64,000 nucleotides of DNA from Euglena gracilis (taxonomy: Eukaryota). How positions within the stretch are numbered: position 1 is the first letter of the stretch; each line of letters begins with the position of its first letter. Shown one piece after another: positions 1 to 64,000 of this stretch. The DNA lies in NCBI GenBank assembly GCA_039621445.1, contig CP154954.1:9488634-9552633 (forward strand). The letters are read 5' to 3'. The notes under the pieces are model-generated. The model saw nothing but the letters and a program-made list of their open reading frames with translations, was not told the DNA's origin and did not search any database. The position numbers were made by a program, and so were the translations under genes.

Positions 1-2013
1 CCAACCGGTTTGGTAACACAAGGGATTTTGTTAATTTGGGGCCCTCGAACAGTTGAGCAACAAAAAGGGATTTGCTCCCCAAACCGGTTTGGTAACACAA
101 GGGATTTTGTTATTTTGGGGCCCTCGAATGGTTGAGCAACAAAAAGGGATTTGCCCCCCAAACCGGTTTGGTAACACAAGGGATTTTGTTTTTTTGGGGC
201 CCTCGAACAGTTGAGCAACAAAAAGGGATTTGCCCCCCAAAACGGTTTGGTAACACAAGGGATTTTGTTAATTTGGGGCCCTCGAACAGTTGAGCAACAA
301 AAAGGGATTTGCCCCCCAAAACGGTTTGGTAACACAAGGGATTTTGTTATTTTGGGGCCCTCGAACAGTTGAGCAACAAAAAGGGATTTGCCCCCCAAAA
401 CGGTTTGGTAATGTTATTTTGGGGCCCTCGAACAGTTGAGCAACAAAAAGGGATTTGCCCCCCAAAACGGTTTGGTAACACAAGGGATTTTGTTAATTTG
501 GGGCCCTCGAACAGTTGAGCAACAAAAAGGGATTTGCCCCCCAAAACGGTTTGGTAACACAAGGGATTTTGTTATTTTGGGGCCCTCGAACAGTTGGGCA
601 ACAAAAAGGGATTTGCCCCCCAAACCGGTTTGGTAACACAAGGGATTTTGTTACTTTGGGGCCCCCGAACAGTTGAGCAACAAAAAGGGATTTGCCCCCC
701 AAAACGGTTTGGTAACACAAGGGATTTTGTTATTTTGGGGCCCAGGAATGGTTGAGCAACAAAAAGGGATTTGCCCCCCAAAACGGTTTGGTAACACAAG
801 GGATTTTGTTAATTTGTGGCCCTCGAATGGTTGAGCAACAAAAAGGGATTTGCCCCCCAAACCGGTTTGGTAACACAAGGGATTTTGTAATTTGGTGCCT
901 TCGAACAGTTGAGCAACAAAAAGGGATTTGCCCCCCAAACCGGTTTGGTAACACAAGGGATTTTGTTATTTTGGGGCCCTCGAACAGTTGAACAACAAAA
1001 AGGGATTTGCCCCCCAAACCGGTTTGGTAACACAAGGGATTTTGTTATTTTGGGGCCCTCGAACAGTTGAGCAACAAAAAGGGATTTGCCCCCCAAACCG
1101 GTTTGGTAATACAAGGGATTTTGTTATTTTGGGGCCCTCGAATGGTTGAGGAAAAAAAAGGGATTTGCCCCCCAAAACGGTTTGGTAACACAAGGGATTT
1201 TGTTAATTTAGGGCCCTCGAACAGTTGAGCAACAAAAAGGGATTTGCCCCCCAAAACGGTTTGGTAACACAAGGGATTTTGTCATTTTGGGGCCCTCGAA
1301 CAGTTGAGCAACAAAAAGGGATTTGCCCCCCAAAACGGTTTGGTAACACAAGGGATTTTGTTAATTTGGGGCCTTCGAATGGTTGAGCAACAAAAAGGGA
1401 TTTGCCCCCCAAACCGGTTTGGTAACACAAGGGATTTTGTTATTTTGGGGCCCTTGAACAGTTGAGCAACAAAAAGGGATTTGCCCCCCAAAACGGTTTG
1501 GTAACACAAGGGATTTTGTTAATTTGGGGCCTTCGAACAGTTGAGCAACAAAAAGGGATTTGCCCCCCAAACCGGTTTGGTAACACAAGGGATTTTGTTA
1601 TTTTGGGGCCCTCGAACAGTTGAGCAACAAAAAGAGATTTGCCCCCCAAACCGGTTTCGTAACACAAGGGATTTTGTTACTTTGGGGCCCTCGAACTGTT
1701 GAGCAACAAAAAGAGACTTGCCCCCCAAAACGATTTGGTAACACAAGGGATTTTGTTAATTTGGGGGCCTCGAACAGTTGAGCAACAAAAAGGGATTTGC
1801 CCCCCAAACCGGTTTGGTAACACAAGGGATTTTGTTATTTTGGGGCCCTCGAAAGGTTGAGCAACAAAAAGGGATTTGCCCCCCAAAACGGTTTGGTAAC
1901 ACAAGGGATTTTGTTAATTTGGGGCCCTCGAACAGTTGAGCAACAAAAAGGGATTTGCCCCCCAAAACGGTTTGGTAACACAAGGGATTTTGTTATTTTG
2001 GGGCGCTCGAACA

Positions 2014-2171
2014 CCACCCCCCCCCATATTGTCCCTCAGCCCCGGCCGACGGGGGGTTTTTTGGCTCGGCCAATGAAATTTGTTTGCTACCCCCATATTG
2101 TCGCCCCCCCATGTTGTCCGGTCGGGCCTGCCGGGGGGAGGTCGGTGGGACAACATGGGAGGGGGGGTTGA
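2014..2171. mobile_element. MITE-like poly-C/poly-G insert in satellite, copy 1
   Basis: Interrupts monomer at CGAACA|GTTGAG; ends CCCCCATATTGTCCC ... GGGACAACATGGG form an imperfect inverted repeat. Confidence 0.6.
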
Positions 2172-3740
2172 AGTTGAGCAACAAAAAGGGATTTGCCAGC
2201 CAAAACGGTTTGGTAACACAAGGGATTTTGTTATTTTGGGGGCCTCGAACAGTTGAGCAACAAAAAGGGATTTGCCCCCCAAACCGGTTTGGTAACACAA
2301 GGGATTTTGTTATTTTGGGGCCCTCGAAAGGTTGAGCAACAAAAAGGGATTTGCCCCCCAAAACGGTTTGGTAACACAAGGGATTTTGTTATTTTGGGGC
2401 CCTTGAACAGTTGAGCAACAAAAAGGGATTTGCCCCCCAAAACGGTTTGGTAACACAAGGGATTTTGTTAATTTGGGGCCTTCGAACAGTTGAACAACAA
2501 AAAGGGATTTGCCCCCCAAAACGGTTTGGTAACACAAGGGATTTTGTTTTTTTGGGGCCCTCGAACAGTTGAGCAACAAAAAGGGATTTGGCCCCCAAAC
2601 CGGTTTGGTAACACAAGGGATTTTGTTAATTTGGGGCCCTCGAACAGTTGAGCAACAAAAAGGGATTTGCCCCCCAAACCGGTTTGGTAACACAAGGGAT
2701 TTTGTTATTTTGGGGCCCTCGAACAGTTGAGCAACAAAAAGGGGTTTGCCCCCCAAAACGGTTTGGTAACACAAGGGATTTTGTTATTTTGGGGCCCTCG
2801 AACAGTTGAGCAACAAAAAGAGATTTGCCCCCCAAAACGGTTTGGTAACACAAGGGATTTTGTTATTTTGGGGCCCTCGAATGGTTGAGCAACAAAAAGG
2901 GATTTGCCCCCCAAACCGGTTTGGTAACACAAGGGATTTTGTTATTTTGGGGCCCTCGAACAGTTGAGCAACAAAAAGGGATTTGCCCCCCAAAACGGTT
3001 TGGTAATGTTATTTTGGGGCCCTCGAACAGTTGAGCAACAAAAAGGGATTTGCCCCCCAAAACGGTTTGGTAACACAAGGGATTTTGTTATTTTGGGGCC
3101 CTCGAACAGTTGAGCAACAAAAAGGGATTTGCCCCCCAAACCGGTTTGGTAACACAAGGGATTTTGTTAATTTGGGGCCCTCGAACAGTTGAGCAACAAA
3201 AAGGGATTTGCCCCCCAAAACGGTTTGGTAACACAAGGGATTTTGTTATTTTGGGGCCCTCGAACAGTTGAGCAACAAAAAGGGATTTGCCCCCCAAACC
3301 GGTTTGGTAACACAAGGGATTTTGTTACTTTGGGGCCCTCGAACAGTTGAGCAACAAAAAGAGATTTGCCCCCCAAAACGGTTTGGTAACACAAGGGATT
3401 TTGTTAATTTGGGGGCCTCGAACAGTTGAGCAACAAAAAGGGATTTGCCCCCCAAACCGGTTTGGTAACACAAGGGATTTTGTTATTTTGGGGCCCTCGA
3501 AAGGTTGAGCAACAAAAAGGGATTTGCCCCCCAAAACGGTTTGGTAACACAAGGGATTTTGTTAATTTGGGGCCCTCGAACAGTTGAGCAACAAAAAGGG
3601 ATTTGCCCCCCAAAACGGGTTGGTAACACAAGGGATTTTATTAATTTGGGGCCCTCGAACAGTTGAGCAACAAAAAGGGATTTGCCCCCCAAAACGGTTT
3701 GGTAACACAAGGGATTTTGTTATTTTGGGGCGCTCGAACA

Positions 3741-3918
3741 CCCCCCCCCCCCATATTGTCCCCCCCACCCCATATTGTCCCTCGGCCCCGGCCGACGGGG
3801 GGTTTTTTTGGATCGGCCAATGAAATTTGTTTGCTACCCCAATATTGTCCCCCCCCCATGTTGTCCGGTCGGGCCTGCCGGGGGGAGGTCGGTGGGACAA
3901 CATGGGAGGGGGGGTTGA
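3741..3918. mobile_element. MITE-like insert in satellite, copy 2
   Basis: Near-identical to 2014-2171, same insertion site. Confidence 0.6.
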
Positions 3919-5974
3919 AGTTGAGCAACAAAAAGGGATTTGCCAGCCAAAACGGTTTGGTAACACAAGGGAATTTGTTATTTTTGGGGGCCTCGAACAG
4001 TTGAGCAACAAAAAGGGATTTGCCCCCCAAACCGGTTTGGTAACACAAGGGATTTTGTTATTTTGGGGCCCTCGAAAGGTTGAGCAACAAAAAGGGATTT
4101 GCCCCCCGAACCTGTTTGGTAACACAAGGGATTTTGTTATTTTGGGGCCCTTGAACAGTTGAGCAACAAAAAGGGATTTGCCCCCCAAAACGGTTTGGTA
4201 ACACAAGGGATTTTGTTAATTTGGGGCCTTCGAACAGTTGAACAACAAAAAGGGATTTGCCCCCCAAAACGGTTTGGTAACACAAGGGATTTTGTTTTTT
4301 TGGGGCCCTCGAACAGTTGAGCAACAAAAAGGGATTTGGCCCCCAAACCGGTTTGGTAACACAAGGGATTTTGTTAATTTGGGGCCCTCGAACAGTTGAG
4401 CAACAAAAAGGGATTTGCCCCCCAAACCGGTTTGGTAACACAAGGGATTTTGTTATTTTGGGGGCCCTCGAACAGTTGAGCAACAAAAAGGGGTTTGCCC
4501 CCCAAAACGGTTTGGTAACACAAGGGATTTTGTTATTTTGGGGCCCTCGAACAGTTGAGCAACAAAAAGGGGTTTGCCCCCCAAACCGGTTTGGTAACAC
4601 AAGGGATTTTGTTATTTTGGGGCCCTCGAATGGTTGAGCAACAAAAAGGGATTTGCCCCCCAAACCGGTTTGGTAACACAAGGGATTTTGTTATTTTGGG
4701 GCCCTCGAATGGTTGAGCAACAAAAAGGGATTTGCCCCCCAAAACGGTTTGGTAACACAAGGGATTTTGTTATTTTGGGGCCCTCGAATGGTTGAGCAAC
4801 AAAAAGGGATTTGCCCCCCAAACCGGTTTGGTAACACAAGGGATTTTGTTATTTTGGGGCCCTCGAATGGTTGAGCAACAAAAAGGGATTTGCCCCCCAA
4901 ACCGGTTTGGTAACACAAGGGATTTTGTTATTTTGGGGCCCTCGAACAGTTGAGCAACAAAAAGGGATTTGCCCCCCAAACCGGTTTGGTAACACAAGGG
5001 ATTTTGTTAATTTGGGGCCCTCGAACAGTTGAGCAACAAAAAGGGATTGCCCCCCAAACCGGTTTGGTAACACAAGGGATTTTGTTATTTTGGGGCCCTC
5101 GAACAGTTGAGCAACAAAAAGGGATTTGCCCCCCAAAACGGTTTGGTAACACAAGGGATTTTGTTTTTTTGGGGCCCTCGAACAGTTGAGTAACAAAAAG
5201 GGATTTGCCCCCCAAACCGGTTTGGTAACACAAGGGATTTTGTTACTTTGGGGCCCTCGAACAGTTGAGCAACAAAAAGAGATTTGCCCCCCAAAACGGT
5301 TTGGTAACACAAGGGATTTTGTTAATTTGGGGGCCTCGAACAGTTGAGCAACAAAAAGGGATTTGCCCCCCAAACCGGTTTGGTAACACAAGGGATTTTG
5401 TTATTTTGGGGCACTCGAAAGGTTGAGCAACAAAAAGGGATTTGCCCTCCAAAACGGTTTGGTAACACAAGGGATTTTGTTAATTTGGGGCCCTCGAACA
5501 GTTGAGCAACAAAAAGGGATTTGCCCCCCAAACCGGTTTGGTAACACAAGGGATTTTGTTATTTTGGGGCCCTCGAACAGTTGAGCAACAAAAAGAGATT
5601 TGCCCCCCAAACCGGTTTGGTAACACAAGGGATTTTGTTACTTTGGGGCCCTCGAACAGTTGAGCAACAAAAAGAGATTTGCCCCCCAAAACGGTTTGGT
5701 AACACAAGGGATTTTGTTAATTTGGGGGCCTCGAACAGTTGAGCAACAAAAAGGGATTTGCCCCCCAAACCGGTTTGGTAACACAAGGGATTTTGTTATT
5801 TTGGGGCCCTCGAAAGGTTGAGCAACAAAAAGGGATTTGCCCCCCAAAACGGTTTGGTAACACAAGGGATTTTGTTAATTTGGGGCCCTCGAACAGTTGA
5901 GCAACAAAAAGGGATTTGCCCCCCAAAACGGTTTGGTAACACAAGGGATTTTGTTATTTTGGGGCGCTCGAACA

Positions 5975-6153
5975 CCACCCCCCCCCCCATATTGTCCCCC
6001 CCACCCCATATTGTCCCTCGACCCCGGCCGACGGGGGGTTTTTTGGCTCGGCCAATGAAATTTGTTTGCTACCCCCATATTGTCGCCCCCCCATGTTGTC
6101 CGGTCGGGCCTGCCGGGGGGAGGTCGGTGGGACAACATGGGAGGGGGGGTTGA
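5975..6153. mobile_element. MITE-like insert in satellite, copy 3
   Basis: Near-identical to 2014-2171, same insertion site. Confidence 0.6.
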
Positions 6154-7655
6154 AGTTGAGCAACAAAAAGGGATTTGCCAGCCAAAACGGTTTGGTAACA
6201 CAAGGGATTTTGTTATTTTGGGGCCCTCGAACAGTTGAGCAACAAAAAGGGATTTGCCCCCCGAACCGGTTTGGTAACACAAGGGATTTTGTTTTTTTGG
6301 GGCCCTTGAACAGTTGAGCAACAAAAAGGGATTTGCCCCCCAAAACGGTTTGGTAACACAAGGGATTTTGTTAATTTGGGGCCTTCGAACAGTTGAACAA
6401 CAAAAAGGGATTTGCCCCCCAAAACGGTTTGGTAACACAAGGGATTTTGTTTTTTTGGGGCCCTCGAACAGTTGAGCAACAAAAAGGGATTTGGCCCCCA
6501 AACCGGTTTGGTAACACAAGGGATTTTGTTAATTTGGGGGCCCTCGAACAGTTGAGCAACAAAAAGGGATTTGCCCCCCAAACCGGTTTGGTAACACAAG
6601 GGATTTTGTTATTTTGGGGCCCTCGAACAGTTGAGCAACAAAAAGGGGGTTGCCCCCCAAAACGGTTTGGTAACACAAGGGATTTTGTTATTTTGGGGCC
6701 CTCGAACAGTTGAGCAACAAAAAGGGGTTTGCCCCCCAAAACGGTTTGGTAACACAAGGGATTTTGTTATTTTGGGGCCCTCGAACAGTTGAGCAACAAA
6801 AAGGGGTTTGCCCCCCAAAACGGTTTGGTAACACAAGGGATTTTGTTATTTTGGGGCCCTCGAATGGTTGAGCAACAAAAAGGGATTTGCCCCCCAAACC
6901 GGTTTGGTAACACAAGGGATTTTGTTATTTTGGGGCCCTCGAATGGTTGAGCAACAAAAAGGGGTTTGCCCCCCAAAAAAGTTTGGTAACACAAGGGATT
7001 TTGTTAATTTGGGGCCCTCGAACAGTTGAGCAACAAAAAGGGATTTGCCCCCCAAACCGGTTTGGTAACACAAGGGATTTTGTTATTTTGGGGCCCTCGA
7101 ACAGTTGAGCAACAAAAAGGGATTTGCCCCCCAAAACGGTTTGGTAACACAAGGGATTTTGTTTTTTTGGGGCCCTCGAACAGTTGAGCAACAAAAAGGG
7201 ATTTGCCCCCCAAACCGGTTTGGTAACACAAGGGATTTTGTTACTTTGGGGCCCTCGAACAGTTGAGCAACAAAAAGAGATTGCCCCCCAAAACGGTTTG
7301 GTAACACAAGGGATTTTGTTAATTTGGGGGCCTCGAACAGTTGAGCAACAAAAAGGGATTTGCCCCCCAAACCGGTTTGGTAACACAAGGGATTTTGTTA
7401 TTTTGGGGCCCTCGAAAGGTTGAGCAACAAAAAGGGATTTGCCCCCCAAAACGGTTTGGTAACACAAGGGATTTTGTTAATTTGGGGCCCTCGAACAGTT
7501 GAGCAACAAAAAGGGATTTGCCCCCCAAAACGGGTTGGTAACACAAGGGATTTTATTAATTTGGGGCCCTCGAACAGTTGAGCAACAAAAAGGGATTTGC
7601 CCCCCAAAACGGTTTGGTAACACAAGGGATTTTGTTATTTTGGGGCGCACGAACA

Positions 7656-7836
7656 CCACCCCCCCCCAATATTGTCCCCCCCACCCCATATTGTCCCTCA
7701 GCCCCGGCCGACGGGGGGGTTTTTTGGCTCGGCCAATGAAATTTGTTTGCTACCCCCATATTGTCCCCCCCCCCATGTTGTCCGGTCGGGCCTGCCGGGG
7801 GGAGGTCGGTGGGACAACATGGGGGGGGGGGGTTGA
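7656..7836. mobile_element. MITE-like insert in satellite, copy 4
   Basis: Near-identical to 2014-2171, same insertion site. Confidence 0.6.
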
Positions 7837-9653
7837 AGTTGAGCAACAAAAAGGGATTTGCCCCCCAAACCGGTTTGGTAACACAAGGGATTTTGTTATT
7901 TTGGGGCCCTCGAACAGTTGAGCAACAAAAAGGGGTTTGCCCCCCAAAACGGTTTGGTAACACAAGGGATTTTGTTATTTTGGGGCCCTCGAACAGTTGG
8001 GCAACAAAAAGGGATTTGCCCCCCAAAACGGTTTGGTAACACAAGGGATTTTGTTATTTTGGGGCCCTCGAACAGTTGAGCAACAAAAAGGGGTTTGCCC
8101 CCCAAAACGGTTTGGTAACACAAGGGATTTTGTTATTTTGGGGCCCTCGAATGGTTGAGCAACAAAAAGGGATTTGCCCCCCAAACCGGTTTGGTAACAC
8201 AAGGGATTTTGTTATTTTGGGGCCCTCGAATGGTTGAGCAACAAAAAGGGGTTTGCCCCCCAAACCGGTTTGGTAACACAAGGGATTTTGTTATTTTGGG
8301 GCCCTCGAACAGTTGAGTAACAAAAAGGGGTTTGCCCCCCAAACCGGTTTGGTAACACAAGGGATTTTGTTATTTTGGGGCCCTCGAATGGTTGAGCAAC
8401 AAAAAGGGGTTTGCCCCCCAAACCGGTTTGGTAACACAAGGGATTTTGTTATTTTGGGGCCCTCGAACAGTTGAGCAACAAAAAGGGGTTTGCCCCCCAA
8501 AACGGTTTGGTAACACAAGGGATTTTGTTATTTTGGGGCCCTCGAATGGTTGAGCAACAAAAAGGGATTTGCCCCCCAAACCGGTTTGGTAACACAAGGG
8601 ATTTTGTTATTTTGGGGCCCTCGAACAGTTGAGCAACAAAAAGGGATTTGCCCCCCAAACCGGTTTGGTAACACAAGGGATTTTGTTAATTTGGGGCCCT
8701 CGAACAGTTGAGCAACAAAAAGGGATTTGCCCCCCAAACCGGTTTGGTAACACAAGGGATTTTGTTATTTTGGGGCCCTCGAACAGTTGAGCAACAAAAA
8801 GGGATTTGCCCCCCAAAACGGTTTGGTAACACAAGGGATTTTGTTTTTTTGGGGCCCTCGAACAGTTGAGCAACAAAAAGGGATTTGCCCCCCAAACCGG
8901 TTTGGTAACACAAGGGATTTTGTTACTTTGGGGCCCTCGAACAGTTGAGCAACAAAAAGAGATTGCCCCCCAAAACGGTTTGGTAACACAAGGGATTTTG
9001 TTAATTTGGGGGCCTCGAACAGTTGAGCAACAAAAAGGGATTTGCCCCCCAAACCGGTTTGGTAACACAAGGGATTTTGTTATTTTGGGGCCCTCGAAAG
9101 GTTGAGCAACAAAAAGGGATTTGCCCCCCAAAACGGTTTGGTAACACAAGGGATTTTGTTAATTTGGGGCCCTCGAACAGTTGAGCAACAAAAAGGGATT
9201 TGCCCCCCAAAACGGGTTGGTAACACAAGGGATTTTGTTAATTTGGGGCCCTCGAACAGTTGAGCAACAAAAAGGGATTTGCCCCCCAAACCGGTTTGGT
9301 AACACAAGGGATTTTGTTATTTTGGGGCCCTCGAACAGTTGAGCAACAAAAAGAGATTTGCCCCCCAAACCGGTTTGGTAACACAAGGGATTTTGTTACT
9401 TTGGGGCCCTCGAACAGTTGAGCAACAAAAAGAGATTTGCCCCCCAAACCGGTTTGGTAACACAAGGGATTTTGTTAATTTGGGGGCCTCGAACAGTTGA
9501 GCAACAAAAAGGGATTTGCCCCCCAAACCGGTTTGGTAACACAAGGGATTTTGTTAATTTGGGGCCCTCGAACAGTTGAGCAACAAAAAGGGATTTGCCC
9601 CCCAAAACGGGTTGGTAACACAAGGGATTTTGTTATTTTGGGGCGCTCGAACA

Positions 9654-9831
9654 CCCCCCCCCCCATATTGTCCCCCCCACCCCATATTGTCCCTCAGCCC
9701 CGGCCGACGGGGGGTTTTTTGGCTCGGCCAATGAAATTTGTTTGCTACCCCCATATTGTCCCCCCCCCATGTTGTCCGGTCGGGCCTGCCGGGGGGAGGT
9801 CGGTGGGACAACATGGGGGGGGGGGGGTTGA
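9654..9831. mobile_element. MITE-like insert in satellite, copy 5
   Basis: Near-identical to 2014-2171, same insertion site. Confidence 0.6.
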
Positions 9832-11570
9832 AGTTGAGCAACAAAAAGGGATTTGCCAGCCAAAACGGTTTGGTAACACAAGGGATTTTGTTATTTTGGG
9901 GGCCTCGAACAGTTGAGCAACAAAAAGGGATTTGCCCCCCAAACCGGTTTGGTAACACAAGGGATTTTGTTATTTTGGGGCCCTCGAAAGGTTGAGCAAC
10001 AAAAAGGGATTTGCCCCCCGAACCTGTTTGGTAACACAAGGGATTTTGTTATTTTGGGGCCCTTGAACAGTTGAGCAACAAAAAGGGATTTGCCCCCCAA
10101 AACGGTTTGGTAACACAAGGGATTTTGTTAATTTGGGGCCTTCGAACAGTTGAACAACAAAAAGGGATTTGCCCCCCAAAACGGTTTGGTAACACAAGGG
10201 ATTTTGTTTTTTTGGGGCCCTCGAACAGTTGAGCAACAAAAAGGGATTTGGCCCCCAAACCGGTTTGGTAACACAAGGGATTTTGTTAATTTGGGGGCCC
10301 TCGAACAGTTGAGCAACAAAAAGGGATTTGCCCCCCAAACCGGTTTGGTAACACAAGGGATTTTGTTATTTTGGGGCCCTCGAACAGTTGAGCAACAAAA
10401 AGGGGTTTGCCCCCCAAAACGGTTTGGTAACACAAGGGATTTTGTTATTTTGGGGCCCTCGAACAGTTGAGCAACAAAAAGGGGTTTGCCCCCCAAACCG
10501 GTTTGGTAACACAAGGGATTTTGTTATTTTGGGGCCCTCGAACAGTAGAGCAACAAAAAGGGGTTTGCCCCCCAAAACGGTTTGGTAACACAAGGGATTT
10601 TGTTATTTTGGGGCCCTCGAATGGTTGAGCAACAAAAAGGGATTTGCCCCCCAAACCGGTTTGGTAACACAAGGGATTTTGTTATTTTGGGGCCCTCAAA
10701 TGGTTGAGCAACAAAAAGGGGTTTGCCCCCCAAACCGGTTTGGTAACACAAGGGATTTTGTTATTTTGGGGCCCTCGAACAGTTGAGCAACAAAAAGGGG
10801 TTTGCCCCCCAAAACGGTTTGGTAACACAAGGGATTTTGTTATTTTGGGGCCCTCGAATGGTTGAGCAACAAAAAGGGATTTGCCCCCCAAACCGGTTTG
10901 GTAACACAAGGGATTTTGTTATTTTGGGGCCCTCGAATGGTTGAGCAACAAAAAGGGATTTGCCCCCCAAACCGGTTTGGTAACACAAGGGATTTTGTTA
11001 TTTTGGGGCCCTCGAACAGTTGAGCAACAAAAAGGGATTTGCCCCCCAAACCGGTTTGGTAACACAAGGGATTTTGTTAATTTGGGGCCCTCGAACAGTT
11101 GAGCAACAAAAAGGGATTTGCCCCCCAAACCGGTTTGGTAACACAAGGGATTTTGTTATTTTGGGGCCCTCGAACAGTTGAGCAACAAAAAGAGATTGCC
11201 CCCCAAAACGGTTTGGTAACACAAGGGATTTTGTTAATTTGGGGGCCTCGAACAGTTGAGCAACAAAAAGGGATTTGCCCCCCAAACGGGTTTGGTAACA
11301 CAAGGGATTTTGTTATTTTGGGGCCCTCGAAAGGTTGAGCAACAAAAAGGGATTTGCCCCCCAAAACGGTTTGGTAACACAAGGGATTTTGTTAATTTGG
11401 GGCCCTCGAACAGTTGAGCAACAAAAAGGGATTTGCCCCCCAAAACGGGTTGGTAACACAAGGGATTTTATTAATTTGGGGCCCTCGAACAGTTGAGCAA
11501 CAAAAAGGGATTTGCCCCCCAAAACGGTTTGGTAACACAAGGGATTTTGTTATTTTGGGGCGCTCGAACA

Positions 11571-11749
11571 CCACCCCCCCCCATATTGTCCCCCCCACCC
11601 CATATTGTCCCTCAGCCCCGGCCGACGGGGGGTTTTTTGGCTCGGCCAATGAAATTTGTTTGCTACCCCCATATTGTCCCCCCCCCCATGTTGTCCGGTC
11701 GGGCCTGCCGGGGGGAGGTCGGTGGGACAACATGGGGGGGGGGGGTTGA
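11571..11749. mobile_element. MITE-like insert in satellite, copy 6
   Basis: Near-identical to 2014-2171, same insertion site. Confidence 0.6.
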
Positions 11750-13339
11750 AGTTGAGCAACAAAAAGGGATTTGCCCCCCAAACCGGTTTGGTAACACAAG
11801 GGATTTTGTTATTTTGGGGCCCTCGAACAGTTGAGCAACAAAAAGGGGTTTGCCCCCCAAAACGGTTTGGTAACACAAGGGATTTTGTTATTTTGGGGCC
11901 CTCGAACAGTTGAGCAACAAAAAGGGGTTTGCAGCCCAAAACGGTTTGGTAACACAAGGGATTTTGTTATTTTGGGGCCCTCGAATGGTTGAGCAACAAA
12001 AAGGGATTTGCCCCCCAAACCGGTTTGGTAACACAAGGGATTTTGTTATTTTGGGGCCCTCGAACAGTTGAGCAACAAAAAGGGGTTTGCCCCCCAAAAC
12101 GGTTTGGTAACACAAGGGATTTTGTTATTTTGGGGCCCTCGAATGGTTGAGCAACAAAAAAGGATTTGCCCCCCAAAACGGTTTGGTAACACAAGGGATT
12201 TTGTTATTTTGGGGCCCTCGAACAGTTGAGCAACAAAAAGGGATTCAACTACTTAGGCGGCCGAATTCGCACTTAAGCTTTTTTCCTTTGGATTTGCGCA
12301 ATTGCGCAAATGTACCATCTTTTTGTACCCCCTAGGCCCTTGTCCCCTGACCCCTGAAAAAACAATTTTGATCGCGAACGGAACTCGTTAGGGCTGGGCA
12401 ATTCGAACCCCTTCAAATACAAAGTCATTCTGTACCTCCCCCTCTCCACAGCTGCTTTCTTTCACGCTGCCCGCGGGGCACCCACCCACACCCACTTCTA
12501 CCCCACAGCTGCCCGCGGCAAGCACCTGGCCAGATCTGGCGGCGTACAGTTTTTGAGTTTTGGACGGTCCGAATGTGTGCTGTGGATATCAATGGTTTGG
12601 CTGACGATGAAATCAGACACCCTTGATGAATTTGAGAATTATTGCGAGGGTGTGTTGGGTGCCACCAATTGTGAAGTACGATGGAATTGAGTGTGTCCGA
12701 AGAGGGGTGTGACACCGCCTGTCTTGAACAAGGATGAAGAAACGCCCGGTGAATTGGAACCTTCTAATTGATGTCCAACAGAAATTTATTTATGGCGCAT
12801 TGCACACTTGCGCAATTGCGCGCATCAAAAGATTGTTTCCTCAATTATGAATTCAGTTGCTGAGAAGGGGTTTGGGACGCCCCAGATTGTGTCAGTGATG
12901 AAAAGTGGTACCGTTTTACTTGCGCAATTGCGTGCACAATTTGTTGCTTTTTGTTGTGAGGCTAACCAGTGGGTGCCAGTAGGCAGTCGCCACAAACCAA
13001 TGCTGCGCAATTGCGCACATATGCATCATGGTGGAAGCTTGTGCTATCCGGGTTGCGTGTGCAGATATGCACTGCTAGCATGTCGTTTTGTAGCCCATGG
13101 CATGCTGTACATAACCACAATAGTGGATTATTTTCCTGGAAATCCAGTACGAAATTTCCTCCAAAATATTTTGGGCAAATACCCTTGGAGATTTCGCGTT
13201 CCAAAAACGCCAAGTGTGGCTGGTCGTGAATATACCGGGTTGATCCCGGTGGAACAAGGGTTTAATCCACTTGTTCAGCCAGGGGTCACTGCTATTTCGG
13301 ATCATATTGATCCTAGCCTGGCGAGTTTGGCGGGGGTAC

Positions 13340-14524
13340 ATAATGGGGGGGGGATGGTAGCTCACTGTCGTAACACTTTTTCTAAAGAATTTCCCAAAAA
13401 AATGCTCAAAAATCGACGTTTTTGGGACGTTTTCAAAAAGTGATATTTGGCAAATGTGCTGAAAATTGACCATTTATTGCAAACATCCAAAAAGTTGCCA
13501 AAAATGACCCCTTTTGGGCTGTTCGGTCGGGTCTGGGAGTGGGACCTGGGTACCCCCCCCATTGTGTACCTCCCCCCCATTACGATCCCCCCCCCCATTA
13601 TGTACCCCCCCCCATTAGGTACCCCCTGGGGGGGAGGTACATAATGCTGGGGGATGGTAGCTCACTGTCATAACACTTTTTCTAAAGAATTTCCCAAAAA
13701 ATGCTCAAAAATCGACGTTTTTGGGACGTTTTCAAAAAGTGATATTTGGCAAATGTGCTGAAAATTGACCATTTATTGCAAACATCCAAAAAGTTGCCAA
13801 AAATGACCCCTTTTGGGCTGTTCGGTCGGGTCTGGGAGTGGGACCTGGGTACCCCCCCCATTGTGTACCTCCCCCACATTACGATCCCCCCCCATTATGT
13901 ACCCCCCCCATTAGGTACCCCCTGGGGGGGAGGTACATAATGCTGGGGGATGGTAGCTCACTGTCATAACACTTTTTCTAAAGAATTTCCCAAAAAATGC
14001 TCAAAAATCGACGTTTTTGGGACGTTTTCAAAAAGTGATATTTGGCAAATGTGCTGAAAATTGACCATTTATTGCAAACATCCAAAAAGTTGCCAAAAAT
14101 GACCCCTTTTGGGCTGTTCGGTCGGGTCTGGGAGTGGGACCTGGGTACCCCCCCCATTGTGTACCTCCCCCACATTACGATCCCCCCCCATTATGTACCC
14201 CCCCCATTAGGTACCCCCTGGGGGGGAGGTACATAATGCTGGGGGATGGTAGCTCACTGTCATAACACTTTTTCTAAAGAATTTCCCAAAAAATGCTCAA
14301 AAATTGACGTTTTTGGGACGTTTTCAAAAAGTGATATTTGGCACATGTGCTGAAAATTGACCATTTATTGCAAACATCCAAAAAGTTGCCAAAAATGACC
14401 CCTTTTGGGCTGTTCGGTCGGGTCTGGGAATGGGACCTCCCCATTGTGTACCTCCCCCCCATTATGTACCTCCCCCCCAATTTCGGCCTCCCGGGGGGAG
14501 GTACATAATGGGGGGGGGGGGGAT
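13340..14524. repeat. Four tandem ~296-bp units inserted in the element A third ORF
   Basis: ORFs recur at 13447/13746/14042; unit has an AT-rich part plus CCCCCATTATGTACC motifs; block flanked by direct GGTAC (13335-13339, 14525-14529). Confidence 0.92.
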
Positions 14525-15619
14525 GGTACTCTGGACAATACGTCCTCAGTCCAAAATGGCTCACTGGCCTCATGAGGGACATCTGATCTTATCGATCTGA
14601 TTGTGGGTTTGCGCTTAGCGCCTTCAGAGGTTGCAGCCACATAGCTGGCCATGGGTATCGTTGGCCTATGGCATGCGCCAGAGCCATCTCCACCAGGAGG
14701 TGGTGGCTCATCATCCCGCCGCCTTTCAGCGGGCTTGCAGCCTTCGGCTGAGGGTTTAGCCTTAGGCTTTTTATGTTTGCCATATCGGCGTTCTTCCCGA
14801 GGGTCTGCCGGAGGCAGTGGTATTTCCGCTGTTGGCGGTTTCGGGGCTGCCGGTTTGGCAGGAGGTGGTTGCATTTCCGCCATTGGCGGTGCTGGTGCCG
14901 CTGGTTTCGCTGCTGGAACATCCAACTCCATTGGAGCTGTGACCGCAGCCTGTACGGCTGTTGAGCTGCTATCAGCAGCAGGAACCCGTTGGGTTTCTGG
15001 GGACAAGGCAATACAGTTGGTCAAACCTTGGGACCCCCCCCCTCCCCCCCCTGTACAGTCCAACCCCCCCCTCCCGGGACCCCCCCCCTCCCCCCCACTT
15101 CCAACCCCCCCGAGACAGATGAAATTTTTTTAAAAAAAACGCCTTGTTTTTTTGAAACAAAAAAAATGCTTTTTTAAGGGGGTGGTGCGGGTCGCGGGGG
15201 GGTCATGGGGGGGGTCACGGGGAGGGGGGGGGGTCACGGGGGAAGTATGACACTTTGTAGGTAGCCGGGAGGCAACATCCATGACGTGGCATCGTGATAA
15301 AATTGGTCATTTTTTGAAAAGGGAATTTTGTTAGGATTTTCTTGACCAACACGTTTTTGGGATGAAGTTTGGGCCATTTTTGACAAAATTCCGTTTTGGG
15401 TGGGGAAATGCACCAGTTTTTGGCACTTCTTTCAGGGGAAAGATTTTGGCCATGGGTGTGAAGGTGCATTGGGCGGACAAGGATACATGAAAGTTCATTG
15501 TTTTTTTTTAAAAAAATGCTTTTAAAAACAGAATGGCGAAGGATCGATTCTCGGGTCACGGGGGGGGGTCACGGGGGTGTAACTGGGGGGGGGGGCATGG
15601 GGGTAGTACCCCCTAAGAA

Positions 15620-15938
15620 AAAATATGTTTTTTTAAAAAAAAACAAAAAAACCTCATGGGGGTTTGGGGGAATTTTTTGAAACTTTTTCTTGAAAAAAGG
15701 TCTTTTTTCATCTCTGCAGCTTCGTAGTCTGTTAAAGGTGCTGGAAAAACTAAAAATACGTCACTTTTGATGACCAAAAAAATGACCTTAAAACCTTTTC
15801 GTCAAAAAATGGCCATTTTGCAAGGAAAAAACGTCAAATTTTGCTTTTTTAAAGAAAGAAAACAGGTTTTTGTGTGTTTTTCTTGAAAAAATATATATTT
15901 TTTGTTCTTTGTTGAAAAACAAAAAACCGTCAACCCTG
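15620..15938. mobile_element. AT-rich MITE-like repeat (same family as 20563-20965), within a larger ~15020-16220 insertion
   Basis: CTGGAAAAACT..GATGACCAAAAA..AAAAAATGGCCATTT.GCAAGGAAAAA shared with 20786-20895; ends CCGTCAACC, the reverse complement of GGTTGACGG at 20563. Confidence 0.55.
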
Positions 15939-18900
15939 GCTCAATTCCGCGTGGTGTGCCAAGGGGGAGTGATTGAAGCTGCTTCCTGCCTTTCTGCTAA
16001 GTGTTTAAAGTGAAAATACTGGCTACCACTCTTTTTACAAGACACAAATATTTTGCAAAATGCATCTGAATTTCGCAAAATCCATCATTACCAACCTCAG
16101 TTGGACGAAAAATGTCGCAACTGTCTCGGGGGTAGGCAGTACAGTTGTAATTTTCTGGGGAACCCCCCCCTGTACAGCTTCCAACACCCCCCCCCCCCGC
16201 GGACCCCCCCCTCCCCCCCTGTGCTTTGTCTCCTCTGGTGGGGATGCGGCAAGTGAGCCGCGAGGGGTCAGCACTGCCGATACTGCGTACATTGCCGCAG
16301 TCAGACCCTGTAGCACACCACCTAAAACACCTGTAGGTATTGTTGGTGATGCGACAGGTTCTGTCGGTGTTGGTGCCGTTGGCAGTGCTGGTAAGGAGAG
16401 GGGTGGTACCAGAGGTACCGCTGGCCGTTCAGCCTCAGGTGTAGGAGATTCGGTTTCTGAGCTTACATCTCCTTCAGGCGGAAGGGGTGTTCTGGAGCCC
16501 AGTGGGGCTGGGGGGAGAGTTGGGTGCTGAGGTTCATCAGCACATATTTCTTCCAAACCTTCCATGCAGTCTTCACCGCTCTCTCCATCGCTCTCTTCAC
16601 TGCCCTCCACCGTTTCTGGTGAAGCGGCAGGGGCTGCTGGCTGTTCCGCTATAGCGGTAGGCATAGTTCCTATTTGCGCAGTCGCGCTGCTGGGTGCCGC
16701 TGTAGCGGGCTGGGGAGAAGAACTACCAACAGAAGATTGACTTTCCTGAGTGCCATCAGGGACAAAAGGTTCTGCTGTAGCCGATAGGCTTGATTCCAGA
16801 TAACGCCGACCACGCCCGAAGACGGGTGGTGGTGTCTCACCAGGAATTCCCCGGGGAACTGGCGTTGCCGGTTGCGGCTGAGCTGTGACTGACGTTGCCG
16901 GTTGCGGCTGGGTTGAGGATTCCGATGGCGGAACCAGGAATGGAATCGTCATTTTGACCACTGTAATTTAGTCGTCAAATTAGAACAGGGCGATCGTCAC
17001 TGACAGCCACTTCGGTCAAACGTGGGTTGCGCGTCATACGGAAAAAATTTTCTGTCAGACGTGTCGGTACGTTTGTCGGCATGAAAAACGCATATTGGTT
17101 GGCGGGAAACCAAGTTAACACGTCAAAAAACGTACCTTCCTAGTGGGGGGTAATTGCCTGAAGCCAGCACGAACGGCAAACAGAAACGGCCGTGCAAAGA
17201 CTTTTTAAACAGAGTGCAGCTAACACCATTTTCGGCCATTTTTTGGACAATTGTTGTCTTAAAAAAAATTGAAAGCTTGTGGGCTGGACCTGGACCTCCA
17301 AAGGGGGGTAACCAATCACCCCCCCCCCCCGGGAGGGGTATTGCTAGTACAAAAGTGGCCACAGCTGTTGCACAAAAAATGGACGCCATCAAACAAAAAT
17401 GGATCACACCTGTGTTACAAAAATGGACCCTACCAGTGGTACAACACAGGCCCACCAAAAAATGCCCCACCTGTGAACCAGAAACGGCTTTCAACTCTGG
17501 AACAGAAATGGGCTCCAGCTGAGGCACTATCCCGATCCAAAACCGAGTGGGTCCATCTGGGGGGAGGTCCTGTGAAAAACGTGAACCCTTTCTTCCTGGG
17601 TGTCTGGCAAATTGGACCTGGTGGGGTTTATTTGTTGGTGGTAATTTATTTGGAGCTGACGTGTAAGCCTGTCTTGACACTTTAAAAGCGTTGGACTCAC
17701 AGTGGTTCTTTTTGTGCAATCACAGTTCACTTTGCCATGCGTGCTATGCAACATTTTGAAGATGCCTAAATTTTGGTAATGTGGTGTGAGCTGGAAGGGC
17801 ACCTGTAGCATCCTGCTCTGCAAAATGAAAAAAAAAATGAGAAGGGACAGGGAGAAGAAAACAAACCTCCTGTCAACCCTTCCAGATAACCACTTCAATG
17901 ATCAGCCACCAACTCCTTCCATCTCCAGCACCACCAAAAAACTTGACTTCTTCCTTCTCCAGGAGCATCGGCTCAGTTCACTTCAACGATCTGGGGGGGA
18001 AAGAAACTCACAGCACACTAACCCAACTGCGAACCACACCAGTCCTCGGCCAGAATACGGTCAGATAAGAAAGGCAAAGTGCAGATGACCAACAAATGTG
18101 ACCAGCACCGGAAACCCGAAGACAAGGCAGGCAGCTTCCAATCGCGAGGACCAAAGCCATTGCGTGAATATTAATGAGTCCGTTCGATATACAACTTTTC
18201 CGCTTGTCAGCCCTTTTTCCAAAAAGTCAAGTATTCTGTCAAACGAAGGCGTTTGTCAGGTGAAATTTGCATTCCTGGGCGGAACCTCAGGAGCCGTCTG
18301 CGGCTTTGGGCGTTGTGCTTTTGGCACATGTCTTTTCCGTAATCGGAAAATGTCCCATGGTTTCCGTTCTTCTTCAACCATCCTGTGGTTGAAGCGCAGG
18401 AGGGGTAGGGCCATGCCCAACTCGTTAACTCTGCCACCTTGGAAAAATGGCTGGAACAAAGCTCTATCGAGCGTATCGCCGAATCGGCGTTTGACATAAT
18501 CGTCAATGCTTTCCTTCTCGAACCGGGGTCTGATGGGGACATAGTCCGGGGGAATCTCCCTATCGGGATTGAGATGATAATATATCTCCATGATCTGGCA
18601 GGTCCAAGCCCTGAACGAGAACTGTTGCAAATACAGCAGGAGTTGACGGTGGTTGCGTCACCCGTTCGAGCTTTGGTGAACATCCTTTGGATTTCTGCAG
18701 AGGTGCAGGAGCATGATGCGCTTTGGCGCTGTCTGCGGGATATTGGCCTGTTGGCCTCGTCGTCCTGACCTTCGGCCTGTGGTTGAGTACTGCGTACTCC
18801 GAATCCCCAGAAATCCACTGCAAACTTTTCGTAGCAGTGAGAGCATCGGACGATATACGTCTGGGGGAAGCGGTCAATATCGACCACTTCAAAGTGATAG

Positions 18901-20562
18901 GCATATTGCCAGTGGTAAAAGACTTGCAGATTGCTGCAGAACATGTTTCCCGCCAATTTGGCGATATTTTCAGGTAGTGGGTAAAACTCCCACTCCAGGC
19001 CTTTTGGGCCTACACTGCGAATGCAGTCGAATAACTGCCGTAGCAGGTCTTTACCTGTGTTGTATCGGTCTTCCCGACCACAATCCAGGTTTGGATAGCC
19101 ACAGGAGTTCAGGAGCCTGCCGAAATTTTGGGTGGGGTATCCTGCCTAGAACCAAACGTGCCAGAATCCGGGCAGATTGTCCAATATCGGACCGAGGATG
19201 GCATTGCCCTCAAAGGCATATAAAGTTCCATCATGGTGGAAATCACGATTTCGCTCCGTAAAGAGCTGTCTGGTCACAGTCACGACAGGGGAGGCGACCA
19301 GGATTGGAAGGTTAAGTTCATTTTGGAACTTCCGCATGGCCTCGAATGCGAGGTCATGAAGGCTCTGGATGTGCTTGAATAGAGCTTCCATGTCGTCCTC
19401 ATAGACGTTCCGGTATTGGCCTTTCTGGCCTTTGCCTTGGCCTTTTTGGCCTGCAGTAGGTGCTCGTTTAGGAGCACTTTTGGCTTTACCCTTGCCCGAT
19501 CGGGCTTCCCATCGGGCAATCTCTTCTCTAGCTTGTTTACAAGCATGAGGACTGAGATTGGATGCAAAACGGGGGCCCAAAAATGCAGGATTCATGTCGC
19601 TTGTTCGACCAAGGAGTTCCTGTGGGGGATAAGCCGTTTTTGGTGTTGGGTATGCTGCAGGTTGATCCTGCATATCCGCCAATAGCGGTGGGTTATTGTC
19701 AGTGAGGGGTTCGCCTCTAGGCGGATCGATGTAGGTGGGATTGCGTACACGTTCGCGAGTATCGTCAAGTATTTTCTGTACTCGTGCACGCTCCGCAGCT
19801 TCATGCTCGATTTCTGCCCCATGGGCTCTTTGGGCCAGTTCGGCTTGTTCGAGCTGTTGCTGAGTGGGTTCAGGAACAGGCAGTACCTCGGTTGCGGCCT
19901 GTTGGCCTGGTGGTACTGGTGTCTCCTGAGGTGGTGCCATTGGTGCTGTTACAGGCTGTGGCGCCATTGGCGCTGCTACAGGCTGTGGCGCGGTTGGCGC
20001 TGCTGCAGCTGCCGACGCCGCTGCTTTTGCTGGCACCGGTCTGGGGGGTTGCGCCATTGGCGCTGGCTTGGCCGGCACGGCAAACGGTACGGGCACGGGA
20101 GGCGGTGCGGCCTGTTGGCCACCCGATGCCCGACGTTGCTGTGCAGGGGTAGCCTGTCTGGCTGGGGCTGGGGCCGGGGGTTTTGGTCTCCCCATTGGGG
20201 ATGAAGATTCTGGTCTACCCCGTTTCCCTAGGTCTGCCGGCCTGTATGGCTGTGACGCATATCTGCGTTCTGCAGACTGTGGGCCCTGGAGCTGTTCCAG
20301 GGATTGGTAGTACCGGATGGCTTGCTGAGGTGATGTGAAGCGGGGTTATGGAAGGGGTTCATGTACCGTTGGTACATCCTCTTCCACAGCCATACGGCCT
20401 TCGGCCTCGGCCTGCTCCACATCCTCAGCCCAGGATACAGGCTCCTGAGCCACCGGCTGATCCCGTTGTACGGGTAACTGACTACCAGATTCCAAATGGG
20501 CTGGATATGAAAATTGTGGTAGTGCCGATGACGGTTGCGTCGTTGGCTGATACGCATATTCA

Positions 20563-20965
20563 AGGTTGACGGCTTGTTTTTTTTGAAACAAAAAAAACAT
20601 GTTTTTTTTAAAAAAATATGTTTTTTTAAAAAAAAACAAAAAAAAACCAATGGAGGGTTTCTGTGAAAAAAATCTATGAAAGTTATTTTAAAGGAAAAGG
20701 TCATTTTTTTCTTTGCAACTTCGCAGTCCGTAAAGGGTGATGGCTTTCACATGAACCATCATTTTAGTATTTTTGGATGAAGGGTCTGGAAAAACTGAAA
20801 AAAACGCCACTTTGATGACCAAAAACATGACTTTAGAACTTTTTCCTCAAAAAAATGGCCATTTCGCAAGGAAAAAGGTCAATTTTTGCTTTTTCAAAAA
20901 AAACATGTTTTTTTTGCGTTTTTTTAACAAAAAACATGTTTTTTTTTTTTTTTTGAGAAAAACAA
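20563..20965. mobile_element. AT-rich MITE-like insert splitting the element A third ORF
   Basis: Poly-A/T insert between two GC-rich coding fragments; inverted ends CTTGTTTTT / AAAAACAAG; second copy near 15620-15938. Confidence 0.6.
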
Positions 20966-22258
20966 GATAGACGTCGTCTTTGCGGATATTGCGTTGGGGG
21001 TTCCCGATATGCGGGTGGTGCATACGAGGAGGGGACTGGGTATCGCGAAAAATTCGCGATGGCTGCACCATTGGTGCTGGGATATCTCCCGCCTCGCTTT
21101 CCGCCACTGGGGGGCTACGCTCCCGCATATATTCGGTGAATGCACCTGTGTGATGACGAGTCCGCGGCATCGGCGGTACCTGGATACCCAGTGTAGTGTA
21201 CACTGTACGCATGCTGACATCAGGGGGATATTCCCCAGCCATGAAGTACACTTTCCCTGTCATCAGAGTTTGGCCACAAGCGCACCATTGTGCTATAGGC
21301 CTATTGGCCAGGCCCAAAATCTGACGACAGTGGGTATCCCACATCACTTGTAAGGAGGGGTCTGCTCTTTCGAGTGCGCTAACGCGCAGGGCAGTCCGCA
21401 GAGTTTTCTCTGCGAGATTCACTAATTCTGCGGTGAATGCGGGGTATGGCACTGTTGGTGCTGGCTGTGGCGTCTCATGCGCCGCAGGGATCGCATAAGC
21501 GGATATACTACTGCTGCTGACTGCAGTCATAGCCGCAGGCTCCTGACCGGGTTGAGCAGCAGGAGCGGGCATCGCGTGCACGGCGTGTACCTGGTGCGGG
21601 ACACCCTGTACGTGTTGAGATTGGGGTTGTGTTTGGGGTTGTTGAGTCATAACGTACTGTGGTGTATACAGGATGGGAGGTGAGGGACCAGGCATGGCGT
21701 AATGCGCCTGCTCCATTGGAGGTGCCTGTCCCTGCCTCGCATACTATTGTTGTTCCATTGGAACTTGGTGTACCTGCTGAGGGTGTGGTTATTCCATTGG
21801 AACTTGATATGCCTGTTGAGGCTGTGCCGCATATGCAGCACCCATTGGCACGGGGGCCGCATGAGCGACTGGTGGCGGTTGCGCCTGAGAGGGGGGCGGC
21901 ATTTGTGCCTGAGAGGGGGCTGGCATATGTGACTGAGAGGGGTATGGCATTTGTGCCTGTACCATTTGAGGTGGGGGTGGCATTTGTGCCTGAGCCGCAT
22001 AAGCGGCTGGAGGGGATTGATATACCGCATACGCGGGCGCCCCTTGGGCTGGGGGAGCCGCCGCATAGGCGTGTGGGGGGTATGGAGGGATGGCATACTG
22101 TAGGGGGCGGTCCTGGGCCGCGCCCTGGGTCTTGCATTGGTCCGGGGACCAAAAACAACAACAAAAGTAGCTTGATGAGCTGTAGAAAAAGAAGAGAGAA
22201 ATTAATTGGGTTTGTGAGAAAAACACAGAGAGGGGAGGAAAAGGCCCATACGCCGATT

Positions 22259-25200
22259 TCAAAAATTATTCACAGAAATGTCTATGTTATTTCTTTTATT
22301 CCACAGCTTCCAGTCCTGTTGGACATAACCAATAAAACTGGAGGCTGGCTCCCAGGTGTCCTCCTCTGGCCCATAGCCTTTCCACCTGACCTTCCAGCAA
22401 TGGACTCCCCGATCAATTTTGTGATCGAGGATTTTGTCTACCACAAAATCATCCGTTTTGGGTAACTTGGAACGGGGTTTGAAATAAAGGCACGGTAGTG
22501 CTTTGCCATTAGGCGGGGAAAGGTATGGCTTGAAATCATCCATGTGAACATCCTCGAACCCGTTTGGGCAGTGCCACCCTATAGCGGCCACTTTTGCCAA
22601 CACGTTCGAGAATTTCACAGGGCCCGATCCAGAGGGGGTCTATTTTGGAAGCTTGCATACGGATTCGGCTATTCCGAACCCATACGCGATCACCAGCACT
22701 ATAGCCAGGTGATTTGAATTCTTGCAAAAATGTACTTCTCTTTTGAGAATGGATATCGGTAATGCGTTTTTGAACAGTAGTTCTGAGAGACCCTACTTCA
22801 GAGAACCATGTCTCACAGGTTACGTAACTTCGAGCTGGTCTCTCTGATGATATATCACCAATCGCCGCCGGGTCTCGCCCAAAAACGATTTTATATGGGG
22901 ATTGCGGAAAAACTAAACCCGGTAGGGTGTTTATATAAAAGAAGGACCATGGCAAAACCTGGACCCAGGCCTGGCGCGAGTCAGCCAGTGAGAGGCGGAG
23001 CATATTTACAACAGCCTTCACTGCTGCCTCGGCGCGGCCACTGCCCTTCGGGCGATATATAATGGAAAAATGTTGTTCGATTCCCAGTAAACCACATAGG
23101 GTTGTGAAGAATCGGGAAGAGATCAAATGATCTTGATCACTGACAATCTCATTCGGCAAGCCCATTAGGCAGACACACTTCTCCATAAATATCTGCGCTA
23201 AAATTTGCGCGGTCAACCCTGCCTTTTGGCATGGAATGGCTACTATGTAACCACTCAAGCGACAGACAACTACAAAAACATAATCGTAAATTTTGCCGTC
23301 TGATCCTTAACAAGGTTCTAATTCGAGAAAATCCATGCAGAGGGACGTAAAAATGTCAGGGGGTACGGGGAAAAAATCAAGCGCACCAGGGGGGGTACCT
23401 CTGCGCGGTTTCACGGCTTGACAAATTTGCACCATTGCGAAATTTGCAAGCAGCGCGAATGCAAATCTTTTTCTTTCAGGGTTGTACAATACCTGCGACC
23501 CACCAAAGAAAGATGTTTGGGGGCCCCAGGGTGAACTTGGTTGTGTTAACACAAAAGTACTTCATCAACCAAGTCACGGGGTATACAATATTTATATCCC
23601 GCATCATCGCGGTAAACCAACCGTAAAGGGGAGAGAGTATAATTATGTACAACTTCGCCATTGCGCAGTCTGTGCACTATCGTGCTATATACAGGGTCAT
23701 GGGAATAATCCCATTCGCGAAAGAAGAGGGGGGAAGGAGATTCAGATCGCGTAGTGCGACGGGGGCCAGGTGTGCGGCCTCGTCGCCTTCTCCCCCGTAT
23801 AGGAGAGACTGGCAACGAACGAAAAATCGATGAAACGGGAAAAGAGTCCAACATATCGTCGGCTGCGTCATATCGACGTGCATATTCATCAGCCTCTTGG
23901 CTACCATGAAAGATGGCATCACCTTCATCCGGGTTACCGGGGTAATCCCAGGGTGCTCGACTGAGCGGGTCTGCTACTTTATGTGTATGGCCAGGGGTAT
24001 ATACAACCACTAGGTTCAATTGGCTCAAAAATTCATGCCATCGGCATCTTCGGCCTACAGAAGACCCCAGGGACAATAAAGGGGGGGGGACAATAAAGGG
24101 GGGGGGGTGGTATTTGCACCAAGGAACTGGCGACCCAACTACGGAATTTTTGCAAAATAAGTACGATTGTGTACGTTTCCTTCTCACGGATACTCCATTT
24201 GACTTGGCCTTTGCCAGCTTCACCTTGTAGCTTTCTACTGAAAAATGCTACAGGGCGTAATTAGTTAGCCGCGTTATGCTGGCTTAGAACACCGCCTTCA
24301 GCATAATCGCTGCTATCGACTTCTAGCACATAAGGCTTGTAGGGATCCACGATGTCGAGTACGACATTTTCAAGCATTAGCTTTTTAATGATCTCTAGAG
24401 ATTTACGCATATCTGCGTCCCATTTGATTTTTGTATTTTCGGGTGCGCGATTTTTGACCTGCCTCGTTAGAGGTACCGCGATTTTCGCGAAATCTTTCAT
24501 GTAAATCGCGTAGTATTGGGCTAATCCCAAAAATCCTTTCAAATGGGTGATGGTCTTGATGACCTCAGGTGTCCATTTCTTAATGGCCTCTAGTTTGCTA
24601 GGCGCCGCTCGGCGTTGGCCATAAGAATGTGACCACAAAACTTTATCGTTTCGCGAAATAAGTGCATTTTAGCACCTTTGACAAAAAGTCTATGCTTGAG
24701 AAATGCGGCTAATACCGCGCGAACATCACGATAGTGAATATCGAGAATATTCTCGTGTGTATTCGCTGAAGGAGGGGGGGTACCAACCAAAACATCATCA
24801 ATGTATACCAGCGCAAACGGAAAATCCCGTAAGACCCATTGGATCATGCGCTGAAACATTGCTGGTCCATTCTTAACACCCATTGGTAAAACTGTCCATT
24901 GGTAAACACCTCTGGATGTTACAAAAGCCATATAGGCTTGCGAATCGGGATCCAGATGCTTTTGGTGGAAACCATCCTCCAGGTTGAAAATTGACCACAA
25001 GCGGTTATCCACTTGTTTTGTGATGAGGTCCTCTATTAGAGGTAGCGGGAATGGGTCATCCTTAGTTTGCGAATTTAGGTACCGATAATCCAGTACCAGC
25101 CTCCACTTTTTCTGACCTGATGGGTCTGGGGGCTCAGGAACCACAAAAGCTTGGGAGGTCCATTCACTCTTGGAAGGGATGATCCACTTCCGCTCTATGA

Positions 25201-27555
25201 GCTTTTCAATCATTTCATTGAGAGCTATCTCTCTTTCTCCTGAACAACGGAAAAATTTCCGATGCATTGGCTTTGCGCCTTCCTTAAGCTCAATCTTACA
25301 AACACCGAAAGGTCCTTGAATAGCGGGATCTATATCGCAAGCGTAAACGGGATTTTCCAGAACACCAGAAAATTCGCGACTGATGCGCTTACAAAATTCT
25401 GCTCAACTGGGGTGATGTCCTGCACTTTCAATGACAGCGGAAACCTGTTTATGGGTCATATCAACTATAGGGGGGGGGGCAGAACGGTGATGCCTATCGG
25501 CATTATGGTCAAAAGACGTATCGGCTCCCACATGGTCGGTATGATCCAACACACTAACATTCAGGGGTGGAGATTGAGACACATTGAAAGAATCAAAGAA
25601 ACAAACACGGAAAATGATTTCTTGGAAATGTGGTAATACCACTCCACGGAAATCCTCGAATAGAGGAACATCGTTTGGTAGGTCCAACCAATAAAATGTG
25701 ATATAAGTCAAATTCTGAAACCATTCCGCTTCGGGATTCACAGGAACAAGTAATGCGCCTCGCGCTTGATCTTGGAAAATCTTATTTACAACAAGCGGGA
25801 TAAGTTTTAGGGGTGGATGCATCCATAGGATAGTGTCTCCCCAAAAATTATCAAAAGCGTTAGAATGTTGCGACCAATGTCGCGGTAGTCGCGAATGCGC
25901 GTTGGAAGAGAATGCATCAATTTCTAAGGTCAAATCAAAGGAATCTGCCATATCGGCGATTTTTGAAAACCAATGTTTCAAGATTCGATATTGACCAAAC
26001 TGAAAAGCATTCCAGGTATCCTTGGTATACTTGGAGATCTGCTCAACATCCTGAAGGGGGGGAACACGCTGTAACACAGAACAACAGAATTGTGAATCAT
26101 CCACACACATGTCCATAGGACTCAATCCAGGGGGGGGGGGGTTGGGCATATACCCAGTCATCGGTGATGCGCGATAGCGCGGAACGCGCGATATGCGCGG
26201 GATTCGGACTATGTGCGGCAAGCACGATATTCGCGGGGGTGTTGGATAGCGCCATAGGCGCATGGGGAGCGCTATTCGCAAATCCTAAAAGGGAGGCTAT
26301 GCCTTTGCACTGTAGTGCTTGATTCACATTCGCGAATTGCGAAAAACTTCCAATTGTAAGTGTGGGATGTGAACAACTACTAAGTGTATGGTTGGGTGTA
26401 TCACCCATTGTACCAAGGCTACGTACGTTTTGGTTATCTATTAAATCCATACCGGTTGTACCATTACCAAGTACATAAGTACTATTACCAGGTGTAGGTG
26501 GAGAAAAATTCCCGGTTGCGGAATCTAATCGGATTAGTTTGGAAGATTCAACTAGACATCAACAATCAAAATCATGGTAAGCGGAGATTCTCCGACAGTG
26601 AGCGCATTGGTAGGAGGGTTGGTGCATGTGGTGCGCGTTTGTGTGGGTGTCACTGCATAAGTTGGTGTCGGTTGGGGTAGCTGCTGGGAGGTGTACAGGG
26701 GTGTCCGAAATCGACACACCTGGTGGAAAACGAAAAAGTTGGGCAGCTGGGCGGCTACTCGACACCGTAATTACTTCAGGCCTTTGGGCTTTCGCCTGGG
26801 AACCCAGCGAAACGAGCGGGGTTAAGCTACTGGCTTTCCCTACCGCATGGGAAACGAGCGGTAAAAGTGCTGTGTGTAGGGGGGCAACTTTCTGTTTACC
26901 CCTAGGGTAGGAAACGGTGTTTTCGGATGTGGAAAACGTTGTGGAAATGCGGGGGGACGTCCTGGGTGACGTCACGGGGAACAAGTTTGGGGGTTCGGTG
27001 TGTGTGCAGGGGGTAGTGCGCAAACCGTGCGAAGGACAATCCACCACCATTCGGTGTTGCCGTAGGAATGGAAAACCCAATATGACATCTGACCCGGCGA
27101 TATTCGCCTCGAATGCCCAAGTACCCAGAAAATTTTGTAATTGTGGGGGGTGTGTGTGGTGCTTCGGGATAATGGGGAGGACTATGTCCAAAATGCATCC
27201 CAAGTCACCACCGCACATGGGGCTGTTGTCTGCAGTCATAATTTTGATGGGATTCTTGGCATGAACCAAGAGGGGGGTGGGTATAATTCCTTTGCGGAAA
27301 AGAAGGGGGATTCGACACCCTGTTTCGACTAAAATCTTGGCTTGAGCACAAAAATTTCGAGTTTTAATTTTCGCTTGTACCAAAAGTTCCAGGGGGGTAC
27401 GCAAAGCGAAGGGTCGGGTGTAAAATCGTTATCGCGCCAACTATTCCATAACTCTTTGCTTACTTTGCTCAATATTCCAAGCAAAAATTTGGCGCGGGGA
27501 GTGGGGGACCGAAAACTTTCTGGGTACCGACTAAAAAGACCGATGGGCAGGGGTA
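22259..27555 (-). pseudogene. pol: Element A pol (protease, Dam-like, RT, RNase H, integrase, chromodomain) with frameshifts and stops
   Basis: ILVETGC (degenerate protease), [38 protein letters not shown] in successive broken ORFs. Confidence 0.93.
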
Positions 27556-27559
27556 CCGA

Positions 27560-29090
27560 CCATCATGCGCATAGCGGGTATGCAACTTAGCCAATGAGGC
27601 TTCAATATTACCAACATCCTGTTGTAACTGTTTGTGCAAATCGGACACGGTGGCCTTAAGTCCGCTAATATCCGGTGTTGGTGCACGGGTTGCCGCATTG
27701 CGGTTCTGCAAATCCGCGATTGCGGTCCGGATTTCCATTGTGTCGTTTTGCCACTGTTGTTGCAAATTGTCAATCCTACTCGCGACATTCGCGATTTGGG
27801 GTTGAAAACTCGCAATTTCAGCGGGAATTTCGCCTAATGGCGAGATTTCTGCTCCAATCGAGAAAGTCTTTCCTCCAAATGTTGCACATACGTGCGGGGG
27901 GCAAAACTTTGATTGGCTTGGGTAGAAAAGCGGGCAAAATTCGCGGAATCACCGCTCAATTAGAAAATGCGCTGTTGCGCTTCCTGAAATGCGGTTGAAA
28001 GTGTGGAGAACTGCTCCAATGTAATAAATTGTCCCAAATCGGGATTTTTTGATGGGGGGTTCATGCAACTTTTGCTGCAATTGTGGAAAAATTGCCGTAA
28101 TTGGCTCCAATTGATGGGACAAAGCTTGCAATCTATGTTGCATGTTGGAGAAAATCGCATCATTGCGGGATTGTGTTTCACACATGGCTTCACTCACTTT
28201 TTGGAAATGTTGTGGCAAATGTGCCTGCAAATGTGTGTCCAAACTTTGACGCAAAGTTGCTAGGTCCACATTGGTGGATTGAAAATTTGTTTAGCAATAT
28301 TCACCAACATCACGCACATAACTCCAAAGGTAATCGAGCTTGTGTTCTACAACCTTTTGGTTGTTTTCATCAAAATCCAAAACCTTGTTAAGTGTCATAG
28401 CGCAATCCGCTACACAAGTGTGGACATGGGAGATTTGCCGCGTTAGCGGGTAGTCCACTGGAAGATTTGCGACTATGCGTTGAATCACCGTAATGGGATG
28501 AGAAGAAATATTTTCCAACTCTTCCACATCACTGCTCATAGACTCTGTAGGACTTGTATAAGCAGGAACTGTCAAACGCATCTCCGGGTGCCATGGCAAT
28601 GCCGGAAAAGAACCCGTATCCGGTGGTGCGGGCAATTGTCCAATCGGACTTGTGGGGTGAAGCGTAGGGGGGGGGCTGAAAGAAACATGGTGTTTCTAAC
28701 GCACCTTCAACAAAAAGTTGCCGTGGCGTATCCGTCTCAGAGTCAAATGTGCCTATCGGCACCAGTGCGAGATCTCGCCGGGGGGAATGGGTGTTAGCCG
28801 ATCGGCTTTCCAACAAAAGGGGTTGTGCCTGTTGGGCATGGGGTTTGCTCTATAGAGCTTGACACCGATAGGTGTGGGGGTTCCCGTCGGGCGGGGGGAG
28901 GATTACTCGACACAGACACCGATAGGTGTGACACACGCGGGGAAGGAGGATGACCTGCCAAATGAGTCAATGCTTGTGTACCCCTATGGGGTTGAGGATG
29001 CTCATTAGAGCTAGTCAATGATGCCGCAGGTTCAAGTCCTCGAAGTGAACCAATCAATGCAGCGTAGTCAATGGGAGTTGTGCTGTGCAT
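27560..29090 (-). pseudogene. gag: Element A gag, N-terminal half only
   Basis: LETPCFFQPPP, PALPW.PE.RL, LNKVLDFDE.NQK match element B gag; joins directly to the pol start. Confidence 0.85.
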
Positions 29091-29340
29091 TTTTGAAGCA
29101 AAAACACAAAAAACAAGTGTAAATTGCGGTGTAAAATGCAGAAACAAGTACAAAAAAAAGGGAAAGTATTAAAGTAAGCAGAGACCCGAACTCTGAGGTT
29201 TGAAGCAGCGTATACTGCGAACCGTCAGAGGACGTGTCCGTGCGTACAGCTTTGGCCGGAAACGGCTTGTAGTGCCTGTGGTCGCCTATAGGCGGGGCAC
29301 CACACGACCGTTTGCGGTCAAAAGGACCGAAAAATCTAAA

Positions 29341-29349
29341 CTGCTACCA
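29341..29349 (-). promoter_or_regulatory. Primer-binding site of element A (tRNAiMet-like)
   Basis: Minus strand GACGTACA-CT-TGGTAGCAG, identical to the element B LTR/PBS junction. Confidence 0.75.
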
Positions 29350-29351
29350 AG

Positions 29352-29662
29352 TGTACGTCCAACCTTTCCTCGCTTTCGCCCTTTGGTGCGCAAAAGGTAA
29401 AAGTTGGAGTAACAGAAAAAAATATAAAAAAATAATATAAAAGTTGAAAAGCCCTTTTCCCCAATTAAGAGGCAGAGCACAAGGCAGGTGAGAAGCCCTA
29501 TGGGCTACGACAAAGAAAAGTGCCAAGTGACTTGGCTGTCCTTTCAGGACTTCAAATGAAAACAAATCAAACTTGAAAATCAAGTCTTGAATGAAATACC
29601 AGAATGGAATAAAATAGAAAATACCACCAAGAACCAGAATAAGGATTGGGTATTCCTAATTC
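29352..29662 (-). repeat. 5' LTR of element A, outer end missing
   Basis: Shares ATTAGGA, GGTGGTATT, GGGAAAAGGG, GGCGAAAGCGA blocks and the GTACA terminus with the element B LTR. Confidence 0.7.
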
Positions 29663-29668
29663 AGGCCG

Positions 29669-31606
29669 TTGGCCATCTGTAGGCCAACGCCAATACAGTG
29701 CTGCTCTTGTAAGGAGTGGCATTGGCCTTGGTTTTGCTCGTCCGTACTACCATCCCGGGCAACAGTTCCGCCTCGTCCGGCGCCGACTCGGTGCGCCTTC
29801 CGCTTCCCCACCTCCGCTCAGGAACGCTGGCTGCCACCCTTTTCCTCCCTAACTGCCGTTCTGCGCTCTGGCAGAGGTTTCGCCCTGCTCTCCTGCGGCG
29901 ACATCGAGAGTAATCCGGGGCCCAACACCAATCGGGACTCCGCCAAAAAGACACGCCAGAATAGGGAGTCACAAGCCTCCACACCCTCTATACCCCACAC
30001 CGGTCTGTCTCAAGAAATGGCGTTGGCCTCCCTGTCCCCCGCACCATCCTCCCCAGCAGCAACGACGCTGCATCCCGGCCTGCCGTCCGACCTTGGTCCG
30101 GGGTTTTCCTTTGCCTCCCATGACACCTGCCCCTTTGCAGATTGCCCACGCTCGCGGACAACCATGACTCGCTCTCAGGTCCTATCTCACGTCTCTCAAC
30201 ACGTCGCCGCCGGACGATCACCCACCCCCGAATTTCTGCGAGCTACTGCGACCACGACTTGCGCCGTCTGTCGGACCTTGCTACGGGCAAGAGAACGTTG
30301 CCAATGCCCCCACCAGGGTGCCTTGGCCGTCCACGCTTCTCCACACCCCTCCGTCCCACTCCCCTCTTCACCGCACCAACCCGTCGGGAATGGCACTCCC
30401 ATGTCTCTCCCGTGCCCAGATATGCAGCCCGAGCTGCAGGTGGTTCTCTCCACCAACTGCCCCACTCTTCGCCGTTTCCCAGTATCAAGTCGTCACGCCA
30501 TTTGTGACGCCCTTGCATCCTCCATTCAGACCTTTCTCCAAGCCCAAACCTGGGAAGCTCTACACCGCCTGTTCATTTTTCCGAAACTCGTTCTTGGTGC
30601 CCCTCCCAAAACCTCGTCTTCCCATCAACACACATTGCATTGCCTCCTGGAAAAGAGACTGGCACAGTGGCACGCAGGAGAGTTTGCCGCTTTGTTTGAT
30701 CCGCTTCGCTCTGACAGACGGCGAAAGCGGCCCACCACCCGCGCCAACCCCTCTGGCTCTACTTCTGATTCTGTGGCACGTGGTCTTATGGACCAGGTGC
30801 GCGGACTCGTTGAAGAAGGGGCCCTCGGCAAGGCCGTGGACGCTCTCACCTCTTTGCCCCTGGCATCGCCTGGGGATCCAGCAGTGATGCAGAAGCTCCT
30901 TTCGCTCCATCCACACGGGTAGCCAGTTTGCCGCTGCCTGGGGAAGGCAATACGCCACAAACTAATGACTTCATCTGGTCTTCAATTGTGCAAGAAGCTG
31001 CAGCCTCTTTCCCGCGTGGTAGCGCCCCTGGCCCATCTGGTCTCCGTCCTCAACACCTTCGGGACTTGTTGGACCGTGAGGCCGGGACAGGCCCGCTGCA
31101 CACAGCCTTGGGGTCCCTGGCTCAGAAGGCCTGGGAGGGCTCTCTGCCAGCAAAAGCCTCGATCATCTTTGGTACGTCAAACCTGATCCCACTTACCAAA
31201 AAGGATGGCGGTCTACGGCCGATCGCCGTGGGGGATTGCCTGCGGCGCTTCATTGGGAAAATGCTTGTTGCGACACCCGCAGTGCAAAGCGGAAACGTCT
31301 CAGCTGTTCCCGCAGCAATTGGGAGTGGGGGTGCGCTACGGAGCGGAGACAGTCGGGTTGGCGGTACAGGCCGCACTGGCGTCTCTGCCAGTGGATGGCG
31401 ATTGGGTGGTTTTCCAGGCCGACGTTTCCAACGCCTTCAACACCATTGATCGATCCGCGTTCCTGCAGGCATCCCTGGACCTCTGCCCGTCCCTTTATAA
31501 CTGGCTCCGATTCTCCTACGGAGAAGACGTCCCACTTTTGTGCCAGGGTGACGTGCTGTGTCACAGCAGGACCGGTGTCCATCAAGGGGACACATGTGGG
31601 CCCATT
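29669..31606 (+). mobile_element. CRE-like non-LTR retrotransposon 1, 5' part (2A peptide, Cys/His motifs, RT N-half); degenerate
   Basis: LLSCGDIESNPGP; CPFADC..H..H; APGPSGLRPQHL, LRPIAVG, GVGVRYGAE, DVSNAFN, GVHQGDTCGP; stop at 30920 and a frameshift near 31290. Confidence 0.85.
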
Positions 31607-31927
31607 TGTGTACCAGGCGTATGCTTCTGTCCCCTTCCGTTGAGGAAGTTAGGATGGAAGCAGATCCTATTAGGATTTCCTAATGGGTGCCCCTTCTCTC
31701 TCCACAGGTGGTATTCTTTTATATTCTTCTTATACCTTTTCCTTCCTTTCCTTGGACCGGACTTGGTTATCCAGTCCGTCCTCCCTGCATTGCTCCGTGC
31801 TTTGCTTCTTGGGAAGTGGGAAAAGGGATTTTCTGTTACTCTGATTTTCAGTTCCCAAGTAGGTGCGCCAAGGCGAAAGCGAAGGCTTTTGGGAATTGGG
31901 AAAGGGGAATTGGGAATCAGACGTACA
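31607..31927 (+). repeat. 5' LTR of element B (~320 bp, TGTAC...GTACA termini)
   Basis: First 138 bp identical to 47918-48055; ends GTACA two bases before TGGTAGCAG. Confidence 0.85.
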
Positions 31928-31929
31928 CT

Positions 31930-32089
31930 TGGTAGCAGATTGGTTACGATCCTATACACACTTCACAAACAGAAAGGCTCCCAGGTTTTACACTTGGTAG
32001 CAGATTAGGTCACGATCCTACACATACAGCCCATACAGAAAGAAACGCTATCAAGTATTACACTTGGTAGCAGATTGGTTCGATCCTAC
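31930..32089 (+). promoter_or_regulatory. Primer-binding site, three tandem tRNAiMet-like copies
   Basis: TGGTAGCAGA...CGATCCTA at 31930, 31995 and 32065; complementary to the ...UCUGCUACCA 3' end and GGAUCG T-arm of many eukaryotic initiator tRNAs. Confidence 0.8.
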
Positions 32090-32278
32090 GCTGACTGGCA
32101 GCGGAGGGCCCCTGCACCGTTATTACACGGTCGCAGCGTCAGCTCCCGGCTTCTAGTCAACGTCTAAGCAGACGAGCAGGCTCCGGAAGGTTCTGTACGG
32201 TATTACCCGTTACAGCCCCTCTGGTGCCAGCACAACTGCTTAGTTTTGTGGGTTTTTGCTGTTTTTGTCATCAGAAAG

Positions 32279-35200
32279 ATGCAAAGCACAGGCCCCAACC
32301 ATCAATTCAATTATGCCTTATTACAGGCATCATTGCAAGACATTGACCAAGAAAATGGGGATTGGAAGCTTTTATGTGAAAGTGCTTCCAGTTCCCACGC
32401 CGATGAGGCACAATTGATTCAATTGTCACAATTACAACACTTGTCATCATTGACAGTGGTCGGCGATGAGCCCTCCACATCCTTGGCTTCAGAGGCTAAT
32501 GCGGCCTCTTCCGCACTCACCTTGCCACAACGGGGGTATTCGCCTCTGTCTGCGGCAACGGTGCAGCTGCGCACACCGGAGAGACCCGTGGTGATTCCGC
32601 CACCGGGCTTTTCTGGTGATGGTGGGTTGGAAACCCCGTGTTTCTTTCAACCACCACCCGCTCTTCCACCGGCAAGCCCTTACAGAGCTTTGCCACCACC
32701 CCCCGATATCGGGTGCTATCCCGCACTACCTTGGAAACCGGAGACTCGCCTCGTGGTGCCGGAATTCTCCGGTACATCCCAACCCATGGATGACTATGGG
32801 AAGGGCACTGGTGAGCTCCTCACTGCTGAGGATGTGCAGGATATTGTTGCTCGGCTTCCAGGGGATCACCCCCTTGTGAGGCAGTTCAACCATGTGCAAC
32901 AATGCGTTGCAGAGTGTGCAACCGCATTGAACAAAGTGCTTCAGTTTGATGAGGACAACCAGAAACATGTCTTCACCAAGCTGGAACACTGCTGGAATTA
33001 CTTGCAGGAAGTTGGCAGATATTGCCAGAGGAATTTCGAAAGTGCGGGTATTGACCTTGCAAACTTTCGGGAAACCTTTGACAGAATATGCCAACAGCTC
33101 CCGCAAAACTTCCGGCAAATTAGTGAATGCATGCATGAAGCGGAAACCCGGAATGACTCCAAGTTTCTGCACTTGCATGACTCACTACAACGGTTATCGG
33201 GACAAATGGAGTCCTGTTCATCCGCGTTGTTACATTTACAACAACAGTTACATGCACGAGATTCCTCGTCTGCAACATCCAGCAGTGGTGGATTTGTGTC
33301 TATGGACCATTTCACCACATTGTCCGCAGCTTTCCATGAATCGCAACACCGCATTATGCAGTTGTGCGATGAAACGGAAAAGTTTCGGCAATTCCAGTCA
33401 CAAGCCAACGAGAATTTTGCTCCCCACACGTATGTGCGGCAGTTGGAGGAGCGACTTTCCCGTTTGGAGCAGAAAACCTGCTATTGTGACGCGAATCAGG
33501 TTGGATTATCCAATCTGAGCGCGAAAGTCGCGGAAATGGCACAACGGCAGGATTCCCTGCAGTTGCAGTTGCAATCCGACATTGGCGGGATTAACTCGGC
33601 CATTGCGGGTTTGCAACAAAGCTATTCCGCACTTTCCCACCGAGTTCCGGACATTAGCGGTATTCAGACTGCTATTGGGGAACTCCAGACCCGGTATGCA
33701 TCGGTGTCTACCAAAGTAACGGAAATGCAGTCTCTACCGGCAGGTTCCAGTTTTCGGATTACCGAGAACCTTGATTTCAAGGCATTTTATGACAAAATGC
33801 TCACTAACAATCAGGAAACCTTGCAAGATTTATGCAACAGCCTATTACGGCTTGAGGAATCGGTGAATCGGAATGCCCGATCCACGCAAAGTGATATTAC
33901 CAGGTTGGATGAGCGAATTTCCGCGTTGGTGGATAAGCCACAACCCGGAAATTTGCCCGTGGGTACCACAACCGCGTTCTCGGATAACCCTGCACCGGTT
34001 GCACCCACCACCACACCAACCAAGGTGACATCACCTTTGCAGATTCTCTCAAATGCTGTAAAAGCATTAATGGGACAACTCCAATTATTGGATAAGTCTC
34101 ACGGGAAACTTGTCCAAGATGTTACCGGAATTTCCGAAAGGATTCCGCACTTGGATGACTTTTCCCGTTACCGCAAGCGTATTCGCGCTTTGGAGGATGA
34201 AGTTGACCGTATTTGCGGCCAACTCCAACTCGTTGAGCATTTGGAGCAAAGTGTGCATGACTTGTCTGTGGGTTTGGATAATGTGTCCAACCAACAGCGG
34301 GTTTCACACCGCAATTCGGCAGTATGCATTGCCGAAGATGCGCCAAATGTTCCAGAGTCGCGTTTTCATAACCCGGCTCTGGGTGCACATGCACCACCAC
34401 CACCCGTGTCCCGAATGTCACAATCCGCGATTCCGCGAATTGTGCCACCATTGGCCTTGTCCACAACCCAAACCCAGTTTTCGGATGAATTTCCCATTAC
34501 GGGAACCGAATTTTCGGAAAACACGGCGATTCCGCCAAGTCTCCACCAAGAAATCCATCATTCCATGCTTGTGCGTGGAATGAGCCAAACCCGTACACCG
34601 GGAGTGGGTCACATGTTGCATGCGCGACATACCCCCACACCGGAGAGTCTCCCTATTACGGGTGACCAACAGGGTTTGCGACCGGATTTCCGGTACCAGG
34701 ATTCACCTTCACCAGAAATTTCGCGATTCCGACAAGAATCCGGAAAGGATACGCTTGGTGCTCGAGCGTACCCGGCCCCGAATCCACGGAATACCACCGA
34801 GGGCCAACGGGTTTTTCAGAAAGACTTCAAGGGCACCATCGCAATCGCGAATAAGGTGAAACCCCAGTGGGATGGTGATCCAACCACATGGAGACAGTTT
34901 TTCCGGGACTGGGAGTACTATTGGGCATTGAAAGGGCCAACCCAGGACACAAACCCGGAGGTGATCAAGGTGGAATTCATCGATTGCCTCCCAAGGGATG
35001 AAAAGGAGCGCGCGCGACAACTTGTCATTCGCTACCGCGTTTCCTTTGATGACCTGGTGGAGCAATACGCTTCCACCAGTTCAAGTTTGGTCGCTAGGAT
35101 TACCCTGGAGACCAAGTGGCGGCAATGCGCCCCACCCGATTGCAAATGGAAGTCCATTGACCTTTGGTATGCCAAATGGTTAGGACTTGCCGCTGAAGTG

Positions 35201-36256
35201 GATGAACTCAGTGAAAAGCAAATGCGCGAACAGTTTGACGCTGTTCTCATGCATTTCACGCCTAGCCTCATCAAGGATATCCATCGTGAGGAGTTGGCGG
35301 GTAATGCAATGACTCTTGACCAACGCTGGAACTACGTTTCCAAGCAATTGAAGCTATCACAGCTTCTTGGTCAGATTCAATCCGCGTATACCGCACACCC
35401 AACCGCTGGATTACCGGCTGGTTCGGTAAACGCATTGCAAAAATCACCGGTTTCACCTACTTCACCCACCACGGGATCGAAAACGCGATACCCGCGTTCT
35501 TCGAACCAAGCCACGGATAAAGTGTGCTTTTTGTGCAACAAATCGGGACATATGTCTCGGGAATGTCCTAACCCTGAAGCGCGAAAGCGTATTCAGAGTC
35601 CGCGAGGCTCGACCTCATCACGAGGTTCGGGTTCCTCCGCGTTTTCACGCCAATCGGGCAATTCACGGTCATCGGGTCCCCGTTCCGGTGGTATTAGTCC
35701 CCGGATCCCGTTCCGCGATGAGCGGAAACACGGTACCCCTCGGGGTGGGTCACCCGGTGCCCCGGCCAAGAAGCGTGATTCTCATCGCGAGACATCGCGA
35801 TCGCGTTCGCGAAGCGGATCATCTTCTTCGCGATCGTCATCGAGAAAACCCCGATACACCGGTCATGGTCGACGGGATATCCGGTCACCACGACGGTTTG
35901 ACGGGAAATCGGGAAACCGATCCCCCCGTTACCCAGAATCGCGACACAAATCTCGGTGTTCGCTTTGTGGATCGAGTGATCACCACTCATCCAAATGTCC
36001 GCGTTCTCGTTCTCCCCGCCCTGGCCAACGTCATCGCGGTATGAATCGCGGTGACAAGGGTCACTCCTCCAACCGCCATAAAGTCGGTTTCAAGATATCT
36101 TGTTTGGAGGATGACACCCCGGCTTCGGGCAGGGAGGGGGATGAGACCACGGATACCGATTTCGACGAGGCCCGCATGGCGGTGCGCACGTTGAAATCCG
36201 TTTATACCTCTAAAAGGCCCATAGCCGGCTATTCGGCCGGTTCGGACCTGGAGTAG
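32279..36256 (+). CDS. gag: Gag, 1325 aa: long coiled-coil-like N-terminus, capsid-like region, two CCHC zinc knuckles, RS-rich tail
   Basis: Open frame from ATG 32279; WDGDPTTWRQF; CFLCNKSGHMSREC and CSLCGSSDHHSSKC. Confidence 0.92.
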   Translation: MQSTGPNHQFNYALLQASLQDIDQENGDWKLLCESASSSHADEAQLIQLSQLQHLSSLTVVGDEPSTSLASEANAASSALTLPQRGYSPLSAATVQLRTPERPVVIPPPGFSGDGGLETPCFFQPPPALPPASPYRALPPPPDIGCYPALPWKPETRLVVPEFSGTSQPMDDYGKGTGELLTAEDVQDIVARLPGDHPLVRQFNHVQQCVAECATALNKVLQFDEDNQKHVFTKLEHCWNYLQEVGRYCQRNFESAGIDLANFRETFDRICQQLPQNFRQISECMHEAETRNDSKFLHLHDSLQRLSGQMESCSSALLHLQQQLHARDSSSATSSSGGFVSMDHFTTLSAAFHESQHRIMQLCDETEKFRQFQSQANENFAPHTYVRQLEERLSRLEQKTCYCDANQVGLSNLSAKVAEMAQRQDSLQLQLQSDIGGINSAIAGLQQSYSALSHRVPDISGIQTAIGELQTRYASVSTKVTEMQSLPAGSSFRITENLDFKAFYDKMLTNNQETLQDLCNSLLRLEESVNRNARSTQSDITRLDERISALVDKPQPGNLPVGTTTAFSDNPAPVAPTTTPTKVTSPLQILSNAVKALMGQLQLLDKSHGKLVQDVTGISERIPHLDDFSRYRKRIRALEDEVDRICGQLQLVEHLEQSVHDLSVGLDNVSNQQRVSHRNSAVCIAEDAPNVPESRFHNPALGAHAPPPPVSRMSQSAIPRIVPPLALSTTQTQFSDEFPITGTEFSENTAIPPSLHQEIHHSMLVRGMSQTRTPGVGHMLHARHTPTPESLPITGDQQGLRPDFRYQDSPSPEISRFRQESGKDTLGARAYPAPNPRNTTEGQRVFQKDFKGTIAIANKVKPQWDGDPTTWRQFFRDWEYYWALKGPTQDTNPEVIKVEFIDCLPRDEKERARQLVIRYRVSFDDLVEQYASTSSSLVARITLETKWRQCAPPDCKWKSIDLWYAKWLGLAAEVDELSEKQMREQFDAVLMHFTPSLIKDIHREELAGNAMTLDQRWNYVSKQLKLSQLLGQIQSAYTAHPTAGLPAGSVNALQKSPVSPTSPTTGSKTRYPRSSNQATDKVCFLCNKSGHMSRECPNPEARKRIQSPRGSTSSRGSGSSAFSRQSGNSRSSGPRSGGISPRIPFRDERKHGTPRGGSPGAPAKKRDSHRETSRSRSRSGSSSSRSSSRKPRYTGHGRRDIRSPRRFDGKSGNRSPRYPESRHKSRCSLCGSSDHHSSKCPRSRSPRPGQRHRGMNRGDKGHSSNRHKVGFKISCLEDDTPASGREGDETTDTDFDEARMAVRTLKSVYTSKRPIAGYSAGSDLE

Positions 36257-39200
36257 GGGAGCCCGAGGTCCGAGGGCACGGACCTCTGGGCTGATGAACA
36301 GATGGAGGTGGGACCTGATCAACCCTGCCCCCCCTGCCCATCTGCCTTTCTGGTCGGTACCCGGAAAATTTTCGGGTCCCCCACCCCCCACTCCAACTTT
36401 CCGCTCGGAATGTTGTGCAAAGTAGAAAAGGGTTCATGGGAAAGCTGGCAAGAAAACGTATTTTCGCCAGACCCTTCACTTTTCCTACCCCCCATGGAAC
36501 TTTTGGTCCAAGCGGAAATCAAAATCCAAAATTTTTGTACAAAAGTCAAAATTCTCATTGACACTGGTTGTCGCATTGCACTACTTTTTCGGTTTGGGCT
36601 GATACCAACCCCCCTCTTGGTGAAAGCCAAGAAGCCGATCAAAATTACGACGGCTGACAACACCCCCATGTGCGGTGGTGACTTGGGATGCTTTTTGGAC
36701 ATAGTCTTACCCCTCATCCCCAAGCACCACTCACACCCCCCCCAACCGCAAAATTTTCCGGATACCTGGGGATACGAATACGGAATCCATGGTTCTGACA
36801 TAATTCTGGGATACCCCTTTTTACGTCAGCACCGGCTGGTAGTGGATTGCCACTCCCACGGTTTGCGCACGTCACCATTCTCCTCATTGCCCCCCAAACC
36901 CTCATCACCTGTGGCGTCAACCGCGATAGCCACCAATTTTTCCACACCGTTTTCGAAAACTTTTACCCCGTTACCAACCACACCAACCAACGTTTTCCAC
37001 ACCGGGTGTACCGAGAAAGTTCACCCCCTGCCCATTGACACACCAACTTCCGTTCCCCATGAGGCAGGGCAAGCGAGTAGCGGTACCCCCCTCGTTCCAC
37101 TGTGTTACAAGACGAAAGCCCAAAGGCCTGAAGTTATAACGGTGTCGAGTAGTCGCCCAGCTGCACTAATACCCCGTTTTCCACCAGATGTATCGCTTCC
37201 AGATACATCTGTATACCCCCCAGCAGCTTCAAAAGCGCATCCCAACTTTTACACACACCCCCACCAGACCAACATGCGCGACCAGGACCACTACTCCGAC
37301 ACTTCCTTCCAATGTGTGCACTGTAGGAGAATTTCCGCCCAGCCAGATTTCGATTGTGGATGTCTAGTCCAAACACCAACACTAATCCCGATTTCGCGTA
37401 ACCATACACTTGGTTGCGGATCGCAATGCGCGACCGTACATCAAGTGCTCCAACAACGAGGTATTGCCTTGTTGTTTGGGACCGCGAAATCCGTGTCACA
37501 CACCTCCCCCACCTCCATCTGGCATGATATGGACTGGGTATGTACCCATCCAACCCATCAACCCTTGGGAATGCCCCTTGGGAGTGTGGATGACACACCC
37601 TTGACCTATGTTTGCGGATCCCTGAATTGCGTTACCGCTCTTCAACCCGCGAACCAGGTCGACACCTACGCGATGCGCGTCTGGAACGCATTTAATTTTG
37701 GTCAATACCGTATTTTGGAGGAATGGTTCTCCAAAATCGCGGCTTTGGCTGATTCCTTCGATTTGTCGTTGGAAATTGATGCGTTCTCATCAAAAGCGCA
37801 TGCGCGCTTGTCGCGATGTTGGTCGCGACATACCAACGCATTTCTTAAATTCTGGGGTGATACGGTGCTATGGATGCACCCTCCCCCAAAACTTATCCCG
37901 GATGTGGTGGAGAAAATCCTCCGCGATGAAGCGCGAGGAGCTCTCCTCATACCCGTCAATCCGAATGCGGATTGGTTTCATCAACTATCCTATGTGTGTT
38001 TTCATTGGTGGGATTTACCCGCTGATGTACCACTATTTGAGGATTTTTGTGGTATATTATTACCACCTGTTAAAGAAATCATTTTTCGCGTTTGTTTCTT
38101 CGACGCATTCGGAATATCCGATTTGCGTGTGCCAAGATACCTTGGTACCAATGGGGATGCCACACCCTCAACGCAGATTTCTGCGGTCATTGAGAGTGCG
38201 GACCAACATCCCAAGTCTGCTGATTATTGTTCGCGAATTGCTCGCGAATTTCATGGTGTACTGGATAATCCAGTTTACGCCTGCGACATCGACCCCGCGA
38301 TTCGCGGTCCGTTCGGTGTTTGCAAAATCGAGCTCAAGGATGGCGCTAAACCTATGCACCGGAAATTCTTCCGTTGTTCGGGTGAACGCGAACAGGCTCT
38401 CAACGAGATGATTGAGAAGCTCATCCAGCGGAAGTGGATTATCCCTTCCAAGAGCGAGTGGACATCACAAGCTTTTGTGGTGCCCAAACCCGCTGACCAG
38501 TCTGGTCAGAAGAAGTGGAGACTAGTGCTGGATTACCGGTACCTGAACTCCCAAACGAAGGATGACCCCTTCCCGTTACCGCTGATCGAGGATTTGATCA
38601 CAAAACAATCGGATAACCGGTTGTGGTCAATCTTTGATCTGGAAGACGGTTTCCATCAGATGCATTTGCATCCTGATTCACAACCGTACACGGCATTCGT
38701 GACATCCAAGGGTGTGTACCAATGGACGGTACTCCCCATGGGTGTTAAGAATGGCCCAGCCATGTTTCAACGCATGATCCAGTGGGTTTTGCGCGATTTA
38801 CCGTTTGCTCTGGTGTACATCGATGATGTAATGGTGGGAACCCAACCGCCATCCGCGAAATCGGGCGAGGATATCCTCGACCCGCATTATCGCGATGTGC
38901 GCGCGGTATTATCCGCGTTCCAAAAGCATGTGCTTTTTGTGAAGGGTTCCAAAATGCACCTGTTTCGCAAAATTATTAAGTTTTGCGGACACATTCTGAG
39001 CAACGGGCAGCGTAAAGCCGCACCCAGTAAGATGGAGGCCATTAAGAAATGGACTCCTGAGGTCATTAAGACTTTAACGCATTTAAAGGGATTTTTGGGA
39101 TTAGCCCAATACTACGCGATTTACATGAAAGATTTCGCGAAAATCGCGGTACCCCTAACCCGACAACTCAAAAATCGGACACCCGATAACGCCAAAGTCA

Positions 39201-41383
39201 TTTGGGATGACCAAATGCGCGAGGCCTTGAATAAAATCAAGGACTTGCTTCTCGAGAACGTGGTTCTCGATATCGCGGATCCATTCAAACCGTATGTCCT
39301 GGAGGTCGACAGCAGCGATTACGCTGTTGGCGGGGTCCTTAGCCAGCATAATGCGGCGAATGAACTCCGACCTGTGGCTTTCTTTAGCAGGAAGCTACAG
39401 GGCGACAACGGGAAAGGACAGGTTAAATGGAGCATTCGCGAAAAGGAGACATATGCCATTGTGCTAATTCTCCAGAAGTTCCGCAGCTGGATAGCCAGCA
39501 GCTTGGTCCAGATACTAGTGTTGACGGATCATGAGAGCCTTCAACACTGGTATACCGAGGACCTGAACAAGGCCATGTCATCAGTTGGCAGAAGATGCCG
39601 ATGGCATGAGTTCTTGAGCCAGTTTAACCTGGTGGTAGTTTATCACCCAGGTCATACGCAAAAAGTTGCGGATCCTCTCAGCCGAGCCCCCTGGTATTAT
39701 CCTGGGAACCCGGATGAGGGTGATGCGACTTTTCATGGCAGCCATGAGGCTGACCAGTTCGCACGTCGATCCGACGCTGCGGACAACATGCTCGATTCAC
39801 TACCGGTTTCCCGGGTGTATCGCAGCATCGCCATTTCACCATTGCGTGGAAGGCGCCGGCGTGGACGCACTGCCGGACCCCGTCGCATTACGCGTACGGA
39901 AACTCCTACCCCCCTATTTTTCCGCGAATGGGATTATTCGCGTGACCCTATATACAGTACCATTGTGAATAGACTTCGTAATGGTGAATCCATAGAGAAT
40001 TACTCTCTATCACCATTGCGGCTTATTTTCCGGAATGATTCTGGTTATAAATATTGTATACCCCAAGACCTGGTTGATGATGTGATTTTGAGCTATCACA
40101 ACCATGGTCACCCTGGGGCCCCCAAACTTCTTTCACTAGTGGGTCGCAGATATTGCACAACCCTGAGTGAAAAAGAATTATATTCGCGCTGTTTGCAAAT
40201 TTCGCAACGGTGCCAAATTTGTCAGGCTGTGAAACCGCGCAGAGGTACCCCCCCTGGTACGATGGACTTTTTCCCCGTACCACCTGACATTTTTACGTCC
40301 CTCTGCATGGATTTTCTCGAACTTGAACCTTGCAAAGGATCAGATGACAAAATTTACGATTACGTTTTTGTTGTCGTCTGTCGGCTGAGTGGGTACATAG
40401 TAGCCATTCCATGCCGGAAAGCAGGGTTGACAGCCCAAATTTTGGCATCTATATTCCTGGAGAAATGCATCTGCTTAATGGGTTTACCGAACGAAATTGT
40501 GAGTGATCAAGATCACTTGATCTCTTCACGGGTTTTCACAACTTTGTGCGGTTTACTCGGCATTGAGCAGCATTTTTCCACTATATACCGCCCGAAAGGC
40601 AATGGTAGGGCCGAGGCAGCCGTGAAATCCGTTGTCAATATGCTTCGCCTTTCACTGGCTGACTCGGGTAAGAATTGGTTATCCGTTCTTCATTGGTGTT
40701 TATTTTACATCAATACCTTGCCAGGGTTGGTATTACCACACTCACCGTACAAAATTGTTTTCGGACGTGACCCTCCGGCCATAGGGGATATCCCCTCGGA
40801 GAGACCCGCCCGAAGTAGCGTCAGCTGTGAAACGTGGTTTGCAGAAGTGGAATCACTCCGCTCTGCAGTCCAATCACGTATCACAGAAATTCATTCCAAC
40901 AAACGGAAATCGTTTTTGCAGAACTTCAACACACCTGTGTATAGTCCAGGTGACCGCGTGTGGGTACGGAATAACCGCACCCGCATGCAATCTTCCAAGC
41001 TAGATCCTCTTTGGCTCGGCCCATGCGAAATTTTGGAGAGGTTAGGTAGTAGCGGGCGATATAAAGTTGCCTTGCCCAACGGGATTGAGGACGTCCATAT
41101 GGACGACTTCAAACCGTACCTAAGCCCCCCAGACGGAAAAGCTATCCCCTGCCTATATTTCAAGCCCCGTTCCAGATTACCTGAAACGGACGACTTTGTG
41201 GTCGATAAGATAATAGACCACAAGGTCGACAGGGGTGTGCACTACTGGAAAGTTCGCTGGAAAGGGTATGGGCCAGAGGAGGACACTTGGGAGCCAGCAT
41301 CCAGTTTTGTTGGATATGTCCAACAGGATTGGAAGCTGTGGAACAAGCGCAATAACATAGACATAAACATAAACACTTTCTGA
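36257..41383 (+). CDS. pol: Pol: aspartic protease, Dam-like methyltransferase, RT, RNase H, integrase, chromodomain; in frame with gag
   Basis: ILIDTGC; IDAF..NAF..W..LWMHPPP; YIDD (38816-38827); [18 protein letters not shown] and [26 protein letters not shown]; no internal stops. Confidence 0.97.
37690..38110 (+). other. Dam-like N6-adenine DNA methyltransferase domain within element B Pol
   Basis: [20 protein letters not shown]...[30 protein letters not shown].....WF matches the motif spacing of phage/DIRS Dam domains. Confidence 0.8.
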
Positions 41384-41578
41384 AACGATTTCGTTTTGGA
41401 GAATGCGTGTGTTTTATGTGAATGTTTCGCGTTTATACCCCCCCCTGCACTTCATTATTTCTCTATCTTTCTCGCAGAGTTTTGATTAAGATAGAAGCCT
41501 TACTTTTTCAGTGCACCAGCACTCAAAGCGACTGACAACAAGGTTACCCTTAGTTGTCGTCGTCGTTCGGGTAGCATC

Positions 41579-44500
41579 ATGCTGCCTGGGCGCGGACCTG
41601 GACCAGGTCCACCATGGCCGCAGCCTTCTGGCGCGCCATACCCCCAGTACCCTCAGTATGCTGAGGCCCCGATTCCGGGTGCCCCACATGCCGAGAGGAG
41701 CGCAGCCCCGGTATTCGCCGCGGCTACCAGCAGCCGGTCCGCATATGCGGTACCAGATCCATCTGCCGTCCAGCAGCCGGCACCTCAGCCACCAGCGCAG
41801 CGCAGATCGCGCCTGCCCCCGTATGCGGGAGAGATGATCTTCCGCACTACGGAGACGTTGGAGCGGGCGATGCGTATGTGCGCACACCCCCCAACGGAGC
41901 CCTTTATGCAAGCCCTTTGGGATGCATACTGTGCTCAGTTGTTGGTGGTAGCCAACACCCTGTGGCTCAGTGGTGTCCCTGCGGTCAAGCCCTGATGACG
42001 GGGAGACGGTATTTCTCGTCCGCAGCCGATTCCGGCTTCGAACCCGGCGAGACCATGATGGACCTGGGCGTGTATGTGCCGCCCATGCTGCAAACGCAGA
42101 CGCCGGTGGGATCCCACACCGTGCATATGCGTGAGCACACGCCCCCACCGGTAGGTGAGGCTGTGCATGTCCCACCTGGGATGACGAGAATTTTTGCTCG
42201 CCCGCCCTCGCCGCAGCGAATGCCGCCGCGCGAGCCACCAGCGGAGCAATTTGTCTCGCGGTACGCGACGCACGCGGATTACCCGCGCGGCGCACGCGTG
42301 CTCCCAGCCGGACAGTCGGACGTGCCCTCTGAGGCATACGTCCAACACATGTTCATGCACTGGATGCCACAAGCATCACCGGTCGCCCCTGTCCCTGGCG
42401 TTGAGCCACGGAGACAGGCGGAGCCCATAGTGGTGGAGGATGAACCTCCCCACCGAGAGGCAGCCCGACCGCCCAGTGCAGCCCCTGTCCAGACTGGGGA
42501 TGTCCCCCGTCGGCAGGAGGCTCTCTACTATCATATGGCACCTCCGGGAACCGAGCAGGATGAGCTTGCTCGGCACTTCCTGCAGGAGCCAGTATTCGCG
42601 TCTGAAGAGCACCGGACGAGGTATTACGCCTCTCTGGCTGCCCTTCAGGGTCGTGGATACACCCCCTACCATCCGTACCAGCCGCAGCTGCGGGTGGCAA
42701 CCCCGGTATTACCCGGTGAGCCCCCGGCAGGAGCGGCAGGATTACCTGCCACCCTGAAGCGCGATAGGGTTACGGAGAACCTTACCCCACAGCCCAGGCG
42801 ACCCAGCCCACGGGACGCGGAAGGCGGTGCGGCAATGCAGGTGGAAGCCAGCCAGGATACCCCGGCTGGGCAACCACCGGCAGTGGCACAGGCAGCGATG
42901 AGCCGTCCTGTTGCCGCAATGCCACCGCCGATCCCTCCGGTATGGAAGGAGCCGCGACCCCCTACGCCGAAACCAAGCCCACGCCAGGCTCCTAGCCAGC
43001 GCCCAGCCACGCCGTCACCGCGACGTGCAGCGGAACGACAAGGTCCCTCCCCAGAGATGGAATGGGAAGGTACCGAACCGACTCCTGCCGCACCGAGCGC
43101 CCGACCCTCTGGTATTCGCCAGACAGGGAAGGACAAAGGTAAGGCTGAGGGCAAAGGCAAGGGAGAAGGCAAAGGCGTGGCCGGCAAAGGTAAGGGTGAG
43201 GGGCAAGGGTAAGGGTACAGCCCGTGAGGAGGAGGAAGAACCAGCAGAAGTCCTCTCGGACTTTGAGCATATGCTCAGGTTCAAGGAGGAGCTGGAGGAC
43301 GAAGGCTGGCGAATGCAGCATGATTACCATGTTGCAGGAAACCGCCCCGTCACCCCTCCGGAGGCAGTCATCGAGGTGGTATTACACCACACGAGAACAG
43401 AGTCAGACAATTCCATTACGGAATTGACCTGTACGCCTTCGAAGGTGAAGGTGGCAGACCCTTGCTGGATATCCAGCCGGGTTTCTGGGAACTCTGGTTT
43501 TGGCTGGGATACCCCTGCCAGAACTGGGGTCTCTTCAGCGACTCCACTGGCCGCAGTTACCTGCACCAGTTAGGATTTCGGGACCAGCATGTGTTGGCCC
43601 GAAGGCTGAAGGCAATCTTCGACTGTATTCACACAGTCGGGCCCCTCGGTGTGCAGTGGAAATACTACCCACTGAACCCCGACATCGAACGCCTGATCGA
43701 GGTGTTGTGGTGCAACAACCTCCAGGTGTGGCTGGTGAGCCATTACGGCTCCACCTTCCGCGTTAAGCGCGTTTCCCTGGCTTACCCACAGAGGTATGAC
43801 CTCTGTTGTAAGTATTGCCGGCAGGAGTTTCCTGTCGACTTCTGGGGATTCGGCGTACGCGGAAGTCCTCCACCGCCTCGGGATAACCCGGGCCTGGAGA
43901 TGGGACGCCGCATGCTTATGCATGTGTGCCGCGACGCCCCGGATGTCCAGGGCAAAAGTCGCCGCGTCCATAAGCAGCGTATTTTTATGCTGCAACAGTT
44001 CTGGTGGCGAGCCTGGACCACCTACGTCATGGAGGTGTATATACATCTCCGTGACCCCCAGGACGATAGGCCTGGTATGGAAAGCTTGCCACCAGACTAC
44101 GGCGACCCCGTTGAGGGACCTCGTCGTCGTCGGGTTATCGCCGACCTGCGCCCCAACTGGCACCTGGCCGGGATAGACCTGGAGGAACATTTGAGGCGAC
44201 AGTTTGGCGGTACCCTCGACAGGGAGGTATTCCTTCCGCTGATGGCTCACCCGAAGGCCATCCTCGACCTGGGTATGCCAATTCTGGCATGCGCGCAGGA
44301 GTTCGAAGAGGGCTTTTTCGAGGTCTGGGAAGACACGCGTTACCGCGGCTTCCTGGGCCCGAACAGGCCTGCAAACGCTTGGGTGCAGCCATCATGGCCG
44401 CCACCCTGGCCCAACAGTGCCAGCAGCAGCACGCTGGCCTTTTACAGGCTGGCGGATGCCCAGGGATGCCGATGGCACCCCGACGATCCTCGTTCGCCCG

Positions 44501-47100
44501 AGGATCTGCGCGCCTTCATCGCCCCAGAGGATGAACCTCTGGCGCGAAGGAGACGTGAGGCGTCAGTCGCTTCCACCACCGCGATTCCGCGGCGGGAGGA
44601 ACGCGACCGCAGCCCCTCCGTCACCATTCTGGAGGCAGCGCCGCCGTCTCCGACAGGAACGGCTGTATCATTCGTCTCTGCCCCGCGAGCGGCAGGGGAA
44701 CGATCAGTTTCCCCGGCCCCCGCGGCGGCAGCTCCCGTCTGTCCACCGGTAGGTGGAGACGAGGAACTCCCTCAGGAGGAAGGCGAGAACGTGGAGGATA
44801 TCCTCTACGCTGCTCTGCATCCTCTGGCACAGCCTAGGCCAGACGAAGCACCCGCAGGGGATATACCTGTGGCTGCTACGCCTGTTCCAACGGCTGAGCC
44901 TCCAGCCGAGGTGACTGGTATGGTCGTCGAGGATATCCTCGAAGAATCTGCCAGTCCCACAGCACGCACCTCGTTAGGAGGCCGTGTGCTCGGCGCCGTA
45001 GTCACCGGCATTACTGCCGTGGCTGCTGCACTAACGCCACGAGGTGGAGGCGCAGCATCAAGCTCCGCCGCTGAGGTCGTGGAGACACCAGATGTCGGTG
45101 CGCCACCACACACATCTCTGGCAGCAGTGCAACCACCATCAGGGGATGAACCCCAGCCGACAGAGACATCTGTCGCACCGGCTACATCGGAGGATGAACC
45201 TCCCGTAGCACCTGCGCCAGCGGTTGTGGAGGATCAACCTCCTAGACCGGATGTCGAAATGGAAGTGGAGAGTATACCCCCACGACCACCGACACCGCGC
45301 AGGGTCCCTGCAGTCCCGAGGACAATGGCAGAGTTTCTGGGAGCGCCAGCGCCTGTGGAAGCACCGATTCCGGTGACGGCCACAGTACCACGCTTCGTCG
45401 GACAGGATGAACCTGTTCGGCGACGGCCGGCTGAACAACCCCAGGAACGAGTGCCAACCCCTCGGAGCGTCATGCGCGACCCAGCGGTCAGTATGCCCGC
45501 TTCGCCCAGACGGCAAACGTCTACTCCGGCACCATCGGCTCCTGATACCAGGAGTAAGCCGCAGGCGTCGTCTCCTGATTCCGGGAGTGCGAAGCCGAAA
45601 GGAGGCAAACCGGGTGCTGCACCCTGTAAGCCCCCTTCCAAAGGCGGTGATGGGAAACCACCACCGAAAGGTGGCGCTGGAGGTCAGACTGGCGGACAGC
45701 CGAAAGGCCCTACGACAATGCACGACTATTCGGCCGTTGCATCGTCCGGGTACGGCCAGAGCAAACCGAAAGGTAAGGCTCGTGGTCGACAGGCCCAATC
45801 TTCCGCCGGATCGACGGATGAGGAGCAGGATGAACCTGCTTCACCTCCTGTGTCTGCGGATGCCCAGCTCTGGACCCAGGATATCCTGACCGGACTAGGC
45901 ACCGTGGAAGAGAGGACGAAGAAACTGGCTGCTATTAGGCACCAGAAAGGGTCACTGAATCGATGGATTCAGCCCCTCTTCGTCCGAGGAGAACCTTTCC
46001 ACTATGTCCCGGAACATACCTGGACATTCTGGAACAGGCGCTCACCCAGAGTACTGGCACAGTACTTTGGCGAGGACTGCGTGTTGGATTTCCAGCACGG
46101 CACGTCCTTTGCCTGGACGTGCACCGTATGCCACCATGTGCGGCATAACCAACCGCTTGTGCATGTGTGCAAGCGGCAGGTGCAATCCTCGTGGTTCCAT
46201 CACAGGGCATATGTGCCGAACTGTGTGGCGCTCGTATGTGGCGAGTGCCTGAATGCCTGGAAGCACAGCTTGAACTACTCCTACAGTGAGAATGCTCACG
46301 ACAGGGATATCCCTGCCTTGTGCATCAACTGTATAGGAGGCAAGTTCGTGCAGACTGCTGATGGAGCAGTCACCACCATTGTCCCCCAGCACTGGGAGAC
46401 ACTGGAGAAGTGGAAGAAGGAGTACAAGCAGGTGGAAGGACGCCTGAAGCACTCCGACTTCAAAAAGGTAGAAAGCTACCGCCACACGGGAATGGCCCGT
46501 GAGTTCCAGATCGACGCTGGGGCAATGCGCCTCGCCGTCGAGGAACATGCCAAGGTAAGAATGCCTTACCTCTGGACTGATGGCGACTGGGAGACACAGG
46601 TTTACCCCCTGTTCTCCAAGCGTCAGCATGGCGGATACGCCTTGCCACTGTGGCCTCCTGAAGAACACGATTTGGTGGACTTCAGAGGTTGGTTGGCGGC
46701 TGTATTACGGCCCCATACCGCAAGAGCTCGGACAGCGAGGTGGATGTATGACATCAACTTCAAGCAGACCCCGGGGATGCCCCCGCAGGTGCCTGCGAAT
46801 CACCCCCGGATGAATTACATCATCTGGCCGGTGATGCTGCCCAGAATTTTCTGGGAGCAGCTCCAACGGTATCTTCAGCATCATGCTGAACGTACCAGGG
46901 AGAAGCTGCCGGATAATTGGATCAAGGACTGGGAGACCCCTTCCTTTGATGTCAACGATCCGGAGCTCAACACCATTCGGAGTGAATCAGCTCCGCCGCG
47001 TTCCCCACGCCAACTGGAGTTGGTTGAGGACCCATTAGGGGACCCCCAACACGACTACTGGCGTGAGGTCCGCGAACGTCCAGCCGATAAAGGCAGGTGA
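41579..47100 (+). CDS. Large third ORF of element B (~1800 aa if joined; frameshifts near 41955, 43200 and 43370), Pro-rich with Cys/His domains, function unknown
   Basis: Overlapping ORFs 41579, 41878, 42911 and 43462; the element A homologue reads through the breaks in one frame. Confidence 0.75.
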
Positions 47101-47907
47101 GGTGTCTGTCAGCGCCAATGCGGCGTCTTTCAGCACCCTCGTCAGGTATTCGCCTGACACCCTGTTTGGGTATTCGCCCGAACACCCCCTTCGAAGACCC
47201 TTTGCGGTATTCGCCGCTAGTAAGTTCCCACCGGGATGCTGCCATGTGCAGGATTCCGTGCGCATGCATGAACACCCCTCTCCCCTCTCCCCTCTCGCGG
47301 GCGTGCGACACGCAGCGCACAGGGCCGACGGCCTCTTTTCCTTTCTCTTTCTTTTCTTTTTGGCCGTTTGAGGCCTTAAGGCTGCCAGACAGCACAACTT
47401 TTCTGGCCTAAGCCAACCCCCCACTCCTCTCTACTTTCCCCCGGGGCAAATGCTGTCGCCGGCAGTTGGTTTTGTAGAGTAGGATTTCCTTTTGCGTGGT
47501 CAGGTTTGACTGGCCACGCGCCCTGCCCAGGTTTGACTGGTCAGAGGCCCCCTCCTTCCACACCCTCCCCATGGGTTTTCCTGGAATGCCCATGGACCAA
47601 CCCCCGTGCCTTTGGCACACCCAAACTGGGTGGATGGGTTTGCTTGGCAAGGAAACCTGCCAGCCCCATTTTCCCCAGTGGGCTATAATATACTATACCC
47701 CATAAGCCACCGCAAAATAGGTGAAACCATTTTGCGCGTTTTGGGCTTTTTGGGTCCCCTCCTTTCCGCCCCCCCTTTGAGTGGACCCCTGTGCGACGGA
47801 AAGGGCCCCTGTGGATGCGCCAGGGTGCACCTCCCACAGACCAGGTCTGTGTCCGAAATCCCTGTGGCCAGAATGCCTGGTCCAAAGGGGAAATCGGGCA
47901 GAGCCCT

Positions 47908-47917
47908 GGGAGGGGGA
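47908..47917 (+). promoter_or_regulatory. Polypurine tract of element B
   Basis: GGGAGGGGGA immediately before the 3' LTR start TGTGTAC. Confidence 0.85.
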
Positions 47918-48055
47918 TGTGTACCAGGCGTATGCTTCTGTCCCCTTCCGTTGAGGAAGTTAGGATGGAAGCAGATCCTATTAGGATTTCCTAATGGGTG
48001 CCCCTTCTCTCTCCACAGGTGGTATTCTTTTATATTCTTCTTATACCTTTTCCTT
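47918..48055 (+). repeat. 3' LTR of element B, only the first 138 bp present
   Basis: Identical to 31607-31744, followed by CCATT and host RT sequence. Confidence 0.9.
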
Positions 48056-48703
48056 CCATTGCCTTTGCCTTGGGTCTCCATCAGGCGCTGCAACAGGCTT
48101 CGGCCAATTTGCCCAACACGGTGTGGCAGGCATGGTACTTGGACGACGGCACTGTCATCGGCCCTGCCATTGATGTTCTGCCTTTTACGGCGTCTCTGGC
48201 CACGGCACTTGGCAGCGTTGGGCTCCACCTCAACCCCTCTAAGTGTGCCTTGTGGTGACCAGGTGTACCCTGTGCCACTCCGAAACCCCCGGCTCTTCAG
48301 ATCCTGCCTCCCGACCACCTTCCACAAAACTTCCCGGTCACCCCATGGGGACCGGGCAGTGGCATCCTGTGCCTAGGGGTACCCTGCGACTATCCTGGTG
48401 ACTGCACCTTTTCTGACACCGCGTGGGCCAAGGCATCCGAAAAATTTCAAGCTACCATCTCGCGCCTCCAACAACTGCCGGATCCTCAACTCCAACATTG
48501 TTTGCTGCGCAACTGTCTGGATGGCTGCCGCGCGTCACGCACCTTCTGCGTCAGACCAACATTTCTCCGGGACTCACAATGTGCAAGTGATCTCCGACTC
48601 CATCCGGAGTGCTGCCTCTGACATTGTGGGGGCACCCCTGTCTGCCTTGCATTGGAAACAAATCACCTTGCCGTGCAATAAGACAGGGTGGGGCATCACA
48701 GAC
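48056..48703 (+). mobile_element. CRE-like element 1, continuation of RT
   Basis: Resumes in frame: GP|IAFALGLHQ..WYLDDG..LNPSKC..LGVP..DPQLQHCLLR..LP....GWG. Confidence 0.88.
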
Positions 48704-51700
48704 GAGGGGTGTGTCAGGTGTTCGCCTGGCGGGGCGTGTTTGTGTCTTTTGATGGAGAGGAGGTTCCCTGTTTGTCTCTCGGCTTCCCGAAGTAGTACGC
48801 ATTTGGCTGTATGTGCTCTGTGTGACGCTGCTGGTGGAGCATTTTGTGGCTAGCGGTGTGCATGTTTAGCGGACGGTGTGTTCCACTCGGAGGAGTTGCC
48901 AGATTTGGCGGGTGAGTGCGACAGCGACGGACTGATAGCCTTCGGCCTGCTTGAGTTCCCCTATTTCTCCTTCTTGCCTCGCCGTGGCTCGTTTGAAGAT
49001 GCGACCGAGCAAGCGGGCGCCCTCTGGGCCGAGGCCTCCCCATGTGCCCATTGCCAAGGTGGTGAAAGACCAACCTGCATTTTGGCAGGTGACGTCATAT
49101 TTAGTTTGCTTGGCAGATTATTTGCGTCGAAGAAAAGACCTCCATCGTTCCCGTGAGGTATTTTGTTCTGGGATCTGCCATGCATGACAGATCGTGACGT
49201 CGAGGGCTGTGGGCTTGCAATCCTGGAAGCATGCCAGTAAGAGATCAGCGGGGCGCAGATTGGCATCGGGGGCATTGGGGATTGTGACTTCCTTCTGGAC
49301 ACCTTGGCCTGTGGAGGATAGGAGGGTGAAAATTGCATCCTGAACAGCCGTGTGTCTGACAGTGAAGTTGTTTCGTGGGCAACAGATGAGGTGGTCCCCT
49401 TCCCTGTCCAGTGGGGCAGCCTTGGCATTTCTGCGTGTCGTCGTCTATGATGGGCATTCCGAGCCACCATTTGAGGCCAAGACAGTACTCATCACTTGAG
49501 AAGACAGTGTGCAGGGCGGGGGACGGTGGAGAGACCATACAACCATGTCCAATTCCTGAGGATTGTTCCAAAAGGCAGGCCTGGTCTCGTGGTTTGCATT
49601 GGTTGATGAGGTTGTCCATTGTGGTTTTTCCTATTTCTGTGGACCACCATTTTTGGGATTGTTCATTTTTTCCGGAGGTCTTGGTGTGGGCCAGATTCCC
49701 CAGCAGTCTTCGGGCTGTCGAGTGGTTGGGCAGGGCAGCACACAAGTTTTTGAGTGGTAGTTCAATGAGATCTGCAACTGGGTCTGTTGCATACTGAGGC
49801 AAACCGATTTTCTGATATCCTTCTGTGTAAAAGGCACAAAGGGCTGCTGTACGTTCCGCTGCTTGGTTGTGTGAGGGTGAGTGGCAGTGCTTCTTGCAGT
49901 CTCTGTGTGGTGTTCAGAGGCACTCCAACGACGTTCTCAAAAGCTTGAAGAATGGTTTCCGAAGATCGGGTGACTGCTTCTTTACAGAGGTAGCTGTTGG
50001 AGGCGCGGAGCAGGTGGTTCACTTTGCAACCGTCAAGACAGGAGCGTAGCAGGTGATGAGAAATTTGGGCATCTGTCATTTGGGTTACAATGTCTGCTGC
50101 GTGTTCAATTTTCCGTGTGGCCGCAACCCACGCTTCAGCTGTCTTTTGGTGGCTTGTAGGGAATTCCACTGGAACTCCCAATACGTGATCCCTGAATGTT
50201 CTTGCCATGGTATGACGGTCATATCTGGTGCGGAGGTGATTAGGTTGCCAGCTGGCCCCCATACCACACACTTTCGGAGGTTCAGTTGGAGTCCGCGGCG
50301 TGTGGCTTCGCCCTGGAGGAAGGAGATGACTTTCTGCAGTTTGTCGGGTTGGCCTACCATGATACCATCATTCAGACACCACGAACTCCAGAGTAGCTCC
50401 GCTTTGTTTCTGATGGTCTCTGCCAGAGGTTGCAGACCAACGCAGAAGCCGACTGGGCCAAGTGGGCAGCCCTGGTTAGTTCCGCAGCGGGACCAGAGGA
50501 TTTTGCCAGCGCAGAATAGGAGGGCAGGGTTCTTGTACGCGAAGTTGAGGTAGTTGAAGAGGCAGGGCGTTCTGGTTGTTGCCTCGAGCAGCAGGTGTGA
50601 CCTGTCTATGCAATTGAAGGCGTTGGAGAAGTTCAGTTGCAAACTTGCCCAATTGCCGGCTGGGTCCAGTTTGTGCACCAGGTGCTGAAAGCCTACTGCC
50701 ACTGATTCTGCTGCATTTGTGACCCCAACGCCGACTTGTGTGGGTTGGAGCTTGCTGACCTGGTCTTTTGCCGTGCCTGTTGCCAAGAGGGCTTTGCCAA
50801 TCAACCTCCGTATGGTCTCACCCACTGCCACCGGTCTGACACCGTCATCCTTTTTTCTGAGCGGAGTCAGGTGGGCGCCGCACCAGAACGGGGAGTGTGC
50901 AGCAGGGAGGTCCCCATTCACCCAGGTGTTGGTCAGTTTGGCGAGTGCTGTAATTAGCTGTGCTCCTCTGCCTGGGCGCTTGATTGCGTCTTGCAGGTGA
51001 GCAGGGCGGAGCCCAGAAGGTCCTGGGGATGAAGTCCGAGGGAATTTCAATGATTGCCTCATGCAGGATTGGTTCCCACGAGATTGATTGTCCTTCCTGG
51101 AACGGTGTCATCTTGGCGGGGAGGTTGTTCAGGTCCACCGGCTTACCGTTTGGGTGAAGGGCTTCCAGTTTGTTCCACACCTGTGGGTCCTGTGGTTTGT
51201 GGGAACCTTCGGAGAGTAATAGTTGGAGTGCTTTGGCTGGGCCTCCTTCCCCTGTGAGCGTTTTGACTCTCTGCAGGGTTCGGTCTGGTAGGCTGGAGGG
51301 TTCTGTTCTTGCCCGTTTTTCCGCTCTGGTTTTAATTAGCGCTGTGGCGTTTGAAATTGCGGATTTCTGTGCTGAGTGGAGCTCTGTCAGTAACGTGCCG
51401 TACTCGCCGGATCGGAACAGGCCGTTTCGTCTTCCAATTGCCGAGGCGAGTTCATCGGGGGCGTGTGTACCTTTCGCATTTACTGTGTGGAGCACCAATC
51501 TGGGGAAAGCCAGGATTGCACAGAGCCCGTCGTCGGTTGGGTTGCTTGTGTATGCGTCGAGGGCGGCTCCAAGGATGTCTCATATCGTGGTTTGGAGAGT
51601 TGCGGGGACATGCAGGATGGTGTTCACGCGGAGCTGTAGGATGTCCTCAATTGGGCAAGGTCTCGCACTGATGGTTATCCCGCATCTGGCGTTGTTTCTC

Positions 51701-52160
51701 AGGTTGCTTTCGTTGCCCGCCGAGTCTGCTACGGTTGCTGCGTCTCTGCCTTCCCATGGGTGGGCTAGGTCGTTCAGGCGGTCAGTGGTGTCTGCGTTGT
51801 CTGCTGGTCTTCGAGTGGAGGCGGAGCTGGATCGTTCCTTGCGTTTGCATGACTTGTTTTGCGCCGTCGTGGGTGCTGCGGGTCCTGGGTTTTCTTCCAC
51901 GTCTCCGCAGGTGAGGAGTGAACGTCTACATCGAAGAAAAACCAGGACCACTCCGATACCCACCTTCCTTGCGTGGCCCCCACCGTTACTGCGGACCCCC
52001 GTGCACACCCCTACGGCCACTACACCTCAGCCCACAACTGAACGAACTTCGAGCCTGCCAAAACGAGAAACAGACCCTACTTCGGAAAAGTCCCCGCGGA
52101 CAGCGCCCGAAGGGCACTGGGATGCTGAGGGGGGCCACAAACGGTCAAAAAGTGCATTTA
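48704..52160 (-). mobile_element. CRE-like non-LTR retrotransposon 2 (2A peptide, RT, restriction-like endonuclease); degenerate, boundaries approximate
   Basis: SLLTCGDVEENPGP; SPGPSGLRPAHL, VRPVAVG, FSNAFN, QGCPLGP, WCLNDG; LKWWLG, CxxC, RPADLL, GTWGGLGPE. Confidence 0.88.
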
Positions 52161-52175
52161 AGTGATTCCATGCTT

Positions 52176-52505
52176 CCAGAGCTCTGGGGTTGGAAAATTG
52201 GTCACAATGTCGGACATGAACGGAACAACAGGCTGGTGTTTCCAAAGCTCTGGGGTTGCCAAACTGATCATAATGTTGGCCAGGAATGGAGCAGCAGGCT
52301 GGTTTTTTCAGAGCCCTGGGGTTGAAAAAATGATCACGAAGTTGGTCAGGGATGGAACAACAGGCTGGTTTTCTCAAAGCTCTGGGGTTGCCAAACTGAT
52401 CACAATGTTGGCCAGGGATGAAAAAACTGGCTGGAATTTCCCGATGTCTGGGGGTGCTAAGCTGATGACAATTTTGGGCACGGATGAAACAAAAGGCTGG
52501 GGCTG
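52176..52505. repeat. Five degenerate 66-bp tandem repeats
   Basis: CTCTGGGGTTGCCAAACTGATCACAATGTTGGCCAGGGATGGAACAACAGGCTGG recurring at 66-bp spacing. Confidence 0.8.
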
Positions 52506-54817
52506 AAATGTTCGTTGCAGGGAGATATTTCTTCGAATATTGATGCCGGGGGGGGGGGGCTCTGGGTTGTCTGATCAGCTGAACAGGTTGAGCAGGGCCA
52601 TAAGGGCACACCGGTGGAGGAAGTCCTGGATCTATGGGCAGTTGAGGAACTGCTCCAAAGGCCCACAAGGCCCACAATGATAGATAAACTGCTGGGCCAG
52701 GGTGTACTGGGCCAGGATGCAGTACTGGGTGGGCTGTTGATGGCTGAGGGTCAGGGCCAAAATGTGTGGGTCTCAGATGGGGAAGCTCTGGTGTCAGTCC
52801 CCAGAAGGCCACTGATTGATTGGGTTGAGTGGTTTGAAGGTGTGTGCCTCAGAAGTGTTTGTTGGAGCAAAAGCCAAGCAGGATGGGGGGAATGCCTCAT
52901 AAAAGTTTGTTGTAGCCAACGAGTATGAAAGTCATCATCCAACCCCAGTGTTCTGACAACAATCCCAAAGAAATGAAAGGCAGTAGCCAGACATTATGCT
53001 GGGGGGTAGGGGACATGTGAATCAGCAACTATGGTAGAGGGGAACAAATGTGGTGTCATGTGACCAGAGACCATGCCAGCAGTGGACTTGACAAAGAGGG
53101 CCCTCCTGAACTGGGCTCTCCTGTCATTGGCCCCTTGGCCACCATGAGCATTTCCCTGGTTGGGTCTGCTTCCTCAATGCAGCAGCTGCGGGATGTCCAT
53201 CACCAGGTCCTTCTGGGACCAGTCCGCTGGGTTGATGGGTCTTGGCTGGTAGCGTGGTTGAACTGGATGATGGGGTTGGTGTGGGGGTTGAGGGAGCTGG
53301 GGTTGAGGTTGATGTACAGGTTGAGGGTAGCCTGGACCAAATTGAACTCTGATGAGGGCATGCTGGAGGATGACATTGAAGGTGGCGGTCTTGTTGGTGA
53401 GCCAAAGGTTGTGAGATGTTCAGCTGTGTAGTGGTTCAACGGTGGTGGCTCATGAATGGACCAGGGTCTCAGTACAGGGCCAGGGTTGGTCTTGGGTTGT
53501 AGGCCTTCCACATCAATGGCATCAACCTTGGTAGGCTTTGGTTGAGCTGGGGGTCTTGGCCTGGCAGCCTGGGATGCATTGGTCTGTGACCCCTGATCTC
53601 TGACCCTGCATCTGGGTCCACCCACTTGGGTCCCAATGGAACTGATAGCTGGGCAGGTCATGGTCCCCCAACTGCAGAAGGTTTTGGGCAGGGAGTCCCC
53701 AGCTGGAGTGAGGGGTGTCGATGCTGCCAGAGCCTGAGTGGGAGATGTCGATGTAACCACAGCCAAGGTGGGAGATGTCGATAGAGCCACAGCACCAGAA
53801 GGTGATGGTTCAGGTTGTGGTGTAGATGGGGTCGGGGAAACTGAGGAGTTGAAGGCTGGGTGCGAACTCAACATGGTGGATGGGGATGGTACTGGTCCCA
53901 ATGCCAGAAAGAAGGAGCCAAACATCAGTGTGACTCTGAGGCATGAATGGATGGTTGCTGACTTATGGGGGCCAATGAGAAAATTAGGCCAATAATTGCT
54001 GCAATGTTGACTGCAAAAAGGCTTTGGCAGGTCCAAAAGGCTGACAGGCTTTTTCTGGGGGGCTTTTGCAGGCCCAATACATGAGGAGGGAGAGCCGATT
54101 CCAGTGGAGGGTTTTGCAAACCCAATATTCCAGACTTTGAGACGGCTTCCAGAGGGGGCTTTTGCAGGCCCAATATTGAAGGTTGGGGCTTTTTCAAGCC
54201 CAAATGTGACGTGGAGAGCTTTTGCAAGCTCAAATATGCACCCAGGCTGTCAGTAGTAGTTGACTGTCGGCGGCGACCACGTCGGCACGGTAGTACGGCG
54301 TCGTCTTCGTTCTCGTCGTCATGCAGCAGGCTGCCCAGTAGTCTGCAGTAGTCTGCGACGTGACGCAGGGTCTTCACAGTCCACCTCCATGTCGAGTCTC
54401 CGCTTGGTTCCAGTCTGCGTGGTCAGGGCGGCGACGATGCTCTTGGACCCCGTCTGGGGCTTTCCGGCCATGTTATGCGGAAGGCGAAAAAAAATTGACA
54501 CTCAGAAATTGAACTCAGTCCACCGACCAGTGGCACAGCCTACTGGTTTTGAGTGTTCAGGGGTGTCGGAGGCTATGTACAGATGGGGGAACCCCATGGA
54601 TAGTCCGAGGTGTCAACTGTCGCCGGGCTCAGCGGGAGGAAAATGGGCAAGGCCCATCTTCAATATAAAGCGCAGGGGGAGGGCAGGGCGGTGCTACAAA
54701 CCGTGTGGTATGGTCGTCGGCGGGTTTGCAAGAGGTGGGTTGCGGGGCGTGGGTGGGGGGGCGGTTTGTCGTTGTCTCTCTCTGTGTGTGTGTTGTTGTG
54801 TGTGTGCTGTGTTGCCC

Positions 54818-54857
54818 TTCTTCTTCTTCTTCTTCTTCTTCTTCTTCTTCTTCTTTC
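54818..54857. repeat. (TTC)n microsatellite, (GAA)n directly after the stop codon of CRE-like element 3
   Basis: About 12 TTC units adjacent to the ORF end at 54858. Confidence 0.9.
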
Positions 54858-55850
54858 TTAACGGAGTAGGTGCTTGGGTTGTAGGAGGTGGAATACCTCT
54901 CGTATCAGGGCGATGGCCACGTTTTGGTAGATTTCCGCCTCCTTGATTTCGCGCTCAGCGCCCTGCTGCCAGGACGAGGCACGTTTGGCCACTCTGCTCA
55001 GTGTCCTGGCAGTTTCCGGTCCCATGCCGCCCCATGTCCCGAGGGCGAAAGGCGTGAAGCCCCACCATGCTTGCTGACATGGGATGTTGTATTTCTGCTT
55101 TTTGGCGTCCTCCCTCCTCTTTAGGAAGGATCTCCAGCGTTCGCGGGTTGCGGTGAGTTCTGTAGCCTGCCATCCATGGCAGACGGTGACGTCCAGCGCT
55201 GTCGGCTTCCCCTCAGACCAGCAGTCCAGAAGGAGGTCCGCCGGGCGGAGATGGCTGTCTCTGGCTGTCGGCAATGAAACTTCCTTCTGCACCCGCTGAC
55301 CGCTGTTGGACAATGTTTGAAATAGGGTGTCCTATACAGCGTTGTGGCGTGTTGCGAAGTTGTTCCTGCGGCAGAAGAGGAGGTGGTCGCCCTCCTTGTC
55401 CAGGGGTTGGCCGCATCCTGTGCACGGCTGGCTGACGTCATTCAACACCAGGAGGCTCAACCACCATTTCAGTCCCAGGGTGTATTCTTCGCTGGAGAAG
55501 GTGGTGTGGGAGTTGTTCGAGGGGGTAGCTGCCATCCAACCGTGTCCAAACCCCGTGACCTGTTCAAGCAGGCGGTTCTGGTCCCGGTCGTCCATTGCCT
55601 TCTTGCCCAGCTCATGGTTCCACCAGTTTTGTTTCCCAGGTTCTTGGTCCTTGGAGGCGATTCGTTGTGGATTGTTGAGGGAGGTGGTGACGGTGGCATG
55701 GTTGGCTCCGAGCCTGCCCCTGACTTCGTCCAAAACGGGGGTGACAAGGGATAGTTGCGGGCCGATTGCGTAGTCGGTCACACCCACACGCCGGGCCCCA
55801 CCTGAGTAGAAGTCTGCGACGCAGGAAATCCTTGCCGCGCGCCACGTAAC
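54858..55850 (-). mobile_element. CRE-like non-LTR retrotransposon 3, 5'-truncated (C-terminal Zn knuckle and restriction-like endonuclease)
   Basis: LKWWL, CTGC..DHLLFC..RHNAV, RPADLLLDCW..TALDVTV, FALGTWGGMG. Confidence 0.85.
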
Positions 55851-56624
55851 ATATAGGAAGTGGGTCTTGCCCACGGGCAGAAAAGCAGGGGCACCATACA
55901 CAAACACACCCCGCCATGCAAACCCCCCCCCCCCCCGCCAAGGTATATATATGGATCGTTGGTCTTGCCCACGGTCTCCTAACCAGCTGACCGCCAACAA
56001 TGCCTATACTTGCAGTGTACACTACCATCAGTATAACCTACCCGCGATATAACCTACCCGCGGCACAGGAAGTCACAAGAGGGTTCCTCTTGTGGCGCGG
56101 GCCAAAAGAAACGATACCCTGGGCCCAGGGCACGGTTCGGGTGAAGCTGTGCTACCCACCGTGAATTCTCAACCGTCCTTTGTAGCTTTTCTGCATGTTT
56201 TTTTTCGACATGTCACATGGCTGACATGTCCCCCGGTGGGGTTCTAGTTACAAGCTGGGATTATAAAGTACAAGTTTTCAAGTTTCAACTTTCTGTACAA
56301 CATTGTAAGTCCAAGGAAAAGACCAAGGCGAAGTGGAGAACTGTTTGCAAGAGCATATGTACGCTGGTGGACAGTGCTTCTAGCCTCAGTGCTGGGGCTT
56401 CTTTGGCCGTATGCTGCTGGTTACTGCAGAATTGACTTTAAGTCGGTCTGTTTTACTTTTTGTGAACTGTTTTGTTTCTTGCCTTTTCTTTTTGTTTCTG
56501 TTTACAAAATAGCCCCAGAACAAAGGAAACCGAGGAACTTCGGTCTGTTTTTGCAAAGCTCCCATTCAGATTGTGCCAGTGTGCTAAATGTGAAAGGGAT
56601 TTTGAAGATTTTGAAGATTTTTGG

Positions 56625-56935
56625 GCCACAGGTGGTGGCCAGTTTTGGGCCACATGTGTTGGCCAGTTTTGGGCCAGATGTGGTGGCCAGTTTTGGGCCA
56701 GATGGTGCCAGATTTTGACCAGAAACCTTTTTGTCCTGAGGTGCTCGTTTTCTTCTGAAACTTGTTTTTTTTGTTTCTTGCATTCTTTTTTTCCTGTGCA
56801 ACAATTTCTCTTGCTCAAAAAACCTAAACATTTGGGGGGGTTCGGTTTTTGCGTCTGGCAAATGGGTAAGTTTTGGAGGGTTTGTAGTGGGCAAATGGGT
56901 AAGTATTGGAGGGTTTGTAGTGGGCAGTTTTGGAA
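56625..56935. repeat. Short 24-bp and 33-bp minisatellites
   Basis: GGTGGCCAGTTTTGGGCCACATGT about 3.5 copies; GGCAAATGGGTAAGT.TTGGAGGGTTTGTAGTG two copies plus a partial. Confidence 0.7.
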
Positions 56936-57214
56936 AGATGGGTGGCCATGTTTTTTGCCACATTTGCTGGCGATATTTTCCCAACGAGGCGAACGAGTGG
57001 CCACAGGTTTTTTTGGGCGGGGGGGCCTTCGGCCGGTACGTCTTTTGTCCTCCCGTGCGGGTTAAAGCCAACAGGCGGGCCGTATTTCTGTCCGAACGTT
57101 CACCCGGGTGCACTTCGGGCTTCAACTTAGTCCCCCTCCGGTGCACACATTCATTCCTGATTCAGACGTCACTGCGTACGGCGTGCGTGTTGTTTGGTCT
57201 GGATAGCCGGCATG

Positions 57215-57282
57215 TTGGCTGGCTAGGTTGGTCTGCCAGCCGGCTAGGTTGGTCCGGCCAGCCGGTTAGGTTGGTCCGGCCA
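57215..57282. repeat. ~22-bp tandem repeat
   Basis: GGCTAGGTTGGTCCGGCCAGCC, three copies. Confidence 0.7.
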
Positions 57283-58581
57283 AACGCCCCCCTTCAATGA
57301 CCCGCGTTTTACAACGCAGCCCTTCGGTGAGAGACTGCCCGATAACCGCCAAAGGCTTGGGAAAAGTTCCTCTCGGTGCGCATGTGCACATGCGGGCACG
57401 ACAGTCCTCCATCTCCGGCGGCGGTGTAAACAAAACAGCGAGCCCCGTAGCGACGCATGATGACCCACGTGGCAGAGGATCCACCATCTTCCTCAACTAC
57501 AATCTGAGGAACTAGTGCCCGGAAGCCACTCCGGCAGCCGATCAATCGCGGCCCCACCTCGCACCCTTCTTTAGCTCACATCTTTTCCCCTTTTCCCTGC
57601 CCTCCCATCGCCTGGCCCTAGCACAGACTATCGCTTCTGTACATAGCCTTACCCCTGGAACACATCAAATCCAGTAGGCTGTGCCTCTGGTCGGTGGACT
57701 CGGTTCGCGCCACCACCGTTGTTGTAGTGTGTCTTTTTGTCCATGCACAACAAGCGTTTCGTTTGTTCGCCGGCCCCACCCCCTGTGCGCCGCCGGTCGC
57801 CCCCGCGACCGGCGAGTCCCGGTGGGCCGAGGGCCCGGGGGGGCCTCGCCGTCGTGGAAAACCACCAACAGCCGGGGGGTGGGTTTTTCCGGGGTGGGGC
57901 CGGGTTGGTGGGCTCAAGCCAACCCCCGTTTGTTTCACTCAGGTATTTTCCCCAACCCCTGCCGGTGCGTAGGATCGTTTTTGTAATGTTTTCTGAAAAT
58001 TTGGTGAACACCGAAAAATCTGCCATTTGCAATGAAATAGAACTTTTCTCTCTGAAATCTCACTTTTCTCTCTTTCTCTCTCTCACTCTCTTTCACACCG
58101 TTAAGGAAAAACCAACCCACTGAATTCTGAAATGAATTCCAACCCACTGGAGAAGCAATCACACTGTTGGAAATCTGTGAGAGTGACTGAATGTGATAAA
58201 AAAAACAACCTGGGGCAAGGAAGAGGGGTATAGGGAATAGAAGCGGCGGTGAGGGTGGCGGTGTTGTAGGGTCTCCTTCTTGATTTCAATACCAAATTGA
58301 CTTCAACAACTCCACCAACAATGTAATGACCAACAATGTAACTGTCAATTCCAATTAAACAATGTGATTGATCAAATCCAATTCAATGTATTTCCTCTTT
58401 GCCAAATAATGGGGAAAACCCCTCAAGTTCTGTGAAAAATGACAAATTTGAAGGCGCTTAGAAATTTGACCCGCTTCCAATTTAAGTCGCGGGTTTCTCT
58501 AACTGATTGGCTGTTACCCGCGACTTTGTAATTTACGCTTTCTGGCAATTTTTGGCTGCCGGCGAAAGCCGGCGGCCGACA

Positions 58582-58592
58582 CCCCCTCCCTT
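58582..58592 (-). promoter_or_regulatory. Probable polypurine tract of element C; 3' LTR would start at 58581 and run leftwards
   Basis: Minus strand AAGGGAGGGGG followed by TGTC, like the element B PPT; second LTR is outside the window so unconfirmed. Confidence 0.5.
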
Positions 58593-58859
58593 GCGACCTT
58601 AGTCGGACACCAAAAATTCGCCCCCCCCCCCGTTCCTCAACAACAGAGGGAAAATCCTCCATTCGGCACTATTTCATCCAAAGCCTATGTCCCCCACCCA
58701 TTCTCCCTTGAATCAACAAATGGGAAACAAACTTCAGGGACTATGGCTTTCAAGTGCCTTCAAACCTTTGGGAAAGACTCGGTTCACCAACCAACGAGTA
58801 TTAGGCTGCCCCTCCCCCCGCTTCCACGGGTGGTATGAGGGTCTTCACCAAGATCTTCC

Positions 58860-59100
58860 CCTCCCCTTCCAACGGGTCGGGGGTTTTTGGTAAAATTTCG
58901 GTTGGCGCCCCCCCCCCTTCGGGTCGGGAGGATTTTTGGTTCAAATTCGTCAAGCCCCCCCCCCCTCCTCGGGCAGGGGGATTTTTGTCAAAAAATCAAG
59001 CGCACCCCCCCATTTTCGGGCCGGGGGGATTTTTGTCAAAAAAATCATGCCCCCCCCCTCTCCTCAGGTCGGGGGGATTTTTGTCAAACCGAACGGGGGT
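58860..59100. repeat. ~50-bp degenerate tandem repeats in the 3' UTR of element C
   Basis: CCCCCC..CGGG.CGGGGGGATTTTTGTCAAAA recurring about five times. Confidence 0.7.
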
Positions 59101-59384
59101 TCATAATGTGACCAAGGACTCCCAACCACAATGTAACCCATCATCTCAAAGAATCAATCTCCAAACCCTAACAACATCGGGAGGGAAGAGGAGGGGACGG
59201 CAAATATAGATAGTGCGGTGGGGCAATGAGCGCAGTGGGGGGAAATATAATAGCAATGCGGCGGCGAATGCACTGAGGTGCCCCTTGCACTCCTGAAAGG
59301 TAGAGAAAGGTAGAAAGCCTTGGACAGGGCCTTATGGCTCACCTTAGAGCCTACGGCCCACCGTCAATTTTAAGTTCGGACATT

Positions 59385-62300
59385 ATGTCCATTTTCACTT
59401 TTTTCTCACGGCAATACTTCACAAACTCCCAACTGAACCTGTGAATAAAATTCCCAGCCGGTTCCCAGGTCTGCTCTCCGTCTTCATATCCGACCCACTT
59501 TGTTTAAAACTCCCACTTTCCATCCTTTCCTTTCCGATGCCTTAGAATTTTCTCCACCTCCCACTGATCAGGTAATGCCTCTTCTTCTTTTTCGGTACGT
59601 TTATAATATAAAAAGGCACCCCTTTCCCTTTAACTTGGGGTTCCCGATACTCCTTCAAAAAACTCCTATGAGCTTTTGTCTCCACCCCAGGTTTCATTTC
59701 GATTACATAACTTCGTTCCCCTTCTCTACCCTTCACGACCCCAGGTCCCACCCACCTACAGTCAAGATTCTCACCCGACCCTTCGGGTCTCCTATACCAA
59801 ACCATCATCCCCACCTTTAGGGGTTCCATTTCTTTCCTCCCCTTATTTATCATTGCCACCTCCTCCTCATGCTTTTTGTTGAGTATCCTAGCCACCCTCC
59901 CATCAATGTCTTGCATCCTTCGGAAAAAATCCACCGAATCCTCACATTCTTTGGGTGGTTGGTAGGGTACCCCTGCTAATGGTCGTTCCCTCCCATGTAG
60001 AATTTCATATGGGCTGAACCCACTTTCCCCCTTTACGTCGTGAATTCGGTCCACAGCTTGGGGTAAAGCTTCAACCCAATTAATTTTTTCTTTCACGTAC
60101 AAATTTCTCAACACCTCCATTACCTGTTGTCCGGCTCTCTCAATCCTCCCGTTTGCTTGGTGGTGGTATGCTTGGGAATATGCTTGCCTAATCCCCAAAA
60201 GTGCACACATGTTTTTCCACCAAGTTCTTGTGAAACGGCTCCCTTGGTCACTTGAGATGACCGAGGGAACCCCAAAAGGCCTCCACTGATTTTTCACCAT
60301 TTCCTTAGCCAACTTGGCACCGGTTAATCCCTTGTCCTTGCATGCAACCCCCACAATCCATCCCGAATGCCTATCCACACAAAGGGCTAGGGTGTCATAC
60401 TCCCCCCCATCGTGTAAAACCCTTGGCATTCGAAACAAATCGATGGCAACACTTGTCATTAGTGCAGGGGGTATGGGTGTGGACTCGATCGGTCCTTTCA
60501 AACTCTTCCCCCTCACACTCGCTTGGCATGTGAAACAATTTTTGCTGCACTTTTGGTTGAGTTGTTTTGCAGCCTTTTCATCAGCCCAAACAAAACGGAT
60601 TGCCATGTGTTTCCAACTTTTTCAGGGCCAACGTTCCCCAAACACTCGTGAAGTTCTTGAATCACCAAGTGTTGAAAACTTTCCGGCACACACAACTTTT
60701 CTTCAAAAAGCAATTGGCCATTTAGCTCTTTGAAGCCCGTTGGCCAAATTGAATCGCCTTTGGTAGCTACCCATTTTTCTTTCCATGTGGGGCATTGGGA
60801 ATATGCTTCCCCCCAATCACGCTCCCATACGGGCTTAATATCCTTAGGGGTCGTACTTGGCAGGGCGTCCCCCACTTCCATACGAGTGTCCCCCCTCGAA
60901 CTTTCAGCCGTCTCCGGGACAGGGGTCGTCTCCCCCCCCCACTTTCTCATCCCAAAAATGAACCCGTTTCTTTTCTTTCCTGGGCCATTGTGAGTGGGTG
61001 TCCACAGGGGTGTCTTTTCCTCCTGGGTCTACCCCACCCTCGGTTCCCCTCCTTGTGCACTCTCCTTTTTCCTCCTCAGGTGTTACGTTTTTGCCACTAC
61101 GGGTTGTCACCCCCCGTATCCAGGCATTACGTAAATTGGGCTGGTTTTTGATTCTTATCTCCAAACACTTTTTTTCCTCTTCTTTTTCCTCCCGGATAAA
61201 ATTTTCCATTTCATCCTTGTCTTCGGCTGACCCATGCTTACTTATATCCCTTAGGGCCTGTGAATCTGGGTATGCCCACCGACTAATAATGTCGGCTATG
61301 GTATTTTCTTTACCCGGGATATATCCCACCGTCAAATCATACTTGGAGAAAATTTGGTGCCATCTCGCCCTCCTCCCAACCGGACCACTGGGGGTGTCCA
61401 GGACTTCCCTTGTCCAAGACTCCAAACTTTGGTGGTCGGTTAAAACCAAAACGGGTTGCAATCCAATCCAACTCTCCCACTTTTGTAGTGCCAAAATTAT
61501 GGCATATGTCTCCAACTCCCTGGGGGTCCATTTTCTTTGCCCCTCGGTCAATTTTCGAGACATAAAAGCCACTGGCACAGTTTTTTTCTCAATCACATCT
61601 TGGGCTGTGGGCCCCCCTCCTTCATTTGCTCTAACGCCCCCCACGGCGTACCCACTGGCATCTACCCTTAGCACAAAGGGTTTATCTGGGTCTACCGTTG
61701 CAACATTAGGCCCGAACACAACCATTTTTTCAGCTCCTCAAAAGCTTTTAAAACCTCCCCATCAAATTCCACAGGTTTTCGACTTCCTTTCTTTCCCACC
61801 TCCCTAGGGACTTTCAATTTGTCTTGCAGCCGGGCAGCTACTTCCGCATACATGTGAACGTATGCATTGTAATAATTTGTGAATCCCAAAAAGGCTCTCA
61901 AAGCCGTAATTGTTTTTGGAACCTCCCACTATTCGATCGCTCGTAGCTTACCCGGTGCAGGCCTCCTAGTCCCATTTCCTAAAATCTGTCCACAAAATTA
62001 AACCCCCTCCACAAAAAGTTTGGCTTTGAATTCATCAGCCACCAAAAGTTCTGTTTTGAGCACTTCCAACACTCTCCTCAAATCTTTTTCATGTGCCCCC
62101 ACTAGATCCTCCCCTTCCCCGACCGTTGTCCACACCAGTATGTCGTCTATGTCCCCTGTGGCGATATCCCTTACTGGTGTCAAACGGTCATCGATCATTT
62201 GCTGAAATTGTTGGGGGGCATTTGTCAAACCCATTACGTTCACCCTCCACTGAAAAATCCCTTTGGGGGTGAAACAACACGTTATGGGTCGACTTTCTGG

Positions 62301-64000
62301 GTGTGAAGGTTGTTGGTGAAAAGCTTGATTTGAATCAATGATCGAAAACATTTGGTTTGCACCATGTTTGACAAAATGTCTTCAATTTTGGGTAAGGGGT
62401 AGTTGCATCGCCTTGTTTGGCTGTTTGGGCCCCTGAGGTCCACCACCCCCCTCCAAGGAGAATCGTTGGATTTTTTTGGAACTGGAAAAGTCTGGGACAG
62501 CCATTCAGAATTTTTGGCTGTGGCTGGCTCAATGTATTTTTTGTCGAGCCAGTCTTGGGTGATTTTTTCAAGTTCCTCTTTCCTCTCAGCATACATGAAA
62601 AAAGGCTTCTGTCTGGTTGGCTTTGCCCCCTCCTTCAAAGGTATGTATGCATAACCATATTGTCCTCTTTCGGGGGGGGTCTGGAAATGGCGATTACCGA
62701 AATACCGTCCCCCGGTAATCTTCCAAAACTTGTTCCCTCAACTTGACTACCCGTTCCTCCTCTTTTTTGTCCTCCCCCTCCCTTGCAATTATCATTCGGT
62801 TGACAACTTGCACTGGGGGGTCACTTCCTTCCAAATTTGTGGCAACCTCCCCCAAGTCCTCGTCACTCAAAAATTGCAAGTCCTGGTCCAACCCTTCCAA
62901 TGGCAAACAAAGACCAAGTTTTTGCAACCCAAACGAAGACCCGTCCGCCACAGTCACATTGTCCACTAAAACATTTGTGTCATCCCTGAATTTTTGCGGA
63001 CCCCTCCGTCCTTCAACACCCCGCAAAAAAATCAGGTCGGGGCTGTCTTTCACCAATGCCTTGTGGTGTGGAAAAATTCCCAGTTTTGCCTCCGCCAACC
63101 ATGGATAAGAAAGAATGGCATCAACTTTGATGTTTGCCTCATAAAATTCAAACTCATATTCCACAAACTCAATTTCCCTTTCCTCATTCGAATTTTGTTG
63201 AAGGATCATTTTCACCTTAGCACATCTGCTCCCCCCCGCCAAAGTTTGCCCATTGGCTGTTTCAAACCTTAACGGGTCCTTAGCAGGATACATTAGGTGG
63301 TCCCCTATCAACCCTTGTCGAATGAGGTTTGCCTCAGCCCCCGTGTCAATTAAAATTCTGGCCGTTTTTTCCTCCCCATTTGCCAACCGTATCTGTGTTT
63401 TTAACAGCAGTTGTCTGTCCTCCCCAAGTTTCTTTGCTCCTCCCCGAGTGTTTGTCCCTCTCAACATTCTTTTTTTCAGCCGCACCAATTTTTTCTTTCC
63501 TGGGGCTGCCCCCCCCTGGGAGGGTTGCCTTCTATCAATCAACAAGGCCCACACCCCCCAACGGGTACCCCTCAAAATCCACCCATCAGCCTCAAACAAC
63601 TTTGTCCCCTTGGGAAAATAAATCTTTTTGACAGCAATAGCCACCAGATTTCTCACCCACCTCCTATTCCAGTCTGGGCAAATACAAATTGCCCGACAAT
63701 TGGAATTTTGCAATTTTTCAGCCACCTCAGGCCACAAAGTCCAGGGGGGGTTCATCCACAACGTTTCCTCCGCCCCCCATTCCTTTTTCGTGGCATCATC
63801 ATCCTCCCCATAAAACTTTTCACACCTGGCATTTTGGCTGGTTGCAAAACAATCCCGTTACGCCTTAACCCGAAATTCATTCTCAATTTCCTCCATACAA
63901 ACTTTCCTAACAGCATAATCCTCCCTACGATATCCGCTTTTTCGTTCCAACACGGTTAACAAATACTCCACCAGTTGTTTGGGCACCCTCCATTTTTTCT
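59385..64000 (-). pseudogene. pol: Element C pol: second Ty3/Gypsy chromovirus family (Dam-like, protease, RT, RNase H, integrase, chromodomain); decayed, runs off the right edge
   Basis: WMNPPW; ILIDTGAE; WRGVVDLR, DIDD; VDASGYAVGG; CFTC, SDQGSRF, NGRIER; WEVEKIL..KWVGYEDGEQTWEP; several frameshifts. Confidence 0.93.
63560..63925 (-). other. Dam-like N6-adenine methyltransferase domain upstream of protease in element C
   Basis: Hand translation EDYAVRKVCMEEIENEFRVKA*RDCFATSQNARCEKFYGEDDDATKKEWGAEETLWMNPPWTLWPEVAEKL..RAICICPDW; one stop at 63858-63860. Confidence 0.88.

Follow-up and report, generated by a model that had tools for sequence, protein, structure and literature searches.

A retrotransposon in the genome of Euglena gracilis, here called element A, carries a Dam-like adenine methyltransferase domain inside an intact polyprotein, between the protease and the reverse transcriptase (RT), and motif IV of that domain has departed from the canonical form. 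Our favored reading, held with moderate confidence, is that element A is a young DAM-LTR chromovirus whose selected Dam domain serves as a non-catalytic pseudo-methyltransferase module. The element spans 16.5 kb of the forward strand (positions 31607 to 48057) in the window, which is the whole stretch of 64,000 nucleotides of contig CP154954.1 that was analyzed. Its features are collected in Table 1 together with those of a decayed relative, copy B, and a second family, element C.

Table 1. Features of element A and of two related elements in the window (positions are those of the window)
Feature	Position	Strand	Remarks
5' LTR, element A	31607..31746	+	140 bp; letter-for-letter identical to 47918-48057
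Gag-like ORF	32168..36256	+	1362 aa, stop to stop; first ATG at 32279; ends in TAG, in frame with pol
pol ORF (P0001)	36257..41383	+	1708 aa, single stop-free frame
Protease region	36470..36910	+	DTG at 36560-36568; AF2 pLDDT 88.9
Cys motif, CxxC...CxC, in protease-Dam linker	37313..37363	+	Kept in A, B, P0002, and the consensus of relatives
Dam-like domain	37658..38116	+	Pol aa 468-620; about 150 aa; between protease and RT
Reverse transcriptase, RVT_1	38483..38998	+	Pfam E 1.2e-26; aa 743-914
RNase H	39203..39625	+	Pfam PF17917, PF17919
Integrase (Integrase_H2C2 zinc finger, rve core, SH3)	40058..41104	+	Pfam
Chromodomain	41195..41302	+	PF00385; aa 1647-1682; E 1.2e-9; 38.4 bits against a cut-off of 25.1
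Accessory ORF3, Pro-rich	41665..43212	+	Homologue 3' of pol in copy B
Accessory ORF4	43324..47100	+	1258 aa; homologous pieces in copy B
Polypurine tract, GGGAGGGGGA	47908..47917	+	Adjoins 3' LTR
3' LTR, element A	47918..48057	+	140 bp; LINE RT frame (IAFALGLHQ...YLDDG) resumes in 3' flank
Copy B, decayed relative	12958..28708	-	gag-pol(PR-Dam-RT-RH-IN-chromo)-ORF3-ORF4; Dam block about 25580-26023, HPPL
Element C, second family	59542..63857	-	Order Dam, protease, RT, RNase H, integrase

The long terminal repeats (LTRs), which a preliminary description of this DNA had called identical, agree exactly over their 140 bp. The pair was detected by self-BLAST, and a repeat search over 28 to 46 kb of the window gave nothing. 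A 79-bp satellite dominates the repeat search of the whole window. The insertion site of element A is a LINE RT gene, the frame of which ends in ...GDTCGPI in the 5' flank, and both flanks rejoin to give a single LINE RT frame. As a candidate target-site duplication, the flanks have only ATT (3 bp) in common; the norm for Ty3/Gypsy elements is 4 to 6 bp. Contigs from one run recorded as RNA cover the element, although all four read runs used here consist of contigs, which are uninformative on transcription level, strand, and copy number, and an RNA library can contain DNA. Element A is a recently inserted, young LTR retrotransposon and, from its sequence, is apparently coding-competent. Scans of the window with Rfam and for tRNA genes returned 0 matches and 0 genes, respectively.

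The order of domains in Pol is that of Ty3/Gypsy elements, with protease, RT, RNase H, an integrase of the rve type, and a C-terminal Chromo domain, and on this order and the Chromo domain we base the label of a Ty3/Gypsy chromovirus-type element. The earlier proposal of an integrase-type LTR element with a chromodomain is thereby borne out. In the Atlas, the RT-to-integrase region neighbors Gypsy-type clusters of mixed taxonomic origin (Oomycota, Basidiomycota, Chordata, and Streptophyta). The protease region has a weak Pfam match to Peptidase_A3 (E 0.066), and the top PDB matches to its AF2 model are all retropepsin-like, including the Ddi1 RVP domain and the proteases of RSV and HIV (10 chains at E<=1e-3). 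Upstream, the gag-like ORF contains a zf-CCHC motif (Pfam, aa 1119-1135, E 3.8e-6) and has a homologue in copy B. A variant genetic code was considered for the in-frame TAG at the end of gag and rejected, as the remaining ORFs stop at TGA, TAA, and TGA, and all three kinds occur among the in-frame stops of copy B. Neither accessory ORF matches a Pfam family at E<=0.1, and a homologue of ORF4 was absent among 7999 scored candidate proteins, all of 691 to 2202 aa. A Pfam scan of Pol, ORF3, and ORF4 found no tyrosine recombinase family.

The patterned block of about 140 aa that the preliminary description had noticed between protease and RT lies where it was placed, within the single frame of pol. 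Its landmarks are VDTYAMRV (from 37658), NAFLKF (37835), LWMHPPP (37868), and FFDAFG (38096), with a motif I-like IDAFSS at 37775-37792 and motif IV, HPPP, at 37877-37888. Taken singly, the block is a weak match to the Pfam Dam family (PF05869), with an E value of 4e-4 and 20.5 bits when searched alone and of 0.01 and 15.9 bits within the whole of Pol; both scores lie under the gathering threshold of 28.1 bits, and the match covers profile positions 20-105 of 169. The suspected kinship with PF05869 is nonetheless upheld by its relatives. Alignment A2, made of the two window copies (A and B) and 38 relatives, comprises 40 sequences, of which 31 match PF05869 at E<=0.01. Eight positions are near-invariant in these 40 sequences (D54, F56, W79, W85, P89, K99, G107, and P112), and all of them are kept in the block. 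A search with profile A1, built on the block, returned 666 proteins at E<=1e-3, of which 108 reach the stricter limit of 1e-10 and 11 that of 1e-30. Pfam Dam is present (E<=0.01) in every one of the 17 long matches that were scanned, and in 8 it exceeds the gathering score (29.5 to 49.2 bits). Word-indexed protein searches were far sparser, with the metagenome protein P0002 as the sole match among 1040 candidates and the fragment P0003 as the sole match among 103. Atlas neighbors of the block come from Porifera, Mollusca, Preaxostyla, and Nematoda.

Structural modeling points in the same direction. The AF2 model of the block (pLDDT 92.7, pTM 0.85) has a Rossmann fold, and in BFVD it comes closest to phage DNA N-6-adenine-methyltransferases (E 1.1e-9, TM 0.65 to 0.67, rmsd 2.3 to 3.3 Å over about 145 columns); altogether, 19 BFVD matches reach E<=1e-3. 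The fold search gave the structural match that the preliminary description would have expected. The block is genuinely related to the phage/DIRS Dam family, and its model folds with confidence as a class I (Rossmann) methyltransferase.

The best solved structure, nevertheless, is that of PCIF1/CAPAM (Foldseek E 9.4e-4; VIA Z 10.5, rmsd 2.7 Å over 127 residues), ahead of T4 Dam, EcoDam, and M.TaqI (VIA Z 8.4, 8.2, and 7.9, respectively). This ranking raises the possibility of a PCIF1-like module, which would either perform cap-adjacent, m6Am-type RNA methylation or engage RNA polymerase II by mimicking PCIF1, as Iyer et al. have proposed for DIRS1 (PMC4738411). Giant-virus PCIF1-like proteins are among the BFVD matches as well, and PMC4738411 groups the DIRS1 methyltransferases with PCIF1. 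We consider this reading improbable. In searches of PDB sequences, profile A1 had one chance match (E 1.7) and profile A2 had none, so that neither resembles PCIF1 or any other PDB chain in sequence, whereas 31 of the 40 A2 sequences are recognized by Pfam Dam. Phage Dam models are found at 1e-9 in BFVD, against 1e-5 to 1e-3 for the PCIF1-like proteins. Moreover, a Pfam scan of Pol lacks a WW domain, the block lacks NPPF, and the defect in motif IV applies to a PCIF1-like enzyme too. The rank of PCIF1 among solved structures may reflect a PDB that lacks a PF05869-type structure.

Several observations suggest that the block is a working part of the polyprotein. Between elements A and B, dN/dS is 0.14 in the Dam block, 0.14 in the protease, 0.15 in the integrase, 0.04 in RT, and 0.52 in the protease-Dam linker, but these ratios are rough because dS for this single pair is saturated (1.1 to 1.9). 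They indicate that the Dam block is under purifying selection as strong as that on the protease and integrase, and the anticipated conservation and non-neutral evolution of the domain in another copy are found in copy B. Selection of this kind is equally compatible with an enzyme and with a scaffold. The same domain order as in element A is found in P0002, whose block is 73% identical, and Dam lies N-terminal to RVT_1 in 6 of the 17 long database matches; the stretch from protease to Dam has 23 to 46% identity with that of 8 relatives. Judged by these comparisons, the protease-Dam-RT arrangement is common to copy B, P0002, and a wider clade of database proteins.

A skeptical interpretation would hold that the block is a DIRS fragment nested in pol, an artifact of chimeric assembly, or a motif resemblance due to chance. 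Its single score falls under the Pfam gathering threshold, and a preprint by Fernandez-Moreno et al. (May 2026, bioRxiv 10.64898/2026.05.21.726589) cautions that Euglena may present nested insertions and chimeras. This interpretation is already contradicted and we consider it extremely improbable, since the frame of 1708 aa runs uninterrupted through the block, the order recurs in copy B, P0002, and the 6 database proteins, dN/dS is far lower in the block than in the adjoining linker, and the fold match to phage Dam is strong. Also, contigs of three further runs, in pieces of 903 to 981 nt, cross the block together with both flanking sides.

The main question is what a domain with this motif IV does. 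In the amino-methyltransferases that have been studied, motif IV reads D/N/S-P-P-Y/F/W, and its first and aromatic residues position and stack the target adenine. Both prolines are kept in the block, but the motif is HPPP in element A and HPPL in copy B and P0002. Of the 145 relatives whose sequences span motif IV, Asn leads the motif in 95 and a full NPP[F/Y/W] is present in 62, while His takes the place of Asn in 28, with at least 5 changes between N and H on the tree. One well-supported clade of 8 rows has His in all of its sequences. Its recurrence and its fixation in a clade give His the look of a state kept by selection and not of decay, and could therefore speak for an altered chemistry instead of an absent one. 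By raw count, F, Y, or W is at the fourth position in 74 of 95 N-first relatives versus 6 of 28 H-first ones (raw Fisher p 9e-8); an independent-pairs test had just 2 pairs on supported branches.

Since most relatives have NPP and an aromatic residue where these copies have HPPP or HPPL, activity as an adenine methyltransferase is doubtful. The catalytic Asn has become His, and the stacking aromatic residue has become Pro or Leu, varying between close copies, so that adenine methyl transfer has, from sequence, most likely been lost. The earlier suggestion that the element may methylate or bind its own cDNA is weakened accordingly in its methylating part by the degenerate motif IV. In the reading that we favor, the Dam-derived domain would be a pseudo-methyltransferase module of the polyprotein that could hold the RNA or cDNA of the element, or SAM, during reverse transcription, or alternatively could recruit host factors, while the chromodomain would steer integration. 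There is precedent for inactivity, as Iyer et al. in 2016 judged the DIRS1 MTase domains to be "likely inactive" (PMC4738411).

A degenerate motif IV has a parallel elsewhere. METTL14, which we offer as an analogy with no claim of homology, keeps the Rossmann methyltransferase fold under selection with EPPL as its motif IV and serves as a nucleic-acid-binding scaffold. METTL14 acts beside an active METTL3, whereas the Dam domain of element A is not known to have such a partner.

The opposing reading is an active, SAM-dependent N6-adenine methyltransferase that would place 6mA on the cDNA of the element or on the RNA:DNA intermediate, such that insertions would start in permissive chromatin; marking of new insertions by an active Dam is the model set out in the preprint (10.64898/2026.05.21.726589). 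The fold and the family are right for it, the block retains D-x-F, resembling motif I, along with both prolines of motif IV, dN/dS is 0.14, and a recurrent, clade-fixed His may be tolerated. The element is young and is covered by contigs of the run recorded as RNA. In three species, ichthyosporeans and Euglena, the preprint also describes DAM-LTR copies as richer in 6mA than other LTRs, which favors a methylation-linked role for the class (10.64898/2026.05.21.726589). Nevertheless, both adenine-handling residues are gone from the block (Asn to His, and the aromatic residue to P in A and to L in B and P0002), in the raw counts an aromatic fourth residue is rarer with His than with Asn, and DIRS and DAM-LTR domains expressed in dam-deficient E. 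coli gave no gain of 6mA even where they were canonical, as reported in the same text (10.64898/2026.05.21.726589). We therefore regard an active enzyme as unlikely, though it is the most serious rival to a non-catalytic module.

A Dam domain in an integrase-type LTR element is a novelty that the preprint has largely overtaken. Its text describes DAM-LTR retrotransposons in five lineages, including chromodomain-bearing "DAM-chromovirus-like" elements, and reports Asn-Pro-Pro in almost all DAMs and an association of DAM-LTR hosts with AMT1 and 6mA (10.64898/2026.05.21.726589). As far as that description goes, element A is of the kind recently named DAM-LTR, a class already described: its LTRs enclose a single ORF that combines RVT_1 and a DDE integrase with a Dam domain akin to the DIRS/eukaryotic DAM family, and a chromodomain is present too. 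It differs in its HPP[P/L] motif IV, in its length (16.5 kb), in carrying two additional conserved ORFs, and in the position of Dam between protease and RT. The last comparison is with the text of the preprint, where the sole position given is that between RT and integrase in the Chloro-Ochrophyta lineage (10.64898/2026.05.21.726589).

Two older systems are also close. With the DIRS1-type elements, whose "MT" domain is credited to Goodwin and Poulter as cited, element A shares the family and the layout D-A-F-A/S-S ... W ... L-W-x-N/H-P-P-x ... K ... P-x-W. Unlike them, it shows no tyrosine recombinase family in the Pfam scan of Pol, ORF3, and ORF4, has rve, an H2C2 zinc finger, and Chromo, and carries its Dam upstream of RT, where that of DIRS lies downstream of RT and RNase H. 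DIRS elements carry split or inverted repeats, whereas element A has direct, identical LTRs. The phage-type Dam (PF05869; T1-like Dam) shares the fold (BFVD E 1.1e-9, TM about 0.65), but the block matches only part of the profile, has NPP[Y/F] replaced, and sits in a retroelement polyprotein.

Detection of DAM in the preprint, by its text, used hmmsearch at E 1e-5 (10.64898/2026.05.21.726589), and with E values of 0.01 to 4e-4, the block would very likely be missed by that screen. The case shows that screens based on HMM thresholds undercount Dam-carrying LTR elements. We tentatively propose, with less confidence than in a non-catalytic module as such, that element A represents a sixth, divergent DAM-LTR lineage lying under the published screen, a currently active chromovirus of 16.5 kb in which Asn became His, the aromatic residue was lost, and Dam was re-purposed as a pseudo-enzyme or for a new chemistry or substrate. 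On this proposal, other clades would have acquired the change independently and kept it fixed.

Retrotransposons that bring along modules for modifying chromatin illustrate the ways in which mobile elements manipulate the epigenomes of their hosts, and if the His variants bind without methylating, the whole class may act by binding or recruitment and not by deposition of 6mA. The window offers a natural comparison in this regard, between a young, intact element with a selected Dam minus the Asn and the aromatic residue and a second family with NPPW. The Dam domain of that family, element C, lies at about 63530-63857, upstream of the protease, with its N-terminus cut by a stop. Under the sixth-lineage proposal, a canonical NPPW Dam in this position suggests that the module was captured or shuffled at least twice.

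The domain inside the Pol of element A, the Gypsy-type element of the window, is Dam-like and lies between protease and reverse transcriptase (RT) in a stop-free frame, as the preliminary description had proposed; profile, Pfam, and fold comparisons all bear this out. PF05869 matches the block at 15.9 bits (E 0.01) in the whole Pol and at 20.5 bits (E 4e-4) when the block is taken alone, over profile positions 20-105 of 169, and even alone the block is under the gathering score of 28.1 bits. A profile was built from the blocks of element A, copy B (its decayed relative), and P0002, a database protein closely related to element A Pol. Among 1.84 billion representatives this profile matched 666 proteins at E<=1e-3, of which 108 reached E<=1e-10 and 11 reached E<=1e-30. 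Pfam Dam was present (E<=0.01) in all 17 long matches scanned, eight of them over the gathering score (29.5-49.2 bits), and in 31 of the 40 sequences of a block alignment comprising A, B, and 38 short matches (best E 1.5e-11). The closest relatives of the element A block score low on Pfam Dam (17-25 bits).

PDB sequence searches with the block found nothing relevant. An AF2 model based on the 40-sequence alignment (pLDDT 92.7, pTM 0.85) matches Rossmann-fold amino-methyltransferases. Among predicted viral structures its best matches are phage proteins named "DNA N-6-adenine-methyltransferase" (E 1.1e-9 to 1e-6), and the phage Dam models superpose with TM 0.6-0.67 (rmsd 2.3-3.6 A, 130-150 columns). 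In all, 19 predicted viral structures match at E<=1e-3. The best solved structures are class I methyltransferases acting on adenine N6, including PCIF1/CAPAM (Foldseek E 9.4e-4, VIA Z 10.5); further members of this best set are KsgA/DIMT1, METTL5, Erm, T4 Dam (Z 8.4), EcoDam (Z 8.2), and M.TaqI (Z 7.9). The rank of PCIF1/CAPAM in this comparison speaks for a PCIF1-like role in RNA or with Pol II, which we nevertheless consider improbable. Iyer et al. 2016 (PMC4738411), in the part available, grouped the DIRS1 domain with PCIF1 and described all copies as "likely inactive."

Of 153 domain stretches placed on the profile alignment, 145 extend over motif IV. Asn opens the motif in 95 of these, His in 28, Cys in 13, and some other residue in 9; 62 of the 145 carry the complete NPP[F/Y/W]. 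In amino-methyltransferases, motif IV (D/N/S-P-P-Y/F/W) begins with a residue that forms a hydrogen bond to the amino group of the target, and its aromatic residue stacks against the base that has been flipped out. Element A and the database fragments P0003 and P0059 have HPPP, and copy B and P0002 have HPPL. The near-invariant family residues are all kept in element A, namely, D54 and F56 (a motif I-like D-x-F), W79, W85, P89, K99, G107, and P112. Since both motif IV residues are lost and the fourth position varies among near-identical copies, the sequence argues against ordinary adenine methylation by this domain. Thus, although the architecture of the preliminary description was right, its suggestion that the element might methylate its own cDNA is doubtful. 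Binding or activity of any kind we infer, beside an observed fold, family, position in Pol, purifying selection, and altered motif. We lean, by a modest preference, toward a non-catalytic binding module of the polyprotein. A still-active or re-specified methyltransferase ranks second and is rather unlikely, given the loss of the motif IV Asn and aromatic in the A clade; a PCIF1-like role comes behind it.

A quick maximum-likelihood tree was made from 72 rows: element C, which represents a second Dam-bearing family, and those stretches, 71 of the 153, in which >=110 positions were aligned; the other 82 were too short and were excluded. Element A, copy B, and P0002 form one clade (SH-aLRT 99), nested in a 14-row group (support 87) that has mostly NPP[I/L/V]. 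Asn and His interchange at the first position of motif IV at least five times on the tree, and one supported eight-row clade is wholly His-first. Because His recurs and becomes fixed, we argue that the His-first motif is probably a selected state and not decay. The fourth residue is aromatic in 74 of 95 Asn-first sequences versus 6 of 28 His-first ones (Fisher p 9e-8, a raw count ignoring relatedness); an independent-pairs test of His against aromatic loss had two usable pairs only, and we claim no coupling.

Comparison of copies indicates that the Dam-like domain is a stable component of the element A family, as evidenced by copy B, the domain order of relatives, and dN/dS. The pol of copy B (~77% nucleotide identity to A) is scattered over three frames with eight in-frame stops, and its protease has ETG instead of DTG. 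The order gag, protease, Dam (HPPL), RT, RNase H, integrase-chromodomain, ORF3, ORF4 is kept. P0002 (1208 aa, from a metagenome contig) shares 73% identity with the block and has the domain order of element A, and Dam is N-terminal to RVT_1 in 6 of the 17 long matches. The protease-to-Dam stretch, including a CxxC...CxC linker motif, aligns with eight relatives at 23-46% identity. In Nei-Gojobori estimates for the single pair A and B, dN/dS was 0.14 for the Dam block, 0.14 for protease, 0.15 for integrase, 0.04 for RT, and 0.52 for the protease-Dam linker, ratios that are rough because dS is saturated (1.1-1.9). The pN/pS values (block 0.185/0.653, linker 0.309/0.479) agree. The domain is thus present and non-neutral in a second copy, and that it is an artefact or nested fragment is very improbable.

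Features of the window discussed in the text (aa, Pol residues)
Feature	Position	Strand	Particulars
Satellite	1-12245		79-bp tandem units
Copy B	~12958-28708	-	decayed, second copy of family A
LINE-like host element of A	29660-31606 + 48058-48376	+	
Element A	31607-48057	+	16,451 bp, LTR to LTR
5' LTR	31607-31746		140-bp direct repeat
gag-like frame	32168-36256	+	1362 aa, CCHC knuckles, standard code
gag stop	36254-36256	+	TAG GGG AGC
pol frame	36257-41383	+	1708 aa, zero stops
Protease DTG	36560-36568		
CxxC...CxC motif	37313-37363	+	protease-Dam linker
Dam-like block	37658-38116	+	aa 468-620; landmarks include FFDAFG
RVT_1	aa 743-914		Pfam E 1.2e-26
RNase H, Integrase_H2C2, rve, Tf2-type SH3	element A Pol		Pfam
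Chromodomain	aa 1647-1682		Pfam E 1.2e-9, above its cut-off
ORF3	41665-43212	+	Pro-rich, 515 aa stop to stop, inside LTRs, downstream of pol
ORF4	43324-47100	+	1258 aa stop to stop, inside LTRs, downstream of pol
Polypurine run GGGAGGGGGA			adjoins 3' LTR copy
3' LTR	47918-48057		140-bp direct repeat
Element C	59542-63857	-	degraded Gypsy-type; Dam, PR, RT, RH, IN; 5' part beyond window end

The chromodomain and identical LTRs of the preliminary description also stand: the LTRs agree at 140/140 bp by self-BLAST and a base-by-base check, and this identity points to a very recent insertion. A LINE-type RT frame breaks off at the 5' flank (...HQGDTCGPI) and picks up at the 3' flank (IAFALGLHQ...YLDDG); element A therefore inserted within a LINE RT gene. 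The two ends share a duplicated ATT and no more. Close to its beginning, the 420-aa frame of the LINE-like host element encodes GDIESNPGP, a 2A-like peptide, and such sequences are known in APE-type non-LTR retrotransposons (PMC3708506, in the part available). Since gag and pol share a frame and are parted by a single TAG, the junction suggests stop-codon read-through, which would replace frameshifting here. Nothing points to a variant genetic code for this TAG, and the other ORFs of element A end in TGA, TAA, and TGA.

The protease upstream of the block matches Pfam weakly (E 0.066). Its AF2 model, from a 10-sequence alignment (pLDDT 88.9), has only retropepsins as top PDB matches (Ddi1 RVP, RSV, HIV-1), with 10 chains at E<=1e-3. 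The CxxC...CxC motif is kept in A, B, P0002, and the consensus of remoter relatives, although the linker is otherwise fast-evolving, and may form a zinc-binding knuckle. ORF3 and ORF4 are both conserved in copy B and have a GC content of ~0.61 versus 0.50-0.52 for gag-pol. No Pfam family was found for either, and ORF4 had no homologue among database proteins of 691-2202 aa.

Part of the element A pol sequence is present in 20 of the 24 sequencing runs listed, one of the 20 being recorded as RNA (a leaf-litter metatranscriptome, 45% of sampled words). Together with two runs guessed to be RNA, that run has contigs over 30/30 element A bins; pieces of 903-981 nt extend across the Dam block into the sequence on either side, and one contig, of 2402 nt, links the pol end to ORF3. 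This coverage is compatible with transcription, although RNA-library contigs can be DNA-derived. All three RNA-type runs have contigs that depart from element A by single-base length differences at two places in the ORF3 region, and the reading frame there therefore varies among copies. The family is highly repeated, since 124,822 contig pieces of one DNA run matched element A, a figure that gives no copy number.

Goodwin and Poulter, according to papers citing them, described a Dam-like "MT" domain in DIRS elements. The available part of a bioRxiv preprint (10.64898/2026.05.21.726589, 22 May 2026) reports 10,030 eukaryotic DAM proteins and first claims DAM domains in non-DIRS LTR retrotransposons, or "DAM-LTRs," with chromodomain-bearing LTR elements making up 30.9% of its DAM-TEs. 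Its five DAM-LTR lineages are Chlorophyta chromovirus-like, Chloro-Ochrophyta (with DAM between RT and integrase), Ichthyosporea, Pyropia, and Euglena. In the same part, E. coli methylation assays were negative, and DAM-LTR copies carried more 6mA in three species. We found no other literature on DAM-LTRs or adenine methyltransferases in chromodomain LTR retrotransposons. The novelty of element A is therefore much reduced, its kind being known, but it is a divergent variant. Its motif IV is His-Pro-Pro-Pro/Leu, whereas that text has Asn-Pro-Pro kept in almost all DAMs; its Dam lies between protease and RT; and it is large, with two extra conserved ORFs. The hmmsearch cut-off given there (E 1e-5) would very likely miss its divergent block.

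The first frame of element C starts inside a canonical Dam (DCFAT...LWMNPPW...; a Pfam score of 32.3 bits, above cut-off, from no more than 39 residues); the protease (ILIDTGA), RT, RNase H, and integrase come after it in that order. In the tree this Dam sits beside an NPPW sequence. Being far from the A clade and differently placed, it thus shows that the host has two or more DAM-LTR families, which differ in where Pol holds the module. A separate database protein, P0139 (1114 aa), has the Ty1/Copia order, with rve at aa 109-183, a Dam-like domain at 561-606 that separates integrase from RT, and RVT_2 at 974-1074.

CpG observed/expected is 0.94-0.98 in element A, 0.89 in copy B pol, 0.60 at 48-58 kb, 0.51 in element C, and 0.49 in the satellite. 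It drops with apparent repeat age, with TpG/CpA in excess, a pattern that would fit a host in which the CpG sites of repeats are methylated and then deaminated. The satellite repeats its unit ~140 times or more, and most of the copies agree at 94-97%.

Follow-up and report, generated by a model that had tools for sequence, protein, structure and literature searches.

A conserved third gene without known relatives, broken in one copy of a Ty3/gypsy chromovirus of Euglena gracilis

Additional genes downstream of pol are known from several groups of LTR retrotransposons. In plants, the Ty3/gypsy lineages Tat, Ogre and Retand carry aORFs between pol and the 3' LTR, according to the available parts of two reports (PMC7264820, PMC11963269). 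The third ORFs of LTR retrotransposons from bdelloid rotifers were assigned, in the accessible portion of the source, to a paramyxovirus-type fusion protein, a GDSL esterase and a DEDDy exonuclease (PMC5408684). For Euglena itself, a preprint reports DAM and DNMT domains on LTR and DIRS elements, which it calls 'EpiLTRs' (bioRxiv 10.64898/2026.05.21.726589).

The window analyzed here is a stretch of 64,000 nucleotides from E. gracilis, in which element B (31607-48057, forward strand) forms a complete Ty3/gypsy chromovirus with LTRs, gag, an in-frame UAG, pol and a third reading frame, ORF3. The target-site duplication is likely CCATT or ATT, repeated at the flanks, and a flanking non-LTR reading frame is split exactly at the 5' LTR. 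The gag stop codon (TAG, 36254-36256) is in frame with pol, whose frame starts directly after it, and both frames are open, in line with the earlier description of an intact gag-pol. The domain order is that of a chromovirus, with RT, RNase H and integrase following each other, the integrase bearing a chromodomain at its C-terminus, and gag a zinc knuckle; Pfam scores for pol were 1e-26 (RVT_1), 4e-24 (RT_RNaseH_2), 5e-8 (rve), 1e-6 (Integrase_H2C2) and 1e-9 (Chromo). The features of the element are as follows.

31607 to 31746, forward strand: 5' LTR of element B, 138-140 bp, beginning with TGTG
32279 to 36256, forward strand: gag, an ORF of about 1,325 codons with a zinc knuckle (zf-CCHC, E 3.8e-6, Pfam)
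36257 to 41383, forward strand: pol, with RT, RNase H, integrase, SH3-like domain and chromodomain
41384 to 41578, forward strand: spacer between pol and ORF3, in which pyrimidine tracts are terminated by CAG (41474-41476 and 41510-41512)
41579 to 47100, forward strand: ORF3, about 1,840 codons, ATG at 41579 and TGA at 47098-47100, broken at about 41957, 43200 and 43387-43394
41810 to 42159, forward strand: conserved block 1, holding QWCPCGQ (41968-41988), with frame break 1 inside
43126 to 43203, forward strand: Lys/Gly-rich basic repeat with frame break 2 at its end; a similar K/G-rich stretch occurs in element A
43399 to 44346, forward strand: conserved block 2, with YAFEG (43432-43446), CxxC..DFWGFGVR (43804-43860) and HxC (43912-43929)
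44983 to 45045, forward strand: Gly/Ala/Val-rich hydrophobic motif inside a disordered linker, conserved in element A and kept in protein P0007
45871 to 46962, forward strand: C-terminal domain, with a Cys/His cluster (46120-46332) and a PGMPPQ..NHP..IWPV motif (46771-46833)
47101 to 47917, forward strand: 3' untranslated region with a purine tract at its end (47908-47917), adjoining the LTR
47918 to 48057, forward strand: 3' LTR of element B, matching the 5' LTR in 140/140 bp

As far as the available parts of the plant reports go, ORF3 resembles the aORFs in being a long, family-specific ORF in sense orientation that separates pol from the 3' LTR, with neither env features nor a known function. 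It differs in the kingdom of its host, in its chromovirus carrier and in its length, which exceeds that of pol, and no sequence likeness was seen (no Pfam match and just 25 matches in 1.84 billion proteins). With the rotifer elements, as described in the accessible text, it shares a non-env third ORF and the modular gain of genes downstream of pol, whereas the rotifer ORF3s belong to known families and the Euglena ORF3 matches none. The EpiLTRs, judged by the available part of the preprint, come from the same apparent host and are likewise chromodomain-bearing, Ty3-like elements that gained extra coding capacity; there, however, methyltransferases lie inside pol or are appended to it, while the pol of element B has no such domain and the extra coding capacity is a separate 5.5-kb ORF without a methyltransferase match.

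ORF3 is a real, conserved gene without known relatives, and it is broken in copy B. The initial annotation had placed a sense-strand third ORF of about 5.5 kb between pol and the 3' LTR, which was confirmed from the ATG at 41579 to the TGA ending at 47100. In the window, it is spread over four frame pieces (41495-41995, 41665-43212, 42902-43573 and 43324-47100), of which the first and third share one phase and the second and fourth another. The absence of a signal peptide, also claimed before, holds, as the N-terminus is Pro/Gly-rich and begins MLPGRGPGPGPPW; the best hydrophobic window of the first piece reaches 0.86, at residue 108. The accompanying claim that there is no transmembrane segment was nearly right: one borderline hydrophobic 19-mer (44977-45033, Kyte-Doolittle 1.60) was detected, and the scan of ORF3 gave no second segment of at least 1.3. 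The short hydrophobic linker motif at this place, which was not among the blocks named initially, has a counterpart in element A (tblastn, 50% identity over 40 aa, E 7e-4).

Element A lies in the same window on the opposite strand and carries a second copy of the ORF3 region.

12958 to 22137, reverse strand: ORF3 region of element A, diverged and decayed, with many stops and shifts and an ATG near 22137
21536-21021, 20345-19146, 19253-18337, 16361-16242 and 13329-12958, reverse strand: homologous pieces of element A found by tblastn

The three conserved blocks with homologues in element A, as first annotated, were recovered by tblastn at 35-49% protein identity. Block 1 (QWCxCGQ) matched with 41% over 103 aa (E 2e-14) and 36% over 84 aa and forms a single unbroken frame in element A, block 2 (YAFEG..DFWGFGVR) with 43% over 160 aa and 35% over 150 aa (joint E 3e-51), and the start of the Cys domain with 49% over 72 aa (E 4e-17). 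The start codon and the first residues are common to both elements, and the order of the blocks is kept in both, with pol proteins that are 71-85% identical; the end of ORF3 in element A is lost beside tandem repeats and satellite. Synonymous sites are saturated between the two (pS 0.70-0.86), and pN was 0.35-0.46 for the ORF3 blocks; gag had 0.39 and the core of pol 0.10-0.24. Selecting the blocks for their protein similarity biases this comparison.

An exhaustive HMMER search of 1,835,955,588 proteins (E<=0.001) returned 25 matches to ORF3, all but two of them fragments of at most 431 residues. The C-terminal domain accounted for 14, block 2 for five (P0009, P0018, P0022, P0023 and P0027) and the linkers for another five, and one was a spurious repeat match. 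Relatives elsewhere are 25-60% identical, and P0005 (eukprot:EG_transcript_25142, a Euglena gracilis transcript) is 99.6% identical over 230 aa. No known family was found for ORF3 in Pfam, PDB sequences or fold searches, and neither an env nor an ordinary host-gene family, the two kinds of match that would have spoken against the initial annotation, appeared there. Its proposal of a selected accessory protein of unknown function fits these relatives and the transcript-derived protein, and it also fits the similarity between A and B, which outlasts synonymous saturation with pN at the level of gag.

The C-terminal domain has eight conserved Cys and two conserved His, which are kept among the relatives in alignment A1. 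The spacing of the cluster (C-x2-C-x10-H-x-C-x17-C-x4-C-x2-C-x24-C-x2-C) suggests a pair of cross-brace zinc sites, as in RING, ZZ and PHD domains. The ligand order, however, is not the exact RING consensus, and no RING, ZZ or PHD Pfam model matched at E<=1 in the window domain and eight relatives; the sole zinc-related Pfam row was DZR (E 0.7) for P0017. Structure prediction and a Foldseek search, recommended at the outset, were run. The AF2 model of the domain, built with A1, was mediocre (pLDDT 58.4, pTM 0.46), and over model residues 91-188 it gave weak fold rows for Mind bomb MZM, dystrophin ZZ, Nbr1, KCMF1 and the Slx1 RING (Z 2.1-2.7); with a best overall structural match of Z 3.6, all of these are in the noise range. 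Foldseek yielded no row at E<=0.001, including 0 rows in BFVD (viral folds). The best reading is a mostly disordered protein with putative zinc-binding modules.

The reading frame of copy B is interrupted near 41957 within a short C run, near 43200 in the G run of a GKGKG-coding repeat, and at 43387-43394. Breaks had been annotated at 41955, 43200 and 43370; all three stand, with the third lying about 20 nt away from the place first given. As other copies, we compared contigs of the independent DNA run X2 and of X15 and X17 (an RNA library), the latter two being of low depth and labelled as other organisms or samples; RNA-labelled runs are thus among those compared. At 41957, one base more than in the window was found in 16 contigs of X2 (105,366 of 516,088 summed depth), and at 43200, one base fewer in 13 contigs (102,484 of 297,240); in X15 and X17, solely these open-frame variants were seen at the two sites (1/1 contig each). 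Near 43390, the loose end of one X17 contig, read by hand, has 30 letters versus 29 in the window. Since the length differs by one base at all three places, the frame is open in contigs of the other runs, which supports decay of this copy or subfamily among the options raised initially (decay, sequencing error or recoding). Recoding appears unlikely because no slippery heptamer (X XXY YYZ) is present at 41957, 43200 or 43390, and a programmed frameshift is further at odds with the continuous frame of other copies. An assembly or sequencing error is likewise unlikely, as both states, including that of the window, occur in X2.

Judged by its sequence, copy B cannot make the ORF3 protein, and translation would stop after about 138 codons. 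As ORF3 is broken and yet the LTRs are identical, the broken lineage kept transposing, and transposition does not require ORF3 in cis. At two sites, the broken state of the window accounts for most of the X2 summed depth; much of the family thus persists with no intact ORF3, and any claim that the gene matters for transposition is weaker for it.

We consider it fairly probable that a family of Ty3/gypsy chromoviruses carries in ORF3 a genuine, lineage-restricted accessory gene, and that its protein acts in trans and is made from its own processed mRNA. The protein of about 1,840 residues would consist of three folded, Cys/His-bearing blocks joined by long disordered linkers, some Pro/Ala/Gln-rich and some Lys/Gly-rich, and may bind partners from the host or the element as a zinc-dependent scaffold rather than act as an envelope protein. 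Its translation probably relies on an mRNA that is spliced separately. The pyrimidine-tract-CAG sites of the spacer are candidate 3' splice or trans-splice acceptors, of which the second aligns with a similar site in element A, and the message may be made via such a conserved acceptor about 65 nt upstream of the ATG. In euglenids, mRNAs are processed by spliced-leader trans-splicing, and processing here would most likely be of this type. Of the sampled words, X17 holds 0.30, and its record 14 (40909-43322), the sole RNA-library contig that covers the site, continues uninterrupted from pol into ORF3. The check for a spliced or subgenomic transcript, which had been advised, thus showed no joint from splicing or trans-splicing at the candidate acceptor in this one contig of a library that may hold DNA, and contigs miss rare forms. 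Complex retroviruses express accessory genes from spliced subgenomic mRNAs, and ORF3 may work like these in being a cis-dispensable gene downstream of pol with a candidate splice acceptor in front and a presumed action in trans; there is, however, no homology, the ORF3 protein is an order of magnitude larger, and its splicing is inferred.

The base composition of ORF3 might instead point to an origin in the host. Third-position GC is 0.70 and 0.67 in the folded blocks versus 0.52 in gag and 0.53 in pol of the same element, block 2 of element A deviates in the same direction (0.55-0.63 versus 0.41-0.45), and several relatives of 320-431 aa are predicted as stand-alone proteins. Nevertheless, we regard it as unlikely that the element acquired ORF3 or its folded blocks by transduction of cellular genes of the host lineage and carries them along as passengers, any role in its life cycle being secondary, since 0/25 matches carry a Pfam domain marking a cellular family, P0010 and P0017 have a Pro/Ala-rich linker before the domain as in ORF3 and look like parts of similar long ORFs, and the block order has survived in two element lineages despite their diverged pol proteins. 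Quite improbable is a relic, i.e., a once functional ORF3 that now decays family-wide, with its conservation reflecting past selection and open copies being older or less mutated. The three breaks of copy B despite identical LTRs, the prevalence of the broken state in X2 and P0006, a relative with lost Cys positions, would agree with it, as would an X2 summed depth of about 0.64-0.76 million over ORF3 versus 0.83-1.37 million over gag-pol, where depth does not equal copy number. Against this stand the open frames in X15 and X17, the blocks that persist beyond synonymous saturation and the C-terminal domain, whose contigs in X15 and X17 are not more diverged than those of gag-pol: X15 has 9 differences in 1,699 nt, its least diverged stretch (0.7-1.5% elsewhere), and X17 has 27 in 949 nt with 0 gaps (1.8-3.5% elsewhere).

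An env-like or membrane-active protein for membrane association or cell-to-cell transfer, with the Gly/Ala/Val-rich segment as fusion peptide or anchor, is highly improbable. ORF3 does stand in the env position, and the RVLGAVVTGITAVAAAL-like hydrophobic segment is kept in element A and P0007, but P0007 has a Pro in mid-segment, a signal peptide and a second hydrophobic segment are lacking, and neither an env family in Pfam nor a viral fold was matched. A retroviral or errantiviral env glycoprotein was rejected on these grounds. Barely credible is that block 2 represents a very remote C5 DNA methyltransferase, akin to the methyltransferase domains reported for the EpiLTRs. Protein-language-model features placed it nearest to PF00145 clusters, but the score of 0.84 is attained by a third of shuffled proteins and Pfam gave no PF00145 match at E<=1. 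On inspection, 'LYAFEGEGG' and 'GYPCQ' bear a tentative resemblance to motifs I and IV; they are about 30 residues apart, around half of what is usual, element A has Thr for the Cys of 'PCQ', and P0022 lacks the motif (alignment A2 for block 2). An assignment to this enzyme family (PF00145; catalytic motifs I, IV and VI) was dropped.

Going beyond the accessory gene favored above, the retrotransposon might exploit the spliced-leader trans-splicing of its host to cut the ORF3 mRNA from genomic RNA, and the zinc-binding, largely disordered protein, representing a new fold family, might act in trans on host chromatin or the silencing machinery in favor of the element. We deem this decidedly unlikely; if true, the protein would represent a new class of accessory factor in retroelements, and the trans-splicing a new route to a subgenomic message.

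Between a fifth and a third of the 2.37-Gb E. gracilis genome consists of LTR retrotransposons, according to one report (PMC11252322). Their biology in this organism is almost undescribed, and a conserved third gene larger than pol without relatives in known families shows that the functions of these elements are not limited to gag and pol. Because euglenid mRNAs are trans-spliced, the element can be used to test directly by what route a downstream gene of a retroelement is expressed in such a host, and the broken yet mobile lineage provides a natural contrast for what ORF3 contributes.

Element B, a Ty3/gypsy chromovirus on the plus strand of the window, belongs to the LTR retrotransposons that carry an extra ORF, a known kind of which it forms a new variant. 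It is complete, and its third sense ORF (ORF3) runs in four pieces alternating between two phases. A diverged and heavily decayed relative on the minus strand, element A, served for comparison.

31607–31746 and 47918–48057, plus strand: LTRs of element B, identical at 140/140 positions
32279–36256, plus strand: gag of element B, with a zinc knuckle
36257–41383, plus strand: pol of element B, with RT, RNase H, integrase, an SH3-like part and a chromodomain (Pfam)
41579–47100, plus strand: ORF3 of element B, from ATG to TGA, with block 1 (41810–42159), block 2 (43399–44346) and a C-terminal domain (45871–46962)
~27428–22259, minus strand: pol of element A, Ty3/gypsy

The initial annotation had described three conserved ORF3 blocks with homologues in element A and had read them as a selected accessory protein. 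All three were recovered (35–49% protein identity, best joint E-value 3e-51), and the start codon with the first residues as well as a short hydrophobic linker motif (E-value 7e-4) are also common to both elements. The signal peptide was absent, as had been noted, while the stated lack of transmembrane segments held except for one notable hydrophobic stretch (1.60 on the Kyte-Doolittle scale, 19-residue window). BLASTP of the ORF3 pieces against gag and pol gave zero matches. The ORF is real, and its reading as a selected accessory protein is supported.

Synonymous differences between the two elements have reached saturation (pS 0.50–0.86 overall, 0.70–0.86 for the ORF3 blocks), and therefore dN/dS is unusable for this pair. 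Non-synonymous differences amounted to 0.35–0.46 for the ORF3 blocks, compared with 0.39 for gag and 0.10–0.24 for the pol core. The ratio of the two kinds of difference is biased, since the blocks were chosen through protein likeness itself. A likeness of proteins beyond synonymous saturation requires constraint. In contigs of other sequencing runs, divergence over the C-terminal domain was no greater than over gag-pol, with 0.5% vs. 0.7–1.5% elsewhere in the RNA-labelled run X15 and 2.8% vs. 1.8–3.5% in the RNA-labelled run X17, and the linkers showed more differences, plus gaps.

Relatives were sought by an exhaustive HMMER search of residues 22–1221 of the last ORF3 piece against 1,835,955,588 representative proteins, which returned 25 matches at E ≤ 0.001, of which 16 reached E ≤ 1e-10 and 2 reached E ≤ 1e-30. 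They fell on the C-terminal domain (14), block 2 (5), the linkers (5) and a repeat artefact (1). Apart from this artefact and the predicted protein P0013, all were fragments of at most 431 residues. The C-terminal domain relatives shared 25–52% identity, plus the near-identical P0005, which matches ORF3 at 99.6% over 230 residues. Judging from its source name (eukprot:EG_transcript_25142), a transcriptome includes the corresponding stretch of ORF3. Labels of this style are in use for Euglena gracilis, which is therefore very probably the host; this agrees with a genome of 2.37 Gb with 22–33% LTR elements (PMC11252322). EG_transcript_25142 had no match in five supplementary files of PMC6366073 and one of PMC12267456; as these files may be truncated, this is no evidence against translation. 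P0013 and another predicted protein, P0021, contain 44–67 residues that are 79–84% identical to an ORF3 linker (45145–45276), and one of the two has a sub-threshold match to a response-regulator receiver; they are likely an exonised element fragment or a chimeric transcript.

A word-indexed protein search with the alignment of C-terminal domain relatives retrieved two proteins, P0005 and P0024, and with the relative P0017 only P0017 itself, on a 1,772-bp ENA contig; for block 2 (residues 20–400 of P0002), 0 of 3,906 candidates passed. Pfam returned zero families for the four ORF3 pieces at E ≤ 0.01 and at E ≤ 1, and none above threshold for their relatives, and a PDB sequence search with profiles of the C-terminal and block 2 alignments yielded 0 matches at E ≤ 10. 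None of the pattern matches to C-terminal domain relatives in metagenome contigs (83) or viral contigs (14) was confirmed, and an exact 29-nt string of the ORF3 start had 0 matches in metagenome contigs.

In the C-terminal domain, the pattern C-x2-C-x10-H-x-C-x17-C-x4-C-x2-C-x24-C-x2-C and the motif PG(M/L)P.Q...N(H/Y)P....I(W/F)P(V/A) are conserved across relatives, and block 2 carries a C-x2-C ... H-x-C set of its own. Judged from the ligand pattern, the C-terminal domain likely binds zinc. AF2 predicted this domain with a pLDDT of 32.6 from the single sequence and of 58.4 (pTM 0.46) with 13 sequences. For the latter model, Foldseek gave no row at E ≤ 0.001 in PDB or BFVD, and the best VIA hit had a Z of 3.6, which is not significant. 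Its zinc-bearing part aligned weakly to ZZ and RING chains (Z 2.1–2.7), a likeness that may serve as a lead only. Language-model features all stayed below 0.9, pointing to giant-virus hypotheticals, RING (0.83) and C5 methylase (0.84). An identity as C5 DNA methyltransferase was rejected for now, as it came without Pfam backing.

With regards to origin, third-position GC is 0.70 (43387–44451) and 0.67 (45829–47097) in the folded ORF3 blocks vs. 0.52 and 0.53 in gag and pol (32279–41380), and block 2 of element A differs in the same direction. This composition is a hint that ORF3 arose separately, possibly by capture, although no cellular source was found.

The frame of ORF3 in element B is broken at ~41957, ~43200 and 43387–43394, for which decay, sequencing error and recoding had been proposed. 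Among 24 listed sequencing runs, 20 contain at least a part of the stretch and 16 at least half of its sampled words; these come from 17 studies. Contigs of X2, an independent DNA run, and of the RNA-labelled runs X15, X17 and X18 (the last without cover at 41957 or 43200) were compared with element B. The family of this element is repeated to a very high degree, with 123,861 contig pieces from X2. At the breaks, other copies differ from the window as follows.

41957: one extra base; X2, 16 contigs (105,366 of 516,088 summed depth); X15, 1/1 contig; X17, 1/1 contig
43200: one base fewer; X2, 13 contigs (102,484 of 297,240 summed depth); X15, 1/1; X17, 1/1
~43390: 30 letters vs. 29 in the window at one loose end of X17; not listed for X2 and X15

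Read by hand, the loose end of X17 joins the third ORF3 piece directly to the fourth. Each of the three breaks is therefore missing from some copies, in which ORF3 is open at that site. X2 also contains the broken state of the window, which is therefore genuine rather than an error of assembly, and recoding is disfavored by the lack of a slippery heptamer at any of the three sites. The breaks represent decay, either of this copy of element B or of its subfamily. Since the LTRs are identical, the broken subfamily was still mobile after the breaks arose, and an intact ORF3 is consequently not required in cis.

In the spacer between pol and ORF3, two pyrimidine tracts end in CAG (41474–41476 and 41510–41512), and the second has an aligned counterpart in element A. 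In a host that trans-splices its mRNAs, splicing at such a site would be the obvious route to a separate mRNA for the downstream ORF3. One RNA-library contig crosses the proposed acceptor unspliced, straight through, and among the rows listed for the RNA-labelled runs there was no splice joint within ORF3 or at this acceptor, which is not evidence of absence. Another pyrimidine tract ending in CAG (ccccttctctctccacag) lies in the LTR, which is short (138–140 bp), and a further one is located at 32262–32274, 4 nt upstream of the gag ATG. Gag and pol share one frame with a single UAG between them (36254–36256), followed by GGGAGCCCGAGG, which suggests that pol may be expressed by stop-codon read-through rather than frameshifting. 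Gag is unusually long (~1,325 codons), with a long central region that resembles a coiled coil (a weak NPV_P10 row that stays below the cut-off) and a tail rich in Ser and Arg, which surrounds the zinc knuckle.

Element B is inserted into the reverse-transcriptase frame of a non-LTR retrotransposon (29660–31606 and 48058–~48400), with CCATT or ATT repeated at the junctions. The split element carries a 2A-like ‘GDIESNPGP’ string (29897–29923) and, after the insertion, a YLDDG reverse-transcriptase motif identified by eye; Pfam returned no family for its pieces. 2A-like peptides occur in non-LTR elements of trypanosomatids, and their presence would fit a euglenozoan host. Rfam gave zero matches over 29000–50000. 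A 79-bp tandem satellite (1–~12,245; ~140 copies, mostly 94–97% alike) adjoins the truncated end of element A, and a ~296-bp tandem repeat (13329–14517, units 91–94% identical) lies inside the C-terminal part of its ORF3 region.

Taken together, we read the ORF3 protein as a trans-acting, zinc-binding scaffold, which would come from its own processed mRNA and would be dispensable in cis. ORF3 is unusual in size, as it exceeds pol in length, in identity, as it bears no likeness to any described family, and in its host, a lineage whose retroelement biology is almost unstudied.

What the first reader, a model, noticed from the sequence alone, without database searches (positions are those of the whole stretch)
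62694..63925. A second, distinct Gypsy family carries the Dam domain on the other side of the protease, with intact NPPW
Seen: in element C the domain (DCFA..NARC..FY...DDA....W.....WMNPPW) precedes ILIDTGA in the same reading frame (Dam-PR-RT), whereas A and B are PR-Dam-RT. The RT and integrase of C are clearly divergent from A/B. Established: (D/N/S)PP(Y/F/W) is catalytic motif IV of amino-methyltransferases. Inference: either repeated independent capture or domain shuffling, suggesting selection for the domain in this host. This copy has one stop, so it is dead, but the family may be catalytically active.
Basis: partly seen in the sequence, partly recalled or inferred. Interest (0 to 1): 0.85.

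Follow-up and report, generated by a model that had tools for sequence, protein, structure and literature searches.

The report
Dead Euglena-type Gypsy element carrying Dam
This is a broken copy of a very abundant Gypsy-type jumping gene, probably from Euglena, whose enzyme polyprotein carries a phage-like adenine methyltransferase domain in front of its protease; a 2026 preprint has already described this class of element.

Summary
On the minus strand, one frame (62694-63998) encodes a Dam-like domain (Pfam PF05869 above its cut-off, D-C-F-A and N-P-P-W motifs intact) followed by an aspartic protease. RT, RNase H, integrase and a chromodomain follow, down to 59351.

The Dam segment is not a separate insertion. 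A transcriptome protein 96% identical to this copy (P0037, 1540 aa, labelled EG_transcript_113) reads Dam-PR-RT-RH-IN-chromo in one open frame. So do 50-65% identical relatives.

- The first 17 codons at the window edge are the tail of a C5 cytosine methyltransferase module. The family type is therefore DNMT-Dam-PR-RT-RH-IN-chromo.
- This copy has 5 premature stops and 6 frame changes, not one stop.
- Sister lineages carry PR-Dam-DNMT, Dam-PR-DNMT, Dam-DNMT-PR and DNMT-PR orders.

Dam, DNMT and RT trees agree broadly, which favours re-ordering within one chromovirus lineage over fresh capture. Independent capture for A/B versus C stays open.

Dam-carrying LTR elements of Euglena gracilis, including DNMT+Dam+chromodomain "EpiLTRs", are in a May 2026 preprint. 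Catalysis is untested.

The parts
63948..63998 (-). Last 17 codons of a C5 cytosine DNA methyltransferase (DNMT) module, cut by the window end
   Evidence: The 17 residues match the C-terminal end of the DNMT module of P0001 (82% identity, E 7e-13) and P0039 (69%, E 2e-7). They match weakly the end of the DNMT module in type II proteins and in Dam-less P0057 (E 0.004-0.02). No DNMT domain proper lies inside the window.
63531..63923 (-). Dam-like N6-adenine methyltransferase-like domain (PF05869 type), about 131 codons
   Evidence: Pfam Dam 39.4 bits, E 6.6e-10, with X at the stop. Local HMM E 1.4e-56. AlphaFold2 model with pLDDT 93.1 has a methyltransferase fold.
63858..63860 (-). Premature TAA inside the Dam module, three codons before the D-C-F-A motif
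   Evidence: The 96% identical P0037 has a sense codon at this position.
63843..63854 (-). Motif D-C-F-A (motif I-like; the D is invariant in the family)
   Evidence: D invariant and F in at least 90% of 91 aligned sequences. D in 151 of 155 and F in 146 of 155 domains.
63741..63752 (-). Motif IV N-P-P-W
   Evidence: NPP[W/F/Y] is present in 139 of 155 homologous domains.
63039..63419 (-). Retropepsin-like aspartic protease; D-T-G at 63339-63347
   Evidence: Pfam PF13975/PF13650 at E about 0.001, below cut-off. Local HMM E 2.9e-60.
61917..62581 (-). Reverse transcriptase, split over two frames; the Y-I-D-D box reads D-I-D-D; premature stops at codons starting 62000 and 61931
   Evidence: Pfam RVT_1 E 1.2e-10 on the fragment. 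HMM hits in two frames. Frames and stops.
61339..61692 (-). RNase H
   Evidence: Pfam RT_RNaseH E 1.3e-22 on ORF 60904..61737, residues 16-133.
60163..60396 (-). Integrase catalytic core (rve)
   Evidence: Pfam rve E 8.2e-10 on ORF 59542..60621, residues 76-153.
59450..59563 (-). C-terminal chromodomain, holding a premature TAA at 59504-59506
   Evidence: Pfam Chromo 39.7 bits, E 4.6e-10, with X at the stop. Stop found.
59351..59353 (-). Normal end of the pol frame (same end as P0037)
59608..62677 (-). Six frame changes relative to the intact relative, near 62667-62677, 62366-62372, 61695-61731, 60916-60935, 60621-60639 and 59608
   Evidence: tblastn of 30-residue pieces of P0037. Contigs of runs X15, X17 and X20 carry 1-7 base insertions or deletions relative to the window at 62672, 62371, 61694, 61637, 61611, 60932 and 60614.

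Best explanation
Element C (minus strand, 59351 to beyond 64000) is a decayed copy of a very abundant chromovirus-type Ty3/Gypsy family of a euglenid, probably Euglena gracilis. Its pol polyprotein has the module order DNMT - Dam-like - protease - RT - RNase H - integrase - chromodomain. It belongs to the Dam-carrying LTR elements ('DAM-LTR', and 'EpiLTR' when a DNMT and a chromodomain are also present) described for E. gracilis in a 2026 preprint. Shown: the Dam-like module is an integral in-frame part of the family, not a nested insertion. It is a compact class-I methyltransferase fold of about 130 residues, related to phage PF05869 Dam, and its D-x-F-A and N-P-P-W motifs are conserved across the family. 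Shown: this particular copy is dead. Inferred: the position of Dam before the protease, against after it in A/B and in the PR-Dam-DNMT sister lineage, results from re-ordering of separable N-terminal pol modules by recombination within a chromovirus lineage that already carried them. It does not need a fresh capture. Inferred at roughly even odds: in intact copies the module is released by the protease and transfers a methyl group from SAM to adenine N6 on the element's own nucleic acid, either reverse-transcription intermediates or the new DNA copy. That would give new insertions the 6mA mark which the preprint links to permissive chromatin.
For: Identity and continuity: Pfam Dam above cut-off plus protease in one frame. 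P0037 is 96% identical over 100% of the ORF, 1540 aa, with Dam 3-53, PR about 177-230, RVT_1 473-638, RNase H 736-856, integrase 1073-1248 and Chromo 1471-1509. P0039 (1763 aa) and P0042 (1911 aa) are 63-65% identical to P0037 end to end and add PF00145 DNMT in front of Dam. The window's first 17 residues match that DNMT tail. Abundance and expression: 20 of 24 listed runs hold part of the stretch, 10 of them half or more of its words. In run X1, 14,627 contigs were laid on the stretch. Contigs of one RNA-Seq run (X20) and two runs guessed to be RNA cover 29-30 of 30 bins. P0037 itself comes from a transcriptome set. Domain nature: tblastn hits on phage DNA N-6-adenine methyltransferases (best E 2e-5). 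AF2 model pLDDT 93.1, pTM 0.83. Best structural matches are adenine-N6 methyltransferases: CAPAM 6irx_A (Z 10.8, rmsd 2.8, 125 aligned), T4 Dam 1q0s_A and E. coli Dam 2ore_D (Z 8.5); Foldseek top hit CAPAM at E 2.2e-4. Constraint: NPP[W/F/Y] in 139 of 155 domains and the motif-I D in 151 of 155. Re-ordering: among 206 sequences classified with local HMMs, 28 have Dam before PR and 24 have PR before Dam, in six and four architectures respectively. P0116 is confirmed as Dam-PR-DNMT by Pfam. Type I versus type II identities: Dam 44-47%, DNMT 47-51%, RT-IN 40-43%, PR 24-36%. The type I and type II Dams form one clade at 97-98/98. RT and DNMT trees each recover a type I group (100/100 and 98/98) and a type II group (100/99 and 93/91). 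Function model: the preprint reports more 6mA-methylated insertions among DAM-LTRs than among other LTRs, including in E. gracilis.
Against: No methyltransferase activity has been shown. The preprint's expression of DIRS, DAM-LTR and adintovirus Dams in dam-deficient E. coli did not raise 6mA, and it found LTR expression in E. gracilis low or undetectable. The DNMT part of family C itself is unseen: the window ends in its tail, and the P0037 ORF begins only 13 residues before D-C-F-A, so in that transcript DNMT is not in the same ORF. No LTR, gag or target-site duplication could be defined for this copy. The only repeats found near its 3' side are a short local repeat (58858-59088) and one 75-base match elsewhere in the window (57636-57706 against 54511-54583). 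My trees hold no DIRS Dams and only two phage outgroups. The sets were fished with C as bait, so the counts of architectures are not a census. Many relatives come from unnamed metagenome or ENA contigs, where chimeric assembly of repeats is possible. VIA Z values of 7-8 are common background, so only the top match (10.8) stands clear.
Confidence: 0.8

Rival explanations
1. The C lineage and the A/B lineage each captured a Dam domain separately from DIRS-like elements of the same host. The different position relative to the protease would then reflect two insertion events, not re-ordering.
For: The preprint infers at least four DIRS-to-LTR transfers. [quoted passage not shown] In my Dam trees A+B sit on a long branch (1.5-1.8) outside the 33-row clade that holds C. 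A and C Dams share only 28% identity.
Against: A is also the distant one in the backbone. In the RT tree the A+P0203 branch is 2.35 long, and A's integrase region is 27.6-33% identical to types I and II, against about 41% between types I and II. Dam divergence therefore tracks element divergence. A/B have lost the N of NPP (HPPP/HPPL), which may explain faster change. All 50 retroelement Dams form one clade against the two phage Dams (100/98). No RT-Dam (DIRS-order) protein was among the 206 sequences.
Confidence: 0.25
2. The Dam-like module is not a dsDNA adenine methyltransferase. Either it methylates RNA or RNA:DNA hybrids (the element's transcript or replication intermediate), or it is a non-catalytic SAM- or nucleic-acid-binding module.
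For: Eukaryotic Dams produced no 6mA in E. coli; the authors themselves raise an RNA-DNA hybrid substrate. The best structural matches are RNA adenosine-N6 methyltransferases (CAPAM Z 10.8; DIMT1/KsgA/Erm 8.2-8.8), ahead of T4 and E. coli Dam (8.5). The preprint says the eukaryotic domain lacks parts of the bacterial target-recognition region.
Against: Sequence kinship is with phage DNA adenine methyltransferases. The phage IMM-001 protein annotated as DNA N-6-adenine methyltransferase is just as small, at 165 aa. DAM-LTR insertions are enriched for DNA 6mA. Strong conservation of NPP[W/F/Y] (139 of 155) argues against a purely structural role. The Z differences of 1-2 units are weak.
Confidence: 0.2
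3. The Dam segment belongs to another element nested in C, or the junction is an assembly chimera.
For: The host genome is repeat-rich, and the preprint warns of nested insertions and assembly artefacts in E. gracilis.
Against: There is one continuous frame from the DNMT tail through Dam to PR in the window. The same order lies in one ORF in a transcriptome protein and in at least 17 further database proteins by motif order. Dam precedes PR in 28 of 206 sequences by HMM. Contigs of separate runs span 62724-63680 (X20), 63484-64000 (X17) and 63568 to beyond 64000 (X15).
Confidence: 0.02

Closest known systems
Euglena gracilis DAM-LTR / 'EpiLTR' retrotransposons (Fernandez-Moreno et al., bioRxiv 10.64898/2026.05.21.726589; read here: abstract, Introduction, Results, Discussion and passages of Methods; no figures or supplements)
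   Same: Ty3/Gypsy-like LTR elements of E. gracilis that encode a DIRS-type Dam domain. A subset also carries a C5-DNMT and a chromodomain. The Asn-Pro-Pro pocket is conserved. The authors propose modular evolution and domain exchange.
   Different: Probably nothing in kind: family C is most likely one of these elements. The main text does not mention the protease, the position of Dam relative to it, or several module orders ('protease', 'aspartic', 'permut', 'rearrang', 'shuffl' and 'OTU' each occur 0 times). Its Fig. 2B and supplements, which I could not see, may show them.
DIRS1-type retrotransposon methyltransferase (MT) domain
   Same: The same PF05869-like Dam domain inside a retroelement pol; the preprint derives the LTR Dams from DIRS. 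PMC3266345 and PMC2685390 were seen only as search listings. That DIRS1 elements carry this domain after RT-RNase H is recalled knowledge.
   Different: C has a DDE integrase, a protease and a chromodomain, and the Gypsy order PR-RT-RH-IN. It has no tyrosine recombinase, and Dam lies upstream of RT, not downstream.
Phage DNA N-6-adenine methyltransferase, Pfam PF05869 (for example Escherichia phage IMM-001, 165 aa, and Klebsiella phage HJK1, 243 aa)
   Same: Direct sequence similarity (32% over 86 aa, E 2e-5; 24.6% over 110 aa). Similar small size. N-P-P-Y/W and D-x-x-A motifs in the same order.
   Different: The phage enzymes are free-standing proteins. C's domain is one module of a retroelement polyprotein, and its activity is unproven.
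Retrotransposons with captured C5 DNA methyltransferases (de Mendoza et al. 2018, PMC5890265; seen as search listing and abstract start only)
   Same: A DNA methyltransferase module carried inside a retrotransposon pol; relatives of C carry PF00145 next to Dam.
   Different: Those elements (dinoflagellates, charophytes) carry a DNMT without Dam. Per the preprint, the Euglena DNMT is a separate acquisition.

Membership tests
Pfam PF05869 Dam (DNA N-6-adenine methyltransferase) | Score at or above the curated gathering cut-off (28.1 bits) | tested here: met
   32.3 bits for the ORF; 39.4 bits read through with X. Elements A (15.9 bits) and B (22.5 bits) fall below the cut-off.
Pfam PF05869 Dam (DNA N-6-adenine methyltransferase) | Motif IV (D/N/S)PP(Y/F/W) and the upstream D-x-F/P-A motif | tested here: met
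   N-P-P-W at 63741-63752 and D-C-F-A at 63843-63854. Both are conserved in 139 and 151 of 155 homologues respectively. The motif nomenclature is recalled.
Pfam PF05869 Dam (DNA N-6-adenine methyltransferase) | Class-I SAM-dependent methyltransferase fold | tested here: met
   Model pLDDT 93.1. Matches: CAPAM Z 10.8, T4 Dam and E. coli Dam Z 8.5; Foldseek E 2.2e-4. No match by sequence to any solved structure.
Pfam PF05869 Dam (DNA N-6-adenine methyltransferase) | Transfers methyl to adenine N6 in DNA | not testable with these tools
   The preprint's E. coli assays with related eukaryotic Dams were negative.
Ty3/Gypsy chromovirus | pol order PR-RT-RNase H-DDE integrase | tested here: met
   Window fragments and the intact relative P0037.
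Ty3/Gypsy chromovirus | Chromodomain at the C-terminus of the integrase | tested here: met
   PF00385 39.7 bits at 59450-59563; also in P0037.
Ty3/Gypsy chromovirus | Flanking LTRs, primer-binding site/polypurine tract, and gag | tested here: inconclusive
   The 5' part lies beyond the window end. No second copy of the 3' flank exists in the window. Other copies diverge from this one below 59316 (loose ends).
Euglena 'EpiLTR' (DNMT + Dam + chromodomain LTR element, as defined in the preprint) | Dam domain and chromodomain in one LTR-element pol | tested here: met
Euglena 'EpiLTR' (DNMT + Dam + chromodomain LTR element, as defined in the preprint) | C5-DNMT domain in the same pol | tested here: inconclusive
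   Only the last 17 residues of the module lie in the window, and no DNMT domain hit is found in it. The P0037 ORF starts after the module. Relatives at 63-65% identity (P0039, P0042) have PF00145.
DIRS retrotransposons | Tyrosine recombinase instead of DDE integrase; Dam after RT-RNase H | tested here: not met
   An rve integrase is present and Dam lies upstream of PR and RT. No RT-Dam order was found among the 206 sequences classified.

The most novel reading that the evidence does not exclude
The Dam-like module does not act like a bacterial Dam on double-stranded DNA. It methylates adenine in the element's own RNA or in the RNA:DNA hybrid made during reverse transcription. It works as one of several free-standing cassettes (Dam, DNMT, protease, sometimes OTU) that recombination has re-ordered at least three times at the N-terminus of pol in euglenid chromoviruses. 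The same genome offers a natural control: family C keeps NPPW, while families A and B have HPPP/HPPL.
Probability: 0.15. Interest if true: 0.7.

Novelty: already known. Interest (0 to 1): 0.35.

Why it matters
Retrotransposons that carry their own DNA-modifying enzymes show that mobile elements can write epigenetic marks, not only be targets of them. This locus adds little to the principle, which is in a 2026 preprint. It does make three points concrete:
- One genome holds lineages with the adenine-methyltransferase module on either side of the protease, with and without the catalytic Asn. That allows a within-genome comparison of 6mA on copies of matched age.
- Dam, DNMT and protease occur in at least six orders among close relatives, which marks the pol N-terminus as a zone of module exchange.
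- Dam-less DNMT-PR-RT relatives nest among the Dam-bearing ones, so the module can also be lost.

Tried and rejected
- Whole-genome search: no genome is held for this window, so family-C copies could not be collected from the assembly.
- Earlier scan notes: none by place, sequence or words.
- Sequence search of solved structures with the 91-row profile: only one irrelevant hit at E 0.23.
- Search for long relatives of A's Dam domain: one protein only (P0203, 76% identity), so no DIRS link was gained.
- DIRS Dams: none could be identified among the best 150 of 674 representative hits.
- LTR search for C: a self-comparison of 56501-59400 against the window gave only a short local repeat (58858-59088) and a 75-base match at 57636-57706 against 54511-54583.
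- The stop at 63858-63860 in other copies: read laying printed only 40 of 236 differing places and none at that codon, so nothing can be said from reads.
- Nested-insertion reading: rejected (see rivals).
- Pfam on neighbouring large ORFs (29660-30922, 31187-32008, 41665-43212, 43324-47100, 18207-20345): no families.
Full report
**What is at the coordinates**

Stop-to-stop ORF listing shows a 387-codon frame on the minus strand, 62694..63857. It begins R-D-C-F-A-T, holds W-M-N-P-P-W 32 residues later, and holds I-L-I-D-T-G-A about 135 residues after that.

Pfam gives Dam (PF05869) at E 9.5e-8 and 32.3 bits, above the 28.1-bit cut-off. It also gives two aspartyl-protease models at E about 0.001, below their cut-offs.

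The frame is preceded by one TAA (63858-63860). Read through with X, it stays open to the last base of the window. The Dam match then lengthens to residues 34-87 and scores 39.4 bits.

A six-frame scan with HMMs built from relatives gave these positions:
- Dam module of C at 63531-63923.
- Protease of C at 63039-63419.
- Two further Dam modules, in elements A (37703-38044, +) and B (25649-25993, -), both downstream of their proteases.

**The rest of element C**

Downstream on the same strand lie RT, RNase H and an rve integrase core, then a chromodomain (PF00385, 39.7 bits) at 59450-59563. The pol frame ends at 59351-59353.

The copy is badly decayed. Laying 30-residue pieces of the intact relative P0037 on the window shows six frame changes. 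Translation of each in-frame segment shows five premature stops, and the RT box reads D-I-D-D.

Contigs from three other runs carry small insertions or deletions relative to the window at the same places as the frame changes. These are therefore lesions of this copy. 'One stop' holds only for the Dam-protease stretch.

**Is Dam part of the family?**

The protein searches gave the following:
- The first search found 36 proteins at E<=0.001 among 4685 candidates. P0001 (61% identity, 100% coverage) and P0002 (62%, 97%) have Dam and protease in one ORF.
- The search among longer proteins found 21 proteins among 6449 candidates. The best, P0037, is 96% identical over the whole query and 1540 aa long. 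Its source labels it EG_transcript_113.
- Pfam places Dam, protease, RT, RNase H, integrase and chromodomain along P0037 in that order.

Contigs of separate runs span the Dam-protease region and run on beyond the window end.

I read the label EG as Euglena gracilis; that is recalled, not given by a tool. The family is very abundant in the coded 'organism A': 14,627 contigs of run X1 were laid on the stretch, and 20 of 24 listed runs hold part of it.

P0001 starts with the second half of a C5 cytosine methyltransferase. P0039 (1763 aa) and P0042 (1911 aa) are 63-65% identical to P0037 from end to end, and both carry PF00145 in front of Dam.

The first 17 residues of the window's frame match the end of that module:
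- 82% identity to P0001, E 7e-13.
- 69% identity to P0039.
- Weaker matches to the end of the DNMT module where it is not followed by Dam.

The type is thus DNMT-Dam-PR-RT-RH-IN-chromo.

Whether family C still has a working DNMT is open. The window ends there, and the P0037 ORF starts only 13 residues before D-C-F-A.

**Other module orders**

I classified 206 sequences with local HMMs: 202 database proteins plus four window translations. All had been fished with C's ORF or C's Dam domain, so this is not a census.

| Class | Count | Architectures |
|---|---|---|
| Dam before the protease | 28 | DAM-PR 8, DNMT-DAM-PR 7, DNMT-DAM-PR-RT 6, DAM-PR-RT 4, DAM-PR-DNMT 2, DAM-DNMT-PR 1 |
| Protease before Dam | 24 | PR-DAM 16, PR-DAM-DNMT 4, PR-DAM-DNMT-RT 3, PR-DAM-RT 1 (element A) |
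| DNMT and protease, no Dam | 8 | DNMT-PR 5, DNMT-PR-RT 3 |
| Dam only | 124 | - |

Pfam confirmed Dam-PR-DNMT for P0116. It also confirmed PR-Dam-DNMT-RT-RH-IN-chromo for P0047 and P0050, and PR-Dam-OTU for P0015.

**Capture or re-ordering?**

Pairwise identities between type I (DNMT-Dam-PR, including C) and type II (PR-Dam-DNMT) are:

| Module | Identity, type I vs type II |
|---|---|
| Dam | 44-47% |
| DNMT | 47-51% |
| RT to integrase backbone | 40-43% |
| Protease | 24-36% |

The trees give a consistent picture:
- **Dam tree, 50 rows.** The type I and type II Dams form one clade (98/98). C is sister to P0037 (100/99). The order label needs 5-6 changes, of which strongly supported branches force 2-3.
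- **Dam tree with two phage outgroups.** All retroelement Dams are one clade (100/98). The type I+II clade stays (97/98). Forced changes are 3-4.
- **RT tree, 19 rows.** It recovers the type I group (100/100) and the type II group (100/99).
- **DNMT tree, 21 rows.** It recovers a type I core (98/98) and the type II group (93/91).
- **Dam-less relatives.** DNMT-PR-RT proteins such as P0055 nest with type I in both the RT and DNMT trees, which suggests loss of Dam.

Modules that diverge in step with the backbone are best explained by re-ordering, or exchange between close relatives, inside a lineage that already had them.

For C against A/B the answer is open:
- A/B Dams lie outside the type I+II clade on a long branch.
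- A is just as remote in the RT tree and in integrase identity.
- I had no DIRS Dams to place between them.

**Nature of the domain**

Sequence evidence:
- tblastn of the 117-aa domain against phage genomes hits annotated DNA N-6-adenine methyltransferases (1110 records at E<=1; best E 2e-5 with 32% identity over 86 aa; 44 records cover at least 80% of the query).
- A full scan of 1.84 billion representatives found 674 proteins at E<=0.001 and 208 at E<=1e-10.
- In 155 domains of at least 95 residues, NPP[W/F/Y] occurs in 139 and the motif-I Asp in 151. A and B read HPPP and HPPL.

Structural evidence:
- The AlphaFold2 model from a 91-row alignment has pLDDT 93.1 and pTM 0.83.
- Foldseek's three hits at E<=0.001 are all cap-specific adenosine N6-methyltransferase.
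- VIA-align gives that enzyme Z 10.8 (rmsd 2.8, 125 aligned). DIMT1/KsgA/Erm score 8.2-8.8, and T4 Dam and E. coli Dam score 8.5. The tool warns that Z 7-8 is common background.
- No solved structure matches by sequence.

The fold and motifs fit an adenine-N6 methyltransferase. The substrate is not settled.

**What is already in print**

Two full-text searches found one directly relevant work: Fernandez-Moreno et al., bioRxiv, May 2026. I read its abstract, Introduction, Results and Discussion, plus passages of Methods. I saw no figures or supplements.

It reports:
- Dam domains in non-DIRS LTR elements.
- Five DAM-LTR lineages, including a mixed Euglena DAM-LTR/DIRS group.
- 'EpiLTRs' with Dam, DNMT and chromodomain in E. 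gracilis.
- A conserved Asn-Pro-Pro pocket.
- No 6mA gain in E. coli assays.
- More 6mA-methylated insertions among DAM-LTRs, including in E. gracilis.

Its main text never mentions the protease, module order relative to it, or OTU. Its Fig. 2B shows 'representative domain architectures' that I could not see.

**Verdict**

The feature is real and correctly seen. It is a dead member of a class that is now described. The points added here are:
- The DNMT tail at the window edge.
- The true state of decay of this copy.
- The expressed, open 1540-aa relative.
- Evidence that Dam, DNMT and protease have been re-ordered several times among close relatives.

Noticed in passing
window 32168-41383 (+): Element A looks intact. 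A 1362-codon ORF with a CCHC zinc knuckle (32168-36256) and the 1708-codon pol ORF (36257-41383) lie in the same reading frame, separated by a single stop codon. This suggests gag-pol expression by stop-codon read-through.
   Followed up: partly
window 37703-38044 (+) and 25649-25993 (-): The Dam modules of A and B read H-P-P-P and H-P-P-L where the family has N-P-P-[W/F/Y]. Only 5 of 155 aligned domains have His at that position. Both score below the Pfam Dam cut-off. About 275 residues of unknown nature separate A's protease from its Dam module.
   Followed up: partly
window 29900-29923 (+): A 2A-like motif (D-I-E-S-N-P-G-P) lies near the start of ORF 29660-30922, upstream of ORFs that look like a non-LTR element. 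Pfam found no family in these ORFs.
   Followed up: partly
P0015 (database relative, 500 aa): A relative with protease, then Dam, then an OTU-like cysteine protease domain (PF02338, 30.0 bits) in one ORF. The preprint's main text does not mention OTU.
   Followed up: no
P0055, P0057, P0033, P0054, P0030 (database relatives): DNMT-protease(-RT) proteins without any Dam module. P0055 nests with the Dam-bearing type I group in the RT and DNMT trees, which suggests that Dam can be lost.
   Followed up: partly
window 43324-47100 (+), 41665-43212 (+), 18207-20345 (-): Large ORFs (1258, 515, and 399+312 codons) with no Pfam family. By eye, the 43324-47100 and 18207-20345 products share motifs, so they may be two copies of an unknown repeat family.
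   Followed up: no
window 50085-51107 (-): A reverse transcriptase (PF00078, E 2.9e-8) of another element, apparently non-LTR, flanked by further ORFs on the same strand.
   Followed up: no
window 3562-6528 (-): Long tandem arrays that translate into repeated units of about 40 residues in ORFs of 210-217 codons.
   Followed up: no
P0037 residues about 1452-1497, against window 59450-59563: The transcriptome protein has a direct duplication of 22 residues across the start of the chromodomain. The window copy has this stretch only once.
   Followed up: no
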